DNA from: a virus | Lineage: Duplodnaviria; Caudoviricetes | Direction: 5' to 3' (one strand) | IMG/VR virus record: IMGVR_UViG_3300025000_000132 | Location: 1 to 54,244 of that record | Length of the DNA stretch: 54,244 nucleotides | Shown here: positions 1 through 54,244 of the stretch, in pieces | How the letters are laid out: each line of letters begins with the position of its first letter | How positions within the stretch are numbered: position 1 is the stretch's first letter | Program-made: the position numbers and the translations under genes | The notes under the pieces: generated by a model | Told to the model about the DNA's origin: nothing | Seen by the model: the letters and a program-made list of their open reading frames with translations, nothing else | Databases searched by the model: none

Positions 1-435
1 GAGGTCGTCTTCGAGCAAGGTGTGATGGCTTGTCAGGTTCATACTAAAGGTGGTAGCGTGTTTGCGGAGAAATTGCAAGAGAAAAGTAACAGGATGATAC
101 TGGTTGAGGGATTTATTTGTGAGGGTTCTTGGGATGTGGCTGGGTTTACGGAAATTTGCAATAAAAACGGGGGGTTATATTTTTGGTAGGGAGATTTTTG
201 TAGTAAGTACGGGGGTTTACGTGTTTTTACTAAAATCTAAGGGGTTCGTGTCAGAAGGTATGAATTGAAGACGCCCTACCCTCCCGCCCAGCCCCCATCG
301 ACCCCTTCCCCGATATCACGGAGGCCCCTACCCCTATGCGCCCGGCGCCCCTGCATTGTCAAATGAAATTCCCTGATCTGATCCGAACCAGGCGCAGCGA
401 CCTGGCAAGTATACCTGTGCAACCGATCTGAGAAA

Positions 436-503
436 GTAAACCCTATCTCCTGAGTAAACCCAATATCATTGTAAACCGAGCAACGAATTAAAAGAGTAAA
501 CCC
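436..503 (+). repeat. Four GTAAACC(C/G) direct repeats, putative operator array
   Basis: Copies at 436, 454, 471 and 496; inverted copies GGGTTTAC at 142 and 213. Confidence 0.75.
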
Positions 504-516
504 TGTCACTTTTCCC

Positions 517-545
517 TTGCATCATTATGTTACATCGAATAAGAT
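517..545 (+). promoter_or_regulatory. Sigma70-like early promoter
   Basis: TTGCAT (517-522), 17 nt spacer, TAAGAT (540-545), upstream of the first rightward gene. Confidence 0.55.
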
Positions 546-594
546 TAATTATAGAGATTGATTGAGAATAACTCAACTTAAGGAGATGGACATT

Positions 595-783
595 ATGAGA
601 AAAGCATATCTAAAGCGAGACATAAACGAAATGAGAACGGCTAAACGGATTTACTGGCGGAACTGCTGGCGGATAGTAGACGAAAAGGGAAACGATGTTG
701 TAGTTCCTTGGTCTTGGACAAAGAAAGAAGCAAGGGAAACCTGCAAAGCACTCAACATTGAACTGATAGGCGAAATTAAATAA
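595..783 (+). CDS. Small early hypothetical protein
   Basis: AAGGAG at 580-585 before ATG 595. Confidence 0.65.
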   Translation: MRKAYLKRDINEMRTAKRIYWRNCWRIVDEKGNDVVVPWSWTKKEARETCKALNIELIGEIK

Positions 784-982
784 CCTCAAACTCCCGAACC
801 GGGCGGGATATCCCGGCAAAGGCGGAGAAGATGAAAACCAAGAAAAGAATACCGAAAACCAGACACCTTTATTCAAATGTTAAGTGTGGCGTTTGTGGAT
901 GCAGAATAGACAAGGAACATCTGACAACTATGAAACCATCAGATACAAGAATAACCCTTTGCCGTTACTGTGCGGTGTAATT

Positions 983-1099
983 ATGAAAGCCCTAGTCTGC
1001 ATACTCTTAGCCATTCTAATCTATGCCGGACACCTGGCAATTATCAAAGTGTCCGCGCTTATTGAACCAATAACCTTAGCTCTTGAGGTGATGAAATGA
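983..1099 (+). CDS. Small membrane protein
   Basis: MKALVCILLAILIYAG hydrophobic stretch; stop overlaps next ATG. Confidence 0.45.
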   Translation: MKALVCILLAILIYAGHLAIIKVSALIEPITLALEVMK

Positions 1100-1464
1100 A
1101 AACAATTAAAGGACTGATAATGTGTGACTGTGGTCATCTTGAAAGCGAGCATTCCGAGCATACAAGCGGATACGGCACTAACTCCGAAACAGGTAAAACG
1201 TCCTGCTATAAATGCTGTGTTAAGCAGGACATTAACTACCTACAAAAGCATGGAAAACTGACTGCTTATGTGTCGAGTGATTGTAAAAGCGTAACCTCTT
1301 GGCCCGGCGAAACCCTGGCAAAAATCATAGGCTATCACACTGTAGACTTTGGATACTGCAAAAATCAAATGTCATTCAATGCAGAGATGTCAGACGGCAC
1401 GAAATTAGTTGGTCGCGGCCCCGGACCTGGAATGTATTGCAGACTGCGGAGGATTAAATCATGA
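1096..1464 (+). CDS. Hypothetical protein, Cys/His-rich N-terminus
   Basis: 122-aa ORF, GAGG upstream, CDCGH and CYKCC motifs. Confidence 0.65.
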   Translation: MKTIKGLIMCDCGHLESEHSEHTSGYGTNSETGKTSCYKCCVKQDINYLQKHGKLTAYVSSDCKSVTSWPGETLAKIIGYHTVDFGYCKNQMSFNAEMSDGTKLVGRGPGPGMYCRLRRIKS

Positions 1465-1576
1465 GAACAAACCTTATGCGGCAAGCGCTCTCTAAGTTGT
1501 TATCCGAACCTGGGTATTATCGGTTGAGTATTTCGGCTCGGTTGCAGGTTGTTCACTTTTACATTTTTGAGGTGAT

Positions 1577-1759
1577 ATGATGGAAATGACGAACGAAGAA
1601 AGACTAGCAATAGCTAATATGAAAAGGTGGCAACCATTCCGTGTTGTATGGGGAATGATAAACAAAGACACTGGGAAATTTTCTTTGCACGCCAACACAA
1701 CCGACCGCCCGATGTATAAAGCCGCAAAAGCTGGACACGTAGTAATACATGTAAAATAA
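1577..1759 (+). CDS. Small hypothetical protein
   Basis: GAGGTG upstream; colinear with early genes. Confidence 0.55.
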   Translation: MMEMTNEERLAIANMKRWQPFRVVWGMINKDTGKFSLHANTTDRPMYKAAKAGHVVIHVK

Positions 1760-1831
1760 TGGAAAAGCAAACCAGCATGCCCCGGTTCGCCGGGCCTTGT
1801 GTTAAAATCAAAAATTAAAGAGGGGAATATT

Positions 1832-2110
1832 ATGCAGCGAGTAACTAAGAAAGACCTTGAAATGGTTGTGGCCCGGATCAACAAAGTAACCGGCAATCCT
1901 GAGACCACATACACCAGGAAAGACGGAACCTATCAGGCGAACCCTGGTTGTTATCATCTGAGCTGGGCCTATGGCGGAGTATGCCTGGAGCAGATGAGCA
2001 ATGAAGGCGGAGGAGTGCGAACCGTACTTTATACAGGCTACACGACAAAGGGACGGCTTATGACGGCAATGCAGGCATACCTGAAAGGGCTGGAGGAGGG
2101 GAGCAAGTAA
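1832..2110 (+). CDS. Phage hypothetical protein
   Basis: GAGGGG RBS before ATG 1832 (MQRVTKKDLE). Confidence 0.7.
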   Translation: MQRVTKKDLEMVVARINKVTGNPETTYTRKDGTYQANPGCYHLSWAYGGVCLEQMSNEGGGVRTVLYTGYTTKGRLMTAMQAYLKGLEEGSK

Positions 2111-2890
2111 CAATTTGATACCTAAAACATGCAGGCCCGAAGACCTAAAAACCAAAGACCTGCATGTTTTGAGTAGTGAATTGTTACAAAGGATGTAACA
2201 GGAGTATACATCTGTAGTAACATTCTGATACATAAAAAGTAACAAAACTATACTGCCGCTAGGAGGTCAAACACTAGCGAGGGAGCAGAATTGAGTTAGG
2301 AAAGTGCGGATCGGGCCACGTCTGAGATGATTTTTATCTGAAAAAATTTTGGTGTTTTACTGAAAAAATGTAAACCAAAATAAATCTTACCACTAAATGT
2401 TACAGGAAAAAGGAGAGAAAAGCCGGAGGAGATGGAGCAGGAAAAACGCGATTTCCGCAGGTTTTAGTGTAACATTTAGTGGTAAGAATTTGATTTGCAG
2501 GAGGTCAAATATGGAAAAATCAGGCGAAAACAGCGTTTTTCTGTTGCATAGTTTACAAAAAGAAGGTATTTTCTCCACCACATTGTGGCAGAGCCAAGTT
2601 CCAGCCAAGTGAAGAAAATCGAATAAAATCGTACCCCTTATATTATACTTATTAAATAATATATATATATATAGTAAATAAATAGATAAACACTGCCTAC
2701 GCAAGCGCAAACTTACCACTTTATGTTACATTTGCCTGACAGTGGCAGCAACCGCAACCCCGTACCAATGTAACATAAAGTGGCAAAAAAACATTAAGTC
2801 AGAGTATGATTTTCTTTTTTAACAATGATTTTTCTAGTCTTCCCACCTATCTACTGGGAACCACTACAAAAATAAAAAAATCATACATTT
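2111..2890. other. AT-rich non-coding region with several perfect inverted repeats, candidate replication origin
   Basis: IRs 2124-2135/2159-2170 (12 bp), 2385-2404/2468-2487 (20 bp), 2716-2732/2767-2783 (17 bp); AT tract about 2640-2690. Confidence 0.55.
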
Positions 2891-2904
2891 CAAAAGTAAA
2901 CCGC

Positions 2905-2934
2905 TTGACAATTGCCTCTAAACCAGTATATTAT
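2905..2934 (+). promoter_or_regulatory. Sigma70-like promoter
   Basis: TTGACA 2905-2910 and TATATT/TATTAT at 2927-2934; AAGGAGG RBS follows. Confidence 0.7.
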
Positions 2935-2956
2935 TGATACATAAGGAGGAAAAACC

Positions 2957-3349
2957 ATGGAACCGCAAGAATTGAAGCAAATAAGAGAAGGAATCGGCTG
3001 GACAATAAAACACGCCGCCGCGCAATTCCATCGCCCTGTCACCATCTGGCGTAATTATGAATCAGGCCGCACCGCAATACCTTGGGCCGTAGAGGAGTTT
3101 ATGGACATGAAAGCATCTATTGACCTGCCAAAGATTAAACTTGAACCCCGCGCAACTCCCGCGCACCTGACGGCCTTCCGCCAAGCCTTCCACCTGACCC
3201 AGGAAAAAGCCTCCGCCCTTCTTGGTGTCTCCCGGATCACCTGGAACCGCTGGGAGCGTAACCAGACCGCGATCCCGAAACATATGCTTCACACTCTGCG
3301 GGGCATGGTCGCGCAACTCAAATCCGAACAACAGGAGCCCAAACCATGA
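2957..3349 (+). CDS. Tandem XRE-family HTH regulator
   Basis: Two HTH units: LKQIREGIGWTIKHAA..WRNYESGRTAIP and LTAFRQAFHLTQEKAS..WNRWERNQTAIP. Confidence 0.8.
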   Translation: MEPQELKQIREGIGWTIKHAAAQFHRPVTIWRNYESGRTAIPWAVEEFMDMKASIDLPKIKLEPRATPAHLTAFRQAFHLTQEKASALLGVSRITWNRWERNQTAIPKHMLHTLRGMVAQLKSEQQEPKP

Positions 3350-3787
3350 ACATCATCGACACCAGAGACCTTTACAAGAGACAGTGCGAACTTCAAAGCG
3401 AGCTGGAAAGCCTCCAGGATGCCGTCAGCGACGCGCAAGAGGATTATGAAGCTGAGTAACGGCCCCGACGCCCAAGGATTCAGCTACGAGCACCAGGAGG
3501 CAGAGAAAGCCCTCTCCGACTGGCAATCCGAATATCAGGAAGAACTCGACGAACTCAACGCCCTTGAGTCCGAAGTCGGTAGGGAGTGGATGCACGGCGA
3601 GTCACTGATACCGGCTGACGGCTTTGCCGACTACGCCCGAGACCTGGCGGAAGACTTGCACGGCAACGCCATAAGGGACGCAGCATGGCCTTTCGACTAT
3701 ATCGACTGGGAAGCCGCCGTTGACGACCTGGAAAGCGATTACTCTACCTGTGAATACCAGGGCAAAACTTACCTGTTCAGAAGCTAA
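3346..3787 (+). CDS. Acidic ArdA-like (DNA-mimic antirestriction-like) protein, split by a frameshift
   Basis: RBS-led 37-aa ORF 3346-3459 continues in the +1 frame into a very acidic ORF ending YIDWEAAVDDLESDY..YLFRS. Confidence 0.5.
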
Positions 3788-3815
3788 CTCTTAAAAATCG
3801 CACAGGAGAAAAATC

Positions 3816-3974
3816 ATGAACACCGACGACCTTAAAGCATTGGTAGATGAGATAGCCGCAGACGCACCGGAAAACTTCGTAATTGTGGACGGCAACGGGA
3901 AAGAGATAAATGCTTTCTATATCTCCTACGCCACTGGTGCAATCGTTATTGAACACGACCCTGAAGACGCTTGA
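3816..3974 (+). CDS. Small acidic hypothetical protein (52 aa, not in ORF track)
   Basis: AGGAG RBS, MNTDDLKALVDEIA.. Confidence 0.6.
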   Translation: MNTDDLKALVDEIAADAPENFVIVDGNGKEINAFYISYATGAIVIEHDPEDA

Positions 3975-4056
3975 GCCGCCCGGCTCCTGGGGAGGGACAC
4001 GCGCCCTCCTCGGCGGCGAGGCAGCACAGACAAAAATTAAACAGGAGGGTAAAACC

Positions 4057-4224
4057 ATGACACACGAAGAAATTGAGAACAGACTTAATGAGGTATTCGC
4101 CAGCTCACCTTGGAACGAGGACAGGAACTATCCACTTGAGGACTGGATTTATGAGGTACGCAACGGCGACACCCGGCAAGGCTACCGAGGCTGGCTGTAT
4201 AATCGCTACGCTAACGAGGACTGA
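4057..4224 (+). CDS. Small hypothetical protein
   Basis: AGGAGG RBS before ATG 4057. Confidence 0.6.
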   Translation: MTHEEIENRLNEVFASSPWNEDRNYPLEDWIYEVRNGDTRQGYRGWLYNRYANED

Positions 4225-4227
4225 TCC

Positions 4228-4638
4228 ATGCCCAAACCCTCAACAGTAGCAGACATATTCGAGCAGCTAAGGACGCACGGCACCGTGCCGTGGCAGGATG
4301 AGGATAAACCAGAGGAGGAAAAAGATATGACCTACACCGACGCAGACGTTGACAAGTTACTGGACGCACTCGAAGCAAAGCAAGCCCCTCATCAGCAAGC
4401 GAAGCTCCAGCCATACACGGTCCTGATGATCACACCTGACTACCTGTCCAGCGCTTACGGGCACGACTCATATTGTGCCTGGGTAGAAGCTGAGAACGTC
4501 GAGCAGGCGCAACTGAGAGGCCAGGAGGATGCTGTTAAGGAACTCACCGACCCCGACGACACGGACCCGAGCCGCCCCGAAGACTTTTTCATCGTCTTTG
4601 TCTGCAACGGTCACGTTGAAGATATTAAAACTTGGTAA
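4228..4638 (+). CDS. Acidic hypothetical protein (alternative start 4327)
   Basis: ORF track; GAGGAGG upstream of ATG 4327. Confidence 0.6.
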   Translation: MPKPSTVADIFEQLRTHGTVPWQDEDKPEEEKDMTYTDADVDKLLDALEAKQAPHQQAKLQPYTVLMITPDYLSSAYGHDSYCAWVEAENVEQAQLRGQEDAVKELTDPDDTDPSRPEDFFIVFVCNGHVEDIKTW

Positions 4639-4648
4639 GGAGGATAAA

Positions 4649-4834
4649 ATGAGCAAATACGTAACATACAAAGTATGGGTTTCTATTGAGCGTTGCGATG
4701 AGGAGGATGACGACTACGGCAACGAAGGCGAGCCGGTAGAACTAGCGGAATGCTCCACACTGGCAGAGGCTGAGGATCTTGTCGAGATTATTTCCGATAA
4801 GTTTGCGTCTCCGTCTGGCTGGATGGAGGGTTGA
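4649..4834 (+). CDS. Small acidic hypothetical protein
   Basis: AAGGAGG RBS before ATG 4649. Confidence 0.65.
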   Translation: MSKYVTYKVWVSIERCDEEDDDYGNEGEPVELAECSTLAEAEDLVEIISDKFASPSGWMEG

Positions 4835-4964
4835 CCTATGAAATCCCTACTCCTCTACGCTGCAGCCGCGTCCCTGATAGCCGCCATGTCCTTCGCTTTC
4901 ATCCGCACCCTGCCGAAGGCCATAGACAAACTCACCCAGCACCAGACCGAGATGAATGTGACTT

Positions 4965-5336
4965 ATGACAACGCCCAGTATTAAGCCAACCCGTGTCATC
5001 CGCCCACCCCGCCGTATCACCCTGCCCTCCGGCCAGAAGACCTACGAGCTTGACTGTGATGACGGCAAGAGCTACACCTCGGGCGACCTGGCGGTCCTCA
5101 TCGGCCTAGCGAGCGGTGCCAGCCTGGTGCAGCGCATGGCCCGGATGGGCTGGGACAGCTCGACCCTCCTCGCCCCTCCTGCCAAAAGAGGGTTCTCCCT
5201 CACCGGCGAGGCGGCTAAAAACGCCGGCAGTGCTGAGTGGGCCGCGCTGTCAGGTAAAGACAGGAGTGCAAACTTATGGAAAATTCCTGCCGCTGGGACG
5301 TTTGAATTAACTTTATCTTGCAGCGGCGACCGATAA
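4965..5336 (+). CDS. Hypothetical protein, possible DNA-binding
   Basis: ORF colinear with neighbours; HTH-like YTSGDLAVLIGL..SLVQRM segment. Confidence 0.5.
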   Translation: MTTPSIKPTRVIRPPRRITLPSGQKTYELDCDDGKSYTSGDLAVLIGLASGASLVQRMARMGWDSSTLLAPPAKRGFSLTGEAAKNAGSAEWAALSGKDRSANLWKIPAAGTFELTLSCSGDR

Positions 5337-5380
5337 ACTGTAAACTGAGTCACATTAACCACTACTTTAAGGAGGTCACC

Positions 5381-5791
5381 ATGAGCACACGTAGCCTGAC
5401 AATTTTCAAAGACAGCGGAAAAGAGATAGCCGTTATGTACAAGCACTACGACGGATATCCAGAGGGGCACGGTAAGGATCTCGCTAAGTTCCTGACAGGC
5501 ATGAAGATCGTAAACGGCATAAGCGGGAAAGAGCCGCCGAAATTCGCCAACGGTATGGGCTGTCTGGCTGCCCAGGTTATTGCTCACTTCAAAACTGAGC
5601 CGGGAGATGTGGCGATATTGCCACCAGGTACCAGGGACTGTTGGGAAGAGTATGTCTACGTTATTTCCGGCGAGACCGGAGACATTGAGCCCACGCTAAC
5701 AGTAGAGGGATATAAAAAACCTGTTTTTGAGGATAAAGTAAGCCAGTTTCCAGCATTCCTGGAGAAACTGCGAGAAGAGGAGGACGAGTAA
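5381..5791 (+). CDS. Conserved phage hypothetical protein (YxHxDGYP family)
   Basis: AAGGAGG RBS; MSTRSL..MYKHYDGYPEGHG motif. Confidence 0.75.
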   Translation: MSTRSLTIFKDSGKEIAVMYKHYDGYPEGHGKDLAKFLTGMKIVNGISGKEPPKFANGMGCLAAQVIAHFKTEPGDVAILPPGTRDCWEEYVYVISGETGDIEPTLTVEGYKKPVFEDKVSQFPAFLEKLREEEDE

Positions 5792-5921
5792 AATGAAAAC
5801 CTACGACGAAGACACCCCGCTCGACGGCCTGTCAACAAAAGAAAAACTCGCCTGGTTCTGTTTCACCATCGCCTGGGCTGGGTTTATCTGTGGAATTTTT
5901 GCTTGGTTGGGGAGGTAGAGA

Positions 5922-6116
5922 ATGCAGATTGTAAACAACAGACAGAACATGGCCAGCGCCATACAGAACGCATACCTCGGACATGGCAGGACTATCGCCC
6001 TTGAAGGTACGAATTTCACACTTACCATGCCGCCTTTTGCCCGACGCAAAGACCTTAAAACCATCCTCCAGCGCGTGGAGAAGTCCGCCCGCAGACTCTG
6101 GGAGCCTCGCACATGA
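5922..6116 (+). CDS. Small hypothetical protein
   Basis: GGAGG RBS; ATGA overlap with next gene. Confidence 0.55.
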   Translation: MQIVNNRQNMASAIQNAYLGHGRTIALEGTNFTLTMPPFARRKDLKTILQRVEKSARRLWEPRT

Positions 6117-6304
6117 CCCCCGAACAGATCAAATTCATTCGCACCACCCTCGGGCGGACCCAGCAGGACATGGCCAAGATCCTCGGGGTCTCCGTCAGTG
6201 TCTGGCAACTCTGGGAGTCGGGTGCTGGCGGACCGAAGCCGGAGAACATGACCAAACTTCTGAAGCTCCACCACCACGTGGTGGGGCGGGAGGGGAGGGG
6301 ATGA
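6113..6304 (+). CDS. XRE-family HTH protein
   Basis: MTPEQIKFIRTTLGRTQQDMAKILGVSVSVWQLWESG. Confidence 0.85.
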   Translation: MTPEQIKFIRTTLGRTQQDMAKILGVSVSVWQLWESGAGGPKPENMTKLLKLHHHVVGREGRG

Positions 6305-9300
6305 TCAAAGTAGTCCTTGATTGGGAAACCGCCTACGGCAAGCACCCAGCGACGCAGGAGAATATCACCCTATCAAAGATGACAACGGAAGAGTATGTCC
6401 GTCATCCTCTCTTCAAAGTCCACGGCTTGGGGGTCAAAATAGAGCGTGAGCGAGCGTTTTATATCTACAAACGCGACGACCTCCTGCACTTCCTGAAGAC
6501 TCACCCCTGGCAGGAATCGTTCGTCGTCTGCCATCACACTCACTTTGATGGTGCCATACTCTCCTGGCGGGCAGGGATCAAACCGGCGTTCTGGGGCTGC
6601 ACCCTGAGCATGGCCCGCGCCCTCTACCCGCACGAGTCAGTAAGCCTAGCCAACATCGCCCGCCTGCTGCATCTCGGTGAGAAAGGGCATGAGCTGGTCA
6701 ACTTCATCAATCTCTGGGATCTGGCCGACGAGCAGCAACGCATACTCGGCGGCTACTGCTGCAACGACGTGGAGATGACCTCCGACGCCTTTGATGCGAT
6801 GAAGCGAAACTTTCCACCGTCAGAGCTGCGGTTGATCGATCTGACCATCCGCCTATTCACCGAGCCGGTGTTGCAGGTGGAGCGAGGCATTCTGATTGAG
6901 GAGTATAAACGTGAGCGCAGGAGCAAGCGGGCGTTGCTGAAGAAGTGCGCGACAGACAAGTCCGTGCTCGCTTCCAACGACCAGTTTGCAGCCCTGCTGC
7001 TGACCCTTGGCGTGGACCCACCGAAAAAACTCAGCCCTTCGAAAGTCAAGGACGGCAGGGTGGACCCGGACAACGCCGGGGAGCCGCCGCTTGGGATCTT
7101 GCCTTCCTTCAAAACTGCAGGGCTGCCGGTCGAGGACCGGGTGCGGATGAAAGAGGAGAAAAACTCCTACCCTTGGGCCTACGCCTTTGGCAAGAGCGAC
7201 GAGGAGTTTAAGATGCTCCTTGACCACCCGGACGAGCAGGTCCAGGCTGTAGTTGAGGCCCGCATGGGGATCAAATCGACGATCAAGGAAACCCGGAGTA
7301 AGCGGTTCTTCAAGATTGGCAAGCGCGGTGCGTTCCCGGTGTATCATAATTACTATGGAGCGAGGACCGGGCGAGACAGCGGCGGGGATAAACAGAACAC
7401 GACCAACCTGAACCGGGTCGATCCACGTGATCCGACCTCTGGCGCCCTGCGCCGCTCTCTCAATGCTCCTGAGAAGCACGTTCTCGTCGTGCGCGACCTT
7501 GGGCAGATCGAGGCCCGAAAGCTCTCTTACACTGCTGGTCAGGAAGACCTGTTGGATCTGTTCCGCGCCGGCGGCGACCCTTACAACCGGCAAGCGACAA
7601 AGATCTTCGGCTATGAAGTCAACCGCAAGCTTGATGAGTTCTGGCTTGAGGGGCTTGCTGGCAAGGCCTCTGTTCTCGGTTGCTTAGGTGGTGACACAAA
7701 GGTATTGACTAACCGAGGCTGGGTCGATATAGTATCCGTAAGAGCAACGGATACAGTATGGGACGGTGAAAGGTTCGTCACTCATGCTGGTGTCGTACCA
7801 AAAGGAGAACGAGAATGTCTGAAGGCTTTCGGAGTAACCATAACACCGGACCACGAAATCTTGACGGAAAGTTCGTGGCAGGAGTGGCAGTCGGTCCTTA
7901 CAAGCAGTTCCCTTTTCCAGTCGGCTTTGAGCAAGGCGAGCTTACAATCGTCGAATGGAGAGCAAAAAGAACAAACAACAGACCCGACGGGTGGCACCCG
8001 TGGTGCAGATGCTCTTGCGGCTGGGAGGGTTTTATATTACGGGATAATTTTCGCAGAGGGCTTTCAACGCGCTGCAACAACTGTGCAAAAAAAGCTACCG
8101 GAGTTTTTAAGAAAAACTACTTTGGCTACGCTTCCATTGTTGAGGACTCATACCACAGAGAGCGACTACTTAATAGAATATCTGCGTGCGTTCAAAGATG
8201 CCATAACCCGCGCAATAAACAGTATGATAACTACGGTGGCAGAGGAATTAAGGTGTACACACCTTGGCTTGAAGATAGGAAAGAATTTCTTGCTTACTTG
8301 TGTACTTTGCCCGACTGGGATGTTGCTCACTATGAACTCGATAGAGAAGACAATGACAAAGGGTACGAGCCGGGAAATCTTCGATTTGTACCATCACGCA
8401 AGAATGCAAGCAACAAAGGTTCCCTCGCCAAGTTACGAAAGCAGTACGCCCTTCTTGAAGTTGAAAACGCAGACTTACGACATCGCCTTCGCCGGGCCGA
8501 GGAACAGGTTCGCAATCTTAACAGACAAAGGTCCTTTGTTGGTGCATAATTGTGGGTACGGAATGGGTTGGTCGAAATTCCAGGAGAGCCTGCGGGTCGG
8601 GTTTATGGGGATGCCTTCTATAATCTTCGGAGCTAAGGAATCAGAAAAACTTGGTGCTGACATCGATACGTTTTGCCACCAGCGAAGCTACAAGCCCGGT
8701 TACGCCTTCCTGCGAGACGAAGCACTGGCGTTGAAACCGCTCAATGTTAACGAGGAAGCCCACCTCTGGCATTGCGCGGCAGTGAAGCAGATAGTGGATA
8801 AGTACCGGCAGAGCAACAAAGCGATTGTGGACTTCTGGGGTGAGGCACAGCGAGCGCTCGACGCAATAGTGCGGGGCGAGACCATTCCGGTAGGCAAACG
8901 TAACCTCGTCACTACCTGCCCCGAAGGGTTTCTTCTCCCTAACGGTATGAAAATCAGGTACTATAAACTGCAACGCAATGACAGCGGTGAGTTTCGCTAC
9001 CTCTCCAATAGGCGCAAGAACGAATGGTCGTACCTGTACGGCGGAAAGGCCGTTGAAAATATTATTCAGGCGCTGGCCCGTATCGTCCTTACTGACCAGA
9101 TGCTGGAGATCAACCGCTGGTTGAAACTGCAGCGGCAACGCGATGCTGGTAAGATATACTCAGTAGTGACCTCGACCTACGACGAAGTGGTATGCTGCGT
9201 CCCGTTCTACCGCGCCGACGACTGTCTGCAAATGATGAAGGAAGTCATGGCTACGGCGCCGGCATGGTGCCCGGACCTGCCGCTGAAGTCATCCGGTGGA

Positions 9301-9333
9301 TATGCGGTGAGCTACGGGGACTGTGAAAAGTAA
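6301..9333 (+). CDS. polA: Family A DNA polymerase with 3'-5' exonuclease, intein-containing
   Basis: Exo motifs DWET, HTHFD, YCCND; TGR motif; motif A DLGQIEAR; motif B K-ASVLG/CGYG split by intein; ENIIQ; motif C YDE. Likely start is ATG 6301, not 5983. Confidence 0.92.
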   Translation: MIKVVLDWETAYGKHPATQENITLSKMTTEEYVRHPLFKVHGLGVKIERERAFYIYKRDDLLHFLKTHPWQESFVVCHHTHFDGAILSWRAGIKPAFWGCTLSMARALYPHESVSLANIARLLHLGEKGHELVNFINLWDLADEQQRILGGYCCNDVEMTSDAFDAMKRNFPPSELRLIDLTIRLFTEPVLQVERGILIEEYKRERRSKRALLKKCATDKSVLASNDQFAALLLTLGVDPPKKLSPSKVKDGRVDPDNAGEPPLGILPSFKTAGLPVEDRVRMKEEKNSYPWAYAFGKSDEEFKMLLDHPDEQVQAVVEARMGIKSTIKETRSKRFFKIGKRGAFPVYHNYYGARTGRDSGGDKQNTTNLNRVDPRDPTSGALRRSLNAPEKHVLVVRDLGQIEARKLSYTAGQEDLLDLFRAGGDPYNRQATKIFGYEVNRKLDEFWLEGLAGKASVLGCLGGDTKVLTNRGWVDIVSVRATDTVWDGERFVTHAGVVPKGERECLKAFGVTITPDHEILTESSWQEWQSVLTSSSLFQSALSKASLQSSNGEQKEQTTDPTGGTRGADALAAGRVLYYGIIFAEGFQRAATTVQKKLPEFLRKTTLATLPLLRTHTTESDYLIEYLRAFKDAITRAINSMITTVAEELRCTHLGLKIGKNFLLTCVLCPTGMLLTMNSIEKTMTKGTSREIFDLYHHARMQATKVPSPSYESSTPFLKLKTQTYDIAFAGPRNRFAILTDKGPLLVHNCGYGMGWSKFQESLRVGFMGMPSIIFGAKESEKLGADIDTFCHQRSYKPGYAFLRDEALALKPLNVNEEAHLWHCAAVKQIVDKYRQSNKAIVDFWGEAQRALDAIVRGETIPVGKRNLVTTCPEGFLLPNGMKIRYYKLQRNDSGEFRYLSNRRKNEWSYLYGGKAVENIIQALARIVLTDQMLEINRWLKLQRQRDAGKIYSVVTSTYDEVVCCVPFYRADDCLQMMKEVMATAPAWCPDLPLKSSGGYAVSYGDCEK
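7681..8550 (+). mobile_element. Intein in PolA motif B (290 aa)
   Basis: Block A CLGGDTKVLT, block B TPDH, block F TYDI, block G LLVHN followed by Cys; removal restores KASVLG-CGYG. Confidence 0.93.
7815..8549 (+). CDS. HNH-type homing endonuclease nested out of frame within the PolA intein
   Basis: AAAGGAGA at 7801-7808 before ATG 7815; CRCSCG, RCHNP..YGGRGIKV, LDREDNDKGYEPGNLRF..N motifs. Confidence 0.85.
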   Translation: MSEGFRSNHNTGPRNLDGKFVAGVAVGPYKQFPFPVGFEQGELTIVEWRAKRTNNRPDGWHPWCRCSCGWEGFILRDNFRRGLSTRCNNCAKKATGVFKKNYFGYASIVEDSYHRERLLNRISACVQRCHNPRNKQYDNYGGRGIKVYTPWLEDRKEFLAYLCTLPDWDVAHYELDREDNDKGYEPGNLRFVPSRKNASNKGSLAKLRKQYALLEVENADLRHRLRRAEEQVRNLNRQRSFVGA

Positions 9334-9343
9334 AGGAGGAGCC

Positions 9344-9547
9344 ATGCCCGCAAGAGTCAGCAAAAAGTGGACAGATGACGACAGAGAAGATCTTTTATGT
9401 AAGATTGCTGAGACGATAGATGATTTTTCTGTTGCTTATAAATACACACCCGCCTCAGTAGTTCGTCAAGTCCGTAAGATGTTGGAAGGGGATGTTGTCC
9501 CCAAAGAAATAAAAAAAGATCGAAAAAGCAGGAAGTATTATTCTTAA
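9344..9547 (+). CDS. Small hypothetical protein
   Basis: AAGGAGG RBS before ATG 9344. Confidence 0.6.
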   Translation: MPARVSKKWTDDDREDLLCKIAETIDDFSVAYKYTPASVVRQVRKMLEGDVVPKEIKKDRKSRKYYS

Positions 9548-9616
9548 AAGGTAAACCCCGCAACTTTTTGCTTGCAATAGTTTGTAAACCATGTCACAGT
9601 AAGGTGTGCGCTGGAC

Positions 9617-9674
9617 GATGCCCTCGCAGGATCGCACTCTGGCTGGGTAACTGACTGCGAGGGCATCATTTTTC
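9617..9674 (+). terminator. 13-bp stem-loop with T tract (terminator or attenuator)
   Basis: GATGCCCTCGCAG (9617-9629) pairs with CTGCGAGGGCATC (9655-9667), followed by ATTTTTC. Confidence 0.55.
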
Positions 9675-9687
9675 TAAGGAGGAGAGT

Positions 9688-9912
9688 ATGAAAGCATACA
9701 TATCTAGGGATACATTAATAAAGCTGATCAGGGAGCACACGGTCATCACCAAAGCAACTGACCTCCCAGATAACTGGCAATGGTTCAACACATCAGATGG
9801 AATCCTGTCTTGGGACTTTGTTATGCTTGACAAGGTACTTGTTGAGGTAGAACCATGCCCAGACTGGGTGAATGCGCCGTCTCCGTTGAGCAAATATTTG
9901 GAGGAAAAATGA
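9688..9912 (+). CDS. Small hypothetical protein
   Basis: AAGGAGG RBS. Confidence 0.6.
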   Translation: MKAYISRDTLIKLIREHTVITKATDLPDNWQWFNTSDGILSWDFVMLDKVLVEVEPCPDWVNAPSPLSKYLEEK

Positions 9913-10622
9913 CCCAACCACTAAACGCCAAGGGCAAGCCCTTCAGCTGGAGCTACACCGCCCTCAACGACTTCGACGGCTCAGGTGGCTGCCCCAAGCG
10001 CTACGCCGCCAACCGCTTCTACTGCGTGATCCCTTGGGTAGACACCGAGGCCGTAATTTGGGGCAACCGCGTCCACAAAGCAGGAGAGCTTTTCCTGAAA
10101 GGCATCCCGCACCCGGACATCGAAGCGTTGAAGCCCGTCGAGAAATATGCGACGGCTATGCTCCGCTCCGGCCATAAGGTCGAGGCTGAGCTTGAGATCG
10201 CCCTGACCCGGCAGCTGAAGCCGGTGAGCTGGTTCGCCAAGGATGCCTGGTTCAGGGCCAAGCTCGACGTAGTGGTCACTAAGGTTAAGGAGTCCTCAGT
10301 CAATCTCTTCGACTGGAAAACGGGAGGCAAGATCAAGGACGACGAGGACCAGCTGCGGGTCTGCGCCGCCGCCCTGTCAGTGGTCAGGCCGTACCTGCAG
10401 GAGTTCGGTGGCAAATACATCTGGACCAAGCACCAGCAGACGACCGGCATCAAGCCAATCACCAAGGCGGAGATCCCCAAGGTCTGGCAGGAGTTCCTAC
10501 CCCGAGTGCAGAGGATGGAGGATGCCTGGGCGTCGGAGCGCTTCCCGGCCAGGCCGTCCGGCTTGTGTCCATACTGTGCTGTAAATGATTGCGCCTCACG
10601 GCGCGGGGAGAAGAGAGTATGA
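9909..10622 (+). CDS. PD-(D/E)XK (Cas4-like) exonuclease
   Basis: SWSYTAL..CPKRY, GNRVH, E..KLD..DWKTG, C-terminal CPYC..C; start ATG 9909. Confidence 0.85.
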   Translation: MTQPLNAKGKPFSWSYTALNDFDGSGGCPKRYAANRFYCVIPWVDTEAVIWGNRVHKAGELFLKGIPHPDIEALKPVEKYATAMLRSGHKVEAELEIALTRQLKPVSWFAKDAWFRAKLDVVVTKVKESSVNLFDWKTGGKIKDDEDQLRVCAAALSVVRPYLQEFGGKYIWTKHQQTTGIKPITKAEIPKVWQEFLPRVQRMEDAWASERFPARPSGLCPYCAVNDCASRRGEKRV

Positions 10623-10930
10623 AAATAAAAAGCAAGTGGTCAATGGAAAAAGCCGACTGGGACAAAACTTTTCAAAAGTATACCAACCGGAGGGTCATTC
10701 CGCTGCCAGATAAGGACATTGAGATGCTTATCATGACAACGGAGCGTGGAGATATTCTTCGGTTTGTCGGGGGCCCTACCGGACACGAATCTTATTATGT
10801 CTCCGACCTATTGGAGCACCCACTGCCAGAAGGCTCCGACGATTTCTGTATCTGTGCTGGGACTGTCAACAGTTGGCCGATGTGCCTAGTCTCTAAAAAG
10901 GAAGTTTTTGCTTTCCTGAGAAAGGAATAA
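10619..10930 (+). CDS. Hypothetical protein
   Basis: ATGA overlap with upstream gene. Confidence 0.6.
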   Translation: MKIKSKWSMEKADWDKTFQKYTNRRVIPLPDKDIEMLIMTTERGDILRFVGGPTGHESYYVSDLLEHPLPEGSDDFCICAGTVNSWPMCLVSKKEVFAFLRKE

Positions 10931-11064
10931 ACCATGATCACCTCATACGAAGACTACATCGACTGGTGCTGGGATAGGGATCAGGAGCCGCTGTCCGAGG
11001 ATGAGTGGGCGGCAGAGGTTGAACAAGCCCGGGCCGACAGGCTCATAAACCAACAAGGAGATGG

Positions 11065-11760
11065 ATGATGCCAAGTGAACTGAGGAAGGATGATTTGCGC
11101 CTGATTGTTACACGTCTGCCGAAAGATATCCGGAAACTAATTATGGAGCGAGGGTTGTTACTCGGTGGAGGGTTTATCAGAGCTACAATCGCAGGAGAAA
11201 AACCTTCCGATGTGGATTTGTTCGGGGCCACAAAAGATCAGCTCGAAGCCGCCAGTCGCAAGCTGAACGCAGATCGTCCTGGATCAAGGTTTCATTCATC
11301 AAAAAATGCTTTTACTGTGCTGACTGGTTCTCGGATGCCTGTACAGTTCATCCATAGATGGTTGTTTACCAGTGCTGTAGAATGCACAGACTCCTTTGAT
11401 TTTACTGTGGCACAAGCCGTTGTCTGGTCCGAGAACGATGAGTGGAAATCTACTTGCCACTCGGACTTTTATGCGGATTTGGCCGCTCGACGGCTGACGT
11501 ACTGCTCTCCAAAGCGGAATGAGGACGCCGGCGGATCATTGCTGCGGGTTAGGAAGTTTCTGTCTCGAGGGTACAATATCCAAGCGCCAAGCTTTGCCGC
11601 AGTTATTGCTCGCCTTTGCAGCGCAGTTGAGTGGGCAAAGATACAAGATGAGGAGCAGTCTGCAAAAGTTCTGTGCGGGCTGCTTAGAGAGGTGGATCCA
11701 CTCATTGCTGTGGACGGGCTTGACTTGGTTGACGAACACGAAGTTTTGGAGGAAAAATGA
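11065..11760 (+). CDS. Pol-beta superfamily nucleotidyltransferase (tRNA NTase / poly(A) polymerase head-like)
   Basis: GGFIR..DVDLF signature and FDFT motif. Confidence 0.7.
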   Translation: MMPSELRKDDLRLIVTRLPKDIRKLIMERGLLLGGGFIRATIAGEKPSDVDLFGATKDQLEAASRKLNADRPGSRFHSSKNAFTVLTGSRMPVQFIHRWLFTSAVECTDSFDFTVAQAVVWSENDEWKSTCHSDFYADLAARRLTYCSPKRNEDAGGSLLRVRKFLSRGYNIQAPSFAAVIARLCSAVEWAKIQDEEQSAKVLCGLLREVDPLIAVDGLDLVDEHEVLEEK

Positions 11761-12584
11761 AACCAGTAACAGTTCTCTACCACTCAGACGCTGACGGCTT
11801 TGCTTCAGCCTACGCAGCCTGGAGAGTCTACCAGGACACGGCGACCTACATCCCGGTCCAGTACAACCAGCCGGTACCGGAGATCCCTGAGGGCACCACG
11901 CACCTGCTCATCGTTGATTTCTCCTACGACCGGGAGACCTGTGACGCCCTAGCCGCCAAGTATGCGCTGCTGGTGATAGATCATCATAAATCTGCGGAGG
12001 AGAACCTACGAGGCAGCAACTACGCCATTTTCAGCATGAACAAGTCCGGCTGCGCCCTGACCTGGGAGTATTTCCATAAACGTGAGTCGATGCCTGCCAT
12101 CCTCGCTTATGTGCAGGACAGAGACCTGTGGAAGTTCGAGTTACCGGACTCGGAGACCATTAACCTCTACATTGCCACTCTGCCTTTCGAGTTTGGTATC
12201 TGGCACACTGAAGCCACGCATCCAGACTTCATCCTCAGTGCTTACAACGCCGGCAGCTACATCCAGACCTTTCGTAACGGCCAGATCAAAGCTGCCCTGC
12301 GCGACGTTCGGTTTATGTTCTGGGACATCCACGAGGTGCCAGTGCTGAACGCCTCAACAAATGTTTCAGAGATAGGCAACGAACTCTGTCGGGTCTACCC
12401 AGACGCCCCGTTCTCTGCGACCTATTGCGACAGAAAAGGGGTGCGGTCGTGGTCGTTGCGATCGGTTGGTGACTTCGATGTTTCTGAGGTGGCTCGGCGG
12501 TATAATGGCGGCGGACATCGGAACTCGGCTGGGTTTGCTACTGAGATCGGGGAATTTCCTGCTGGCTTTCTTTGGGGGGAGTGA
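11757..12584 (+). CDS. DHH/DHHA1 phosphoesterase
   Basis: YHSDADG, IVDFS, IDHH, DRDLW, SLRS, GGGH motifs. Confidence 0.88.
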   Translation: MKPVTVLYHSDADGFASAYAAWRVYQDTATYIPVQYNQPVPEIPEGTTHLLIVDFSYDRETCDALAAKYALLVIDHHKSAEENLRGSNYAIFSMNKSGCALTWEYFHKRESMPAILAYVQDRDLWKFELPDSETINLYIATLPFEFGIWHTEATHPDFILSAYNAGSYIQTFRNGQIKAALRDVRFMFWDIHEVPVLNASTNVSEIGNELCRVYPDAPFSATYCDRKGVRSWSLRSVGDFDVSEVARRYNGGGHRNSAGFATEIGEFPAGFLWGE

Positions 12585-12901
12585 TGAGTGTTGAGCACGA
12601 AGAATCGAAGTGTAGCAACTGTGGGGTAACTGGGGACTTCTGTGGGTATCACCACCTTAGCAGAGACAAGATTAGCCTCTGTGTTGCGTGTGCAGAACAG
12701 GACATTGATGTGTTGCAGATAACACTTGCCGGGGAGAAGACAGGCGGAATCATAACTCCGTCAATAGAGGAAGCGATTGAAACCATGTCAGCCATTATCA
12801 GAGAAATGAAAGACGCTGAGGTAGGGGATGGATACACTGTCTGGAAGAGATCAATGCGGAGGTTGCTGGTTGTGACTACGCCTGAGTTTCAGGGGTTCTA
12901 A
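12584..12901 (+). CDS. Hypothetical protein with CxxC pairs
   Basis: CSNC and CVAC; coupled stop/start overlaps. Confidence 0.6.
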   Translation: MSVEHEESKCSNCGVTGDFCGYHHLSRDKISLCVACAEQDIDVLQITLAGEKTGGIITPSIEEAIETMSAIIREMKDAEVGDGYTVWKRSMRRLLVVTTPEFQGF

Positions 12902-13275
12902 TGAGCACTCCAGAGGGGGTTGTAAAAAACCTTGCCCGCGATCTCCTCGCCCGCTACGACATCCAGCCGGCCAGCAAGGCAGGGACATTCAAACAGGCTG
13001 CCGGCTGGTACTACTTTGCAGTACAAGGCATGATGTCGGTGAAAGGCATTCCGGACATAATAGGGCAGTACCGAGGAATTTTCTTCGGGGTAGAACTAAA
13101 GGCCCCCGGTAAGAAGCCCACAGGCTTCCAGGCGCTGCAACTCGACGCCATCTCCTGCTCCGGAGGCAGTTGCTTCATTGTAGACGGGCCTGAGACTTTG
13201 AAGGTGTTTGAGGAGTGGTTGGAAGAGATTGACGAGGGAGCTAATTTCCGAGAGTTCTTGGACTCTGAGAGGTGA
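12901..13275 (+). CDS. VRR-NUC domain nuclease
   Basis: PEGVVK..GIPDII..GVELKAPGKKPTGFQ. Confidence 0.88.
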   Translation: MSTPEGVVKNLARDLLARYDIQPASKAGTFKQAAGWYYFAVQGMMSVKGIPDIIGQYRGIFFGVELKAPGKKPTGFQALQLDAISCSGGSCFIVDGPETLKVFEEWLEEIDEGANFREFLDSER

Positions 13276-13279
13276 GATT

Positions 13280-13438
13280 ATGGACTGGTTTGGATTCTGG
13301 ATATTTGCTGCTGTGTTTGTCGTCTGCGACTGTTGGGTATTTTCTCAAGGCTACGACTCTTTTTTACAGCACCACAAAACTCCTGAAGAGAAAGAACTGC
13401 AGAGGATAAAAATAGAGCGGCAGCGAGCTAAAAAATGA
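13280..13438 (+). CDS. Small membrane protein
   Basis: GAGGTG RBS; hydrophobic N-terminus. Confidence 0.55.
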   Translation: MDWFGFWIFAAVFVVCDCWVFSQGYDSFLQHHKTPEEKELQRIKIERQRAKK

Positions 13439-14991
13439 CCATCCGCGTCCTAAACGACCACTACGTCCTCCAGACCGACAACGCCGGCCAGTTCCGCGCC
13501 CTGTTCCCTGATCTCAAGGAGGCGGTGGTGCAGGGCCGGCAGTTCGTTGCCGTGCCACACACCCTTGAGGTCGCCCGGGTACTCAATAACATCGGGGTTA
13601 AGGTCCAGAGCCCAATCAGGACGCAGTATGATTGGCCTGGGAGGTACACTCCGAGGTGGTATCAGATTGAATCAGCGGAGTTTTTCACCTTCTACTCCCG
13701 CTGCTACTGTTTGTCAGAAATGCGTACGGGAAAAACCCTCAGTGCCCTCTGGGCTGCCGACTACCTCCGCCGTGCCGGCAAGATCCGCCGCACCCTGATC
13801 GCCGCCCCGCTCTCTACCATCTACGATGTCTGGGAGCAGAACATCTTCGAGAGTTTCCCGCTGCGCACCTTCGCCGTCCTGCACGGCAGCCGGCAGAAGC
13901 GCCTTGAGCTACTCGCTCGGCCGCATGATTTTTACATCGTCAATCACCACGGAGTAGGACTCATCGAAGAGGCCCTCGCCGCCCGGCCAGACATCGACCT
14001 GGTGATCGTTGATGAGTTAGCAGAACTTCGCTCAGCAAAAAATAAGAAGGGCGTTCTGTGGGCGCCGATGAACCGGGTGCTGAACAAGCAGGGCATCGTC
14101 CGCTCCGCCTGGGGCTTGACCGGTACACCGACTCCTAATGAACCCCCTGATGCCTTCGGGCAGTGCAAGCTGATCACCCCTGAGAACTACCGTGGCCACT
14201 TCACCAGTTTCAAGCAGGAAACCATGCTGCAGTTCGGGCCGTTCAAGTGGGTGCCGAAGAAAGGGGCGGAAGAGTCCGTTGCTCGGATCTTGAAACCTGC
14301 CATCCGCTTCAAGCGCACAGTCTGCTCCACCATGGAGCCGTGCTTCATCGACCGCAGGGCGCAACTGTCGGCGGAGCAGGAGAGGGCATACAAGCAGCTG
14401 CGCAATCAGGCCGCCACCGACCTGAGAGGGCAGACAGTTACAGCAGTTAACGCTGCGGTATTATTAAGTAAATTGATCCAGGTGAGCTGCGGCGTGGCTT
14501 ATGATGCGGAAGGTAAGTTGGTCAAGTTCGACTTCGGCCCGCGCCTGAAAGTCCTTGAGGAACTGATCGAGGCCAACAATGAGAAGGTCCTGGTCTTCGT
14601 ACCATTCACCGGAGTCTTGAACACCCTCGCCACTGAGCTCCGCAAACGCTGGTCAGTAGCGGTGGTCGACGGCAGTGTCTCGGCCGGCCGGCGGGCTCAG
14701 ATCTTCCGAGAGTTCCGCTCACTGCCCGATCCCTGGATTATCATGGCCAACCCGGACACCATGGCCCATGGCCTTGACCTCACCGCCGCCTCGCTGTCGA
14801 TCTGGTACGCTCCTTATCTGAAAGCAGCTAAGGTCCAGCAGGCCAACGCCAGGACAGACGGCTCGAAGCAGTCAGCAAAGATCGACATCGCTCATATCTA
14901 CGCAACGGCCGAGGAAAAGAGAGCTTATGATGTCCTGCTCGGCAAAGGTCGTTTCCAAGACGTCGTCTTGGAGATGGCAAATAAAAAGTAA
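13435..14991 (+). CDS. SNF2-like superfamily 2 helicase
   Basis: Walker A EMRTGKT, Walker B IVDE, motif III LTGTP, HGLDLTAA. Confidence 0.9.
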   Translation: MTIRVLNDHYVLQTDNAGQFRALFPDLKEAVVQGRQFVAVPHTLEVARVLNNIGVKVQSPIRTQYDWPGRYTPRWYQIESAEFFTFYSRCYCLSEMRTGKTLSALWAADYLRRAGKIRRTLIAAPLSTIYDVWEQNIFESFPLRTFAVLHGSRQKRLELLARPHDFYIVNHHGVGLIEEALAARPDIDLVIVDELAELRSAKNKKGVLWAPMNRVLNKQGIVRSAWGLTGTPTPNEPPDAFGQCKLITPENYRGHFTSFKQETMLQFGPFKWVPKKGAEESVARILKPAIRFKRTVCSTMEPCFIDRRAQLSAEQERAYKQLRNQAATDLRGQTVTAVNAAVLLSKLIQVSCGVAYDAEGKLVKFDFGPRLKVLEELIEANNEKVLVFVPFTGVLNTLATELRKRWSVAVVDGSVSAGRRAQIFREFRSLPDPWIIMANPDTMAHGLDLTAASLSIWYAPYLKAAKVQQANARTDGSKQSAKIDIAHIYATAEEKRAYDVLLGKGRFQDVVLEMANKK

Positions 14992-15010
14992 ACCCCTTCA
15001 CAAATAATTG

Positions 15011-15039
15011 TTGACAACCCGTTTACAAAGGGCTAAGGT
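15011..15039 (+). promoter_or_regulatory. Sigma70-like promoter
   Basis: TTGACA (15011-15016), 17 nt spacer, TAAGGT (15034-15039) in an AT-rich intergenic gap. Confidence 0.7.
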
Positions 15040-15108
15040 TGAATTGAATGAGAGAAAACGCAGCGTGGCGAAATTGGAGGCCCACTTACTTTACCGGAGG
15101 ATGAGGAG

Positions 15109-15453
15109 ATGCACTTAGAAGATATTAATAGAGAGCGAGCCGAGCTTAAAACAAAACTAGCCAAACTCGATGCGGCCGCTGCCACCAAAACTAGCAGGGT
15201 GGCTGTAATATGCGAAAGTAATCAGGCACATGGTACAGGGTGCGGCGCTGGGTTCTACATTGATGAGCTTGAGTATATCCAAACCCATTGGTACGAAAGA
15301 CCTCATGGATGTACAGGCGGAGACAATTGGCATTCAGGTGAGGGTAATTTTATCTGCCCTAAATGTGGACATAGAAACAGATTCTTAAACAGACAGGATA
15401 TTGAGAAAATGAAGTATAAGTTTAAGTCGGTGAAAGATGAACATGAGGACTGA
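15109..15453 (+). CDS. Zinc-binding hypothetical protein
   Basis: GAGGAG RBS; several Cys/His residues including CPKCGH. Confidence 0.65.
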   Translation: MHLEDINRERAELKTKLAKLDAAAATKTSRVAVICESNQAHGTGCGAGFYIDELEYIQTHWYERPHGCTGGDNWHSGEGNFICPKCGHRNRFLNRQDIEKMKYKFKSVKDEHED

Positions 15454-15502
15454 TCGGATTCTGTATGCACTCAATGCAACACAATGAATAAGGAAGTTTA
15501 AA

Positions 15503-16153
15503 ATGTCTATTTTATTTGATCATTTGATAGACGACGATACTAATTGGTACGGAGAAGAAGAGATGACCAAACCAGTAGGCATGATGAGTATGGCGGAGTA
15601 TAAGGGGCTGCACCAAGCCTGCCCGAAGTGCGACAGGGCTCCGAACCGGCTCACCAGTGTCAACTACCCGGCCCCGCCGGACCTCAACGTCGTCGAGTGC
15701 ATGTGCAACTGGATCGGCACCGTCAACGAACTGAAACCTCAAAAGAAGAAGGAGACCACCATGACTCAGACGATCACCGTTGACATGGTCATCGAGAAGT
15801 ACGTCGCCACTCGAGACCTGATCGCGGCCAAGAAAAAAGCCCTTGACGCCGAGCTTGCCGACCTCAAGGTCCTGCAAGAGAAACGTGAAGCCTGGCTGAT
15901 GTCCGAGATGAACCGGGTCGGTGCTTCCAGCATGAAGACCCCGCACGGCACCAGTTACATCGAGACCATGGACTCTGTCTCCGTGGCCGACTGGGAGACG
16001 TTCTTCGGGTGGGTCCAGGCCAACGCCGAGTTCGAGTTCCTGACCCATGCAGTATCCAAGACCGCGGTCAAGCAGCGGCTTGAGGACGGGCAGGCACCTC
16101 CGCCGGGGGTAAATTACTCAACTTTCAAAGGCATTAAGGTACGACGCAGCTAA
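15503..16153 (+). CDS. Conserved phage coiled-coil protein with an N-terminal zinc ribbon extension
   Basis: C-terminal KYVATRD..KTPHGT..DWETFF..PPPGVN; internal RBS + ATG at 15761. Confidence 0.7.
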   Translation: MSILFDHLIDDDTNWYGEEEMTKPVGMMSMAEYKGLHQACPKCDRAPNRLTSVNYPAPPDLNVVECMCNWIGTVNELKPQKKKETTMTQTITVDMVIEKYVATRDLIAAKKKALDAELADLKVLQEKREAWLMSEMNRVGASSMKTPHGTSYIETMDSVSVADWETFFGWVQANAEFEFLTHAVSKTAVKQRLEDGQAPPPGVNYSTFKGIKVRRS

Positions 16154-16199
16154 TCCACAGCCCGAAAGGGCGCAACCATCAATTATTTAGGAGCTACAA

Positions 16200-16487
16200 A
16201 TGAGCAAGGAAAAATTGCAGGAAATGTATAAAAGCCTCACCGCCACTGACCACCAATTCACTCCAGGCCAGATCGTCGAGTGGAAGCCTGGGCTGCAGAA
16301 CAAGCTTTCCAACGGCCCCTTCATCGTCGTCGAGATCTTGGACCCACCCCGCAAGAACTCTGAAGACAACACCGGTTCGCCGTATTTCTGTGAGCCACTT
16401 GATGTAATTCTCGGAAGCGTTGCCAACGACGGGGACTTTCACTGTTTTCACTACGACTCTCGCCGGATGCAGCCAGTGATCGAATAA
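16200..16487 (+). CDS. Hypothetical protein (SH3-like)
   Basis: AGGAG RBS; FTPGQIVEWKPG. Confidence 0.65.
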   Translation: MSKEKLQEMYKSLTATDHQFTPGQIVEWKPGLQNKLSNGPFIVVEILDPPRKNSEDNTGSPYFCEPLDVILGSVANDGDFHCFHYDSRRMQPVIE

Positions 16488-16523
16488 TTACTTCCCTACT
16501 TAAAAATTCCAAAGGAGCCGCAA

Positions 16524-16748
16524 ATGAATTTTACAGTTGAAGACGTTGAGAAGGCGGAAGAGAGAATGTACCCCTACATTGGTGTCTTCCCATGCGGCCT
16601 GCTTGTGCTGTTTTACGCCAAAGAATCTGGCGTGTGTATTGGTCACACAAGCGGAGAGACGAGTCGCCTTGGTGAGTTCGAGGATAACGGCTGGGCCGAG
16701 TCCAAGGCTTCCAAGTACGCTGGAAAAGTAATCCTGGCAAACGATTAA
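16524..16748 (+). CDS. Small hypothetical protein flanked by a duplicated RBS region
   Basis: AAAGGAG RBS before ATG 16524. Confidence 0.6.
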   Translation: MNFTVEDVEKAEERMYPYIGVFPCGLLVLFYAKESGVCIGHTSGETSRLGEFEDNGWAESKASKYAGKVILAND

Positions 16749-16783
16749 ATATCTACCCACTTAAAATTTCAAAGGAGCCACAA

Positions 16784-17899
16784 ATGAACGACCTGATGAT
16801 CCCCGACAAGTCCTCAATCCCGAGCTACATTCTTGACCCGACCCTCGCCAAGCAGGCCAACGACGAGGCAGCTGCCGGCATTTCCACTGGGATGCCTCCC
16901 AGAGTAAAGCTGTCGATGAAACAGTTCAAGATCGTCGACGCTGCCGGGGAAGAAACCCTGTTCCCGCCGAGCAAAATGATTATCGGCCCTGATGAAAATT
17001 CATACTTGCCGGTGGTCGTGCTTCGCGCCAAGAAACCCTTGCAGAAAGCATGGTATGCCACGGCCTACAACCCCAACGAAGACGGCAAACAGCCTGATTG
17101 TTTCTCTACCGACAGCGAACGGCCGGACCCGACCTCTCTGGCAGTGCAGAGCGACCTCTGTGCCACCTGCCCTCACAATCAGTTCGGCAGTGCAGTAGAC
17201 CAAAGCGGTAACGCCATGAAGGGCAAGGCCTGCGCCGATAGTAAGATCCTGGCCGTGTTCGTCCCCGGCAGCAGGAAAGTAGAGACCGACCCGAAGGTCT
17301 ACCAGTTTAAACTTCCGCCGGCGTCGCTGAAAAACTTCGGCATGTACGTCAAGCAGCTGTCGTCTGCAGGCATTCCGCTCGGCACTGCCCAGACCCTGGT
17401 CGGATTTGACCAGGCCAAAGACAACCCTGTACTGATCTTCAAGTTCGGCGGTTTCCTGCCTGAAGCCTCCCTGCCCAAACTGGCTGAGATGGCAGCCCTG
17501 CCGGAGACCGAGGACATCATCGGCGGGTTCAATGCCCCTGCCTTGCCGGCGCCTCCGGTTACTCGACAGCTTGCCGACGCACCTCCTCCGACCACTGACT
17601 TCGCAGAGGCCCAGGCCAAAGCTGATGCAGAAGCAAAAGTCAAGGCCGACGAGGCTGCTGCCGCCAAGTCCAAAGCCGAGAAAGCCGCGGCTACCAAGGC
17701 AGCCAAAGCCAAGGCTGCTGCCGAGGCCAAAGCCAAGGCGGACGCTGAAGCTGCCGCTGCAGCGCAGGGTGGAGGGGAGTTGCTGGACGACCTCGGTCTT
17801 GATCTCGGCTCGGTCCCATCTGCTGTCGCAGCCCCTGCCGCCGCAGCCTCCCCGGGCGAAGTGACTGATGACCAGTTGATGAAAGACCTCGGTCTGTAA
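16784..17899 (+). CDS. Putative ssDNA-binding / annealing protein
   Basis: PDCFS..CATCPHNQFGS..GKAC motifs, Ala/Lys-rich linker, acidic tail; sits in the replication module. Confidence 0.6.
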   Translation: MNDLMIPDKSSIPSYILDPTLAKQANDEAAAGISTGMPPRVKLSMKQFKIVDAAGEETLFPPSKMIIGPDENSYLPVVVLRAKKPLQKAWYATAYNPNEDGKQPDCFSTDSERPDPTSLAVQSDLCATCPHNQFGSAVDQSGNAMKGKACADSKILAVFVPGSRKVETDPKVYQFKLPPASLKNFGMYVKQLSSAGIPLGTAQTLVGFDQAKDNPVLIFKFGGFLPEASLPKLAEMAALPETEDIIGGFNAPALPAPPVTRQLADAPPPTTDFAEAQAKADAEAKVKADEAAAAKSKAEKAAATKAAKAKAAAEAKAKADAEAAAAAQGGGELLDDLGLDLGSVPSAVAAPAAAASPGEVTDDQLMKDLGL

Positions 17900-17958
17900 G
17901 ATAACCCTTCCGGCAGGGGCAGACCATCGCTCCTGCCTCTAAACTATTGGAGTCACCG

Positions 17959-18384
17959 ATGAACAAATCAGATATAGCAGCAATAACCAGATCAGCAGAA
18001 AAGGTTAAGACGTGTGTACTTGGGAAGATCGAAGCTGATATAAACGCACGGTTACCTAAGAAGCCGAGAGAACTGGATGCTTGGGATAAATACAGACTGA
18101 TCTGTGATGGGTCCGCAGAACTTATAAGAACCTTCAAAGCTAAAGATCTCATAGACAGATATACGTCTGACAAAGTTCTGCTGACTCAGGCGTTTACATA
18201 TCCAGTAACGGAAGAGAAGTCTCAATACGACCAAGCTGTAGCGGCCATACAGTCAGAGAAAGCTGACCGAGAACTCGCAGTGGAACTAGCCTTCAACCGC
18301 GCAGTCGACGAGTGTACTCTCGGTCTTCTGGACAGAAAAGACTTCCTTGATACTATTGAGAAGATGGCCAACCAGCAGTGGTAG
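17959..18384 (+). CDS. Hypothetical protein
   Basis: GGAG RBS before ATG 17959. Confidence 0.6.
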   Translation: MNKSDIAAITRSAEKVKTCVLGKIEADINARLPKKPRELDAWDKYRLICDGSAELIRTFKAKDLIDRYTSDKVLLTQAFTYPVTEEKSQYDQAVAAIQSEKADRELAVELAFNRAVDECTLGLLDRKDFLDTIEKMANQQW

Positions 18385-18415
18385 AAGCACAACCTTAAGA
18401 GAGAAGAGAGCCCCC

Positions 18416-18709
18416 ATGTCAGAAGCAACGAAACAAAAAGTAGACTTCATCTTCCGCATCATCGAGGTTGCCGAGATGAAGCAGGTAGATTTTTCCTATA
18501 TCACCGGCATCTCCCGGGAGACCATCCACCGCTGGAAAAAAGGGCACAACGTAGCGGATCAGCTCAGGCTCACGAGGGCGTACTGGTACGCGCAGATGAT
18601 TCAGAGGGGCTGCAAGGCCGGCCGGTTCCCGCTGCCTGAAAAACTCAAGACGGCTGAGCGCCAAGCACTCCTGAAGAAAATCGTTGCGGAAATGTCACGT
18701 CCCCAGTAG
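18416..18709 (+). CDS. HTH DNA-binding protein
   Basis: MKQVDFSYITGISRETIHRWKKG. Confidence 0.7.
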   Translation: MSEATKQKVDFIFRIIEVAEMKQVDFSYITGISRETIHRWKKGHNVADQLRLTRAYWYAQMIQRGCKAGRFPLPEKLKTAERQALLKKIVAEMSRPQ

Positions 18710-18749
18710 GTAAAGCACTACACATATAACCTACTAGTGGAGGTGATCG

Positions 18750-21623
18750 ATGTTTCTGCACAGGCTCCTTCCCGGAGAAGGGTATTATTGCGTCGCAATG
18801 CTGTTGCCTGGAGGCGGTTTCCGTCACCACTTCCATGCCGACCTCGACGCCGCGGTAGCCAACCTCCTCGCCTTGGATAAAGGCGGCAATACCGTTTACA
18901 TAACTCAGGCTGCGTTCAGCCCTGAGAAGATCAAAGAGGCCCAGGCGCATAACCGCTCGTTGCCGAGGGGGCTGCCGAAAGACGAGTATAAGAAACTCGC
19001 CATGAAGACCAGGAGCCAGGTCAATACCCTGACCCTGAAGAACTTCTTTCTCGACATCGACTGCGGCGAGAAGTGGCCACTGAAGAACCAGCGCGAAGGG
19101 TGCAAAGCACTGCAGCAATTCATCGCCGAGACCGGCCTGCCGATGCCCGCCGTGGTCAACTCCGGCAACGGCCTCTATGCCCACTGGATCCTTACCGAGC
19201 CGATCCCCACGGCGCAGTGGCAGACCGTGGCCTACACTCTGAAGAAAGTCGTGGCAGCCTATGCTCCTGCGATCGGTGCCGACTCCTCCCGCACATCCGA
19301 CCCGGCCTCGGTCCTGCGCATCCCCGGCACGACCAATAGAAAGCCCGGCAAAGAGCCCAAGCCGGTACAGCTGATCCACGACCCGGGCGACGTCGACTTC
19401 GAGGAGTTCACCGCCCGCCTGCTGGCCGCAGCGCAGAAGAAAAAGGTACAGCACCAAGCCCTGCTGCCGCCGAAGGTCAACACCGACATCAACGCTGAGT
19501 TCTTCGTCCATGGCGACGTGCCCAGCGACGCCAACCTGATCGCCGACAAGTGTGCCCAGGTCGGCCAGATGCGAGCGACAGGGGGCAATATCAGCGAGCC
19601 TGTGTGGTATGCCTGCATCGGTGTCCTGGTCCACTGTGTCAACGGCCCGGAGATAGTTCATGCCTGGTCACAGGGGTACTCCGGCTACACCGTCACCGAG
19701 ACCGACGCCAAGATCCAGCAGTGGCGGGACGCAGGCGTAGGCCCGACGACCTGTGCCAAGCTCGGCTCAGAGAACGCCGGCGGCTGTATCGGCTGCCCGC
19801 ACAACGGCAAGATCAAGAGCCCGATCGTCCTCGGCCGGCCGGAGCCGGCGAAGAAAGAGGTGCCTGTCGAAGAGTGCGAGCCGCCGGCCGGCTACCGTCG
19901 CACCGAGGAAGGCCTATTCGCCGAGGAGGAAGGCCGCTGGGTGCGCTTCTATGACCAAGACCTGCACATATCCTGCCTCGCCTACGACGAGTCGCTGGGC
20001 TACGAGGTGACTACTCTCCGGCACCGGCTGCCGCACGAGGGCGAGATGGAGTGCACGATCAGATCGTCGCTGGTGCATGACCCCAAGGCACTGATGACCA
20101 TACTGTCAGACAATCATATCAAGGTGGTAGGCATGAACGAGAAGAAAAAGATGGTTGGCTACATCGAGTCGTACCAGGCAAAACTGCAGCGCAACCGGCG
20201 AATGACCCGCCTGCTCTGCCAGATGGGTTGGAAAGAGACCAGCGGCGGCAAACCGATGTTCGTCCATGGCCGCAAGATCTACCACGCCGACGGCTCCTGC
20301 GAAGAGGCGAGCCTGGCCCGCAACGTCCCGAAGTCGGCGGAGGGTTTCCGGCAGCAGGGCTCGCTTGAAAAGTGGTCTGCCGCCACCGAGGTCTTCAACA
20401 ACCGCGGCATGGAGCCGTTCGCTTTTGCCCTTCTGGCAGGGTTCGGCGCCCCGCTGATGAAGTTCACCGGCTTTGACGGCGCCCTGATCTCAATGGTCGG
20501 CGAGTCCGGCGCCGGCAAGACCCTGATGCTTCGATTCAACCAATCGATCTGGGGCTACCATAACGACCTGATGATGCTGAGGGACGACACGAAAAATGCG
20601 CTCGTGTCCAGGCTCGGGGTCTACGGCAACCTGCCGCTGGTGGTCGACGAGGTGACCAACATGCCGGGGATTGAGATCAGCGACTTCGTCTATAAGGTAA
20701 CCCAGGGGCGGGACAAGGCACGGCTGACCAAGAACTCCGAGGAACGCAAGCTGATCAACGCCTGGAACACCCTGGCCGTGACCTCATCGAACGCCTCCTT
20801 GATCGACAAACTCTCCGAACTCAAGCACGACGCATCCGCCGAGATCAACCGGGTTTTCGAGTACCCGGTGCCGGAGATGGACTGCTTCAAGGGGCAGGTC
20901 GCCTCGCAGACTTACTGGACCATCCATGAGAACTTCGGACATGCTGGCGAGGTCTACGCCAAGTACCTGGTCCGCAACATCGACGTGGTCAAATTCGCCA
21001 TCGACAAGATGCGGGAGAAGATTGACCTGCGGGCGAAGGTACGGGGAGATGAGAGGTATTGGTCGGCCGTTGCTTCGGCGTCTCTAGTCGGCGGAGCGAT
21101 CGCCAAGTCACTGGGGCTGATCAAGTTCGATGTGGTGCCGACGATGGAGTGGGTGATCAAGGTGATCCGCAACATGCGCGGCGACAAGGACGACCTAGTC
21201 GGTGACCCGGTCGGCATCCTCGGCCAGTTCCTCGACGAACACGCCTCCAACCGTCTGCTGGTCAAGGGCGACTACCGGCCACGTGGGATCTGTACGATCA
21301 TCGAAGCCCCGCGGGGACCGCTGCTGATTCGCTACGAACTAGACAGTAAGATCCTCTACCTGTCCCGGGCAGCGTTCAAGACCTGGGTCGCTCGCCGGTT
21401 CGGGTCCTATACCCAGATCAAGACCGAACTTGAGAAGAAGAAAATCCTGCGGGACGCCAACAAGCCGAAGTGCCTGGGGTCGAACACCTTTTATGACTCA
21501 GCCTCGCAACCCTGCTGGATGATCGACATGAAGAACCCTAAACTGGGGGCGGTGGTGGAGAACTTGGTGGAGGTAGCTGCTGCGCTGGCGAAGGCGCCTC
21601 TGAGTGTAGCTGGTAAGAGATAG
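18750..21623 (+). CDS. Primase-helicase (AEP/RepB-like primase, PriCT-like, DUF927 and P-loop domains)
   Basis: FLDIDC, NSGNGLYAHW, LRIPGT, C..CIGCPH, Walker A GESGAGKT, Walker B VVDE. Confidence 0.85.
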   Translation: MFLHRLLPGEGYYCVAMLLPGGGFRHHFHADLDAAVANLLALDKGGNTVYITQAAFSPEKIKEAQAHNRSLPRGLPKDEYKKLAMKTRSQVNTLTLKNFFLDIDCGEKWPLKNQREGCKALQQFIAETGLPMPAVVNSGNGLYAHWILTEPIPTAQWQTVAYTLKKVVAAYAPAIGADSSRTSDPASVLRIPGTTNRKPGKEPKPVQLIHDPGDVDFEEFTARLLAAAQKKKVQHQALLPPKVNTDINAEFFVHGDVPSDANLIADKCAQVGQMRATGGNISEPVWYACIGVLVHCVNGPEIVHAWSQGYSGYTVTETDAKIQQWRDAGVGPTTCAKLGSENAGGCIGCPHNGKIKSPIVLGRPEPAKKEVPVEECEPPAGYRRTEEGLFAEEEGRWVRFYDQDLHISCLAYDESLGYEVTTLRHRLPHEGEMECTIRSSLVHDPKALMTILSDNHIKVVGMNEKKKMVGYIESYQAKLQRNRRMTRLLCQMGWKETSGGKPMFVHGRKIYHADGSCEEASLARNVPKSAEGFRQQGSLEKWSAATEVFNNRGMEPFAFALLAGFGAPLMKFTGFDGALISMVGESGAGKTLMLRFNQSIWGYHNDLMMLRDDTKNALVSRLGVYGNLPLVVDEVTNMPGIEISDFVYKVTQGRDKARLTKNSEERKLINAWNTLAVTSSNASLIDKLSELKHDASAEINRVFEYPVPEMDCFKGQVASQTYWTIHENFGHAGEVYAKYLVRNIDVVKFAIDKMREKIDLRAKVRGDERYWSAVASASLVGGAIAKSLGLIKFDVVPTMEWVIKVIRNMRGDKDDLVGDPVGILGQFLDEHASNRLLVKGDYRPRGICTIIEAPRGPLLIRYELDSKILYLSRAAFKTWVARRFGSYTQIKTELEKKKILRDANKPKCLGSNTFYDSASQPCWMIDMKNPKLGAVVENLVEVAAALAKAPLSVAGKR

Positions 21624-21905
21624 AGGAGGGGGAGACGATGAAAAGACCGAGGCCGTACCCGATGGAGTATGTTCCGTCTATCTGCGAACCAGGGATGACT
21701 TGGAGCTGCATCACTCCCAGATGGTGCTCTTGGGTTCTGTATATTTGGAAAAGAGTCAGCGGCAAGGAAGTGCGTATAGACTGGGTAAGGAGATGAGTAT
21801 GAACCTCAAATGGTTTTTCAACCTGTTCACAAAGAAGCCCCGTCGGGATCTCGGCTACCTGCGGAAACTTATGAAGGTCGCATCAACTGCTATAACGAGG
21901 GTGTC

Positions 21906-22253
21906 ATGAAAATAATTATTGCCGGGGGAAGAGATTTCAAAAATGCCTCGTTACTGGCTACCACAATGGATACCATACTCAGAGGAGTTGAGACAGTGAC
22001 TATCGTATCCGGAGGAGCCAGAGGTGCCGACAGCTTGGGAGAGTGGTATGCCGGCTGCCACAATATTCCGGTAACCATCTTCAAAGCAGACTGGGGTAAG
22101 TATGGAAAGAGTGCTGGGTATAGGCGAAACGAAGAGATGGCGCAGAACGCCGACGCTCTTGTTGCCTTCTGGAATGGCAAGTCAAAGGGTACAAAGCACA
22201 TGATCGACTTGGCGAAGAAGGCTGGACTGACAACCACAATTATCAGCTATTGA
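21906..22253 (+). CDS. SLOG (YspA/DUF2493-like) protein
   Basis: MKIIIAGGRDF..VSGGARGAD..AGYRRN..SKGTKHMI. Confidence 0.85.
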   Translation: MKIIIAGGRDFKNASLLATTMDTILRGVETVTIVSGGARGADSLGEWYAGCHNIPVTIFKADWGKYGKSAGYRRNEEMAQNADALVAFWNGKSKGTKHMIDLAKKAGLTTTIISY

Positions 22254-22260
22254 GGTCACA

Positions 22261-23994
22261 ATGCGCATAATCAAACCAAGCGTTGAATATTTTGGAGCAG
22301 TACCGACAGAATATAATGCTGCACTTAAGTTCATCGAGATGGCAGGTAGGACCTGCTACCGCTCAGAGGACAAGATCACTGAAGATAGTGCCGAGGGGTT
22401 CGTCCGGAAACTGATCAAGGCTGGACATCTGGCTATGGTTGAACACTCGAATTTTGTGGTGCGCCACCGAGACCACGACAACGATGCCATGGTAAAAGCG
22501 ATGATCGCTGCCGGCAAATTCCTCACTGTACGCCGAGACTCGGATTACTTGTATGTAGGTGGCAACCTTACTGCTTGGTACCAGAGAGAAATGGGCATGG
22601 ACGAAACCTTGTTTGAACCGTTCCTTCGGCAGTACGACGTACTATTTGAGGTAGGAGACGAGTTTGACACAGCATTCAATGCTGCCGTCGAGCCTAGTTT
22701 TGGATGGACCATCTGCCCCCACGACGAAATCCCCAAGGAACTCCATCGTTACTCAGCAAAATTCATCTGTGATCGTGGTGTCAGCCATGAACTGGTGCGG
22801 CATAGGCCATGCTCTTTTGCTCAGGAAAGTACGAGGTATGTATCGTCTATAAATACTGAGGTAACCGCGGGTACACAGGAAGACGTAGTGTCACTGTACG
22901 AAGCAGGCATGTCCATGCGGCAAGTGTCCGAAAAATCCCTCGGCCTATTTACAGAATGGGACGTATACAAAATTCTCGTAGCCCATGATGTCGATAGAAG
23001 ACCGCTAGGTAATACTGGTCCAGTGGCGCATGACTTTTTCAATGTAATAGACTCAGTAGAAAAGTCGTATCTTCTTGGAGTGATACAGGCTGATGGAAGT
23101 ATCAGGGCAACAGACTCCCCCCAAATATCCATAACTCAGCATAAAGAGTATGCATGGTATCTGCACAGGATGGTTACCCAGTTTCTTCGCCCCTCTGCCA
23201 TGTGCAGCGCAGACAAAAATTGTAACCAAATTACAGTGACCTCCCCACAACTGAAAGACGATCTTTGCCGGGTAGGTATAATACCAAACAAGTCTTACGA
23301 CCAAACAGAGGAAGATATATCCAAATTGTGGGAAGCGGTACCGCCCGGCTTACTGCCGAGTTTTATCAGAGGATTCTTGGACGGGGATGGAGGAGTAAGA
23401 TTTTTCAAGCAAAAGAACAAAGGAGCTACCGACTCCTGCAATATAAATTGGAGCGGAAACCTTTTTCTTCTGCAAAGAATACAGCAATGGATCTTCGACA
23501 ATTTTTCCTATAATGCGCCGCTGTCTCCGGACGCAGTCAGCAAGAATATGTATCGGTTGCGAGTTACTTCGCCGACAGTAGGGAGGCAGCTTGTGACCCT
23601 TTTGCTTGAAGGGTTTACCTACCCATATGGTCACCCAGAGAAGACAGCACGAATGATGGAAGGCATAGGATTGTACGATTTTCCTGTCAATGTTTTTGGT
23701 GATGAAAAATTCATAATTGCGCAACCGTCTTGGTTATTTGAAGAAGGCCCGAGAGCACTGTGGACTTTTCTGAAAGCTATGGACCAGTCTGAGAGATCGT
23801 ATGAGTACATGCGTAGGAATGGGCTCTCCCCCCAACAAGCCCGAGCCGTCCTGCCTAATGCCCTGAAGACCGAGATCGTAGTCACGGCCGATGCGGCTGA
23901 GTGGGCGCATATCAGGAAACTGCGAACAGCGAAATCAGCCCATCCGGATATGCAGCGAATAATGAATATGATGCCTTGGGAGGAGTTTTTATGA
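22261..23994 (+). CDS. thyX: Flavin-dependent thymidylate synthase with an in-frame LAGLIDADG insertion
   Basis: AGRTCY..GH...EH, RGVSHELVRHRPCSFAQESTRY, ARAVLPN..T, LR..AHPDM. Confidence 0.9.
   Translation: MRIIKPSVEYFGAVPTEYNAALKFIEMAGRTCYRSEDKITEDSAEGFVRKLIKAGHLAMVEHSNFVVRHRDHDNDAMVKAMIAAGKFLTVRRDSDYLYVGGNLTAWYQREMGMDETLFEPFLRQYDVLFEVGDEFDTAFNAAVEPSFGWTICPHDEIPKELHRYSAKFICDRGVSHELVRHRPCSFAQESTRYVSSINTEVTAGTQEDVVSLYEAGMSMRQVSEKSLGLFTEWDVYKILVAHDVDRRPLGNTGPVAHDFFNVIDSVEKSYLLGVIQADGSIRATDSPQISITQHKEYAWYLHRMVTQFLRPSAMCSADKNCNQITVTSPQLKDDLCRVGIIPNKSYDQTEEDISKLWEAVPPGLLPSFIRGFLDGDGGVRFFKQKNKGATDSCNINWSGNLFLLQRIQQWIFDNFSYNAPLSPDAVSKNMYRLRVTSPTVGRQLVTLLLEGFTYPYGHPEKTARMMEGIGLYDFPVNVFGDEKFIIAQPSWLFEEGPRALWTFLKAMDQSERSYEYMRRNGLSPQQARAVLPNALKTEIVVTADAAEWAHIRKLRTAKSAHPDMQRIMNMMPWEEFL
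22843..23685 (+). mobile_element. Two-motif LAGLIDADG homing endonuclease inserted in thyX (boundaries approximate)
   Basis: YLLGVIQADG (23068-23097), FIRGFLDGDG (23362-23391), GIIPNKS, N-terminal HTH-like segment; no Hint motifs. Confidence 0.82.
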
Positions 23995-24224
23995 GTGAGA
24001 TATCTGAGCAGGAAGCCAGAGAGTTTGCAGGCCTTGACGATGACCCAGAAAGATTGAAAGTCAATGCCTTGATAGAAAAGGCCATACAGCATGTATTTGA
24101 TCTGTGCAGCGGTAAAGAACGCTGGACAATGCGAGTGCCGGTGGACGAGCAACGTGACTCCGACATCATCATTACGACGGCATTGACTGCTGCAAAGAAA
24201 TATATAAACGAGAGGAACCCATGA
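23991..24224 (+). CDS. Small hypothetical protein
   Basis: GGAGGAG RBS; ATGA overlaps on both sides. Confidence 0.6.
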   Translation: MSEISEQEAREFAGLDDDPERLKVNALIEKAIQHVFDLCSGKERWTMRVPVDEQRDSDIIITTALTAAKKYINERNP

Positions 24225-24400
24225 CCCTCCTAAAATTCATATCTACCCACCGCATCCAAGGCGCGCTGCTGCGCGAATTTATCAGCAAGGAGTTATGGAA
24301 ACCGGCAATAGTGTCTTGCGACTCTCTGATTGTTGAACGAGAGATGGAGATCGAAAAACTTAAAGAGCTGAAGTCAATGCTCGAAAAGGAGGTTGGGTGA
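24221..24400 (+). CDS. Small hypothetical protein (59 aa, not in ORF track)
   Basis: GAGG RBS, MTLLKFIST..EKEVG, fills the gap with overlapping stop/start codons. Confidence 0.55.
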   Translation: MTLLKFISTHRIQGALLREFISKELWKPAIVSCDSLIVEREMEIEKLKELKSMLEKEVG

Positions 24401-25278
24401 TGAAAATACGCTGCACCAAGCATGGTGATTGGGACACTGACTGGGTAACGGTAAACGTCTGCCCTCATTGTTATGCTGAAGAGCTGGTAGGCCCAGCCAA
24501 ACGCTGCCCTGTGCACCACAAGGACTTCACCGAGGCAAGTTGCCCGGAATGTGTGGATGAATCCACATCACGTCTCATACAGAATTGGAAGGAAAGAGTA
24601 GAGACCGCCGTCGCTGAAGAGTTCGACCCCAACGGCAAGGCACTACGATCTGGATATGGATTAGTGGAAACAGACGCAGCAGGTAATCCTGTGCTGCTTC
24701 CTGATCAGTGGTATTGCAGGATGCACGGAGTGTACGAGCCTCCAGCAGATGGACCTTCGACGTATGCAGGGTATGGATATCACCGTGTGGCCTGTCCCCT
24801 GTGTGCGGCCGCCGGTGTCCAGGTACAACTCGATGCTGAGAAAAAGATCTGTGAGCCACTGGAGGGGCGGAAAGGAGACTTGGAAGTCAGGTGCAAATCT
24901 TCTTTGGAGTTCGACCCCAACGGCAAGAAAGCAAGCGACCCCGGCAGTAAGCTCGACGGCGGCAAGCTCTTGGCTGGAGAGCTTGTCTTGTCGTTCCCTC
25001 GTGCCTTAGAGGCACTGGTGCAGGTTGCCACATACGGCGCTGGTAAATACTCAAGACATGGATTCTTGCAGGTACCCAATGCTGAGGTCCGCTACCTTGA
25101 CGCCTGCATGCGACATCTTTTAAAGTACGGCCAAGGTGAACACCTCGACCTGGAGAGCGGTCTGCCACATATCGACCACGCACTGTGGAACGTTGCTGCC
25201 ATTGTGGAGCTTGGGAGGCGGAAAGAGCAAACAAAAACCCCTCCCGAAGCAGCTGCACCACCGCCAGGAAGGGGTTAA
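24397..25278 (+). CDS. dATP/dGTP diphosphohydrolase (DUF5664-like) with N-terminal Cys/His zinc-ribbon repeats
   Basis: GSKLDGGK..ALEALVQVATYGAGKY..YLDACMRH..DLESGLPHIDHALWN. Confidence 0.8.
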   Translation: MMKIRCTKHGDWDTDWVTVNVCPHCYAEELVGPAKRCPVHHKDFTEASCPECVDESTSRLIQNWKERVETAVAEEFDPNGKALRSGYGLVETDAAGNPVLLPDQWYCRMHGVYEPPADGPSTYAGYGYHRVACPLCAAAGVQVQLDAEKKICEPLEGRKGDLEVRCKSSLEFDPNGKKASDPGSKLDGGKLLAGELVLSFPRALEALVQVATYGAGKYSRHGFLQVPNAEVRYLDACMRHLLKYGQGEHLDLESGLPHIDHALWNVAAIVELGRRKEQTKTPPEAAAPPPGRG

Positions 25279-25372
25279 TTTTTAGTCCCTGAGACCATTC
25301 CCGGGGACCACCATGTACAGTGAGAATCGTAACTCACTTTACTGAAGATGTCAAACCAAAAAGGAGAATACC

Positions 25373-25726
25373 ATGAACGTAAGACAGATCGCAGCAGTAT
25401 GTCACGAAGCGAACCGGGAACTCTGCAACGCCCTCGGCGACGGCAGCCAGAAGTCATGGGTCGAGGCGGAGGAGTGGCAGCGCACCAGCGCCATCAACAG
25501 GGTGCAGTTCTGCCTCGACAACCCCAACGCGGCGGCAAGCGCAAATCACAACGCCTGGCTCAAGGAGAAGAAAGAGTCCGGCTGGGTATACGGCGAGGTC
25601 AAGGACGCCGAGAAGAAAACCCACCCTTGCATGGTTACCTACAAGAAACTGCCGGCCGAGCAGCAGGCGAAGGACCACCTGTTCAAGGCTGTGGTTGGGG
25701 CGCTTGCGCCGTTGTTGAAGGAGTAG
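25373..25726 (+). CDS. RyR-domain protein
   Basis: HNAWLKEKKESGWVYGEVKDAEKKTHPCMVTYKKLP..KD. Confidence 0.85.
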   Translation: MNVRQIAAVCHEANRELCNALGDGSQKSWVEAEEWQRTSAINRVQFCLDNPNAAASANHNAWLKEKKESGWVYGEVKDAEKKTHPCMVTYKKLPAEQQAKDHLFKAVVGALAPLLKE

Positions 25727-25728
25727 AT

Positions 25729-26019
25729 ATGAAACCGTGTCCCTTTTGCGGTAAGGCACTAAAAGAATTATATGCTCCTGCGCACCGCCTTACTGACTTC
25801 GGATATCACTATCATTCGTGTCCGACTATAGGATGTATAGCATCCAGGATACAAGTTACCTACAATAACGAGGATGCATGGAATCGACGAACTCCTGCAT
25901 TAAAAACCGGAGAGCCATGCAGCCACCCTGGGTGCTTAAACCACATGACTCATCCGTGCGAAGGGTGTGGAAGAATAGGAGGAGTTACTCCATCATCGCA
26001 GGCACCTCGTATTGAGTAG
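25729..26019 (+). CDS. Lar-like (restriction alleviation) zinc-finger protein
   Basis: AAGGAG RBS; MKPCPFCG..CPTIGC..AWNRR. Confidence 0.6.
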   Translation: MKPCPFCGKALKELYAPAHRLTDFGYHYHSCPTIGCIASRIQVTYNNEDAWNRRTPALKTGEPCSHPGCLNHMTHPCEGCGRIGGVTPSSQAPRIE

Positions 26020-29000
26020 CTACGTCCCTCTCACGTCGACCGGTCGTGCCGGACTCTCCCCGGAGGATCTTGCGCACGGCCGGTTTAATATCCCGCCCCC
26101 CGATGGCAAACCTCGGCATCCGCAGGTTGAACTTCCTGATATCCTCCATGGCGGCACTGTCGCCGTCACCCTCAAGGATGGCCTCCGCCGCCCGCCGGAT
26201 AAGTTTCCCTCGCCGCTCGGTGATCCGGGTTGATATCCCCCGCAGGCTGCGCTCCGCCCCTTGCGCCTTGGAGATCTCCTCCGGGTTGAAACCGAGGGCA
26301 ATCATCAGCACATCGTCGGGGCCGATCTGGTCGTCAGGGATCAACTTCTTGCCGGCGCCGGTCTTCACCCCGTCCGTCATAGCTCTGATCGCCTTGAAGA
26401 CATCCTTGATCGGTTTGGGGGCAGCGGCTTCAAGGCCCTTCATATAGTTGCCCTTGTTGATCATCTCGTCATATCCCTGCGCTAAGCCGGCACCGACTGA
26501 GAACACCGGGCCAAGCTGGTTGGCAGCCCACCACGCAGCAAGCTCCTTGCCATGCAGCCTCGGCGGCGGCTCGCTCTGCATCCCGTAGACATCCTGCAAG
26601 CCTACCCGCTTGGAGATATCCGCCCCGACCAGCGACGGCAGGCCGTGGGTCAAGAGGTCGGCCATGGTCTTCGGGAAGGTATTCTGTAACCAGTTGGTAT
26701 ACATCAGTCGGTAATCCTCCGGCTCGTCGTCGTCCCCCAGGATTGCCCCGAGGATGGCGAAGACCGTGCCGGCGAACGGCATCCCAAGAGACCCGGCCAG
26801 AGCGCCGGTCATTCCCATGATGCCGACGAACTCCTTGGTGGCCGCAGCCTTGATCTCCTTGCTCTCGCCCCTGATTGCATTGTTGAGCAGCATCGCCAAC
26901 CGGATGCCGGTCATGATCCGGTAATGCTGGAACTGCAGGACCACCCGAGTCAGACCGCCCTGCAGGGCCGCACCCTTGTTCTCCTTGGAGTAGGAATAGA
27001 GGGTGTCGTTGACCACTTCGGCGATGTCGTTCATCGCCAGGAAGAATTCCTTGCCGTCCTGGGAAGCCAGATCGTAGGTGCTGAGCACTGCCGCCTTGCG
27101 GGAGGTAAGTTCGGACAGGCTCATCGGTTTCATTGCCAGGTTGAAGACCTTACTCATCATGCTGTCCGGGTCCTTGCCGCGGGTCAGGTCATAGGCCTCG
27201 TGTGCTGCCGAGATATCGAGGAGGTTGCGAGCCATGGCCTCCCGCAGGACCAACAGACGACGTTGGTAGGGGGTGAGTTCGTCAGCTATCCGCTTCGCCA
27301 GCTGCTCCTCGGTGAACAACGGCTCGCCCAGTTCCTTGCCCTTGGCAGCCGGCGTGTTGCGGTTGTCGATGGTGACCACGGCGTGGAGTTCGTCAAAGAG
27401 CAGCTCGACAATTGGATCGTTGAACATCGGCGCCCGCCGGTAGTCTTTCTTGAACGACTCCTTGGTCCACAGTGCCAAGGCCTTGGCTGCCTTGACCGGC
27501 CCGTACTTGACCGCCAGCTTAGGCAGGGTCAAAGCGCCGAGCTGAGTCATCTGCACCAGGGCGATCGACGGCGAGGTCATGTACCAGCCGGTGCCGATCT
27601 TGCCTAAGAAAGATGCAGCCACGCCGACCTTCACCGAGCGCAGGGCCTGGACCCGGGCCCGCAGGTCGTTGAGCAGGTGGTTCTCCATGTCGGTGTTGGC
27701 AGCGGCATCACCGTCAAGCTTGGCCTTGATATCGTCGCCCATGCTCTTGAGGTCGCCCTCGATCTTCTTACCCTGCTCAGTCCAGGCGATGTTGGAAGCA
27801 TGACGCTGCATGTAATCGAGGTAACTGCGCAGCATATCGAGGCTGTAGCCCTTGACGTTTTTTCTGCGCACCGAGTTTTTCAGGGCGGAGGTCTCCGGCT
27901 GCCAGCGCAGCCAGATCTGGGTCATGTCGTTGATGGTGTTCTGAGCTGCCTCGAGGGCATCAGCAACGGCGACGTCGTCGTACTGGTTTACCCCTACCAT
28001 GTACTTTTCCCGGACAGTCTTGCTCAACTGCTCAAGCATCATCGCAGGTATTGCGACCGCGCCGGCCGGCTGCTTGTCCTTGTACGACTCCTTGATGCCG
28101 GCCGGATCAACACCGGCAGCGATGCGCTCAGCCTTGGCCTCGTTGCGCTCGGCGATGGTGGTGAAATGCTCGGCCCACTTGAAGCCGTCCTTGTCGACGT
28201 ACTTGAGGACGAAGTCGCCGACCCGGGCCAGTGGCCAGTAGGCACCATGCAGGTCGGTGAAGGTGGCGTCGAACTTGAGCATCATTTCTTTACGCTCGTC
28301 GGAGTTGGGCTCGGTCACCTTTTCAATGTAGCGCAGCAGGTTGTTCTTCTCCCGGGTCCTGATGCCGGCGATGTGCTCGACAGTGTCCTGGTAAGCCTGC
28401 TTCATCTCGTTGGTCTTGAGGGCGTCGTAGGCCTTCTTCGCCTCGCTGTAGGCCTCGATATACGTCAGCTTGGTGGCCTTTTGCATCTTCGCTGCCACCC
28501 ACTTCTTCTGAGCGTTCTTCAGCTTTTCGGACTTGGTCTTACCTTCTACCCAGTCCTGACTGTAGACGTCCAGCCAGGGGGTTATGCGGTTAAATGAGGC
28601 GGTAGCTGCCGCGGTGTTGAAGACATCCAGCCCGACGGTCTTCTGGGCCACCTCCATGGCCTTGTCGTAGACCACCTTCGAGGTGTCGACGATCTCAGTC
28701 TTGGCAGAGACCACGGCGTCCAAGTGCTTGGCGAAATCCTTGATCTGCGGGATGGTCTTGCCGAATGTCTGCACCAGGGTGTGCAGCGGGGTCACCGCCA
28801 GCCACTGCGGAGCATACTGGACATAGAGATCGTGGAGCTTGGACTTCGGGTTCTTGATCGCAGTGAGGGTCATGTCGAGCTTTTTCTGCCCGGACTTGAA
28901 GGCTTCACTGATCTGCTCGTCGGCGATGACACCGAGGGGGGTCTGGACCTGCTCGGCAGTCGTCCGTCCCATCAACTTATCCAGTGAAGAGGTGACCACG

Positions 29001-32000
29001 TTCGCGTCGGCGTTGAGCAGGTCCTCGCCCAGCCGCAGGACTTCGCTGAGAGCGGTGTCGGAGGCGGCGGTGAGGCCGAAAAACGTCCTGACGGACTGCA
29101 CGAACCTGGACCACAGGGTCTCGGTCTTGCCCAGCTTGACGGTCTCCAGGTAGTCCTGCATCTCCTTGTTGGACAGTGTCCAGGCCAGCACCTCGGAGGG
29201 GTTGTTGAGGGCGTTGACGTTGCGCTGCAGGATCCTCTGCTCGAACTCGGTGAGGGTCTCGCCGCTCGCCGCCCGGGTGTTGAAGTGGTCGATGATCAGG
29301 TTGGTGACATCGACCATCTCCGCGGTAGCCTTGGCGAGCGTCGTGCCGGTGCTGACCTTGCGGTTACCGACATGGATGGCCGCCTGGGTGGCGGCGTGGA
29401 TCAGCTCGTGGAGGACAGTCTCGTAGGACATCCCCACCTTGCCGGTGACATCGGCACCGTTCAGTCTGACCGTGGTCTTGATGCCGTCCGAGAAGTCGGT
29501 GGTCGACACACCCCGGGAGTTGGCTGAGGAGGCCGGGATGCTGTCGCCGACATGGGTGACGTTCAGGTTGAACTCGACGCCTGCACCCTTGAGCCTGAGC
29601 AGGGCCACCCGGACCTTGGCGGCGATCAGCTTGTGTCCGTTGTTCGGCGTGTTGTTGATCAGCCACTCAGCGGCCTGGATGGGGGTCTTGCCCTCGATAC
29701 CCTTCTGGACTTTCTCAGCTTCTGCTTTGGACGGGTCGCCCAAATTACTTGGACCCGCCTTGGCGTCGGCGACCTTTACTTGCTCATCCTCAATCACCGC
29801 CGTCAGCCCCTGGTACTCAGCCTCGTCCATCTCAGCTATCTCGGCCATGGCGGCATCGGCCTTGGCCCTCGGGTTCTGCGCCCGATAGGCGCGGATGGCG
29901 GCGTCGGACGGGACGCGTTTGAACGGCGTGTCGCCACTAGCGATGTCCTCAGCAATGACTTTCGCCTGTGCTGCGTAGGCGGAGGGGAGGGGCTTCTCTG
30001 CTTTCTTGGAGGTGACTTTCTTTTCGGGCTTAGCCTTGACTAGTGTAGGTTTCTTCGCCGGAGATTTAGCAGTATCCCCGGTAAGTTTGATCGGGTGAGT
30101 CTTTCCGAACCGGTCAGTCAGCGCAATCTCGTTGAAGGTTATTTCCGTACCCTCGAGCGAGGCATTACCAACGTATTTCTTCCCCTCGCCCTTCTTCACG
30201 TAGGCAATGGTCGCATGTGGCTGATAGTCCTTGTATGTCTCCCCGGGCAGGTCGACCAGGTCCCCTACCTTTTTGTTTGCGCCCCGCAGGGAGTCGCTGA
30301 TTATCTCGGCCTTCACCACGTCGTACTTGTCAGTTTCAAAGATCGACACCTTGCCGATCTTGGCGGTTACTGGGCCGACCTTCGACAGTTCAGCCAGTTC
30401 TGCAGGGTTGTCGGTACCAAGCCCGTACCTTACAGTGATATGCGGCTCTGTCTCGCGGCCATATGAATCATCGTTAGGATCGGTGTAAAGCTCACTATCA
30501 GGGATTGATTTTCCGAGGTCGGTTATCTTCTTAGCGGCAGGCCCCTTGATGTTCACCTGAGTGTTGCTGTAATCGTGTACCTGTCCTTCTTCCTTTACAG
30601 GTTTGGCAGTAGCGACAACCGCATTATTCTTCTTCCCCTCCCACTGCGCCTTCATCTTCTCGGCCGCAGACCGGACGCTCTCCTCGGAGGCGTCCTTGGC
30701 AGAGAAAGTCACGCCCTTGAGCGGGCCAGCCTGGTAAGTGAACTGCGGCAGGCCGAGGTTGTCGCCGTTGTACTTGAGGTCCTTGTCGACCTTGGCAGCT
30801 ACTCGGACCAGCTGTAGTTCTCCCCTCGACTCTCCGACGCTCGCACTGCTGTCAGTGCTGACTGCGTTGCTTGCCGGCAAATTTCCTGCTGACTTCTGGG
30901 GGCCTCCGGCGGGTTCTGCTTCGAGTACCTGAGAAAGCGTTCCTGCAGGTTCGGCTGCAGCTGGGGTTTGCGACGGAGCCACAGCCACGCCTTGACCAAC
31001 TCCTCCCTCCGGAGGTACAGGAATTGCAACATTGTTCATCTCCTCCCGTATTTTGAAGATCTCCTCCTGCACCGCGGTCTTCTCAAGGCCTACCGGCAGT
31101 GCCTCCCACTGATCAACAAGGGTGTCGTGCTGGAAGGTCAGGGTGTCGAGGTCAGTCGGCTCGGTCTGGTTGGTGACTACTGGCTGGGTACTAGCCGGGG
31201 CAGCGCTCGGTTCAGGAGTCAGTGGTTCAGAAACTCCGTCCACCACTTGCTCGGGTCCAGGTTGTACAGCCTGAACAGGTTCATTTGCAGGCGTTGCCTG
31301 CGGCTCAGTTTCATCTCTTTTTACCTTAGTTGCATTTTTCTCAAGCCAATTGAACTGGGACCCAGGACTCTTCGGACGCTTTGCCAACTCAGCATTGACC
31401 TGCTCTCTGGTCATGCCTGCTGGCGGTGCATACTCATAAACCTTGAACTCGTCTTTCTTGTCATTGTAAACCTGAAACCTCACCACCTCCGGACGCACCG
31501 GGTCGTCCTCCAGCTGCTCGAACTTCTTGGTCCCGGACTTGGCCAGCAGCTTCTGGTATTCCTTACGCTCGTCTGGCGTGAACTGCTCCCCGCCCAGTGC
31601 CTTGGCCTCAAGCTCGGCGAGGCGAGCAGGAGACTTCTTCACTGCATCGACTACGCTGCCGCCCTGCGCCAGGGTCTGGGCAAGGGTGTCGACGTCCGCC
31701 TCGCCGCCCTCGGTAGTGACCTTGCCGTTATGCACGACGCCCTCGACCCCTAGGTTCTTCAGCAGTGTCTTCTGGGCAGAATCCTTGACCGGGTCCACAG
31801 CAGCCTCAGCAGCACGGCGGATAGGCATCTCGTTGGCGATATCCTCAACCGCTCCGGAGAACCACTCCTCTGCCCCGGGCACGTTATTATCCACGGCCTC
31901 GGTGTGCAGCATATGGACCACAGCCAGCCGCGCTTCTGCCGGCGCCGCCTTCGGGTCGGCCAGGATCTGATCTACCGCTTCCGCTCTGCGAGAGTTACGA

Positions 32001-32893
32001 TAATGGCCGGCGAGTCCGAACGGCGCCAGCAGTGCAGTCATGCCGAGCGTCGGAGCAATAACGTCCTTGGTCTGCTGCCATGGATCAACGTCGACCCCAG
32101 CATTCTTCTCAACTACAGCCTGCCCGTAACCCTGACCCATCTCGGTCGCAACCTCGCCGACTGCGGTCTTGAACAGCTGCTTGGCAAAGGGCTTCCACAG
32201 CGCGGAGTCCGTCGCGTTTGCAATGACCTTGTCAATACCTTCCTTTGCTACTTTGCTCAGGGCCTTGCCCCCGATGCCGAGCAGCTTGCCGCCGAGATAC
32301 GTACCGATGGTCTCGCCGCCGGCCTCGATCGCTCCCGACTTCCAGCCAGCGATGCGGGCAGCCTCGGTGTCTCCACCGGCTTCCTTGACTCGCTCCATGG
32401 TGTCCTGAGCCTGGGCCATGCCCATAGGCACTGCACCGGCAAGCGCAGATATTCCCAGGCCAACAGCGGCAGGAACGGCAGCAGTGGGGGCGGCAGCCAG
32501 GCCGGCACCGACAACGAGCGGGATAGCGACGGAGGGAGCGAGCATCTCGGCGCCTTCCGCAAGGGCGTTGGTAACGGCGTTGTGACCTTCAGGATTCAGC
32601 TGGATCTCGGGTTTGGCGAGTCGCGCCTCGGCTGCGTTGACGATGCCCTGGCCGAACTTATACACTCTGGACTCCGGCTCGGTTGCCCACTTGGCAGCCT
32701 GCCCGACCATCTTTGGCAACTCTCCGACCACACCACGCTTCAGGCCAGTGTAGACTTCACCGACGGCGGAGCGATTCGCTGCAGTGCGGATGCCTACCGG
32801 CGCAGGGATATTGGCAGGAGAGTTCCCGAGGATGTCGTCTAAGGTGCCCTGCTGTGGCCCGTCGGCGGCGAGAATATCGTCAAGGGTAGGCAT
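25985..32893 (-). CDS. Giant polyvalent internal virion protein (2H phosphoesterase, zincin metallopeptidase, PLxRFG domain)
   Basis: HIT/HAT pair, VLHELIHA, YWPLARVG; last gene of the structural operon. Confidence 0.8.
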   Translation of the reverse strand: MPTLDDILAADGPQQGTLDDILGNSPANIPAPVGIRTAANRSAVGEVYTGLKRGVVGELPKMVGQAAKWATEPESRVYKFGQGIVNAAEARLAKPEIQLNPEGHNAVTNALAEGAEMLAPSVAIPLVVGAGLAAAPTAAVPAAVGLGISALAGAVPMGMAQAQDTMERVKEAGGDTEAARIAGWKSGAIEAGGETIGTYLGGKLLGIGGKALSKVAKEGIDKVIANATDSALWKPFAKQLFKTAVGEVATEMGQGYGQAVVEKNAGVDVDPWQQTKDVIAPTLGMTALLAPFGLAGHYRNSRRAEAVDQILADPKAAPAEARLAVVHMLHTEAVDNNVPGAEEWFSGAVEDIANEMPIRRAAEAAVDPVKDSAQKTLLKNLGVEGVVHNGKVTTEGGEADVDTLAQTLAQGGSVVDAVKKSPARLAELEAKALGGEQFTPDERKEYQKLLAKSGTKKFEQLEDDPVRPEVVRFQVYNDKKDEFKVYEYAPPAGMTREQVNAELAKRPKSPGSQFNWLEKNATKVKRDETEPQATPANEPVQAVQPGPEQVVDGVSEPLTPEPSAAPASTQPVVTNQTEPTDLDTLTFQHDTLVDQWEALPVGLEKTAVQEEIFKIREEMNNVAIPVPPEGGVGQGVAVAPSQTPAAAEPAGTLSQVLEAEPAGGPQKSAGNLPASNAVSTDSSASVGESRGELQLVRVAAKVDKDLKYNGDNLGLPQFTYQAGPLKGVTFSAKDASEESVRSAAEKMKAQWEGKKNNAVVATAKPVKEEGQVHDYSNTQVNIKGPAAKKITDLGKSIPDSELYTDPNDDSYGRETEPHITVRYGLGTDNPAELAELSKVGPVTAKIGKVSIFETDKYDVVKAEIISDSLRGANKKVGDLVDLPGETYKDYQPHATIAYVKKGEGKKYVGNASLEGTEITFNEIALTDRFGKTHPIKLTGDTAKSPAKKPTLVKAKPEKKVTSKKAEKPLPSAYAAQAKVIAEDIASGDTPFKRVPSDAAIRAYRAQNPRAKADAAMAEIAEMDEAEYQGLTAVIEDEQVKVADAKAGPSNLGDPSKAEAEKVQKGIEGKTPIQAAEWLINNTPNNGHKLIAAKVRVALLRLKGAGVEFNLNVTHVGDSIPASSANSRGVSTTDFSDGIKTTVRLNGADVTGKVGMSYETVLHELIHAATQAAIHVGNRKVSTGTTLAKATAEMVDVTNLIIDHFNTRAASGETLTEFEQRILQRNVNALNNPSEVLAWTLSNKEMQDYLETVKLGKTETLWSRFVQSVRTFFGLTAASDTALSEVLRLGEDLLNADANVVTSSLDKLMGRTTAEQVQTPLGVIADEQISEAFKSGQKKLDMTLTAIKNPKSKLHDLYVQYAPQWLAVTPLHTLVQTFGKTIPQIKDFAKHLDAVVSAKTEIVDTSKVVYDKAMEVAQKTVGLDVFNTAAATASFNRITPWLDVYSQDWVEGKTKSEKLKNAQKKWVAAKMQKATKLTYIEAYSEAKKAYDALKTNEMKQAYQDTVEHIAGIRTREKNNLLRYIEKVTEPNSDERKEMMLKFDATFTDLHGAYWPLARVGDFVLKYVDKDGFKWAEHFTTIAERNEAKAERIAAGVDPAGIKESYKDKQPAGAVAIPAMMLEQLSKTVREKYMVGVNQYDDVAVADALEAAQNTINDMTQIWLRWQPETSALKNSVRRKNVKGYSLDMLRSYLDYMQRHASNIAWTEQGKKIEGDLKSMGDDIKAKLDGDAAANTDMENHLLNDLRARVQALRSVKVGVAASFLGKIGTGWYMTSPSIALVQMTQLGALTLPKLAVKYGPVKAAKALALWTKESFKKDYRRAPMFNDPIVELLFDELHAVVTIDNRNTPAAKGKELGEPLFTEEQLAKRIADELTPYQRRLLVLREAMARNLLDISAAHEAYDLTRGKDPDSMMSKVFNLAMKPMSLSELTSRKAAVLSTYDLASQDGKEFFLAMNDIAEVVNDTLYSYSKENKGAALQGGLTRVVLQFQHYRIMTGIRLAMLLNNAIRGESKEIKAAATKEFVGIMGMTGALAGSLGMPFAGTVFAILGAILGDDDEPEDYRLMYTNWLQNTFPKTMADLLTHGLPSLVGADISKRVGLQDVYGMQSEPPPRLHGKELAAWWAANQLGPVFSVGAGLAQGYDEMINKGNYMKGLEAAAPKPIKDVFKAIRAMTDGVKTGAGKKLIPDDQIGPDDVLMIALGFNPEEISKAQGAERSLRGISTRITERRGKLIRRAAEAILEGDGDSAAMEDIRKFNLRMPRFAIGGRDIKPAVRKILRGESGTTGRRERDVATQYEVPAMME

Positions 32894-32906
32894 TAAGCCC
32901 TCCGGG

Positions 32907-33893
32907 TTATTTTAAGTTCTTGATAAACTCTGCGACTTCCGTGGGCGTAACATCGGCGCGGCCGGCGAAATGCTTGTCGACTACGGACTTCTTGTCTGCT
33001 GCCAGCTGAGTGTAAAGCAACTTGGCTGTTGTGCCCCCGCTCTTGGGTTCCAGGATCTCCATGGTGTCAGGGTCGACCAAAACCTGCTTCTTAATGGTCT
33101 GCTGTTCGCCAAGCTGGTTCGGCGGACCGACGGGAATCTCTTGGTTGAGGACGATCGGTTTGCGGCGGGTAGCCTCCTGTGCAGCCATTGTCGCAGCCCT
33201 CAACCCCCGAGCAGATGTCCCTTCGAGCGGGATCTCGGCAGTCTCGGCGCGAGTCTTAGCAGCGTCAGCGATGTCTTTTGGCACGCCGCCAGCGATATCC
33301 GCCCACTGCGCGTTGCGCTGGGTGTAGCCTTCCATCAGGGACTTGTTGTAGTCGGCGATGCCGGCGTTGGCCGCGTTCATCTCCGCCGAGCCATCGCTGT
33401 AGATCGGATTTCGGTTCCGGTCGTAGCCAGTGATCTGCCGGAAGGCCTTGGCACTGACAAAAGGCGTCTGCAGGGCGGGCGGGGCGTCGGTGCCGTTCTG
33501 AATTTCCTGGAAGGAATACTTGCCGGTGGCCGGGTCCTGCAGCATGGCGCGGTGGACGCTCGGGCTCGGGTCGCTCGACATCCCGGTGCCGATGTATTTC
33601 TGATAATCAGAAGAGTCCTGCGCCGAGCGGAACCGCATCCCGGCCGGTGCTCCGGGCTGAGCGGCGACGGCTGCTGCGGGAGTGGTGCTGGCCTGAGCGG
33701 TTATCTGTCTCTTGATGCCAGTCGGCTCTGCCGGAGGAGGCACTGCAGCCGAGGTCTGCGCCAGTCCGTGGGAGGGCATCAGACTGGGAGTCCTCATACT
33801 TAAAGGCGCCGCCCATGCCGGAATATCTCGTGCCCAGCTTATCCCTCTGGGGACCTTTGCCAGTTCCTTTTCTTCCTCAGTCCGTATCGCCAT
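32907..33893 (-). CDS. Putative internal virion protein
   Basis: AAGGAGG RBS; Ala/Pro/Gln-rich; position between internal virion genes. Confidence 0.6.
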   Translation of the reverse strand: MAIRTEEEKELAKVPRGISWARDIPAWAAPLSMRTPSLMPSHGLAQTSAAVPPPAEPTGIKRQITAQASTTPAAAVAAQPGAPAGMRFRSAQDSSDYQKYIGTGMSSDPSPSVHRAMLQDPATGKYSFQEIQNGTDAPPALQTPFVSAKAFRQITGYDRNRNPIYSDGSAEMNAANAGIADYNKSLMEGYTQRNAQWADIAGGVPKDIADAAKTRAETAEIPLEGTSARGLRAATMAAQEATRRKPIVLNQEIPVGPPNQLGEQQTIKKQVLVDPDTMEILEPKSGGTTAKLLYTQLAADKKSVVDKHFAGRADVTPTEVAEFIKNLK

Positions 33894-33951
33894 GATGTAA
33901 CCTCCTTATACTTTCTTAACCTACCGCATCAGCAGAGAAATGTCTACCGTG

Positions 33952-35898
33952 TTACATATTATAATTGTAATTATGCAGCGTTTTTGTACCGGTCTCGTCG
34001 CTGGTGGAATTGACCCTGCTGTCGCTGTCGCTTTCACTGTAGGAGTTCGAGAGGCTTTCGTTGAACCCGAGCTGGGCCGAGGCGGAGACACTCGACAGGG
34101 CAGAAGCGACCTTCTGGGCCTGAATCAGGGCGGCGGCTTTCAAGGCTTCGACCTGCACTTCCTTCATCGCCGTCATCGCCCGCAGGTTGGCTTCAAGTTC
34201 CTTGACCGCGATCTCGGCCTGAGCCATGACCCCGGAGATAGTTGCCGAGTAGCGATTTACCAGTGCCTTAATGTACTCGCTCTCTCGCCCGACCTCTGCC
34301 TCATAGGCGCCGATGTCCGCGGCGTAGACCTTGGTGCCGGCCTCCTCGAGCCCAAGCTGGTAGTCTGTATCGGCCTTATACTTCTCGATGGCCGCGGTGA
34401 GCACGGCGATCCGGTCCTTGTTGCCCTCGGTCACGGCCTGGATCTCGGCAATGTTGATCTCGGAGGCGACCTTGGCCCCCTGCATCTGCGCGGAGAAGGC
34501 CTCGACCTGCTTGGCGAACAGGTCCACCTTGGCTGTTTCGCCTGCGATCTGAGCCTGGTAGAGGTTAAACCCGGCGGTGACTCCGTTGATCTGGGCAACG
34601 GCGGCGTCGATGCGAGCCCGGAACGCCTCGATCCGTGCCTTGTCGATTTCCACCTGCAGCTTCGCCCCTTCCATCTGAGCGCGGTAGAGGTCAATCACCA
34701 CCTGCAGAGCCTGGACCCGCTTCGAGTAAATCTCCACCTGCTGCACCTGCAGGTCGCCGAGGATCTTCGCCCCTTCCATCTGGGCGCGGTAAATCTCCAC
34801 CCGGGCGAGCTCGGCGCGGATCCGGCTCTCGAAGACCTGGGCCAGGGTCTTGTAGCCCTCAAGCCGAGCAGTGTAGGCCGAAACCCGCAACTGGAAGATG
34901 TCGATGACCATCTGCACCTGGGTCTTGGCAATCTCGAAGGCTCGCTGGTTCACCTGGTTGGTGAAGTCCATGATCTGCTTCTCGAAGGTCAGGCCGCTGG
35001 TGATGGCGAACTGAGTCGCCTGCTGGGTGACATCGGCCTGCTTGTACATGGTATCCCGGGCGAGGTCGAGCCGGGTTCGCCGGTCGTCGTACAGAGCCTC
35101 CTGCAGGGCGGCGGAGAGCACCCCGTCGGGCATCTCCATGTTCCACTGCTCCCAGGCGTTGAGGATCTTGGCGGTACCTTTGTTGATCTCAATGTCAAGC
35201 TGGGTCAGTGCCCGCTCCCAGATCGCCGTCCACACCTCGTCGGTATAGACCGCGTTGCCGAGCGTGATGTCGTTGTAGAGCTTGGTGCGCAGGGCGTCGG
35301 CAAGGTCGGACTGGTAGGTCGCTTCACTGTAGACGAACATCGGCTCGGGCGGGGTCAGGTCGGCGGTCGGCATCACGCCGTCAAAGCTCAGGCCCTCAAG
35401 CACTGGCGCGGCTGGCAGGGCGATCGTCTCAAGCACCGGCACCGGCGGCAGGTCAAGGCTCGGGGCAGGCGGGATGGCCGGGTCGGCGACCGCCGGCGCA
35501 TCGGAGGGCACTGTCGGGATGGCAGTGCTTGGCATGGCCGGGATGTTCACCGTCGGTTCGACAGCCGTGAGCACCGGCAGAGTGATCTCTGCGATCGTCG
35601 CCTCGGTGAGCCCGAGCAAGTTGCGCAGGGCAGCGATATCGGAGAACGTCACCGCCGTCATCTTGCTGACGTAGGCCGCAACCGCGTCAGGGCTGGGGGG
35701 CTCGCCGATCGGCGGCTCAGGCGGCAGGTCACTGATATCGACACTGCCGGAAGGCGCAGAGAACGAAGCATTGCCGAGTGCCCCCAGGGCGCTGGTTGAA
35801 GCTGAATCGTACTGGTTGACAAGGTCGGTGCTCAACCCGAACCTGGCAGTGACAAGGTCCTCGGCTACTGATGCGTCTGGGAATCCAAAACTGCCCAT
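33952..35898 (-). CDS. Virion protein with Pro-rich N-half and long coiled-coil repeats
   Basis: AAGGAG RBS; repeated (I/L)YRAQMEGAK units. Confidence 0.7.
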   Translation of the reverse strand: MGSFGFPDASVAEDLVTARFGLSTDLVNQYDSASTSALGALGNASFSAPSGSVDISDLPPEPPIGEPPSPDAVAAYVSKMTAVTFSDIAALRNLLGLTEATIAEITLPVLTAVEPTVNIPAMPSTAIPTVPSDAPAVADPAIPPAPSLDLPPVPVLETIALPAAPVLEGLSFDGVMPTADLTPPEPMFVYSEATYQSDLADALRTKLYNDITLGNAVYTDEVWTAIWERALTQLDIEINKGTAKILNAWEQWNMEMPDGVLSAALQEALYDDRRTRLDLARDTMYKQADVTQQATQFAITSGLTFEKQIMDFTNQVNQRAFEIAKTQVQMVIDIFQLRVSAYTARLEGYKTLAQVFESRIRAELARVEIYRAQMEGAKILGDLQVQQVEIYSKRVQALQVVIDLYRAQMEGAKLQVEIDKARIEAFRARIDAAVAQINGVTAGFNLYQAQIAGETAKVDLFAKQVEAFSAQMQGAKVASEINIAEIQAVTEGNKDRIAVLTAAIEKYKADTDYQLGLEEAGTKVYAADIGAYEAEVGRESEYIKALVNRYSATISGVMAQAEIAVKELEANLRAMTAMKEVQVEALKAAALIQAQKVASALSSVSASAQLGFNESLSNSYSESDSDSRVNSTSDETGTKTLHNYNYNM

Positions 35899-35910
35899 AA
35901 TGTTGCTCCT

Positions 35911-37464
35911 TTATGAATAGACCTGCACTTTCTCTTCAACGATGGTTCGAATGATCCCCAAAAAAATCTGGCCCCGCACCCGGTACGTTACATCCTCCGG
36001 CATACCGATCACCTCGGGAATCTCGACATAGTCATCGTAGCCCTGATTAAGCAGCGGGAAGGACACCGACCCTTGGAACTCATCCGCTGCTGGACCGATG
36101 TAGACAAATGCCATGTCGGTAAGATCGCCGTCTCCGTTGATGTCCGCCACCCCTGACTTGGCTACGGCAAGGGAGATACTCTCGCCAGGCGCCTCGCTTT
36201 TGTGATAGACTATCCCCTCGCCATCCAGCCCTCGGTATTTACGCATCGGCTCCCAGGCAAACGCAGCGGTAATACTCTGCCGCGCCCCATTGTCTGCAAC
36301 GATAAAGAGCTCGACCTGCCAAGTCAGATCCTCGCTGTAGCAGCCCGGGCACTGGAGCGTCCCCCATTCATTGTTATATGGCGACGGCAACGGCTGGTGG
36401 TTCCAGGTGTACACCGTCTTGTCCTGCTGCCACCGCTCAAGTAGATAGACAGATGCTGCGATGGTGCCATTCAGCCGGATGTTGCCGTTGGGAAAATCGT
36501 CAAGAAACGTCTCCGTCACAGTGATCGTCGTCTCATATCGATCAAAGCTGTTCGTGTTACTGGATGTATGTGTGCAACTCGCAGGAAATTCGAAGGCTAC
36601 CTTGAACGCATCAATCGCATCATAGCAACTCTGTGGGGGAGGCTGGCCTTCCTCAAGTGCTGTGCAGGAATCTTCTGCGTGTCCAACGAAGTAGCTGCCT
36701 GCATACGAGACCGTCAGCCTATACTTATCACCGATGTACCCTCCGTCAAACAGTTGGTCGAACCCTACGACTCCCCCTCCGCCGATCGGATTGTGCGCCA
36801 TGGCAGCTGTCCACACCCACTCGGAGTCAGCCCCATCGTACCACGCCACTGCTCCGCAGGACTCGGTCTGCACAATACTGCCATAGTCCGGCCCATCCTC
36901 GGCGCGGCTGTCGGCTGGGGCAAGCCCGGAGGGGCGGAAAAAATACAGGGTCTTGTCATTGGAGATGGACAGTATCCGCATGTGCTCGAAAGCAACCGCC
37001 GCGTCATAATACATGAACCCTTCGTGGTAGAAAGCTTCCATGACCAAAGCGTCGTCATCTTCCAATTTACTGAACCAGTAATATGGCCCGGTAAATGACC
37101 CGCCCAGACTGGCAATGATCCCAACGATTTCCCGGCTGTAGTTCGCTTCGCCGGTACAAATGAAGCAGGGGATAAGGGTGTCGACCTGTCGTTGCCTGAG
37201 TTTCCACTCTTCTTTCTGGGGCGTAGGTTTCTCAGGTCGCACGTCAACAATGACCGTCTCCACTCCGAAGACGTTTTGTATGGAGATCTTGCCGATATAC
37301 GCTCCGGTCTCGTCGAAGAAATTCTCTTCGTGCTTATTCTGCTGTAGGGATTGGAATGCAGAGTTTTCCCGAAAGGTGCGGAGCAGCCGTTGAGTATGGG
37401 CGAGGGAGAGTTGCTCGGCTTTGTACCGATCCCCCTTCAGCTCGATTGCCGTCGTGCGAGCCAT
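35911..37464 (-). CDS. Putative virion / tail protein
   Basis: Long ORF in the structural operon with coupled start. Confidence 0.6.
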   Translation of the reverse strand: MARTTAIELKGDRYKAEQLSLAHTQRLLRTFRENSAFQSLQQNKHEENFFDETGAYIGKISIQNVFGVETVIVDVRPEKPTPQKEEWKLRQRQVDTLIPCFICTGEANYSREIVGIIASLGGSFTGPYYWFSKLEDDDALVMEAFYHEGFMYYDAAVAFEHMRILSISNDKTLYFFRPSGLAPADSRAEDGPDYGSIVQTESCGAVAWYDGADSEWVWTAAMAHNPIGGGGVVGFDQLFDGGYIGDKYRLTVSYAGSYFVGHAEDSCTALEEGQPPPQSCYDAIDAFKVAFEFPASCTHTSSNTNSFDRYETTITVTETFLDDFPNGNIRLNGTIAASVYLLERWQQDKTVYTWNHQPLPSPYNNEWGTLQCPGCYSEDLTWQVELFIVADNGARQSITAAFAWEPMRKYRGLDGEGIVYHKSEAPGESISLAVAKSGVADINGDGDLTDMAFVYIGPAADEFQGSVSFPLLNQGYDDYVEIPEVIGMPEDVTYRVRGQIFLGIIRTIVEEKVQVYS

Positions 37465-37949
37465 CACTGGCTCCGACGTTTCAGGAATACCGGGGCGAGG
37501 GCAAGTTCATCAAACGAGAAATCTCCACCATCAACATTAGCAACCCGGACCTTCCAGTATCTGGCCTTGCCGTAGAGGTATTTCTCCAAGGTCTGGGTAA
37601 CCTCCTGCTGGACCTGACCGGTCTTGACTGGGACGATGGTGAATGTCCGCGCCGTCGTCTCGTTCTCATCGCCGTAGAGGGTAAGCAAGAGATCGTCAGC
37701 AGTCTCAAAGGCAATCCGGAACGCCTCGATACTGGTCTGACCTCCGCGGCCGAAGTCGTGCAGCGGCGTGTCGACCCAGGCGGATATCGCTGTGGCTCCG
37801 TCAAGGCTGCCGGTTTCTTCGTAGATGCCGGCCGCCCCGAACCAGATCAACTCTCCATTGAAGAACACCGCCGAGTCAAACGGTATGTTGATGTACTGAC
37901 TGGGAAACTTGCCGGCCAACTCAAGGACTAGGGTCAATGCGTCGCTCAT
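37464..37949 (-). CDS. Putative tail structural protein
   Basis: AGGAGG RBS; beta-rich, KARYWKVRVANVDGGDF. Confidence 0.65.
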   Translation of the reverse strand: MSDALTLVLELAGKFPSQYINIPFDSAVFFNGELIWFGAAGIYEETGSLDGATAISAWVDTPLHDFGRGGQTSIEAFRIAFETADDLLLTLYGDENETTARTFTIVPVKTGQVQQEVTQTLEKYLYGKARYWKVRVANVDGGDFSFDELALAPVFLKRRSQ

Positions 37950-39325
37950 ACCGGCCTCCTGTATCTGAGCACTGTGCCGTCAAGCTGGGTGGGCGTAGCG
38001 GTGTCGAACCTACCCGACTGCATGGCGGAGAAAAGAGCCTTCAGGGCCGGCAGGACAACGACCATCTGGCCGGTGATCTCCTCATAAGAAGTCAGCAGGA
38101 TCTGCAGTTCCGGCAGGGTTACATGCAGGGAAGCCGCCTCACCGGCAGACCCGGAGAAGAGAACGGAAAGCGGGGGGAGATCCACGATCAGTTGCCCCAG
38201 GGTCTGCTGGTGAGACGAAAATGCGGGCAGCAGGTCGGGGAGATGCACGACCAGTTGTGCCAAATTCTCTACATCCGCTGTGAACAGCGCAGCGAACGGC
38301 GGGAGGGTGACATTGAGAGACGCTACTGAACCGGTTGTCGAAGAGAACAGCGGGGTGAGTTCAGGCAGGTCAAGTGCGAACGCCGCCCCGGCCCCGGCGG
38401 AGAACATCAAGGTCGGCAGGTCAACATCGAGAGCGCAGGTCGCCCCCATGACTGCTGAGAACTGTATCTCCGGAAAGGGCAGGTCGACAGTCAATGCGGT
38501 GCCGGCGACGAAGGCCGGGACCAGTGTCGGTAGGTCCACATCCAACCATGCCGGCGAACTGGTCGCCCCCGAGAAGATCAAAGTCGGCAGGCTGACGTTC
38601 AACGCTGCGTAGTTGCCAAGAGCTTGGAACAGAGGTGCAAGCGTCGGCAAAGTGACTGCAAGGTTTCCGGTCTGGTACACTTGAGCTATAGGCGCTTGCC
38701 CGGTAATCCGCATCTGCCCGGAACTGGGCAGGACGGTAATGGTGAGAGTGGGTGTCCCTCCAGTGAAGGAAATTTCACCAGATGTTGGATTTACAGAAAT
38801 ACCTGCCCTTGCAACAGGTGTTCCTCCTGTAATGGAGACACCTTTTGTTAATGGGGCGGCGGCGGTAGTGGGGATGCCTTCGGTTACCTCCAGATCGGCA
38901 GTGGCTGGTGAAAGAACAGGGGTCCACGAGAACGCCTGCGCTGAGTTGTTTTCCCAGGTATGGGTGAACGATGCGGCTGACTCCCATGCTGAATTGTCAT
39001 CACTCCACTCGATGTTGAACGCAGACGGGGACGCAGCATAGTAATCCTGTCGTGGGGTTAATAGCACCTCGACCAATGATTTTTCTATCCCCGCGCCAAA
39101 GTCGTACTTCCACCACGCCGGCACAGAGGATGATGTCTGCCATAAGGTAGAGGTATTGTTGTCTACCGCTTCTGCGGCATATCCGAAAGACTCGCTACTG
39201 GCATACGCCGTTCCCGAACCTGTCTGGTCGGTTCCGCCTACGCTCTCACGAAGTTCTACCTCGGAGAGCGCATTATATGCCCCTGCCACTGCGGTTATAT
39301 ATATTCGCCAGTACCTATGCCCCAT
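37946..39325 (-). CDS. Tail / receptor-binding protein with discoidin (F5/8C-like) N-domain and LxVxLP repeats
   Basis: RYWRIYIT..AVDNNTSTLW..WWKYDFG..WSDDNSAW; about 11 repeats in the C-half. Confidence 0.65.
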   Translation of the reverse strand: MGHRYWRIYITAVAGAYNALSEVELRESVGGTDQTGSGTAYASSESFGYAAEAVDNNTSTLWQTSSSVPAWWKYDFGAGIEKSLVEVLLTPRQDYYAASPSAFNIEWSDDNSAWESAASFTHTWENNSAQAFSWTPVLSPATADLEVTEGIPTTAAAPLTKGVSITGGTPVARAGISVNPTSGEISFTGGTPTLTITVLPSSGQMRITGQAPIAQVYQTGNLAVTLPTLAPLFQALGNYAALNVSLPTLIFSGATSSPAWLDVDLPTLVPAFVAGTALTVDLPFPEIQFSAVMGATCALDVDLPTLMFSAGAGAAFALDLPELTPLFSSTTGSVASLNVTLPPFAALFTADVENLAQLVVHLPDLLPAFSSHQQTLGQLIVDLPPLSVLFSGSAGEAASLHVTLPELQILLTSYEEITGQMVVVLPALKALFSAMQSGRFDTATPTQLDGTVLRYRRPV

Positions 39326-39336
39326 TTAATCCCCAG

Positions 39337-39777
39337 TTACGCTAATTGGAAAATTCCAGTAGCGGGCAACGTAATCAAAAATACCTGACCGTTAGTAACG
39401 CTGTGGTCTGCCGGGGTCGTGTCAAGAAGGCTGTAGCAAATCAGAGTTTTGTTTGCATCGGTGTTATCGTAGAACACACAATACCTGGCGGCAATACCGG
39501 ATGCCCCTGCTGTCCAGGTCGGGTCGTCGCAATCCCATGTGACCGTACCCGCTATGTTGACAAATGATTCATTGGTTACAGCAAGTCCTCCGGCGGTGTA
39601 CCCATCCTTGACTATTTCGTTTGCACTGATATCAGCCCAGTTTGCATTTGTTGCAAGATTGGGAGTCCATGTTGATGCAACCAGAGCGCATCTGATATCG
39701 TCCGTGTCAAGGTCGATCAGTTTCTGCCCCAACCTCGCTTTGAACGTGTGGAATACTGCAAATTGAGAAGCTGCCAT
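39337..39777 (-). CDS. Virion structural protein
   Basis: AAGGAG RBS; IDLDTDDIRCALV..GYTAGG. Confidence 0.7.
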   Translation of the reverse strand: MAASQFAVFHTFKARLGQKLIDLDTDDIRCALVASTWTPNLATNANWADISANEIVKDGYTAGGLAVTNESFVNIAGTVTWDCDDPTWTAGASGIAARYCVFYDNTDANKTLICYSLLDTTPADHSVTNGQVFLITLPATGIFQLA

Positions 39778-39788
39778 AGTCTATCTCC

Positions 39789-40529
39789 TTACGCTGCCTG
39801 AGCAGGCTGCGTGATTGCGCCAGTATCGATGGTCGTAGTTGCCCCAACTGCAACGGTCAGGCTGGACATCCGCAGCTCGCCAGTGCCAACCCCGCAAATT
39901 CCGTCAAAGCGGACAGCGGACTCCGATGCGCCAGTGACGTAGGCGTTCGAGTAATATCTGAACCAGCCGGCGGTGCCGGCGGCAAGCCCAACGCCGCTCC
40001 AAACTTCGCCAGCCTCTTTTGAGGTAATTCCGGCCGCGGCGTCGCCGAGATTGAGGCCGTTGACAGCGGCGCCTGGAGTGAACGCCCCAGAAGCGACGGT
40101 AATCCGCAGCAACTTAGTGCCGATCTCGGCAAGATCCGCGGTAGCCGGCTGGGTGCCGGTGTAGACCTCAATCACACCATTGCGCAGCTGCTCGTCAAGC
40201 GAGCCGCCGTTGGCGCCGGCTGCGATGATAACTTGGTCGCCGGCAACCTCAGTGGTGAGGGAGGCAGCCGGGATCTCGAGATAGCCGGCGGCGACTGCCA
40301 GGACTTTTACTCCAGCGACGTTGTTCGAGGTCGAGCCAGCGACTGAGATGTACTGGCCAACGGTGAAGCCCGCTGTGACAAACCCGTTGCCGGAGTCGGT
40401 GATACGGTCAGCCCCGCCTGTGCCTGTGCCGTCAGCAAAAGCGAAAGTGGTCCCAGTGATCATGTTCACCGGGTAACTATTCTTCGAGCACATCCCGTTG
40501 CGGAGCCCGGTGCTAAATCTTCCAGCCAT
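39789..40529 (-). CDS. Virion structural protein
   Basis: FSTGLRN..IEVYTGTQPATAD..GTAGWFR..RFDG. Confidence 0.7.
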   Translation of the reverse strand: MAGRFSTGLRNGMCSKNSYPVNMITGTTFAFADGTGTGGADRITDSGNGFVTAGFTVGQYISVAGSTSNNVAGVKVLAVAAGYLEIPAASLTTEVAGDQVIIAAGANGGSLDEQLRNGVIEVYTGTQPATADLAEIGTKLLRITVASGAFTPGAAVNGLNLGDAAAGITSKEAGEVWSGVGLAAGTAGWFRYYSNAYVTGASESAVRFDGICGVGTGELRMSSLTVAVGATTTIDTGAITQPAQAA

Positions 40530-40542
40530 AATTGATCTCCTT

Positions 40543-41445
40543 TTATGCCTCTATCATAACGATATAACGGTCGCCCGCTACGACTGCGCTCGCAAATTTC
40601 CCGGACGGGAACACCAGCTTGCGATGCGTAAAATTTATAAGCCCTCCGCTTTCAGTGAGGGCGCAGATACCTGCCGGCGTAGTGATCAGGATATGCTCTC
40701 CTTCGAGCCCGAGCTTCTCACCAGGGCAGGGGGCCATCGACCCCTCCAGCACTCCATATCCGGCCTTCGGTTCGCGGTGGACCTGGCCCCAGGCAGACCC
40801 ACGATGAAACTCGACACGTGAGGAGGTCCCGATCCACAGCCCCTGCGGCGTGCCCCAGAGCATGGTGACTCGGTCGGGTGTCGGCCGGAAGCCTCGGTGC
40901 AGATCATACACTCCGTAGAACGACGGCTCGGAGGCGAAGATCACATTCTCTTTGGCAATCAGCAACCGGCCGGCGAACCAGCCAAGCAGGTGGCCATTGG
41001 GGGGGTCAGAGTAGACTCGCAGCGGGTCGCCGCTGTATGTTCCTTTCGCCCAGGTTCTGGTCACTCCGCCGACGATGTAGCCCTTCTGAGCCCCGTTACT
41101 ATAATAGATCCGGTCAGCTACTGGCAGGTAGCGCATCCTGGCCCCGACCGTCAGGTCCGTGCGCAGGGCAGTGACTGAGTAATTGGGAAACATCCGGTAG
41201 AGGGTGGAGCCACTGACGAACAGGCAGACCTCGCCGAAAGAGAACCCGCACCGCGCTGACAGGGCTGATTTCTGCACCCTGCCAAGGCGCCGGGACGGCC
41301 GGCCGGAAGAGTCAATATTGACATTGACCGCCTGCGACAGCTCGGTCTCTCCAGTCTTCAGATCGTAGGTCAGACGTACAGGGTCGAGGTAATTATTCAG
41401 CCCGGTGGTGGCCTTGGCGATGGGTATGAATTTCGCCTGAGCCAT
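40543..41445 (-). CDS. Tail nozzle / tubular protein B-like
   Basis: TGLNN..AVNVNIDSSG..RRLG; beta-rich; follows the adaptor gene. Confidence 0.6.
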   Translation of the reverse strand: MAQAKFIPIAKATTGLNNYLDPVRLTYDLKTGETELSQAVNVNIDSSGRPSRRLGRVQKSALSARCGFSFGEVCLFVSGSTLYRMFPNYSVTALRTDLTVGARMRYLPVADRIYYSNGAQKGYIVGGVTRTWAKGTYSGDPLRVYSDPPNGHLLGWFAGRLLIAKENVIFASEPSFYGVYDLHRGFRPTPDRVTMLWGTPQGLWIGTSSRVEFHRGSAWGQVHREPKAGYGVLEGSMAPCPGEKLGLEGEHILITTPAGICALTESGGLINFTHRKLVFPSGKFASAVVAGDRYIVMIEA

Positions 41446-42143
41446 CAGGTGCGGTACGCGGGACAAGTGCCTATCCGCGTCTCCTGGTTCTGGATGCGCT
41501 GCAGCGCTGCTCGCCCATCGCCGACATAGAGCCGGTATGAAGCAAGATGATCGGCTGCCTTGACTGGGTCCTGGGTCTCCATGTCATGGTCGTTGAAAGC
41601 CTTGTAGGCTGCCCACTCGACACAGGCGGAATGGAAGCGGCTGGGGATCTCGGGCTCGGCATCAGGTGCAGCCCCTCCACCTTCAGGTACTGCTCCGTCG
41701 CCGGCAAGGTCATACTGGCTGTACCGCCAAACCTGCAGGACCAGGATGTCACCGTTCTCAGCAGCGGTTGGCGTCGGAAACAGTTGCACGGAGCCGGTGG
41801 CGAGGTCAGTCTGCCAGTGGGTCGGCACTCCTGTCGCCTCGGTATATCCATACAGTGCATCCTGAGTAGTGTAGATGTTGCCGGTGTCGACCTTGGCCAA
41901 CTTCCTGGTGCCGTCCCAGATGTCGAGGATCTGGATAACGCGGGCGGGGATGGCGTAGACAGCAACCCCGGTCTGCAGGGTCAGCTTGAAGTTGGTGAGA
42001 TCGGTAAAATAGCCGGTCTCCTCGCAGAACTTATCCTGCCCTTCCGCCAGGAAACGCAGAAGCCGTGCCTCTGCGAACTTCCCATTGGTCGTGGAATCAT
42101 TCAGCACCTGCCGCAGTTCCGCCAACATCTCCGCCCGGGTCAT
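41445..42143 (-). CDS. Head-tail adaptor / tail tubular protein A-like
   Basis: MTRAEMLAELRQVLND..LFPTP..EPEIPSRFH..WAAYKAF. Confidence 0.7.
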   Translation of the reverse strand: MTRAEMLAELRQVLNDSTTNGKFAEARLLRFLAEGQDKFCEETGYFTDLTNFKLTLQTGVAVYAIPARVIQILDIWDGTRKLAKVDTGNIYTTQDALYGYTEATGVPTHWQTDLATGSVQLFPTPTAAENGDILVLQVWRYSQYDLAGDGAVPEGGGAAPDAEPEIPSRFHSACVEWAAYKAFNDHDMETQDPVKAADHLASYRLYVGDGRAALQRIQNQETRIGTCPAYRT

Positions 42144-42556
42144 TAGAAGTATTTCCCTCCCTTGACCATCCGCCAGGGGATGGCTGAGCGCATCTGTTTC
42201 TCCATCGTCATTTGCCCAGTCATTGGGTCACGTCGCTGCACATAATGCGCTGATACTGCATCCCGCAAGCAGTAGATAATAGACGGAGGAACCTTTGCAT
42301 CGACTCCTCGCATAACCTGCAACTCATGGCCGAAAGGGGTACCATCCTTTTTGGTCCCATGCGCAGCTACATACTCAAAATTCGGCTTGCCGTCCTCCAT
42401 TTCAATGTGGATAACCGGCCAGTTGTCCCGGTCGTCTTCCGGGTCGATGGCACCGGCCTTGGCCGGTGCGTCGGCTTTCTTCTTGCTTTTCTGCTCTGGG
42501 ATCGGCTGGATGTCGATATCTCCCAGACCCAGATCCAATTCTTCACTCGTTGGCAT
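42143..42556 (-). CDS. Hypothetical protein (head module)
   Basis: ORF with coupled TAATG overlap. Confidence 0.6.
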   Translation of the reverse strand: MPTSEELDLGLGDIDIQPIPEQKSKKKADAPAKAGAIDPEDDRDNWPVIHIEMEDGKPNFEYVAAHGTKKDGTPFGHELQVMRGVDAKVPPSIIYCLRDAVSAHYVQRRDPMTGQMTMEKQMRSAIPWRMVKGGKYF

Positions 42557-42601
42557 TACATTCCCCCCGTTAAGATTAATGGTGCTTCAGTTGCAGGACT
42601 C

Positions 42602-42629
42602 AATAGAAGGGTGGGCGTTTCACCCACCC
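42602..42629 (-). terminator. Intrinsic terminator
   Basis: Minus strand GGGTGGGTG-AAA-CGCCCACCC followed by TTCTATT. Confidence 0.6.
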
Positions 42630-42642
42630 CTGTGGTTGAGGC

Positions 42643-43248
42643 TTACACGCCCCAGAGTTCGATCAGGAACCGACCTGCAGTGTAGGCAGCAGCCGTGCCT
42701 GCAGCACCGCCAGTCAGATACAGGTACTTGTTCGCGGCCACGTCAACCAGGAACGGTTTCGTGAGCCCAAGGGTCCAGTTGCCGCCGGCCGTGACTATCG
42801 CTGTTTCGACAAGGTCCCCGACGGCGCCGTCAAATGCGCCGGTCCCCTCAGTAGCAGCGTAGAGGTCGATATCAACAATACCGCCAGTCGGCACTTCCAG
42901 GCAGGTCATCTTCCCGCCCATGCACGTGCCATTCAGTGCGGCGGTGACTTGGCCAATGTGCGATACCCCGCTGGTCCCGATGATGTCGAGGTCGGTTGTG
43001 GATGATGCAGCTCCGGTCAAGTCGATGACGAGCGTGGTCTTTACCACGTCGCCGTGCTTGACAACCGATGCCTTGTAGACCGTACCGGTACCGGCAAAAC
43101 CAGCGCCGGGAGTCATCACCTGGGCCGACAGGTCGGCAGCTGCGTTGACCTCCGCCAAGGATGCAGCCAGAACGACCCCGTTGATGTCTTGAAGTATCTC
43201 AGTAGTTACCCGGCGTGCGGTAAGATCATTTACCCTTCTGTTACTCAT
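42643..43248 (-). CDS. Virion structural / decoration protein
   Basis: GGAGG RBS before ATG 43248; Gly/Thr/Ala-rich. Confidence 0.65.
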   Translation of the reverse strand: MSNRRVNDLTARRVTTEILQDINGVVLAASLAEVNAAADLSAQVMTPGAGFAGTGTVYKASVVKHGDVVKTTLVIDLTGAASSTTDLDIIGTSGVSHIGQVTAALNGTCMGGKMTCLEVPTGGIVDIDLYAATEGTGAFDGAVGDLVETAIVTAGGNWTLGLTKPFLVDVAANKYLYLTGGAAGTAAAYTAGRFLIELWGV

Positions 43249-43287
43249 GGTATCCTCCATCGGCGAACATGTCGCCGGAATAGGATT

Positions 43288-43587
43288 TTAGCGGAATGCC
43301 ACCCAATAAACTACGTCGGCAGCGGTGTCGCAGATGTCGAGGCCCAGTGTGAAGCCGTTCGCCGTCAATGTGATCGAGCCGGCCGCGTTGACTGAGATCT
43401 GAGTATCGGCGTGGTTACCGGTGTCGAGCGAGGTGCCGGCAGCCATGCCTTCAAAAAACTCATAGAAGGCGAGGTTGTTGACATTCACCGCCCTGATGTA
43501 CGTCGGGACGAATCCAAGCTCGACGGTGACCGCCGCGGCCGGGTTGGCAACGGTAATCTTGCCGGACTGTGCGTATTGTTTATCCAT
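43288..43587 (-). CDS. Small virion protein (capsid decoration-like)
   Basis: AAGGAG RBS; directly after the major capsid gene. Confidence 0.65.
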   Translation of the reverse strand: MDKQYAQSGKITVANPAAAVTVELGFVPTYIRAVNVNNLAFYEFFEGMAAGTSLDTGNHADTQISVNAAGSITLTANGFTLGLDICDTAADVVYWVAFR

Positions 43588-43601
43588 GATCTATTCTCCT
43601 T

Positions 43602-43626
43602 AAAGAGAGCGGGGGTTGCCCCCCGC
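43602..43626 (-). terminator. Intrinsic terminator after the major capsid gene
   Basis: Minus strand GCGGGGG-GCAA-CCCCCGC followed by TCTCTTT. Confidence 0.7.
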
Positions 43627-43641
43627 ATTGAAGGTCAAAAA

Positions 43642-44643
43642 TTACAGTTCAGGAACCGCTACTTCCGCCCTTCCAATCCAGGCCTGTTGAAGTATAACAG
43701 CCGTGAAGTAGGTTTTCCACGCTACTGAACCCCTCTGCCCTCCGGGGTCGCCGCCGCGAGGGACGTTCGGATTAAGGACCATCGGAGTAATAGCGTTGGA
43801 GCCCTTGAGCGGTACTACCCCAAAAGCGTCCGGAGCAAGATAGATGACCGGATAGACATCGGCACTGGTACCGGTAGTGGAGATCATCGTGGTGCCGGAG
43901 CCGGCTTTTGCTCCACCGCCGTCGGCCCATGCCTCAAAGACCGTCGAAGAGATGTATCGAACATTCTCAACCGCTCCGAGTTCGCTCTCGTACTTTGATG
44001 TTCCGCCGTAATCGACAACGTCCTTGAACCCCTGCAACCCCCGAACGGTTGTCTCGAGGTCAGGGTGGATCAGACCGATGTAAGACGGAAGGACATTCTC
44101 AGTATTGAAGTTTGCCGAGCTGGAAATCTTCGATGTGAACGGTCTAGCGAATTGGCGCTTGAACCCACGAATGACTTTGCGCTGCAGGTTGAGGGTGAGG
44201 GGGGTGTTGATGTCGGTCCTGGCCGAACCATTGGCCCGGTACAAGGTGGTGCCGGCCTTGATGATGCCGAAAGCGACCATTTCAACCGTCAGAGCGGCCT
44301 GTTCACCGATCATCGCCGAGTATTCCTGCAAGACCGGATCGGTATGCAGATCAGCAATCACGTCGGTCAACTCGAGATAATCCAGATACTGACTCAGCGT
44401 CGCCGTGTAGTCGGTCTTGGTCGGAGTGCTGCCAGACGGAGTTACACCCTCAACTACTGGAGTGGTGGCTGCGGCCAGACGCTCGTAGCGGCGGAACTTC
44501 TGGGTGTTGGTCTGGTTCTTGCCAAGCGGCTTGGACTGGCCGAACTGCTGGATGACCAGATGCGGCTGCCCTCTCTTCAACATCTCTACCGCCGCGCTTG
44601 CTGCTACTGCCGGAGAGATATCCCCGTAAGTCGTTTGTGCCAT
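43642..44643 (-). CDS. Major capsid protein, N4-gp56 family
   Basis: TTYGDISP..KFRRY..EGVTP..HPDLE..DVYP..DPGGQRG..WK. Confidence 0.88.
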   Translation of the reverse strand: MAQTTYGDISPAVAASAAVEMLKRGQPHLVIQQFGQSKPLGKNQTNTQKFRRYERLAAATTPVVEGVTPSGSTPTKTDYTATLSQYLDYLELTDVIADLHTDPVLQEYSAMIGEQAALTVEMVAFGIIKAGTTLYRANGSARTDINTPLTLNLQRKVIRGFKRQFARPFTSKISSSANFNTENVLPSYIGLIHPDLETTVRGLQGFKDVVDYGGTSKYESELGAVENVRYISSTVFEAWADGGGAKAGSGTTMISTTGTSADVYPVIYLAPDAFGVVPLKGSNAITPMVLNPNVPRGGDPGGQRGSVAWKTYFTAVILQQAWIGRAEVAVPEL

Positions 44644-44669
44644 GATGTTCCTCCTCTGGCTGGGTTTGG

Positions 44670-45506
44670 TTACGCCGTCGCGGCGAACTTCTCAAAGGCC
44701 CCGTCGAAATCGTTGGGGTCAACTGCGGCTCGCCCGCCGGTGTGGCGCCCGCGCACACCTTCCTGAGCGTTAAGCCTCTTCTCCTTTTCAGGATCTTTCG
44801 GTGGTTCGGGAGGAGGCGGAGGTTGTGCGCTGCCGGTCTCCTTTTTGAACACATTGTACAACTTGATGGTCTGCTCCGCGGTACCGCTGTTCAGCACCTT
44901 GTCGTAAGCATCCTGTAGAAACTCGGGCTGGGCCTTGATCCATTCCTCCACCTTCGGAAGCAGCTCGACTGCGTCCGCATGGGACTTCAGCACCGTGTCC
45001 ATGAAGGTATTGTGGGCTACGGTCTGAGCGACCGCTGCAACCGGGGCCAACCGTGCAAGGATGTCGGCAACCCGCTTCTCGACCATGTTCTCCATCTTAG
45101 CGAGCATGACTCGCTGGGTGGCTTTGATGGCCGCCGAGACCTCGGTGAAGTTGGCAGCGACCTCGTCGAAGGCAGCCTGCTCCTCTTCGGTGAAGGCGTC
45201 GTCGACGGTCGTCGGGGCCGGGGGCTCGGGTGCCGGAGGGGCTGCGGCTTGCGGCTCAGGGTCGGGAGTAGGGACCGGTGCCGGCGGTGGCTCGGGAGCA
45301 GGTGCTGGCTCTGGAGGAGTTTCCGGCGGGGGCTCGGGCTGAGGTTCGGGCTGAGGTTCGGGTGGAGTCTCTGGATCTGACTCAAGTGCCGGGTGGTTTT
45401 CAGGTTCAGGTGGCAGGTCCGACAAATCCTGGCCAGCCGCGGCCTCGAACGCCAGATCGAAGGCGTCTGGTTCAAGGTTATCTTCAATGGTTTCAGTGTC
45501 AGGCAT
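44670..45506 (-). CDS. Capsid scaffolding protein
   Basis: Pro/Glu-rich, between portal and capsid, ends DFDGAFEKFA. Confidence 0.7.
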   Translation of the reverse strand: MPDTETIEDNLEPDAFDLAFEAAAGQDLSDLPPEPENHPALESDPETPPEPQPEPQPEPPPETPPEPAPAPEPPPAPVPTPDPEPQAAAPPAPEPPAPTTVDDAFTEEEQAAFDEVAANFTEVSAAIKATQRVMLAKMENMVEKRVADILARLAPVAAVAQTVAHNTFMDTVLKSHADAVELLPKVEEWIKAQPEFLQDAYDKVLNSGTAEQTIKLYNVFKKETGSAQPPPPPEPPKDPEKEKRLNAQEGVRGRHTGGRAAVDPNDFDGAFEKFAATA

Positions 45507-45554
45507 AAATTTCTCCAGGTTTGTAGGAAGCGTAACAATAATTTACACGATTTG

Positions 45555-45746
45555 TCAATCAAAAAGTTGTAGCAAATCCTTACATTCTTTCGCTCTGCCG
45601 CGCACTTCGGGCGATTCTTCACCTTCGAGCCGGTTGCGATGCTGCTCTCGACGCAGCGAGATCATCTCACGGAGCAGGATTATTGACTCCATGTCCTTGT
45701 AAGATACCAAGATATCTTGGATTTCTTTTATGCGTTCTTTACTCAT
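45555..45746 (-). CDS. Small protein downstream of portal
   Basis: EVRGRAKECKDLL; position typical of podovirus head modules. Confidence 0.55.
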   Translation of the reverse strand: MSKERIKEIQDILVSYKDMESIILLREMISLRREQHRNRLEGEESPEVRGRAKECKDLLQLFD

Positions 45747-45748
45747 GG

Positions 45749-45967
45749 TCAGCACGTCACTTTGTATGGGTCGGTCAGCGGCCCGTCCCTAAATATTGAT
45801 GGGTACGGAGAAACTGGTGCTAAAGTAGGAACGACTCCCAAAGCATCAAGCATCTTCCGCAGTTCCCTCAACTCGTCCATTGTTAGAAGATGGACAGCGT
45901 CGCCTATTCTCAATTCGATCTTCACTGATATCTTCGGCATACTTACCCCCTCTTGTGATTTCTTCAT
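45749..45967 (-). CDS. Small hypothetical protein (alternative start 45940)
   Basis: ATGA overlap with portal. Confidence 0.5.
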   Translation of the reverse strand: MKKSQEGVSMPKISVKIELRIGDAVHLLTMDELRELRKMLDALGVVPTLAPVSPYPSIFRDGPLTDPYKVTC

Positions 45968-48021
45968 TGTACTCTTTCTCCCCCCTTCGTTTGCACTGCC
46001 GTCGATAACAGTGTCTTCAGATTTTCCAACTGGTTCCTGTCCTCGGCCGACTTGGCATTAGCCAGGTTACTCTCGACCCGGGAGAGGATCTCCTGGATCG
46101 TCGCCTCGGTGGACATCGCCACCACCTGTGCGTCCATGCTGGTCTTCTCAGCGGCTGCCGACTCCTTGGCGGTCTTGGCCTGGGTCAGTCCCTGTTCGAT
46201 CTGAGAGGCCTGCGAGGCGGATTCTCTCATGCCGGCCAGGACCTGCCGAGCCTCATCCTCCGGCAGTAGCCGGTCAACAGGAAGATCGCGGGCCTTGAGC
46301 CGGTCGATCAACAAGCCGTAGGTGTCGAGGATAGCCCGCTCCTCGTCGGTCAGGGTAGTGACGAACTGGTCAAGGGCGGCGCCGCGCACTTCCTTGGCGA
46401 CGAGCGACAGGTTACCCTTGGCGACGACGTGGTAGTCACCCTTCAGTTCCTCGTTCGGATTGAACTCCATGTTCCATTTCAGCAACGAGCCGATCAGGCT
46501 GGTAGTGAACTTGTCGAAGGCCCTGACGGTGTCCTTGGTAACCATGTTGGCCGAGCCCATCATCATGCTCATGTTGTTACTGGTCCTGAACGCCTCGCCG
46601 AGCGGCTGCTGCTGCATCGCCCCCATGGTGTAGGCCGGCAGGTTGCTCTCGATGTCGAGCTGCTGCCTTTCCATCTGGATGACGTTGAGGATGTCGGCGA
46701 CATGCGACTGGGTGACGATCGCCCGCACCGCCGGATACTGGGCATCGATGCCGTCGCCTTCCCGCTCGATGGTCATAAAAGCATGGATTGGACCGATGTT
46801 CTTGCGCCCGGGAGCGAGCAGGGATTTGTTGACCTCGAGGATCGGGCCGGCGCAGGCCGACATATTGTCTTTCAATATCCGGTGCGAAACGCAGAGCGAC
46901 ATCTGTGAGTCCCTGACCTCTTCCGGCAGGCCGACGCCGGTCAGCCCGGAGTCCTCGTCCTCGGCGTAGATGAAGGCATGGTATTGGTCGGACGGCCGTT
47001 CCCCGAAGGCTGCTTTCTGGGCTTTGATAATTACGTCGTCGATGAACCATAGGTCGGCGAAGACATCCTCGTCCATCTCGTCTTCTTTGATCTCAACCCC
47101 GGCTGCGGCCAGACTATGCGCTGAGATGAAGCCGAGGCCGCGGTAGACCTCATACCTGCGGGCGGTACGGTCGGAGAGGTTGGCCGTCTTAGCCAGTTGC
47201 TGCAACTCAGTCTCATATGTCTTGGCGGTGTAGTTGCCTTGTGGGTGGTCCGTCAGATACTGCTTGATCATGTCCGCCATGAAGTCATCGCGTTTGGCGA
47301 GGTTGCGAAAATCATGCCGGGTCATCACCACCCGCTCAAAAACCATGTCCTGGTCGATCCAGGCCTTGGCCATCAGGTCAGGGTAGAAGTCCCAGATCCG
47401 CAGACTCTCAGGATATGGCCGCTTGACTGTCTTAGTTTTGGCTACGTAAGCACTGGTCACCGGATCGGCTTCCCAGACTCGCTCCTGCTGGGTGCGGACC
47501 ATCGGGCTGCGGGCGATGCCGAAGCCGTAGATGTAACCGCTGCGCACCACCCGCTTGCAGAGCTGCGGGTAATCGATCTCGGCATCGGAGAGTTGATCGG
47601 CGATCTCGATCTCCATCTTGCCCTTCCTCGCCTCGGCAAAGGCCCTGACCTCCCGCTCGATCGCATCGCTGCTCATCGGCTGCCCGGATTGCTGCAGGGT
47701 GGAGAGGATATTCTGCAGAGCTTCCTGCGGGATCGATGGGCTGGGGGAGACCCCGAGTGCCCAGTTGCGATCCTGGCTGGGGAACATCATCTCCATCAGC
47801 TTGGCCACCCCGCCCTTGATCTTGACCTTGGTGTCCCGGGGGTAGACATGCGACCGCTCGTCCGGGATGCCGGCGAGGATGTCCGGATCGTACTGGCCGG
47901 CGTGTTGCCGGAGGTTCTTCAACCACTGGATTTCGCACAACGCCCGGTCATTGATGAACTGCCCGAGCTGACCTTTGAGCAACGTCCCTGTCTTTGCCAG
48001 TTCTTCGTAATTGATTTCCAT
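45964..48021 (-). CDS. Portal protein
   Basis: 685 aa, immediately after terminase; WLKNLRQ..GQYD, WDFYPD, GVGLP, WNMEFN. Confidence 0.82.
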   Translation of the reverse strand: MEINYEELAKTGTLLKGQLGQFINDRALCEIQWLKNLRQHAGQYDPDILAGIPDERSHVYPRDTKVKIKGGVAKLMEMMFPSQDRNWALGVSPSPSIPQEALQNILSTLQQSGQPMSSDAIEREVRAFAEARKGKMEIEIADQLSDAEIDYPQLCKRVVRSGYIYGFGIARSPMVRTQQERVWEADPVTSAYVAKTKTVKRPYPESLRIWDFYPDLMAKAWIDQDMVFERVVMTRHDFRNLAKRDDFMADMIKQYLTDHPQGNYTAKTYETELQQLAKTANLSDRTARRYEVYRGLGFISAHSLAAAGVEIKEDEMDEDVFADLWFIDDVIIKAQKAAFGERPSDQYHAFIYAEDEDSGLTGVGLPEEVRDSQMSLCVSHRILKDNMSACAGPILEVNKSLLAPGRKNIGPIHAFMTIEREGDGIDAQYPAVRAIVTQSHVADILNVIQMERQQLDIESNLPAYTMGAMQQQPLGEAFRTSNNMSMMMGSANMVTKDTVRAFDKFTTSLIGSLLKWNMEFNPNEELKGDYHVVAKGNLSLVAKEVRGAALDQFVTTLTDEERAILDTYGLLIDRLKARDLPVDRLLPEDEARQVLAGMRESASQASQIEQGLTQAKTAKESAAAEKTSMDAQVVAMSTEATIQEILSRVESNLANAKSAEDRNQLENLKTLLSTAVQTKGGERVQ

Positions 48022-48045
48022 TACTACCTCTTGTAAGTATTTAAT

Positions 48046-50415
48046 TTAATAGCCTTCTCGCTGAGCAGGTCGGTACGGCGTGGGTTGGTTGAGGGGGTTG
48101 AAGTCAGTAACCCTAATATGCTCAGCCGGGTCATACTTGCCTGACAATAAATATAAGTCACCATATTGCCCTGCTTCGGCGATATGTGACCATTCGTTCT
48201 TCTCAGGACTGTCGGAATACTTACCGGTCATCTTCTGTTTCTGGTATCGATATTTGCTTCGCAGGGCCTCGATATACCACTTACAGGACGGATCGATCAT
48301 CATCAGCGGGTCGCCATCCGGGTAGTTGCTCAGCATCTGCTCGGTCGCCTGGATCCTGGTAGTCGGATCGTTGGTCGACGCCGCCTTGACGATGGCTCCT
48401 TCCTCGTCGAAGTCTGCCTGCAGCACCTTGAACGCCGAGGACTCATCAGAGTCGGCCCGCCGCTTGCCGGCTGGATCGCCGATGAAGATCAACGGGTTGG
48501 TTGGGAAGAAGTTCTTGATGAGCGGACGCAGCTTGTTCTTGCTGAACCGCTTCATCCCCATGTCAAAAGCTACCGCCTCCCGCAGGACCCGCACTCGCCC
48601 GTCGAGATCCATCTGCTTAAAGGTCGCCGCCGGCGTTAACCCGCAGTCGAAAGAGATGATCACCGGTAGGAAAGGATCTATCTGCAGGGGAACCTGCGAT
48701 ACATGGCGTTCCGCCTTGAATGTAGTAGCGTAGACCGCCTTGCCTGAAAGCGATGGAGAATACATGCCATGGATGTATGTGTCGACAAAGGTCTTGGTCT
48801 CGCCCTCAGCCAGATCGGTGTAATAATCCGGATGAAGATGGTCCCTATTCTCCGCCTCTGGGGAGATACCCGAAGGCTGCTTGAAGGCATCGACCTTGAT
48901 GACGCTGTTCGGGTTCCCTTCTTCCTGGGGAAGATGCTCCATCATTTTATAAGCAGCACTGTCGATCTCCGGTGGGTTGGAGTCCATTATCAGGCCGTAC
49001 CACGTTCCAGGGACCTCAACCGGATTCGGGTATCGTCTGAGCCTGCCCTTGATCGAAGAGTAGAGCGCAACAGGCACCTCCCTGAATTCATTGATAAATG
49101 CTCCCGATAACTCCAAGCTGAGAACTCTTCCTATATCATCCTCGGTATCAAGCGGAAGGAACATTATCTCCGCATCTACTTCTCCGAAGTTCAGCCGGAA
49201 CAGCATCTTGGTATCGTGCCAGGTACCAAAGTCCTTCATCCAGTGCATCCACGTTTTGAGGGTGGTGTCGCGCAGCTGCTTATTAGTATTTCGGATGATC
49301 GCCCACCGCGAAGACCTCTTGCCTTTGTTCCAGATTGGCACCTCCAGACAACGACGCAGGATCTCGACGCAGCAGGCCGCGCTCTTGCCAGAGTTCCCAG
49401 TTACAAAAATCGAAGTGTTATGCCTCGCGAGGAAAAACCCCGACGAGACAGTAAAACAATACTTCTTTCCGTCCGTTGTAGGAACTCGCTCGGTTACTGT
49501 GTTATCGCATCGAAACATTGAAACAGCCCGCTGAGACCCTGGCGGAGCTATATGCACGACATACGTCGATCGCCAATTCTGCTGCGAGTATGTTTGTACA
49601 CTGATCGTTGCCCGCCCCCCTACGGCATGGACAGCGTACTGTATAAAATCAGCATCACACCTATTGGCAGAGTGATACCTGGTATCTGGCCCTTCAAACA
49701 AGCCATCCCAGTGAGTCATCTCGTCGACGACAATCTGTAGCTGCCGCTGAGACAGCCCCCACCAAAAGGCTCCTTCAAAAGTCTTCTCTTTGTACTCAGA
49801 CTCGAATACAAAAATCTCCTCGGTCGGACGTGTCGGGTAGCACCTACGAATGTAAGGTACTCCAGCTGCTGTTAAAAGTTCAACGATCCGGGTTTTCTTT
49901 CGATCTTTTCTAACGCAGATTGTTGTCTGCCGCCCAACTTTGGCGTGGTACGCATCAGCATTAATGGCTACTGCGAGTCGAAGAAACGCATCAGACACTG
50001 GGTAGTCTTTGGTTGTAGGGATGAAGTTTATAGGTATCCGGTTTTTAGAGAGCTTCTTTTCCAGCCTCGCTGCTGTTTTTACCTTGAAGTTCCCCGCCCA
50101 GTCATATACAGGAACTCTATGCTCAGCACTCAGCTGCATAGACAGGGTCCTGTTGTGGAACCATATAAGTTCGTCACACGGCAGGACTACATACGCTTCT
50201 GGTTCGACGAACCGAAGGGCTCCGGACTCATCCCACTGCGCTACTTTGTCTCCTGCCTCATACGCATCAATGCGCTTCCATCCTGTCGGAGTGAGGAACT
50301 CGGTGTCTGCGGAGGTACACCCGATCGGCCCCATGATTGCTCGATGGAAGGCGTTCGACCGCATGAACTTCGAGACGGTCGGCGACGCAGTGAATTTGAA
50401 ATCAATATCAGCCAC
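48046..50415 (-). CDS. terL: Terminase large subunit, intein-containing
   Basis: Walker A GPIG/SGKS split by intein; IIRNT..QLRDTT; SLEL..INE; DSNPP; nuclease FDCG, GDPAG, HIAEA. Confidence 0.92.
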   Translation of the reverse strand: MADIDFKFTASPTVSKFMRSNAFHRAIMGPIGCTSADTEFLTPTGWKRIDAYEAGDKVAQWDESGALRFVEPEAYVVLPCDELIWFHNRTLSMQLSAEHRVPVYDWAGNFKVKTAARLEKKLSKNRIPINFIPTTKDYPVSDAFLRLAVAINADAYHAKVGRQTTICVRKDRKKTRIVELLTAAGVPYIRRCYPTRPTEEIFVFESEYKEKTFEGAFWWGLSQRQLQIVVDEMTHWDGLFEGPDTRYHSANRCDADFIQYAVHAVGGRATISVQTYSQQNWRSTYVVHIAPPGSQRAVSMFRCDNTVTERVPTTDGKKYCFTVSSGFFLARHNTSIFVTGNSGKSAACCVEILRRCLEVPIWNKGKRSSRWAIIRNTNKQLRDTTLKTWMHWMKDFGTWHDTKMLFRLNFGEVDAEIMFLPLDTEDDIGRVLSLELSGAFINEFREVPVALYSSIKGRLRRYPNPVEVPGTWYGLIMDSNPPEIDSAAYKMMEHLPQEEGNPNSVIKVDAFKQPSGISPEAENRDHLHPDYYTDLAEGETKTFVDTYIHGMYSPSLSGKAVYATTFKAERHVSQVPLQIDPFLPVIISFDCGLTPAATFKQMDLDGRVRVLREAVAFDMGMKRFSKNKLRPLIKNFFPTNPLIFIGDPAGKRRADSDESSAFKVLQADFDEEGAIVKAASTNDPTTRIQATEQMLSNYPDGDPLMMIDPSCKWYIEALRSKYRYQKQKMTGKYSDSPEKNEWSHIAEAGQYGDLYLLSGKYDPAEHIRVTDFNPLNQPTPYRPAQREGY
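49393..50319 (-). mobile_element. Intein in the terminase Walker A loop (309 aa) with an in-frame, divergent LAGLIDADG-like region
   Basis: CTSADTEFLTPTGW..SAEHR..KYCFTV..VTGN followed by Ser; LAVAINADA and EMTHWDG. Confidence 0.9.
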
Positions 50416-50587
50416 ACACCACCTCAGCCTTCATCCTCTCATCCTGTACAATCTTTAGACAGTCAGCGATCGCCTTGGCCCTGACCGTCGCGTCCATCCC
50501 GCCCGGGATATAGACCCCGGCCGCGTCCTTGGCAGGCACCCTGACAGCGCAGTCGAGTAGTTGCTTGATTCGTTCCTCAGTAGCCAT
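50408..50587 (-). CDS. Small hypothetical protein upstream of terL
   Basis: GGAGAAG before ATG 50587 (MATEERIK). Confidence 0.55.
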   Translation of the reverse strand: MATEERIKQLLDCAVRVPAKDAAGVYIPGGMDATVRAKAIADCLKIVQDERMKAEVVCG

Positions 50588-50786
50588 TCTTCTCCTCCCG
50601 CTCCTGGGCGCAGGTGACGCAGTATAAGCATCCCGGCACGTACTGCCGGCGTTTCTCCGGGATAAGCTCCTCGCAGTCCAGGCAGTGAGCGCGAGACACT
50701 CCGTCGGTGCGCTGTCTGGCAGCAGCGATGGCCTGGTTGCGGAACAGCATCTCGAGTTCTCCGGCGCGATCAAGTTGGTCTGCCAT
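50577..50786 (-). CDS. TraR/DksA C4 zinc-finger protein
   Basis: MADQLDRA..CLDCEELIPEKRR..PGCLYCVTC. Confidence 0.88.
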   Translation of the reverse strand: MADQLDRAGELEMLFRNQAIAAARQRTDGVSRAHCLDCEELIPEKRRQYVPGCLYCVTCAQEREEKNGY

Positions 50787-50787
50787 C

Positions 50788-51366
50788 TCAGATCCTGTCG
50801 AACCAGCCGCGGTACTTCTCTTTGGCCGGGTACTTGCGCATCTGCTCAATGTAATGACTGCCTTGCAAGGTATTCATCACCCGCAACAGCCGGGGGATCG
50901 ACACTTCCGCCTTGGGCGGTCGCGACACACAGTACAATCGCAGGGTTTCCAGAGTCTTCCAGCCGACCTGCCCGTCGAGCACAAGGTCCGGGTACAGCCG
51001 CTTGTTAAGATTGAGCAGCGACAAGCCCTCCTGCAGGAACTGCACCCCGCGATGCACTCCGAAGTTGACTGAAGTATCGAAGACCTCAATGGCAACTTCC
51101 TCAGACCGATCAGCCAGGGCATCGCCCTGGATCCGGCACCAGAACTGCTCGTAGTAAAAATCTTCAACAGCCTGGATGATGCCTGGCGTAATATTTCCTT
51201 CTGATTGATCAAGCAGTTTCCAGCCAATCCAATATGGCCAGTTTTCTCGAGAAATCCCACTGAATGTATCCCCCCCGGGGTCAACTGGGTCGTTGGTGCG
51301 GAGGTTGCGCCCCTCCCGGTCCTGCATGACGTTGAAGGCGTCGTAAAAATGCTGGGACTTGATCAT
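50788..51366 (-). CDS. Endolysin, glycoside hydrolase 108-like with peptidoglycan-binding C-terminus
   Basis: EG..NDPVDPGGDTFSGIS, VFDTSVNFG, LQ..DGQVGWKT, GWFDRI. Confidence 0.85.
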   Translation of the reverse strand: MIKSQHFYDAFNVMQDREGRNLRTNDPVDPGGDTFSGISRENWPYWIGWKLLDQSEGNITPGIIQAVEDFYYEQFWCRIQGDALADRSEEVAIEVFDTSVNFGVHRGVQFLQEGLSLLNLNKRLYPDLVLDGQVGWKTLETLRLYCVSRPPKAEVSIPRLLRVMNTLQGSHYIEQMRKYPAKEKYRGWFDRI

Positions 51367-52094
51367 ACATGCACCCCTGGCACCTTCCTCGCAAACGCGC
51401 ATTCGCCGCGACGCAGGACTTCCCCGAAATCATCAAGGTCCATCACCCAGTAGCCATTCCTTCTTCTATTCCAATCCGACCAGGAATTAGGTCCACCAAT
51501 GATGTTCTGATGTAAGTTGACAAAAGTACCCGCAGTACAATGTCCTCCTATCACAGCCCCCCCCGGAGTACTCAATCCATCTACCTCGCGAGGCTCCATC
51601 ATTCCCTCGGTCCACTCAAGACCAAGAATCGCACTGCCATAATAATCAAGGCCTCGGATAACCTCTTCGACTGTGTAGGCGCGGCAGGATTCGGTAATCA
51701 ATCCCTCCTGCTTAGCAGTCTGCAGAATAGCGGCGATCGATGTGCCGTAACTGACAGGGTCGGACCCAGGCCGTTCAGACCCTGGCCATTGATCGTTGTC
51801 CTGAGTTCTGAAGTAGAACTCAAGTGCCCACTCGTCGCCAAGGGTGCGAATCCCTGGTTCATGCTCAAGAAAAGCTGCAAAACCAAACCCTCCGCAGGCA
51901 CTCCACTGTCCTTGACTGAGTAATGGGGCACCGAACTTCTTGACCCGATACTTGCTGATCAACTCTCGCTCACTGAGATCTATGCCTCCGTCCGGCGCCG
52001 CCATAGAGAGGAGATGCGGAGCGGTCGGGTCGGGTTGGAAGATGAGGCCGCAGCGTGGGTCTTGGGTTTCGGTCTTGCCGTCTCGTAGTAACAT
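51363..52094 (-). CDS. Papain-like (C1) cysteine peptidase
   Basis: QGQWSACGGF, GGHC, NSWSDW (Gln/Cys/His/Asn set). Confidence 0.78.
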   Translation of the reverse strand: MLLRDGKTETQDPRCGLIFQPDPTAPHLLSMAAPDGGIDLSERELISKYRVKKFGAPLLSQGQWSACGGFGFAAFLEHEPGIRTLGDEWALEFYFRTQDNDQWPGSERPGSDPVSYGTSIAAILQTAKQEGLITESCRAYTVEEVIRGLDYYGSAILGLEWTEGMMEPREVDGLSTPGGAVIGGHCTAGTFVNLHQNIIGGPNSWSDWNRRRNGYWVMDLDDFGEVLRRGECAFARKVPGVHV

Positions 52095-52095
52095 A

Positions 52096-52416
52096 TTAGT
52101 TCCCCAGGACTGCTCGTTTGACTTTTTCCCACCAACCTACGACGAATATACCACTCAGTCCGGTGAGGATGAATACAACGACGAAGCGCCTGACAATGCT
52201 CTTGCTGTCTTCCATCGCCGCGTTGAATTTCTTGTGCGCCTCGACCATCTCCCGCAGATCCTCCGGGGCTACACCAATGAAACGACAGCCAGCGGCCGTG
52301 TGACCCTCGCGTTGCTGGATGACATCCTCAACAATGGTGGATATTGCCTCGAGGTCGCTACCTGTCAATATGCTCTGGCGTCTTTCTGAACTTGCTGTGC
52401 CAACATCTTTCGTCAT
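52096..52416 (-). CDS. Membrane protein, holin-like
   Basis: Single C-terminal hydrophobic helix in the lysis region. Confidence 0.5.
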   Translation of the reverse strand: MTKDVGTASSERRQSILTGSDLEAISTIVEDVIQQREGHTAAGCRFIGVAPEDLREMVEAHKKFNAAMEDSKSIVRRFVVVFILTGLSGIFVVGWWEKVKRAVLGN

Positions 52417-52964
52417 TGATTCTCACCTTTCTCGTCTGCTCTGTAAAGTACATCCTCTCTGTCCTGAAACCTCTCATCGGGTTTTTCATAGTATTTCTTC
52501 CTAGCTTCCGCCAAACGACCTAGCCGGTGATGCACTGTCGGGTTCTGCATTGGATATGGATCCTCCTTACGGTCTCCGGAGAACCAGGCAAAGAACAGGA
52601 CCCCGGCAGTGCTGACCGCCGCCAGGTAGACCCCGCTTACCGCTGTCAGCACCTTTATCTTCGGCCACACATCCAGATCGGCGGCGAGGATGAGCGAGGC
52701 GCAGTTCAGGAAAAACCGGCCGTTGGCAGCCAGAAACGCTCTAGGAGTTTTTGCTGAACAAGCCCACTCAACATCGTGGCAGAGGCCAGCTGGATTGAGG
52801 TAAGCCTTGCCAAAGCTGTCAGGAACGATGGTGTCTCCCCAACCACTGCCAGCACCGAGGAAGGTGGGCCATGCTTCTGGGGGGAGATCGTATGGCCAGT
52901 GCTGCTCAAGGAAGTCCGGAGCTGTGATGGTTGCGCCCCAGCAGGGGATTTTGACGAAGTTCAT
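52413..52964 (-). CDS. DUF1353-like protein
   Basis: PAGLCHD motif then ANGRFF; GGAG RBS before ATG 52964. Confidence 0.5.
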   Translation of the reverse strand: MNFVKIPCWGATITAPDFLEQHWPYDLPPEAWPTFLGAGSGWGDTIVPDSFGKAYLNPAGLCHDVEWACSAKTPRAFLAANGRFFLNCASLILAADLDVWPKIKVLTAVSGVYLAAVSTAGVLFFAWFSGDRKEDPYPMQNPTVHHRLGRLAEARKKYYEKPDERFQDREDVLYRADEKGENQ

Positions 52965-52965
52965 T

Positions 52966-53154
52966 TCACTCTCCCGGATATCGCCCACGAACGCTGTCGG
53001 GATCGACGCATGCGAGGCGTTCGAGTTGCCGGTCAATCACTCGCTCCGATCTTTTTGTGATCAGCTTCGCAACTTTGCCGAAATGCCCGTCGCCAGGCCT
53101 CCTTGACCAGAAGTCGTACCCATCGCCCTTGCCCCCCTTCCTTGATCTACTCAT
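52966..53154 (-). CDS. Small basic hypothetical protein
   Basis: MSRSRKGGKGDGYDFWSRRP; ATGA overlap. Confidence 0.55.
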   Translation of the reverse strand: MSRSRKGGKGDGYDFWSRRPGDGHFGKVAKLITKRSERVIDRQLERLACVDPDSVRGRYPGE

Positions 53155-53615
53155 CGCCGAATTCTCCGCCAAGTCCACGGCTGCACCGGTACTGGATCGG
53201 CCCACAAGCCTACGCGGTTGCCGGCTGAAATTCCCTGAAGGGTAGCCCATGCGTTGCAGAATGATTTCTTGCAGTAGTCCGGATAGACCCAGGCATACCC
53301 GGAAAGAATCAGTTGTTCCTGCAGGCACTGGGTACCAAGCATGACGATTGCGACGGTACGGCCATATGTGTACTCGCCGGTCGGCAGGACATCGACCATT
53401 TCCCCCTCAACCATCGTCTCGACAAAATCCTTCGCCGCCATGCCGTAGGCCTGTTTCTTTTCGGGGCTGTCAATACCGTAGAGCCTGACTGTGGTCAGCC
53501 CGGTCTCGTCGATCACCTTGATCGTATCGCCATCGATCACGCTGACGACGGTGGCTGTTTTCGCCTGGACTGAAACTGCGATGAGCAGGGCGAGAAGAAC
53601 TATAATTTGACGCAT
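53151..53615 (-). CDS. Thermonuclease (SNase) family protein with signal peptide
   Basis: VIDGDT, VRLYGIDSPEKKQAYG, YGRT, GLW..PW. Confidence 0.9.
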   Translation of the reverse strand: MRQIIVLLALLIAVSVQAKTATVVSVIDGDTIKVIDETGLTTVRLYGIDSPEKKQAYGMAAKDFVETMVEGEMVDVLPTGEYTYGRTVAIVMLGTQCLQEQLILSGYAWVYPDYCKKSFCNAWATLQGISAGNRVGLWADPVPVQPWTWRRIRR

Positions 53616-53788
53616 AACTTTACTCCTGTGGGTTGGTAGCGGAATCTATCGCAGCCTACGCCGGCCCGACCGTTGTCATCAAAGGAGAAGCATGGCCCAG
53701 GCTCCGGGCAGTACCGATCTTTGACATAGTGCAGTCCCTCGTCATTTTTCTTGGTCATATGCAAACTGTCTTCCGCAATCACTCTCAT
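53600..53788 (-). CDS. Small hypothetical protein
   Basis: GGAGGGG RBS. Confidence 0.45.
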   Translation of the reverse strand: MRVIAEDSLHMTKKNDEGLHYVKDRYCPEPGPCFSFDDNGRAGVGCDRFRYQPTGVKLCVKL

Positions 53789-53899
53789 AACCCCTCCCAG
53801 GATTAAAGACTATGCCTCAGTCGTCGCAATCCTCGTTCGGCGTCAGGCACACCGGGCAGAACCCGCCATGGTATTTATGCCCGCAATTTTTACAGGTGG

Positions 53900-54136
53900 T
53901 CATATCATCCGCTTATGCTTCAGCCAGGTTCGACCAGCAACGTAAATGGCAGCAACCAGAGCCGGAGCTTGGGACGTGCTCTGCACCACTTGAATGTCGT
54001 GCTGCGACTGGGTAATCACCGCGATAACAGCGCCGAGATCAATTCCGAGCTGGTTGCTGAAATATGGGATGATCACGGCGGCGGCCATCCAGAATTCCGA
54101 GGACTTGAAACCTTTTTGGAGTAGGCCTTCGTTCAT
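53900..54136 (-). CDS. Holin-like membrane protein
   Basis: KGFKSSEFW, two hydrophobic segments, YVAGRTWLK. Confidence 0.6.
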   Translation of the reverse strand: MNEGLLQKGFKSSEFWMAAAVIIPYFSNQLGIDLGAVIAVITQSQHDIQVVQSTSQAPALVAAIYVAGRTWLKHKRMI

Positions 54137-54244
54137 ATTGGTCACCAGTACATAGTTACAGTTTTGCTCTTATCCCCATATGGAGCATGCAGGTAGATAC
54201 CGCCGTGAGATGTTCCGGTATCGTTGTCGCCGTCACCATTTGGA

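What the first reader, a model, noticed from the sequence alone, without database searches (positions are those of the whole stretch)
7681..8550. Dual-coding intein: homing endonuclease in a separate reading frame with its own RBS
Seen: the PolA intein has intact splicing blocks (CLGGDT, TPDH, TYDI, VHN/C), but its in-frame middle of about 200 aa has no nuclease motifs and reads like a Thr/Ser/Leu-rich shadow frame. A second frame (7815-8549) encodes a 244-aa protein with clear HNH-type motifs, preceded by AAAGGAGA at 7801-7808. Its TAA stop (8547-8549) is built from the intein's terminal His-Asn codons (CAT AAT), and its start overlaps block B. Both frames stay open over 735 nt. Known: intein endonucleases are normally in frame. 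Inference: the nuclease is translated separately while the intein splices the shadow peptide out of the polymerase. I recall out-of-frame intein endonucleases being reported in actinophages, so the concept may not be wholly new; check whether a PolA motif B example is known.
Basis: partly seen in the sequence, partly recalled or inferred. Interest (0 to 1): 0.9.

Follow-up and report, generated by a model that had tools for sequence, protein, structure and literature searches.

The report
Polymerase intein hiding an out-of-frame endonuclease gene
A self-splicing protein insert (intein) in this phage's DNA polymerase gene carries a second, separately read gene for a likely mobility nuclease written over the same DNA in a shifted reading frame; the layout is real and under selection, but this kind of intein was first described in 2025.

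Summary
The PolA-type gene has a 290-codon class-1 intein (7681-8550) in motif B. A 244-codon ORF (7815-8549) runs through it in the +2 frame, behind AAAGGAGA. Its TAA stop is made from the intein's last His-Asn codons.

The dual coding is selected, not chance. In 82 of 84 related loci the polymerase frame stays open across the nested gene; the other two are cut by contig ends. Synonymous reshuffling of the window's nested codons leaves that frame open in only 0.02% of trials. In the centre, changes fall on the nested gene's third codon positions (788 against 290 and 190). There dN/dS is about 0.11 in the nested frame and 1.4 in the polymerase frame. In the models the in-frame ends form a confident mini-intein fold around a roughly 155-residue disordered loop. 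The nested protein folds confidently.

The nine closest polymerases at this site lack the intein, which fits homing.

The "HNH" label is only partly supported. PHROGs families match, but Pfam, NCBIfam and PDB do not. An invariant Asp-Arg sits where I recall HNH_3-type enzymes having their His.

Out-of-frame intein endonucleases were reported in 2025-2026 preprints, in other host genes. This scan has already noted the same PolA element on other DNA (61 notes). It is a new member of a known kind.

The parts
6301..7680 (+). N-extein of the family A DNA polymerase. The probable start is ATG 6301. It ends ...GKASVLG inside motif B.
   Evidence: Pfam DNA_pol_A E 7.1e-11 on the whole precursor; translation. 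Intein-free relatives are 67-97% identical over the last 260 residues.
7681..8550 (+). Class-1 intein of 290 codons: Cys1 ... His289-Asn290.
   Evidence: Landmarks. C1, T55, H58, D267 and N290 are invariant in 66 aligned inteins. The profile hits the Mtu RecA mini-intein at E 1e-4. The model matches mini-inteins in the PDB, best 6frg at E 9.7e-4, prob 1.00.
7681..7944 (+). N-terminal splicing half of the Hint fold (intein residues 1-88, with blocks A and B). Its last 130 nt are also read by the nested gene's poorly conserved N-terminus.
   Evidence: pLDDT 97-98 for residues 1-80 and 85 for 81-90. The polymerase frame is more conserved than the nested frame. Changes fall on polymerase codon position 3: 60/40/155.
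7705..7733 (+). Promoter-like site (TTGACT-17-TATAGT) 82 nt before the nested start. A lead only.
   Evidence: 10 of 12 matches, but 2 sites were found in the region against 0.9 +/- 1.0 in shuffles, so it is not above chance.
7801..7808 (+). Shine-Dalgarno-like AAAGGAGA, 6 nt before ATG 7815.
   Evidence: letters. One search scores AAGGAG at spacing 7, one of three six-letter matches (with L012 and L013) among 70 loci.
7815..8549 (+). Nested gene in the +2 frame (244 aa plus TAA). It has a zinc-ribbon beta domain, a helical and beta-beta-alpha domain with the invariant D176-R177...N188...N197 motif, and a long C-terminal helix. It is a putative homing endonuclease.
   Evidence: ORF. PHROGs phrog_374 E 1.1e-28 and phrog_3377 E 1.1e-20, both named HNH endonuclease. 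Model pLDDT 86.1. dN/dS about 0.11. Invariant residues.
7954..8421 (+). Shadow stretch of the intein frame (intein residues 92-247). It is kept free of stops but is not conserved as protein.
   Evidence: pLDDT below 50 with no secondary structure. Polymerase-frame dN/dS is about 1.4. Changes concentrate on polymerase codon position 2, which is nested position 3. Thr+Ser+Leu+Ala make up 38%, against 27% in the exteins.
8452..8550 (+). C-terminal splicing part (intein residues 258-290, blocks F and G). It is fully overlapped by the nested gene's C-terminal helix and stop codon.
   Evidence: pLDDT 97. Polymerase frame conservation is 0.53-0.79 against 0.39-0.53. Changes at polymerase codon positions 1/2/3 are 26/22/100.
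8551..9333 (+). C-extein, starting with the +1 Cys (8551-8553) of CGYGMGW. Seven of nine intein-free relatives have Asn at that position.

Best explanation
This is a mobile class-1 intein in motif B of a phage family A DNA polymerase, and its homing gene is a separate cistron written over the intein's middle in the +2 frame. Ribosomes reading polA pass through the whole insert. Intein residues 1-88 and 258-290 fold into a mini-intein (Hint) domain around a disordered loop of about 155 residues. That loop has no protein function beyond being free of stops. The domain splices itself out and leaves a polymerase with Cys where intein-free alleles mostly have Asn. Independently, ribosomes start at ATG 7815 behind AAAGGAGA and make a 244-aa protein with a zinc ribbon, a beta-beta-alpha nuclease-like domain and a C-terminal helix. 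This protein is inferred to cut intein-free polA alleles of co-infecting relatives, so that repair copies the intein and its nested gene into them. Shown here: the dual coding, the selection regime of each frame, the fold predictions, and the sporadic distribution. Inferred: independent initiation, splicing, DNA cleavage, and origin by a free-standing endonuclease gene invading a mini-intein.
For: (1) Architecture. (2) Conservation of the layout: in 82 of 84 related loci the polymerase frame is open across the nested gene at the same offset. Those loci are 4 GenBank phages and the best 80 of 344 IMG/VR relatives. The other 2 are cut by contig ends, and the third frame is closed in all. (3) Of the 85 sources, 81 were kept because they have Cys at the first intein column. 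They end in His-Asn (Ser-Asn in L053) followed by Cys, or by Ser in L047 and L066. (4) Frame switch in conservation: the polymerase frame wins at intein residues 1-70 and 271-290, ties at 261-270 (0.53 each), and the nested frame wins at 81-90 and 101-260, with 71-80 marginal (0.38 against 0.44) and 91-100 a tie. (5) In 14 independent pairs, central changes at nested codon positions 1/2/3 are 290/190/788. In the splicing ends they fall on polymerase position 3 instead: 60/40/155 and 26/22/100. (6) Central dN/dS has a median of 0.11 in the nested frame (12 finite values of 14 pairs) and 1.42 in the polymerase frame. (7) Stop avoidance: P(open) is 0.0002 for the window, with a median of 0.002 over 68 loci. 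(8) Models: nested protein pLDDT 86.1; intein ends about 97 with residues 92-247 below 50. Mini-intein matches in the PDB have prob 1.00. (9) Mobility: the 9 closest polymerases at this site (C-extein 54-92% identical) lack the intein. Intein-bearing loci have exteins only 30-44% identical but nested proteins 51-56% identical. Intein GC is 47.5% against 57.8 and 54.4% in the exteins, and it has no GC3 bias against 0.73 in the N-extein. Contigs of the same groundwater runs join 7646 to 8554 without the intein. (10) Start signals: 58 of 70 unique loci have a start codon behind a Shine-Dalgarno core of 4 or more letters. That is 85 of 279 start-region NTG codons against 51 of 371 internal ones.
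Against: There is no expression, proteomic or biochemical evidence. The nuclease assignment is weak. 0 of 64 nested proteins hit a Pfam HNH family, NCBIfam gives none, the profile finds no solved nuclease, and Foldseek finds 0 PDB matches at E <= 0.001. The position I align (from recall) with the His-His of HNH_3-type enzymes is an invariant Asp-Arg here. It is Asp-Arg in 257 of 264 motif matches in the 268 family proteins held. In some relatives the module occurs two or three times per protein and the zinc ribbon four or five times, which is more usual for DNA-binding modules. The window lacks the start codon at intein +92 that most relatives have and uses a different one at +134. A start codon at +92 is expected in three of four cases anyway, because it overlaps a conserved Trp codon. 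The enrichment of Shine-Dalgarno cores is only about twofold. The intein's own sequence matches to curated intein models are marginal: TIGR01445 E 0.078, and Pfam Hint families in 3 of 66 members.
Confidence: 0.72

Rival explanations
1. The nested protein is real and selected but is not a nuclease. It would be a sequence-specific DNA-binding protein, a degenerate HNH-like module, and mobility, if any, would depend on another enzyme.
For: Asp-Arg is invariant where I recall HNH_3 enzymes having their His. There is no Pfam, NCBIfam or PDB nuclease match. Modules are repeated in some relatives. Some structural neighbours in BFVD are named 'DNA-binding domain protein' or 'AP2/ERF domain-containing protein'.
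Against: Asp176, Asn188 and Asn197 are invariant on a predicted beta-beta-alpha unit. The PHROGs families are named HNH endonuclease. The gene sits where inteins carry their homing enzyme and shows the sporadic, horizontally moving distribution expected of a homing element. His114 is nearly invariant and could act as the base; this was not testable here.
Confidence: 0.15
2. In this window the nested gene is a recently silenced relic. The intein persists as a mini-intein with a junk loop and no longer homes.
For: Two of 70 unique relatives (L038, L074) have a truncated nested frame (143 and 170 aa) while the polymerase frame stays open, so decay does happen. The window has lost the common +92 start codon.
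Against: The window's copy is full length and keeps every family-invariant residue. It has one of the three longest Shine-Dalgarno matches of the set. The unameliorated GC points to a recent arrival.
Confidence: 0.08
3. The nested protein is made by programmed ribosomal frameshifting from the polymerase frame, as a fusion to the N-extein and intein N-half, not by internal initiation.
For: In several relatives the nested frame is open well upstream of the intein (for example L059, L068 and L078). Internal initiation inside a translated ORF is usually inefficient (general knowledge).
Against: In the window the nested frame is open only from 7770, 45 nt before the ATG, and I saw no slippery heptamer in that stretch by eye. 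Start codons with Shine-Dalgarno cores are enriched at the start region. The nested protein's first 30 residues or so are poorly conserved and of low confidence, as expected for a true N-terminus.
Confidence: 0.04
4. Assembly or sequencing artefact: a canonical in-frame HNH intein with two compensating indel errors.
For: The window comes from a metagenome assembly.
Against: The same offset is seen in 84 independent loci, including isolated Salmonella, E. coli and Pseudomonas phages. No in-frame version was found: 0 of 40 long family members carry a polymerase domain. An independent contig of the same runs covers 7269-8592 with no differences, although these runs may be the source of the window.
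Confidence: 0.01

Closest known systems
Non-canonical actinobacteriophage inteins with an endonuclease VII-like homing endonuclease in 'reading frame 3' (Gosselin, Arsenault and Gogarten, bioRxiv 10.1101/2025.01.02.630785; abstract, sections 8 and 15 and passages read)
   Same: A full intein with conserved splicing blocks. The endonuclease is encoded on the same strand in another frame, between the splicing blocks. The in-frame middle gives no recognisable structure. Free-standing relatives of the endonuclease exist. The proposed origin is invasion of an intein by a free-standing endonuclease gene.
   Different: Host genes differ. [quoted passage not shown] The endonuclease family differs: endonuclease VII-like there, a family without a Pfam model (Asp-Arg...Asn...Asn) here. 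Their hosts are actinobacteria; the relatives here include phages of Salmonella, E. coli, Pseudomonas and Vibrio. I could not see their supplementary tables.
Cyanobacterial dnaX intein with an out-of-frame (+2 ORF) homing endonuclease (Phillips, DeSimone and Gogarten, bioRxiv 10.64898/2026.09.14.751524; abstract and passages read). It cites Gorbalenya 1998 on non-canonical inteins, which I did not read.
   Same: A +2-frame endonuclease ORF inside an intein, purifying selection on the endonuclease frame, a sporadic distribution with intein-free alleles alongside, and secondary invasion proposed as the origin.
   Different: That case is cellular (cyanobacterial), in the Pol III gamma/tau subunit, with a LAGLIDADG-type endonuclease. 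Here the host is a phage PolA and the protein is HNH-like.
ShiLan domain: a hidden out-of-frame HNH endonuclease in phage DNA methylases (Arsenault et al., Genes 2025, PMC11855218; abstract and passages read)
   Same: An out-of-frame endonuclease gene lies within an insertion that keeps the host frame open. Its stop codon lies in the last bases of the insertion.
   Different: No splicing domain was detectable there, so the insert is thought to stay in the protein as a loop. Here the insert has a complete, confidently modelled Hint domain.
Fractured genes: split inteins flanking a free-standing endonuclease gene (Dassa et al. 2009, PMC2677866; search listing and abstract seen)
   Same: An endonuclease gene sits between the intein's N and C splicing parts. 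A close polymerase relative of this window (L094/L095) has exactly this split form, with a nested-family gene overlapping both halves.
   Different: In the window the intein frame is unbroken, so splicing is in cis and the two genes share 735 nt.
Canonical inteins with an in-frame HNH or LAGLIDADG domain (general knowledge; the preprint above counts 712 of its inteins as canonical LAGLIDADG)
   Same: Class-1 splicing landmarks, insertion in a conserved active-site motif of a replication enzyme, and homing-type distribution.
   Different: In those, the endonuclease is a domain of the same polypeptide.

Membership tests
Class-1 intein (Hint-domain protein-splicing element) | Cys, Ser or Thr as first residue | tested here: met
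   Cys1 at 7681-7683. It is invariant in 66 aligned inteins, but those were kept because they have Cys at that column.
Class-1 intein (Hint-domain protein-splicing element) | Block B Thr-x-x-His | tested here: met
   TPDH at residues 55-58. T55 and H58 are invariant in 66 sequences. The profile aligns this block to the Mtu RecA mini-intein at E 1e-4.
Class-1 intein (Hint-domain protein-splicing element) | Terminal His-Asn followed by Cys, Ser or Thr in the C-extein | tested here: met
   VHN|C at 8542-8553. N290 is invariant and H289 is at least 90% conserved. The +1 residue is Cys in 79 of 81 loci and Ser in 2.
Class-1 intein (Hint-domain protein-splicing element) | Hint fold | tested here: met
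   Residues 1-88 and 258-290 are modelled at pLDDT about 97. Foldseek matches the Ssp DnaB, DnaX, gp41-1 and Mtu RecA mini-inteins at prob 1.00, with a best E of 9.7e-4. Curated sequence models are only marginal: TIGR01445 E 0.078, and Pfam Hint families in 3 of 66 members.
Class-1 intein (Hint-domain protein-splicing element) | Protein splicing activity | not testable with these tools
   This needs expression of the precursor.
[quoted passage not shown] | A complete endonuclease-type ORF on the same strand, in another frame, between the splicing blocks, with the host frame kept open | tested here: met
[quoted passage not shown] | The in-frame middle has no recognisable fold, and the alternate-frame product folds | tested here: met
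   Residues 92-247 have pLDDT below 50. The nested protein has pLDDT 86.1.
[quoted passage not shown] | Purifying selection on the endonuclease frame | tested here: met
   Central changes 290/190/788 by nested codon position. dN/dS is 0.11 against 1.42.
[quoted passage not shown] | Sporadic, horizontally moving distribution | tested here: met
   All nine of the closest polymerases at this site lack the intein. No formal tree test was run.
HNH (His-Me finger) endonuclease | Match to a curated HNH model | tested here: not met
   Pfam: none for the window protein at E <= 1, and 0 of 64 relatives at E <= 0.01. NCBIfam: none. Only PHROGs families named HNH endonuclease match.
HNH (His-Me finger) endonuclease | Catalytic His at the end of the first beta strand | tested here: not met
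   Asp176-Arg177 are invariant in 64 sequences. The pair is Asp-Arg in 257 of 264 motif matches across the 268 family proteins held. The correspondence to the HNH_3 His-His is my own alignment to a consensus recalled from memory.
HNH (His-Me finger) endonuclease | Beta-beta-alpha unit with conserved Asn residues | tested here: inconclusive
   The model has strands 173-177 and 189-193 followed by a helix from 194, and N188 and N197 are invariant. However, Foldseek finds no PDB His-Me finger match at E <= 0.001.
HNH (His-Me finger) endonuclease | Metal-dependent DNA cleavage | not testable with these tools
   This needs purified protein.
Family A DNA polymerase (host gene) | Match to the DNA_pol_A model and a motif B Lys...Tyr-Gly around the insertion point | tested here: met
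   PF00476 E 7.1e-11, above its cut-off. GKASVLG|CGYG was read from the translation. The motif B consensus itself is recalled.

The most novel reading that the evidence does not exclude
The nested gene may be the first functional handle on a very large, Pfam-less protein superfamily: 116,647 cluster representatives at E <= 0.001. Its beta-beta-alpha core carries Asp-Arg where I recall HNH enzymes carrying their catalytic His. If the PolA-intein members really home, this would be a His-less catalytic variant of the His-Me finger, or a nickase. The PolA intein plus nested gene would then be a stable, co-adapted two-frame unit that has moved between divergent phage polymerases and between two insertion points 12 nt apart in motif B.
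Probability: 0.3. Interest if true: 0.6.

Novelty: new member of a known kind. Interest (0 to 1): 0.42.

Why it matters
It shows that the out-of-frame endonuclease design for inteins is not an actinophage or cyanobacterial curiosity. The same design occurs in a large family of phage PolA inteins: 344 relatives in IMG/VR and about 170 GenBank phage records with near-full matches. These include easily grown Salmonella and E. coli phages, in which splicing, internal initiation and homing can be tested directly.

It has a practical side too. Gene callers mostly annotate only the polymerase precursor, so the nested gene goes unannotated, and the "intein" looks as if it has no endonuclease.

For this window, the intein looks like a recent arrival in a lineage whose closest relatives are intein-free, and intein-free alleles are present in the same samples.

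The nested protein's family has no curated model and an unusual active-site motif, so an assay would be informative beyond inteins.

Tried and rejected
- **DNA search.** A blastn search of the region against GenBank phages found no match.
- **IMG/VR search with the single nested protein.** This found no relative. It worked only with an alignment.
- **Curated models.** Pfam and NCBIfam gave no family for either frame of the intein.
- **Solved structures.** The nested-protein profile found only zinc-ribbon look-alikes among solved structures. Foldseek against the PDB found nothing at E <= 0.001.
- **ESM Atlas.** Hits were all below 0.9 and are leads only.
- **Phage K.** I guessed from memory that the phage K relative might be an intron-encoded endonuclease. 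The annotation shows a free-standing hypothetical protein (K_ORF27), so I dropped that idea.
- **Internal promoter.** One good-looking site lies at 7705-7733, but the count is not above shuffles.
- **Expression.** No RNA holder is listed for this stretch.
- **In-frame fused forms.** 0 of 40 long family members carry a polymerase or intein Pfam domain. I did not run the 'longer' mode of the search for homologous proteins.
- **Rows dropped.** Of 85 sources, L019 and L072 are cut by contig ends. L028 and L034 have a nested match split in two pieces, and my extraction window missed their intein start. This leaves 81 inteins, of which 70 are unique. L001-L004 and L060 were left out of alignments A2 and A3. 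L001-L004 come from a tool whose loci the fold tool refuses, and L060 appears to duplicate L001.
- **Not done.** I built no phylogenetic tree and ran no topology test.
- **Literature.** Seven searches found no paper describing the PolA motif B case. Supplemental Table 1 of the 2025 preprint could bear on this.
Full report
**What is there.** The window is a phage-like contig that groundwater metagenome runs hold. A family A DNA polymerase gene (Pfam DNA_pol_A, E 7.1e-11) runs from about 6301 to 9333. Inside it, at 7681-8550, lies a 290-codon insert with the landmarks of a class-1 intein:
- Cys1 (CLGGDT);
- TPDH at residues 55-58;
- TYDI near the end;
- a terminal His-Asn followed by Cys.

On the same strand, in the +2 frame, a 244-codon ORF runs from ATG 7815 to TAA 8547-8549. 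AAAGGAGA sits at 7801-7808. The TAA is made from the last base of the His codon (CAT) and the first two bases of the Asn codon (AAT). Every coordinate in the finding is right.

**The overlap is not chance.** I kept the nested protein sequence and permuted its own synonymous codons. The polymerase frame then stayed free of stops in 0.02% of 5000 trials, with 5.2 stops expected and none seen. The third frame has 23 stops.

**Related loci.** A tblastn search of the nested protein against GenBank phages gave 668 records, 170 of them covering at least 80% of the query. Nearly every row with at least 84% cover that I was shown lies under a gene annotated as DNA polymerase, or as an intein-containing DNA polymerase. 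These rows are H1-H30 and H31-H45, and the two sets overlap. The exceptions are one unannotated record and Sodalis phage SO-1, which is annotated as two genes. The phages include Jerseyvirus, Dhillonvirus, Pseudomonas phage MR14 and EBPR siphovirus 2. More distant matches (25-30% identity) are free-standing genes, for example ORF27 of phage K.

An alignment-based scan of IMG/VR found 344 relatives, and the best 80 were kept. I examined these 80 together with four GenBank loci:
- In 82 of the 84 loci the frame two bases behind the nested frame is open across the whole match, as part of ORFs of 498-1280 codons.
- The other two loci are cut by contig ends.
- The third frame is always closed.
- 81 sources (80 loci and the window) could be aligned over the full intein and have Cys at the first intein column. 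They end in His-Asn, once Ser-Asn, followed by Cys (79) or Ser (2).

**Which frame is selected where.** Column conservation across 70 unique inteins switches between frames:
- The polymerase frame is the better conserved at intein residues 1-70 and 271-290; residues 261-270 tie at 0.53.
- The nested frame is the better conserved at residues 81-90 and 101-260; residues 91-100 tie and 71-80 are marginal.

In 14 phylogenetically independent pairs the substitution pattern switches in the same way:

| Region | Frame used for codon positions | Changes at positions 1/2/3 |
|---|---|---|
| Central region | nested frame | 290/190/788 |
| N-terminal splicing part | polymerase frame | 60/40/155 |
| C-terminal splicing part | polymerase frame | 26/22/100 |

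Nested position 3 is polymerase position 2, where every change alters the in-frame residue.

Nei-Gojobori estimates for the centre give a median dN/dS of 0.11 in the nested frame (range 0.06-0.29; 12 finite values of 14 pairs). In the polymerase frame the median is 1.42 (range 1.14-2.40). So the nested gene evolves as a protein-coding gene. The intein frame in the middle is constrained only to stay open: over 68 loci the median chance of that under synonymous permutation is 0.002.

**Structure predictions.** With 66 in-frame inteins as the alignment, residues 1-88 and 258-290 are modelled at pLDDT about 97. Residues 92-247 are below 50 and have no secondary structure. Foldseek matches the confident part to solved mini-inteins (Ssp DnaB, DnaX, gp41-1, Mtu RecA) at prob 1.00, with a best E of 9.7e-4. 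The sequence profile also hits the Mtu RecA mini-intein at E 1e-4 over block B.

With 64 nested proteins as the alignment, the 244-aa product is modelled at mean pLDDT 86.1, with 155 residues at 90 or above. It has:
- a beta domain carrying a CxC...CxxC zinc ribbon;
- a helical region;
- two strands (173-177 and 189-193) followed by a long helix.

Each frame's critical parts therefore overlap tolerant parts of the other. The nested protein's first 30 residues or so have low confidence and low conservation, and they lie over intein block B. Its C-terminal helix lies over blocks F and G.

**Is it an HNH endonuclease?** Only partly shown.

For the label:
- PHROGs families annotated as HNH endonuclease match strongly (phrog_374, E 1.1e-28).
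- BFVD structural neighbours include proteins named putative HNH homing endonuclease. They also include an uncharacterised 247-aa protein of Salmonella phage LPSE1, which looks like the same nested gene annotated on its own.

Against the label:
- Pfam gives no HNH family for the window protein or for any of 64 relatives, and NCBIfam gives none.
- The profile finds no solved nuclease, and Foldseek finds no PDB match at E <= 0.001.
- The family is very large, with 116,647 cluster representatives at E <= 0.001 and 549 at E <= 1e-30. Forty long members carry no informative Pfam domain.
- The motif on the beta-beta-alpha unit is Asp176-Arg177 ... Asn188 ... Asn197. The pair is Asp-Arg in 257 of 264 motif matches in the 268 family proteins held.
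- By my own alignment to a recalled HNH_3 consensus, Asp-Arg sits where those enzymes have His-His.

I therefore do not file the protein as an HNH enzyme. I infer a homing nuclease from its place in the intein and from its evolutionary behaviour.

**Mobility.** Eleven IMG/VR loci carry polymerases 67-97% identical to the window's N-extein. Nine of them are continuous across motif B and have no intein there. Seven read ...LG-Asn-GYG and two read ...LG-Cys-G. Their C-exteins are 54-92% identical to the window's.

The intein-bearing loci show the opposite pattern. Their C-exteins are only 30-44% identical to the window's, but their nested proteins are 51-56% identical.

The intein's composition also stands out. 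Its GC is 47.5%, against 57.8% and 54.4% for the exteins. It lacks the N-extein's GC3 bias of 0.73.

In the metagenome runs that hold the window, and that may be its source, a contig joins 7646 to 8554 with 37 other letters between. Read by eye, those letters encode the intein-free motif B with Asn. Its word depth is 39.6, against 17.6 for the intein-bearing contig in run X1, and 11.3 against 5.3-6.9 in run X3. Intein-free and intein-bearing alleles of related phages thus coexist there. Together these results fit a recent horizontal arrival by homing or an ectopic jump. They do not prove it.

**Start of the nested gene.** Most relatives have ATG, GTG or TTG at intein position +92, overlapping a conserved Trp codon. 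That is expected in three of four cases by codon structure alone. The window has GTT there and instead uses ATG at +134, behind one of the three longest Shine-Dalgarno matches of the set. Across 70 unique loci, 58 have at least one start codon behind a core of four or more letters. That is 85 of 279 start-region candidates against 51 of 371 internal controls. This is modest support for internal initiation. No RNA run holds the stretch, so expression is untested.

**What is known.** Out-of-frame and antisense endonuclease genes inside inteins are in print in three places:
- The 2025 actinophage survey (bioRxiv 10.1101/2025.01.02.630785; sections 8 and 15 read) describes an endonuclease VII-like gene in 'frame 3', and antisense LAGLIDADG and VSR-like genes.
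- A 2026 preprint (10.64898/2026.09.14.751524; abstract and passages read) describes a +2-frame endonuclease in the cyanobacterial dnaX intein, with purifying selection. It cites Gorbalenya 1998.
- PMC11855218 describes a hidden out-of-frame HNH in phage methylases that has no splicing domain.

None of the seven searches I ran found a description of the PolA motif B case. One Jerseyvirus paper mentions inteins only in passing (PMC8425127; passages read).

This scan has already noted the same element on other DNA: 61 notes in at least 54 genomes. I treated those notes as leads and re-derived the evidence here.

**Verdict.** This is a real, selected dual-coding intein. It is a new member of a kind first described in 2025-2026, in a different host gene and with a different, uncharacterised endonuclease-like family. 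It is interesting mainly because the family is large and has cultured members in which every inferred step can be tested.

Noticed in passing
L094 and L095 (IMG/VR), L095:2395-5591: A polymerase about 80% identical to the window's has no intein in motif B. It is instead broken at another site (after ...YYGARTGRD). ORF 2395-3882 ends in an intein N-fragment and ORF 4425-5591 starts with an intein C-fragment (...VHN|SGGD). A 264-aa gene of the same nested family (3662-4456) overlaps both ends in other frames. This looks like a split-intein 'fractured gene'.
   Followed up: partly
window 7660-7680 / 8551-8565 and loci L002-L004, L029, L030, L032, L042-L046, L053: Related inteins with the same nested gene sit at two insertion points 12 nt (four codons) apart in motif B: GKxxxLG|CGYG (the window and most loci) and GKx|CxLGLG(Y/F).
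   Followed up: partly
window 8551-8553: The +1 Cys that the intein needs replaces the Asn found at that motif B position in seven of nine intein-free close relatives. The spliced polymerase would therefore carry a substitution in motif B. This probably explains part of another first-stage note on this gene (e1-6326360).
   Followed up: partly
L038:2349-3224 and L074:2307-3149: Two relatives have the nested frame cut short (143 and 170 codons open) while the polymerase frame stays open. They look like decaying copies of the nested gene inside still-intact inteins.
   Followed up: no
L089:2033-2383: An intein-free close relative of the window's phage has a match to the nested protein (32% identity over residues 126-236) about 1 kb upstream of the matched polymerase stretch. 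It may be a free-standing member of the family.
   Followed up: no
GenBank hits H60, H61, H74, H75: Weaker matches to the nested protein lie under genes annotated as DNA polymerase (APSE-7, Pseudomonas phage MR5) and as dUTPase (two Staphylococcus phages). These may be further nested or intervening copies in other genes.
   Followed up: no
window 22843-23685: Another first-stage note on this window reports a LAGLIDADG endonuclease in frame within ThyX without intein landmarks. I did not look at it, but this phage seems to carry more than one homing-type element.
   Followed up: no
L028 and L034, nested match 2501-3433: The nested-gene match is split into two pieces, with about 285 extra bases between them. 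This may be an insertion within the nested gene or the intein.
   Followed up: no

Follow-up and report, generated by a model that had tools for sequence, protein, structure and literature searches.

Two questions are raised by a 2H phosphoesterase domain inside a giant phage protein: what does the domain cleave, and does it enter the host cell together with the DNA? The window analysed here is the whole 54,244-nucleotide stretch. A preliminary description of it had proposed an Acb1-like domain, bounded by linkers within a 2302-residue protein and delivered at ejection to counteract nucleotide-based defence. We examined the domain, its carrier and its relatives, and the features referred to below are as follows.

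25985..32893, minus strand: giant ORF P0001, 2302 aa; polyvalent-type protein, terminal gene of the minus-strand late operon
32414..32554, minus strand: long Gly/Ala-rich hydrophobic stretch, aa 114-160 (Kyte-Doolittle scan)
aa 278-296 and aa 2030-2054, minus strand: two further hydrophobic stretches (Kyte-Doolittle scan)
29999..30606, minus strand: exchangeable cassette, aa 764-965; 2H domain with the downstream Lys/Pro-rich linker (blastn and protein alignments)
30077..30574, minus strand: 2H phosphoesterase fold core, aa 774-939 (AlphaFold2 model and aligned ranges against solved 2H structures)
30434..30442, minus strand: first HxT motif, H818-I-T820; His and Thr retained in 203/203 related segments
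30209..30217, minus strand: second HxT motif, H893-A-T895; His retained in 100% and Thr in 99% of the 203 related segments
29996..30076, minus strand: downstream Lys/Pro-rich linker, aa 940-966; 27 residues, of which 9 are K and 3 are P
29024..29746, minus strand: conserved HExxH module, aa ~1050-1290; its motif HELIH spans aa 1162-1166 (window 29396-29410)
26066..28243, minus strand: C-terminal PLxRFG ('tail-700') domain, aa 1551-2276 (NCBIfam NF032893)

The 2H domain and its polyvalent carrier

The paired HxT motifs are located inside the 2302-aa ORF exactly where the preliminary description had placed them. EPHITVRYG corresponds to aa 816-824 and YQPHATIAY to aa 890-898 of the giant protein, the HIT and HAT codons fall on 30434-30442 and 30209-30217, and the distance from H818 to H893 is 75 residues, in agreement with the spacing first estimated. 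The Pfam family PF13563 (cut-off 27 bits) gave a borderline pass for the piece 30090-30580 (27.3 bits, E 4.3e-06), 26.5 bits for a longer piece and 21.2 bits for the whole giant protein, and it matched all 18 aligned family members with a best E-value of 3.3e-15. When the 2H domain was used in a HMMER search, 4600 representative proteins were recovered at E<=1e-3, of which 2955 stayed within E<=1e-10, a family so large that one more member of this sort is to be expected. In the phage collection it matched five uncultured huge-phage records and, weakly, one cultured phage. The fold predicted from the single sequence was too poor to be used (pLDDT 65), and the AlphaFold2 model was built instead from an input alignment of 18 sequences, reaching a pLDDT of 90.5. 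The strong Foldseek and VIA-align matches listed for this model were all 2H phosphoesterases, so the structural check suggested at the outset supports the assignment. Based on the PF13563 score, the size of the HMMER family, and the model with its 2H-type structural matches, the HxT pair did not arise by chance, and the domain is a 2H phosphoesterase in motifs, fold and Pfam family. That it is active within the polyvalent protein is very likely.

The carrier closes a late operon, in which the genes for terminase (48046-50415), portal (45964-48021), a major head protein (43642-44643) and a tail protein (37946-39325) lie upstream of it. NF032893 matched its C-terminus with an E-value of 6e-98 and 329 bits, above the cut-off of 100. 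The same region matched PHROG 10089 and other PHROGs, and its tblastn matches were giant proteins of ~60-kb phages. The HExxH module has 153 homologues, and H1162, E1163, H1166, E1234, W1238 and R1269 are invariant across 120 sequences; together with a weak Pfam hint of Tox-MPTase3 (E 0.16), this pattern suggests that the module is the probable zincin-type metallopeptidase of the scaffold. Five pieces of the rest of the giant protein gave no Pfam match at E<0.05, and the neighbouring 648-aa gene, used as a query for related loci, recovered a single relative. Since 2H, HExxH and PLxRFG regions, which are unrelated to each other, are combined in 2302 residues in a virion-gene context, the carrier belongs among the phage polyvalent proteins.

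Such an arrangement has a precedent. Iyer, Burroughs, Anand, de Souza and Aravind (2017; PMC5512222) had reported 2H domains from polyvalent proteins of phages and suggested that the nucleotide signals of defence systems are what these domains degrade. Like the window protein, those proteins contain the 2H domain within a multi-domain giant phage protein, in a virion-gene context and with no RNA-ligase partner, and we found no essential difference between them. Relatives also have partner domains in common with them, namely ART-PolyVal, LPD38, LPD1/5, a Sno-type helicase, RelA/SpoT and GGDEF. No paper dealing with a fusion of Acb1 to a polyvalent protein was found in a literature search judged mostly by title and abstract; in the available part of 10.1101/2024.12.24.630238, the word 'polyvalent' refers to phages with several receptors.

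An exchangeable slot in near-identical scaffolds

Comparison with related phages revealed that the 2H domain is a swappable cassette at a fixed slot. The DNA homology with a sister phage ends at 30607 and restarts at 29998 (blastn), and in that phage an ART-PolyVal domain fills the slot held here by 2H; ART-PolyVal stretches number three in the sister protein, which carries extra stretches at two further places. Among scaffolds whose C-terminal parts are 87-92% identical, the slot is occupied by an ADP-ribosyltransferase, by a stretch of ~85 residues, or by only ~36 residues of linker, so that the presence/absence check proposed earlier found the domain missing or replaced in close scaffolds. 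The 2H cassette itself retains 50-83% identity between scaffolds that share only 21-27% in their C-terminal parts. What appears to be new relative to PMC5512222 is this resolved four-state slot in near-identical scaffolds, although the supplementary files of that paper may already list the architecture.

The preliminary description had also pointed to Lys/Pro-rich linkers on both sides and to more A/T-ending codons than in the flanks, and each was supported only in part. The downstream linker (aa 940-966) is 44% K+P compared with 13% for the whole protein, while the upstream one (aa 750-773) is weak at 21%. The GC3 of the 2H region is 0.665 versus 0.758 for the whole gene; it contrasts only with that of the C-terminal half (0.77-0.92), the upstream region aa 493-656 is lower still (0.52), and 19% of equal-sized windows of the gene do not exceed it. 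Since the domain is no outlier, we did not take its codon usage to indicate a foreign origin, and the swap rests on the alignments instead.

Relationship to Acb1 and the candidate substrates

The substrates of Acb1 are 3'3'-cGAMP and further cyclic di- and trinucleotides that contain adenosine; its base-stacking aromatic residues are Y12, W74, F107 and W147, E141 contacts the adenine, and the enzyme has a C-terminal lid. Members of this family (T4 gp57B, the enzyme of Erwinia phage FBB1; PF23474; PDB 7t26/7t27 and 9q2g/9q2y) share with the window domain the viral 2H fold and the HxT/HxT tetrad. While Acb1 is free-standing with ~150 aa, the window domain is a core of ~165 residues inside a 2302-aa protein, carries a conserved KKGxGxKY loop in addition and shows no recognisable C-terminal lid.

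When the 18-sequence profile was searched against all PDB sequences, seven matches were obtained at E<=10. The top three were Acb1 (9q2g, 1.2e-04; 9q2y, 0.0067; 7t26, 0.0094), and the remaining ones were three AKAP7-like proteins and one unrelated protein. LigT, Usb1 and CPDase were not matched at this threshold, and such structures were in the bank. The single 2H domain gave one chance match at E 1 in a phmmer search of the PDB sequences, and no paper on the enzyme came up in a literature search for the phosphodiesterase structures of Burkholderia phage BCSR5. In Pfam, Acb1 (PF23474) scored 21.9 bits (E 1.6e-04) on the window copy, below its cut-off of 27, whereas the relative P0033 passes at 27.9 bits; the Acb1 family matched 15 of the 18 members at E<=0.01, while LigT_PEase matched 10 and CPDase one. 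The nearest named clusters in the ESM Atlas are viral, with the Acb1 family in 28-62% of their members. An hhalign comparison with T4 Acb1 (probability 46.6%) pairs H44 with H818 and H113 with H893 and sets W74 opposite F852, which is invariant, and F107 opposite Y887; it spans T4 residues 42-128, outside which lie Y12, E141, W147 and the lid. By the same alignment, the catalytic tetrad H44/T46/H113/T115, as defined in the available part of PMC9117128, has its counterpart in the window domain. Judged by its sequence, the domain is nearer to Acb1 than to LigT.

We also tried to derive the substrate or sub-family from the structure. Foldseek and VIA-align rated every 2H clade similarly and their rankings conflicted, one placing Usb1 first and the other a LigT-type protein, and structure was therefore rejected for substrate assignment.

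Three other substrates need to be weighed against a defence signal of the Acb1 type. First, the domain could be a LigT/ThpR-type 2',3'-cyclic phosphodiesterase that opens the tRNA or mRNA ends left by metal-independent host defence RNases, and would so begin RNA repair at an early stage of infection. We consider this unlikely. LigT/ThpR structures (PDB 1iuh, 5ldi, 1vdx) are 9-16% identical to the window domain in structural alignments, LigT-type proteins are absent from the PDB profile matches, and the LigT equivalog TIGR02258 gave 18.6 bits on the 2H domain and 13.4 on the whole protein against a cut-off of 65.7. Furthermore, no RNA ligase (PF09414, PF01139) was found in the record, from which a ligase could be missing since it is only 88% complete; an RNA-ligase Pfam family occurs in 0/84 giant relatives, and PMC5512222 never saw the 2H version of polyvalent proteins associated with RNA ligases. 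Second, an offensive Usb1/Mpn1-like RNase might trim or cleave host RNA, leaving 2',3'-cyclic phosphate ends and shutting off the host on entry. This reading is the least probable of those considered: the family profile retrieved no Usb1 sequence at E<=10, the identity in structural alignments is 7-12%, no observation points to RNA binding, and the model comprises a single compact domain only. Third, the domain might act on another small phosphodiester, such as a 2'-5' oligoadenylate-type signal, ADP-ribose 1'',2''-cyclic phosphate or some further signal derived from NAD, and would then be anti-defence with a substrate unlike that of Acb1. That is only slightly less improbable, as these families also gave no sequence match in the PDB profile search, the CPDase family was found in a single member, and the slot common to 2H and ART reflects alternation rather than a shared pathway. 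A nucleotide signal as the substrate is the reading we favour, at somewhat less than even odds.

Probable delivery with the virion and possible consequences for counter-defence

'DarB-like' or polyvalent giant proteins such as Bcep22 gp75, JC1 gp69 and phi24B gp47 are likewise encoded by the last large gene of a structural module and run to thousands of residues. The JC1 homologue of Bcep22 gp75 was found in purified virions with 51 unique peptides (Table 6 in the available part of PMC9144972), and the phi24B giant protein was detected in purified virions by proteomics, according to the accessible part of 10.64898/2026.04.10.717836, which also gives its domains as LPD5, LPD1, LPD38 and MuF-C. 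Bcep22 gp75 has methyltransferase- and helicase-type matches and not 2H, unlike the window protein. Towards its C-terminal end (profile 4260-4613), PHROG 10089 matches aa 1927-2274 of the window protein with an E-value of 1.5e-44; the phi24B giant protein matches this part as well, and Bcep22 gp75, a full-length member of the PHROG, shares it in its C-terminal region. This profile is the sole link, and direct C-terminal homology to the virion-proven proteins was rejected: BLASTP against phi24B (E 0.61) and Bcep22 gp75 (E 0.066) was not significant, the NCBIfam tail-700 domain was absent from both at the thresholds used, and a local jackhmmer search reached neither.

The absence of significant direct similarity would fit a giant protein that is never delivered, with the 2H domain acting late, in assembly or outside the cell, so that injection before expression would be wrong whatever the substrate. 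In line with this, proteomics for any PLxRFG-domain protein was not found in the literature covered, including the available part of PMC9505181, nor for the phage of the window. On the other hand, the giant gene closes the structural operon, one PHROG profile region is common to the C-terminus of its product and to virion-found giant proteins, the hydrophobic stretches of the product resemble those of ejection proteins, and PMC5512222 infers virion packing for phage-type polyvalent proteins. We therefore regard non-delivery as rather unlikely, and by analogy with these proteins the giant protein is probably delivered with the virion.

If it is, the giant protein would be packed in the head and ejected together with the DNA, with the cassette suspended by flexible Lys/Pro-rich linkers. 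The HExxH peptidase may release the cassette, which would work in the cytoplasm ahead of phage gene expression. Its likeliest substrates would be 3'-5'-linked cyclic oligonucleotide defence signals, namely CBASS-type di- and trinucleotides, and, like Acb1, the domain would cleave them by 2'-OH attack with a 2',3'-cyclic phosphate as the intermediate. The interpretation in the preliminary description, an injected Acb1-like anti-defence enzyme, is partly supported. As a whole, the chain from a catalytically competent, metal-independent 2H cassette in a polyvalent protein, through ejection with the DNA, to cleavage of defence cyclic oligonucleotides is proposed tentatively, as somewhat less probable than its substrate step. 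A broader picture, which we hold to be doubtful, is that the giant ejection protein is a cassette platform whose fixed slots sit between conserved flanks and low-complexity linkers, at which recombination swaps ready-made anti-defence domains and so pre-arms the virions of each lineage against a different defence of the host; the 2H cassette would then be a domain-sized mobile element destroying cyclic-oligonucleotide alarm signals before any phage gene is expressed.

The literature yielded no experiment showing pre-expression counter-defence by a polyvalent protein; free-standing Acb1 is reported in Vibrio phage virions in the available part of 10.1101/2024.12.24.630238. The slot series of 2H, ART, short stretch and empty constitutes a natural, near-isogenic set on one scaffold, which makes the 2017 prediction on polyvalent proteins directly testable, and the slot polymorphism shows a route by which giant polyvalent proteins diversify. 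If the injected 2H domain destroys defence signals, counter-defence against CBASS-type systems could begin before phage gene expression.

A two-histidine phosphoesterase domain in the giant protein

The preliminary description had placed an Acb1-like two-histidine (2H) phosphoesterase within the 2302-aa giant protein of this phage, and this observation was confirmed. The paired HxT motifs are EPHITVRYG (aa 816-824) and YQPHATIAY (aa 890-898), the positions first given for them (30434-30442 and 30209-30217) being exactly the HIT and HAT codons, and the catalytic histidines are separated by 75 residues, as estimated. Lys/Pro-rich linkers had been reported on both sides; the downstream linker is indeed rich in these residues (aa 940-966, 44% Lys+Pro versus 13% in the whole protein), but the upstream one contains only 21%. 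Similarly, codons in the region end more often in A or T, with a GC3 of 0.665 compared with 0.758 over the whole gene; however, 19% of windows of the same size are at least as low, and aa 493-656 of the giant protein show a GC3 of 0.52, below that of the 2H region.

When excised, the 2H region barely passes the Pfam model PF13563 (2'-5' RNA ligase/2H superfamily; 27.3 bits, cut-off 27, E 4.3e-06), and its score inside the whole protein is 21.2 bits. Weaker matches were to Acb1 (21.9 bits) and LigT_PEase in Pfam and to PHROG 755 'RNA ligase'. The fold predicted from the single sequence was poor (pLDDT 65), and a model based on an alignment of the domain with 17 short homologues reached a pLDDT of 90.5 and a pTM of 0.81. 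Foldseek comparison of the predicted structure with the PDB, a check of the kind proposed earlier, returned 38 matches at E<=0.001, of which those listed are 2H phosphoesterases.

Among 1.84 billion representatives searched with the domain by HMMER, 4600 proteins matched at E<=1e-3, of which 2955 also passed E<=1e-10 and 139 passed E<=1e-30. Of the proteins retrieved in this search and in the word-indexed search described below, 204 carry the domain, and most of these are long: 168 have at least 1000 residues and 129 at least 2000, and 19 have at most 350. Both histidines and both threonines are conserved in 99-100% of 203 excised 2H segments, as are G823, F852, Y890, P892, A896 and Y897. The second HxT motif is followed by a KKGxGxKY loop that is well conserved in the family. 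A word-indexed search limited to 1266-4029 residues yielded 84 giant proteins with the domain (30-83% identity). When we counted their families from a table of precomputed Pfam hits, PF13563 was found in 76 of the 84, LPD38 in 12, ART-PolyVal in 11, Acb1 (PF23474) in 8, PolyA_pol in 4, GGDEF in 2 and RelA_SpoT in 1, and RNA-ligase families in none. A rescan of 15 of them revealed LPD38, LPD23, RadC, ART-PolyVal, AAA_34 with Helicase_C_4, LPD1, LPD5, SLT and PolyA_pol, among others. These giant relatives are what Iyer et al. 2017 (PMC5512222) call polyvalent proteins; the section of that paper on the 2H domain in such proteins describes it as never occurring with RNA ligases.

Relationship to Acb1 and the anti-defence reading

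The sequence of the 2H domain leans towards Acb1. A profile of the 18-sequence alignment gave seven matches at E<=10 among all PDB sequences; the best three were Acb1 (9q2g, 1.2e-04; 9q2y, 0.0067; 7t26, 0.0094), three were AKAP7-like and one was unrelated, and LigT, Usb1 and CPDase were absent at this threshold. In Pfam, Acb1 matched 15 and LigT_PEase 10 of the 18 members, and the LigT equivalog model gave the 2H domain 18.6 bits against a cut-off of 65.7. Among named ESM Atlas clusters, the closest are viral, and 28-62% of the proteins in them match Acb1. An hhalign comparison with T4 Acb1 (probability 46.6%, E 2e-04) paired the catalytic histidines and aligned two further T4 residues, W74 and F107, to the invariant F852 and to Y887, respectively; W74 and F107 are described as base-stacking residues by Hobbs et al. 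(PMC9117128). However, the window copy scores below the cut-off of the Acb1 family, and T4 Acb1 lacks the KKGxGxKY loop. Equivalents of the T4 lid, W147, E141 and Y12 were not found in the 2H domain by this alignment, which spans T4 residues 42-128.

It had been suggested that the domain acts against CBASS or type III CRISPR and is delivered with the DNA. The type III CRISPR suggestion is weakened, except for cA3-based systems, because Acb1 is reported not to cleave cA4 (PMC9117128). As a whole, the anti-defence reading is a reasonable interpretation, unproven for both substrate and delivery. It repeats a prediction published by Iyer et al. in 2017 (PMC5512222), in which 2H domains of polyvalent proteins degrade nucleotide signals of defence. 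A jumbo-phage paper by authors of Iyer et al. restates the 2H prediction (PMC7824862). In another paper, on NAD, they treat polyvalent proteins as embedded in the virion and probably injected, and name 2H enzymes as frequent components of RNA repair (PMC9503650). Free-standing Acb1 is reported in Vibrio phage virions in a 2024 preprint (10.1101/2024.12.24.630238). We found no paper testing a polyvalent-protein 2H domain in the literature searched.

The phage, the scaffold and proposed delivery with the virion

The window spans an entire IMG/VR virus record, which is linear (54,244 bp; CheckV completeness 88%), with replication genes on the plus strand and a late operon on the minus strand. The late operon includes the following genes, together with additional head, connector and tail proteins:

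48046-50415, minus strand, large terminase
45964-48021, minus strand, portal
43642-44643, minus strand, major head protein
25985-32893, minus strand, giant ORF of 2302 aa, last gene of the operon

Since the closest cultured portal relative, that of Pseudomonas phage Rollin, is only 37% identical, followed by distant HMO-2011-type marine podoviruses, the phage belongs to an uncultured lineage. No tRNA genes were found in the record. GC is 0.38-0.44 at positions 1-3000 and 0.49-0.64 across the remaining record. In the DNA polymerase ORF (5983-9333, plus strand, 1116 aa), an endonuclease-like stretch (PHROG 93, aa 585-864) separates two polymerase parts and could be an insertion, either an intein or a homing endonuclease. 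A second such insertion is possible in a 577-aa ORF (22261-23994, plus strand), where thymidylate-synthase matches (aa 170-195 and 502-571) flank an endonuclease-like stretch (PHROG 4645, aa 204-449). The N-terminal region of the 789-aa large terminase (aa 29-345) is PhoH-like (PHROG 32482) and precedes the terminase match. The replication module encodes a second phosphoesterase, of the DHH family (11757-12584, plus strand; PHROG 4771, E 3.3e-73).

The C-terminal part of the giant protein matches NCBIfam NF032893 ('tail-700', PLxRFG domain-containing protein) at aa 1551-2276 (329 bits, cut-off 100), and tblastn with this part found 144 phage records, mostly beneath giant genes of ~60-kb phages. 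In Pseudomonas phage Itty13 the same domain is free-standing (L004:42-1934, plus strand, 630 aa; local profile E 6e-180; PHROG 10089 positions 4008-4647), which makes the domain at the C-terminus of the giant proteins a separate module. Between it and the 2H domain lies a module of aa ~1050-1290 (29024-29746, minus strand) with 153 homologues, in which H1162, E1163 and H1166 (HExxH motif HELIH, aa 1162-1166), E1234, W1238 and R1269 are invariant among the 120 sequences examined. No Pfam model detected it (best Tox-MPTase3, E 0.16); it probably represents the zincin-type metallopeptidase of polyvalent proteins, as a variant that no Pfam family covers. Iyer et al. 2017 describe such a peptidase as the commonest polyvalent-protein component and propose that it cuts the protein into functional units (PMC5512222). 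Three hydrophobic stretches (aa 114-160, 278-296 and 2030-2054) are consistent with a protein that meets a membrane.

The position of the gene and these scaffold features fit an ejection protein, from which we infer delivery. The window protein matches the C-terminal part (4263-4613) of PHROG 10089 ('DarB-like antirestriction', 4647 positions) with an E of 1.5e-44; the phi24B giant protein matches positions 4260-4538 of this PHROG, which contains Bcep22 gp75 as a full-length member. A preprint (10.64898/2026.04.10.717836) reports the phi24B protein in virions by proteomics and proposes that it is an ejection protein. For JC1 gp69, the homologue of Bcep22 gp75, 51 unique peptides are listed from virions purified on CsCl (PMC9144972, Table 6). 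Direct comparison of the window C-terminus with the phi24B protein (E 0.61) and Bcep22 gp75 (E 0.066) was not significant, the tail-700 domain was found in neither, and a local iterative profile reached neither. The sole BLAST alignments to these two proteins cover window aa 2203-2240, where LLNxAxRG is followed by a Gly-rich hydrophobic stretch; this shared motif could be a remnant of distant homology or a chance match. The passages of PMC9505181 on a PLxRFG-domain protein contain no proteomics.

A cassette in a slot

The presence/absence comparison with related phages, also proposed earlier, revealed a new element: the 2H domain is a cassette in a slot (aa 764-965) that, on one scaffold, is filled by 2H, ART or a short stretch, or is empty. 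One close phage relative was found, with a neighbouring gene 96% identical, and its giant protein (P0206; L003:7378-15747, plus strand) has 2789 aa. The two proteins are 90% identical at aa 700-759 of the window protein, 76% at aa 956-1039, 94% at aa 1069-1308 and 91% at aa 1314-2296, whereas the 2H region (aa 760-955) is unrelated, at 22%. The sister counterpart of this region is an ART-PolyVal ADP-ribosyltransferase domain (PF18760; three stretches in P0206). Since DNA homology to the sister phage ends at 30607 and restarts at 29998, the cassette corresponds to 29999-30606.

A search with the HExxH module found three scaffolds 87-93% identical to that of the window outside the slot, which contains ART in one, ~85 residues in another and only ~36 residues of linker in the third. 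All four scaffolds share the flanks ...AEKMKAQWEGKKNNAV and PLPSAYAxQAKVIAEDIA.... The 2H domain was found by local hmmsearch in none of the 120 proteins retrieved with the HExxH module, a set that includes the C-terminal part of the window protein itself. Conversely, proteins with C-terminal domains that share just 21-27% identity with that of the window carry the 2H cassette at 50-83% identity. Relative to the window protein, the sister protein also carries extra stretches at two more places, aa ~1039/1068 and ~1311/1314; together with the slot, these indicate a scaffold with at least three variable places. In P0206 coordinates, extra stretches lie at aa ~1014-1373 and ~1614-1793; of the three ART-PolyVal stretches, one occupies the 2H slot and another falls within aa ~1614-1793. 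What these results add to the published prediction is a resolved slot with four states on one scaffold.
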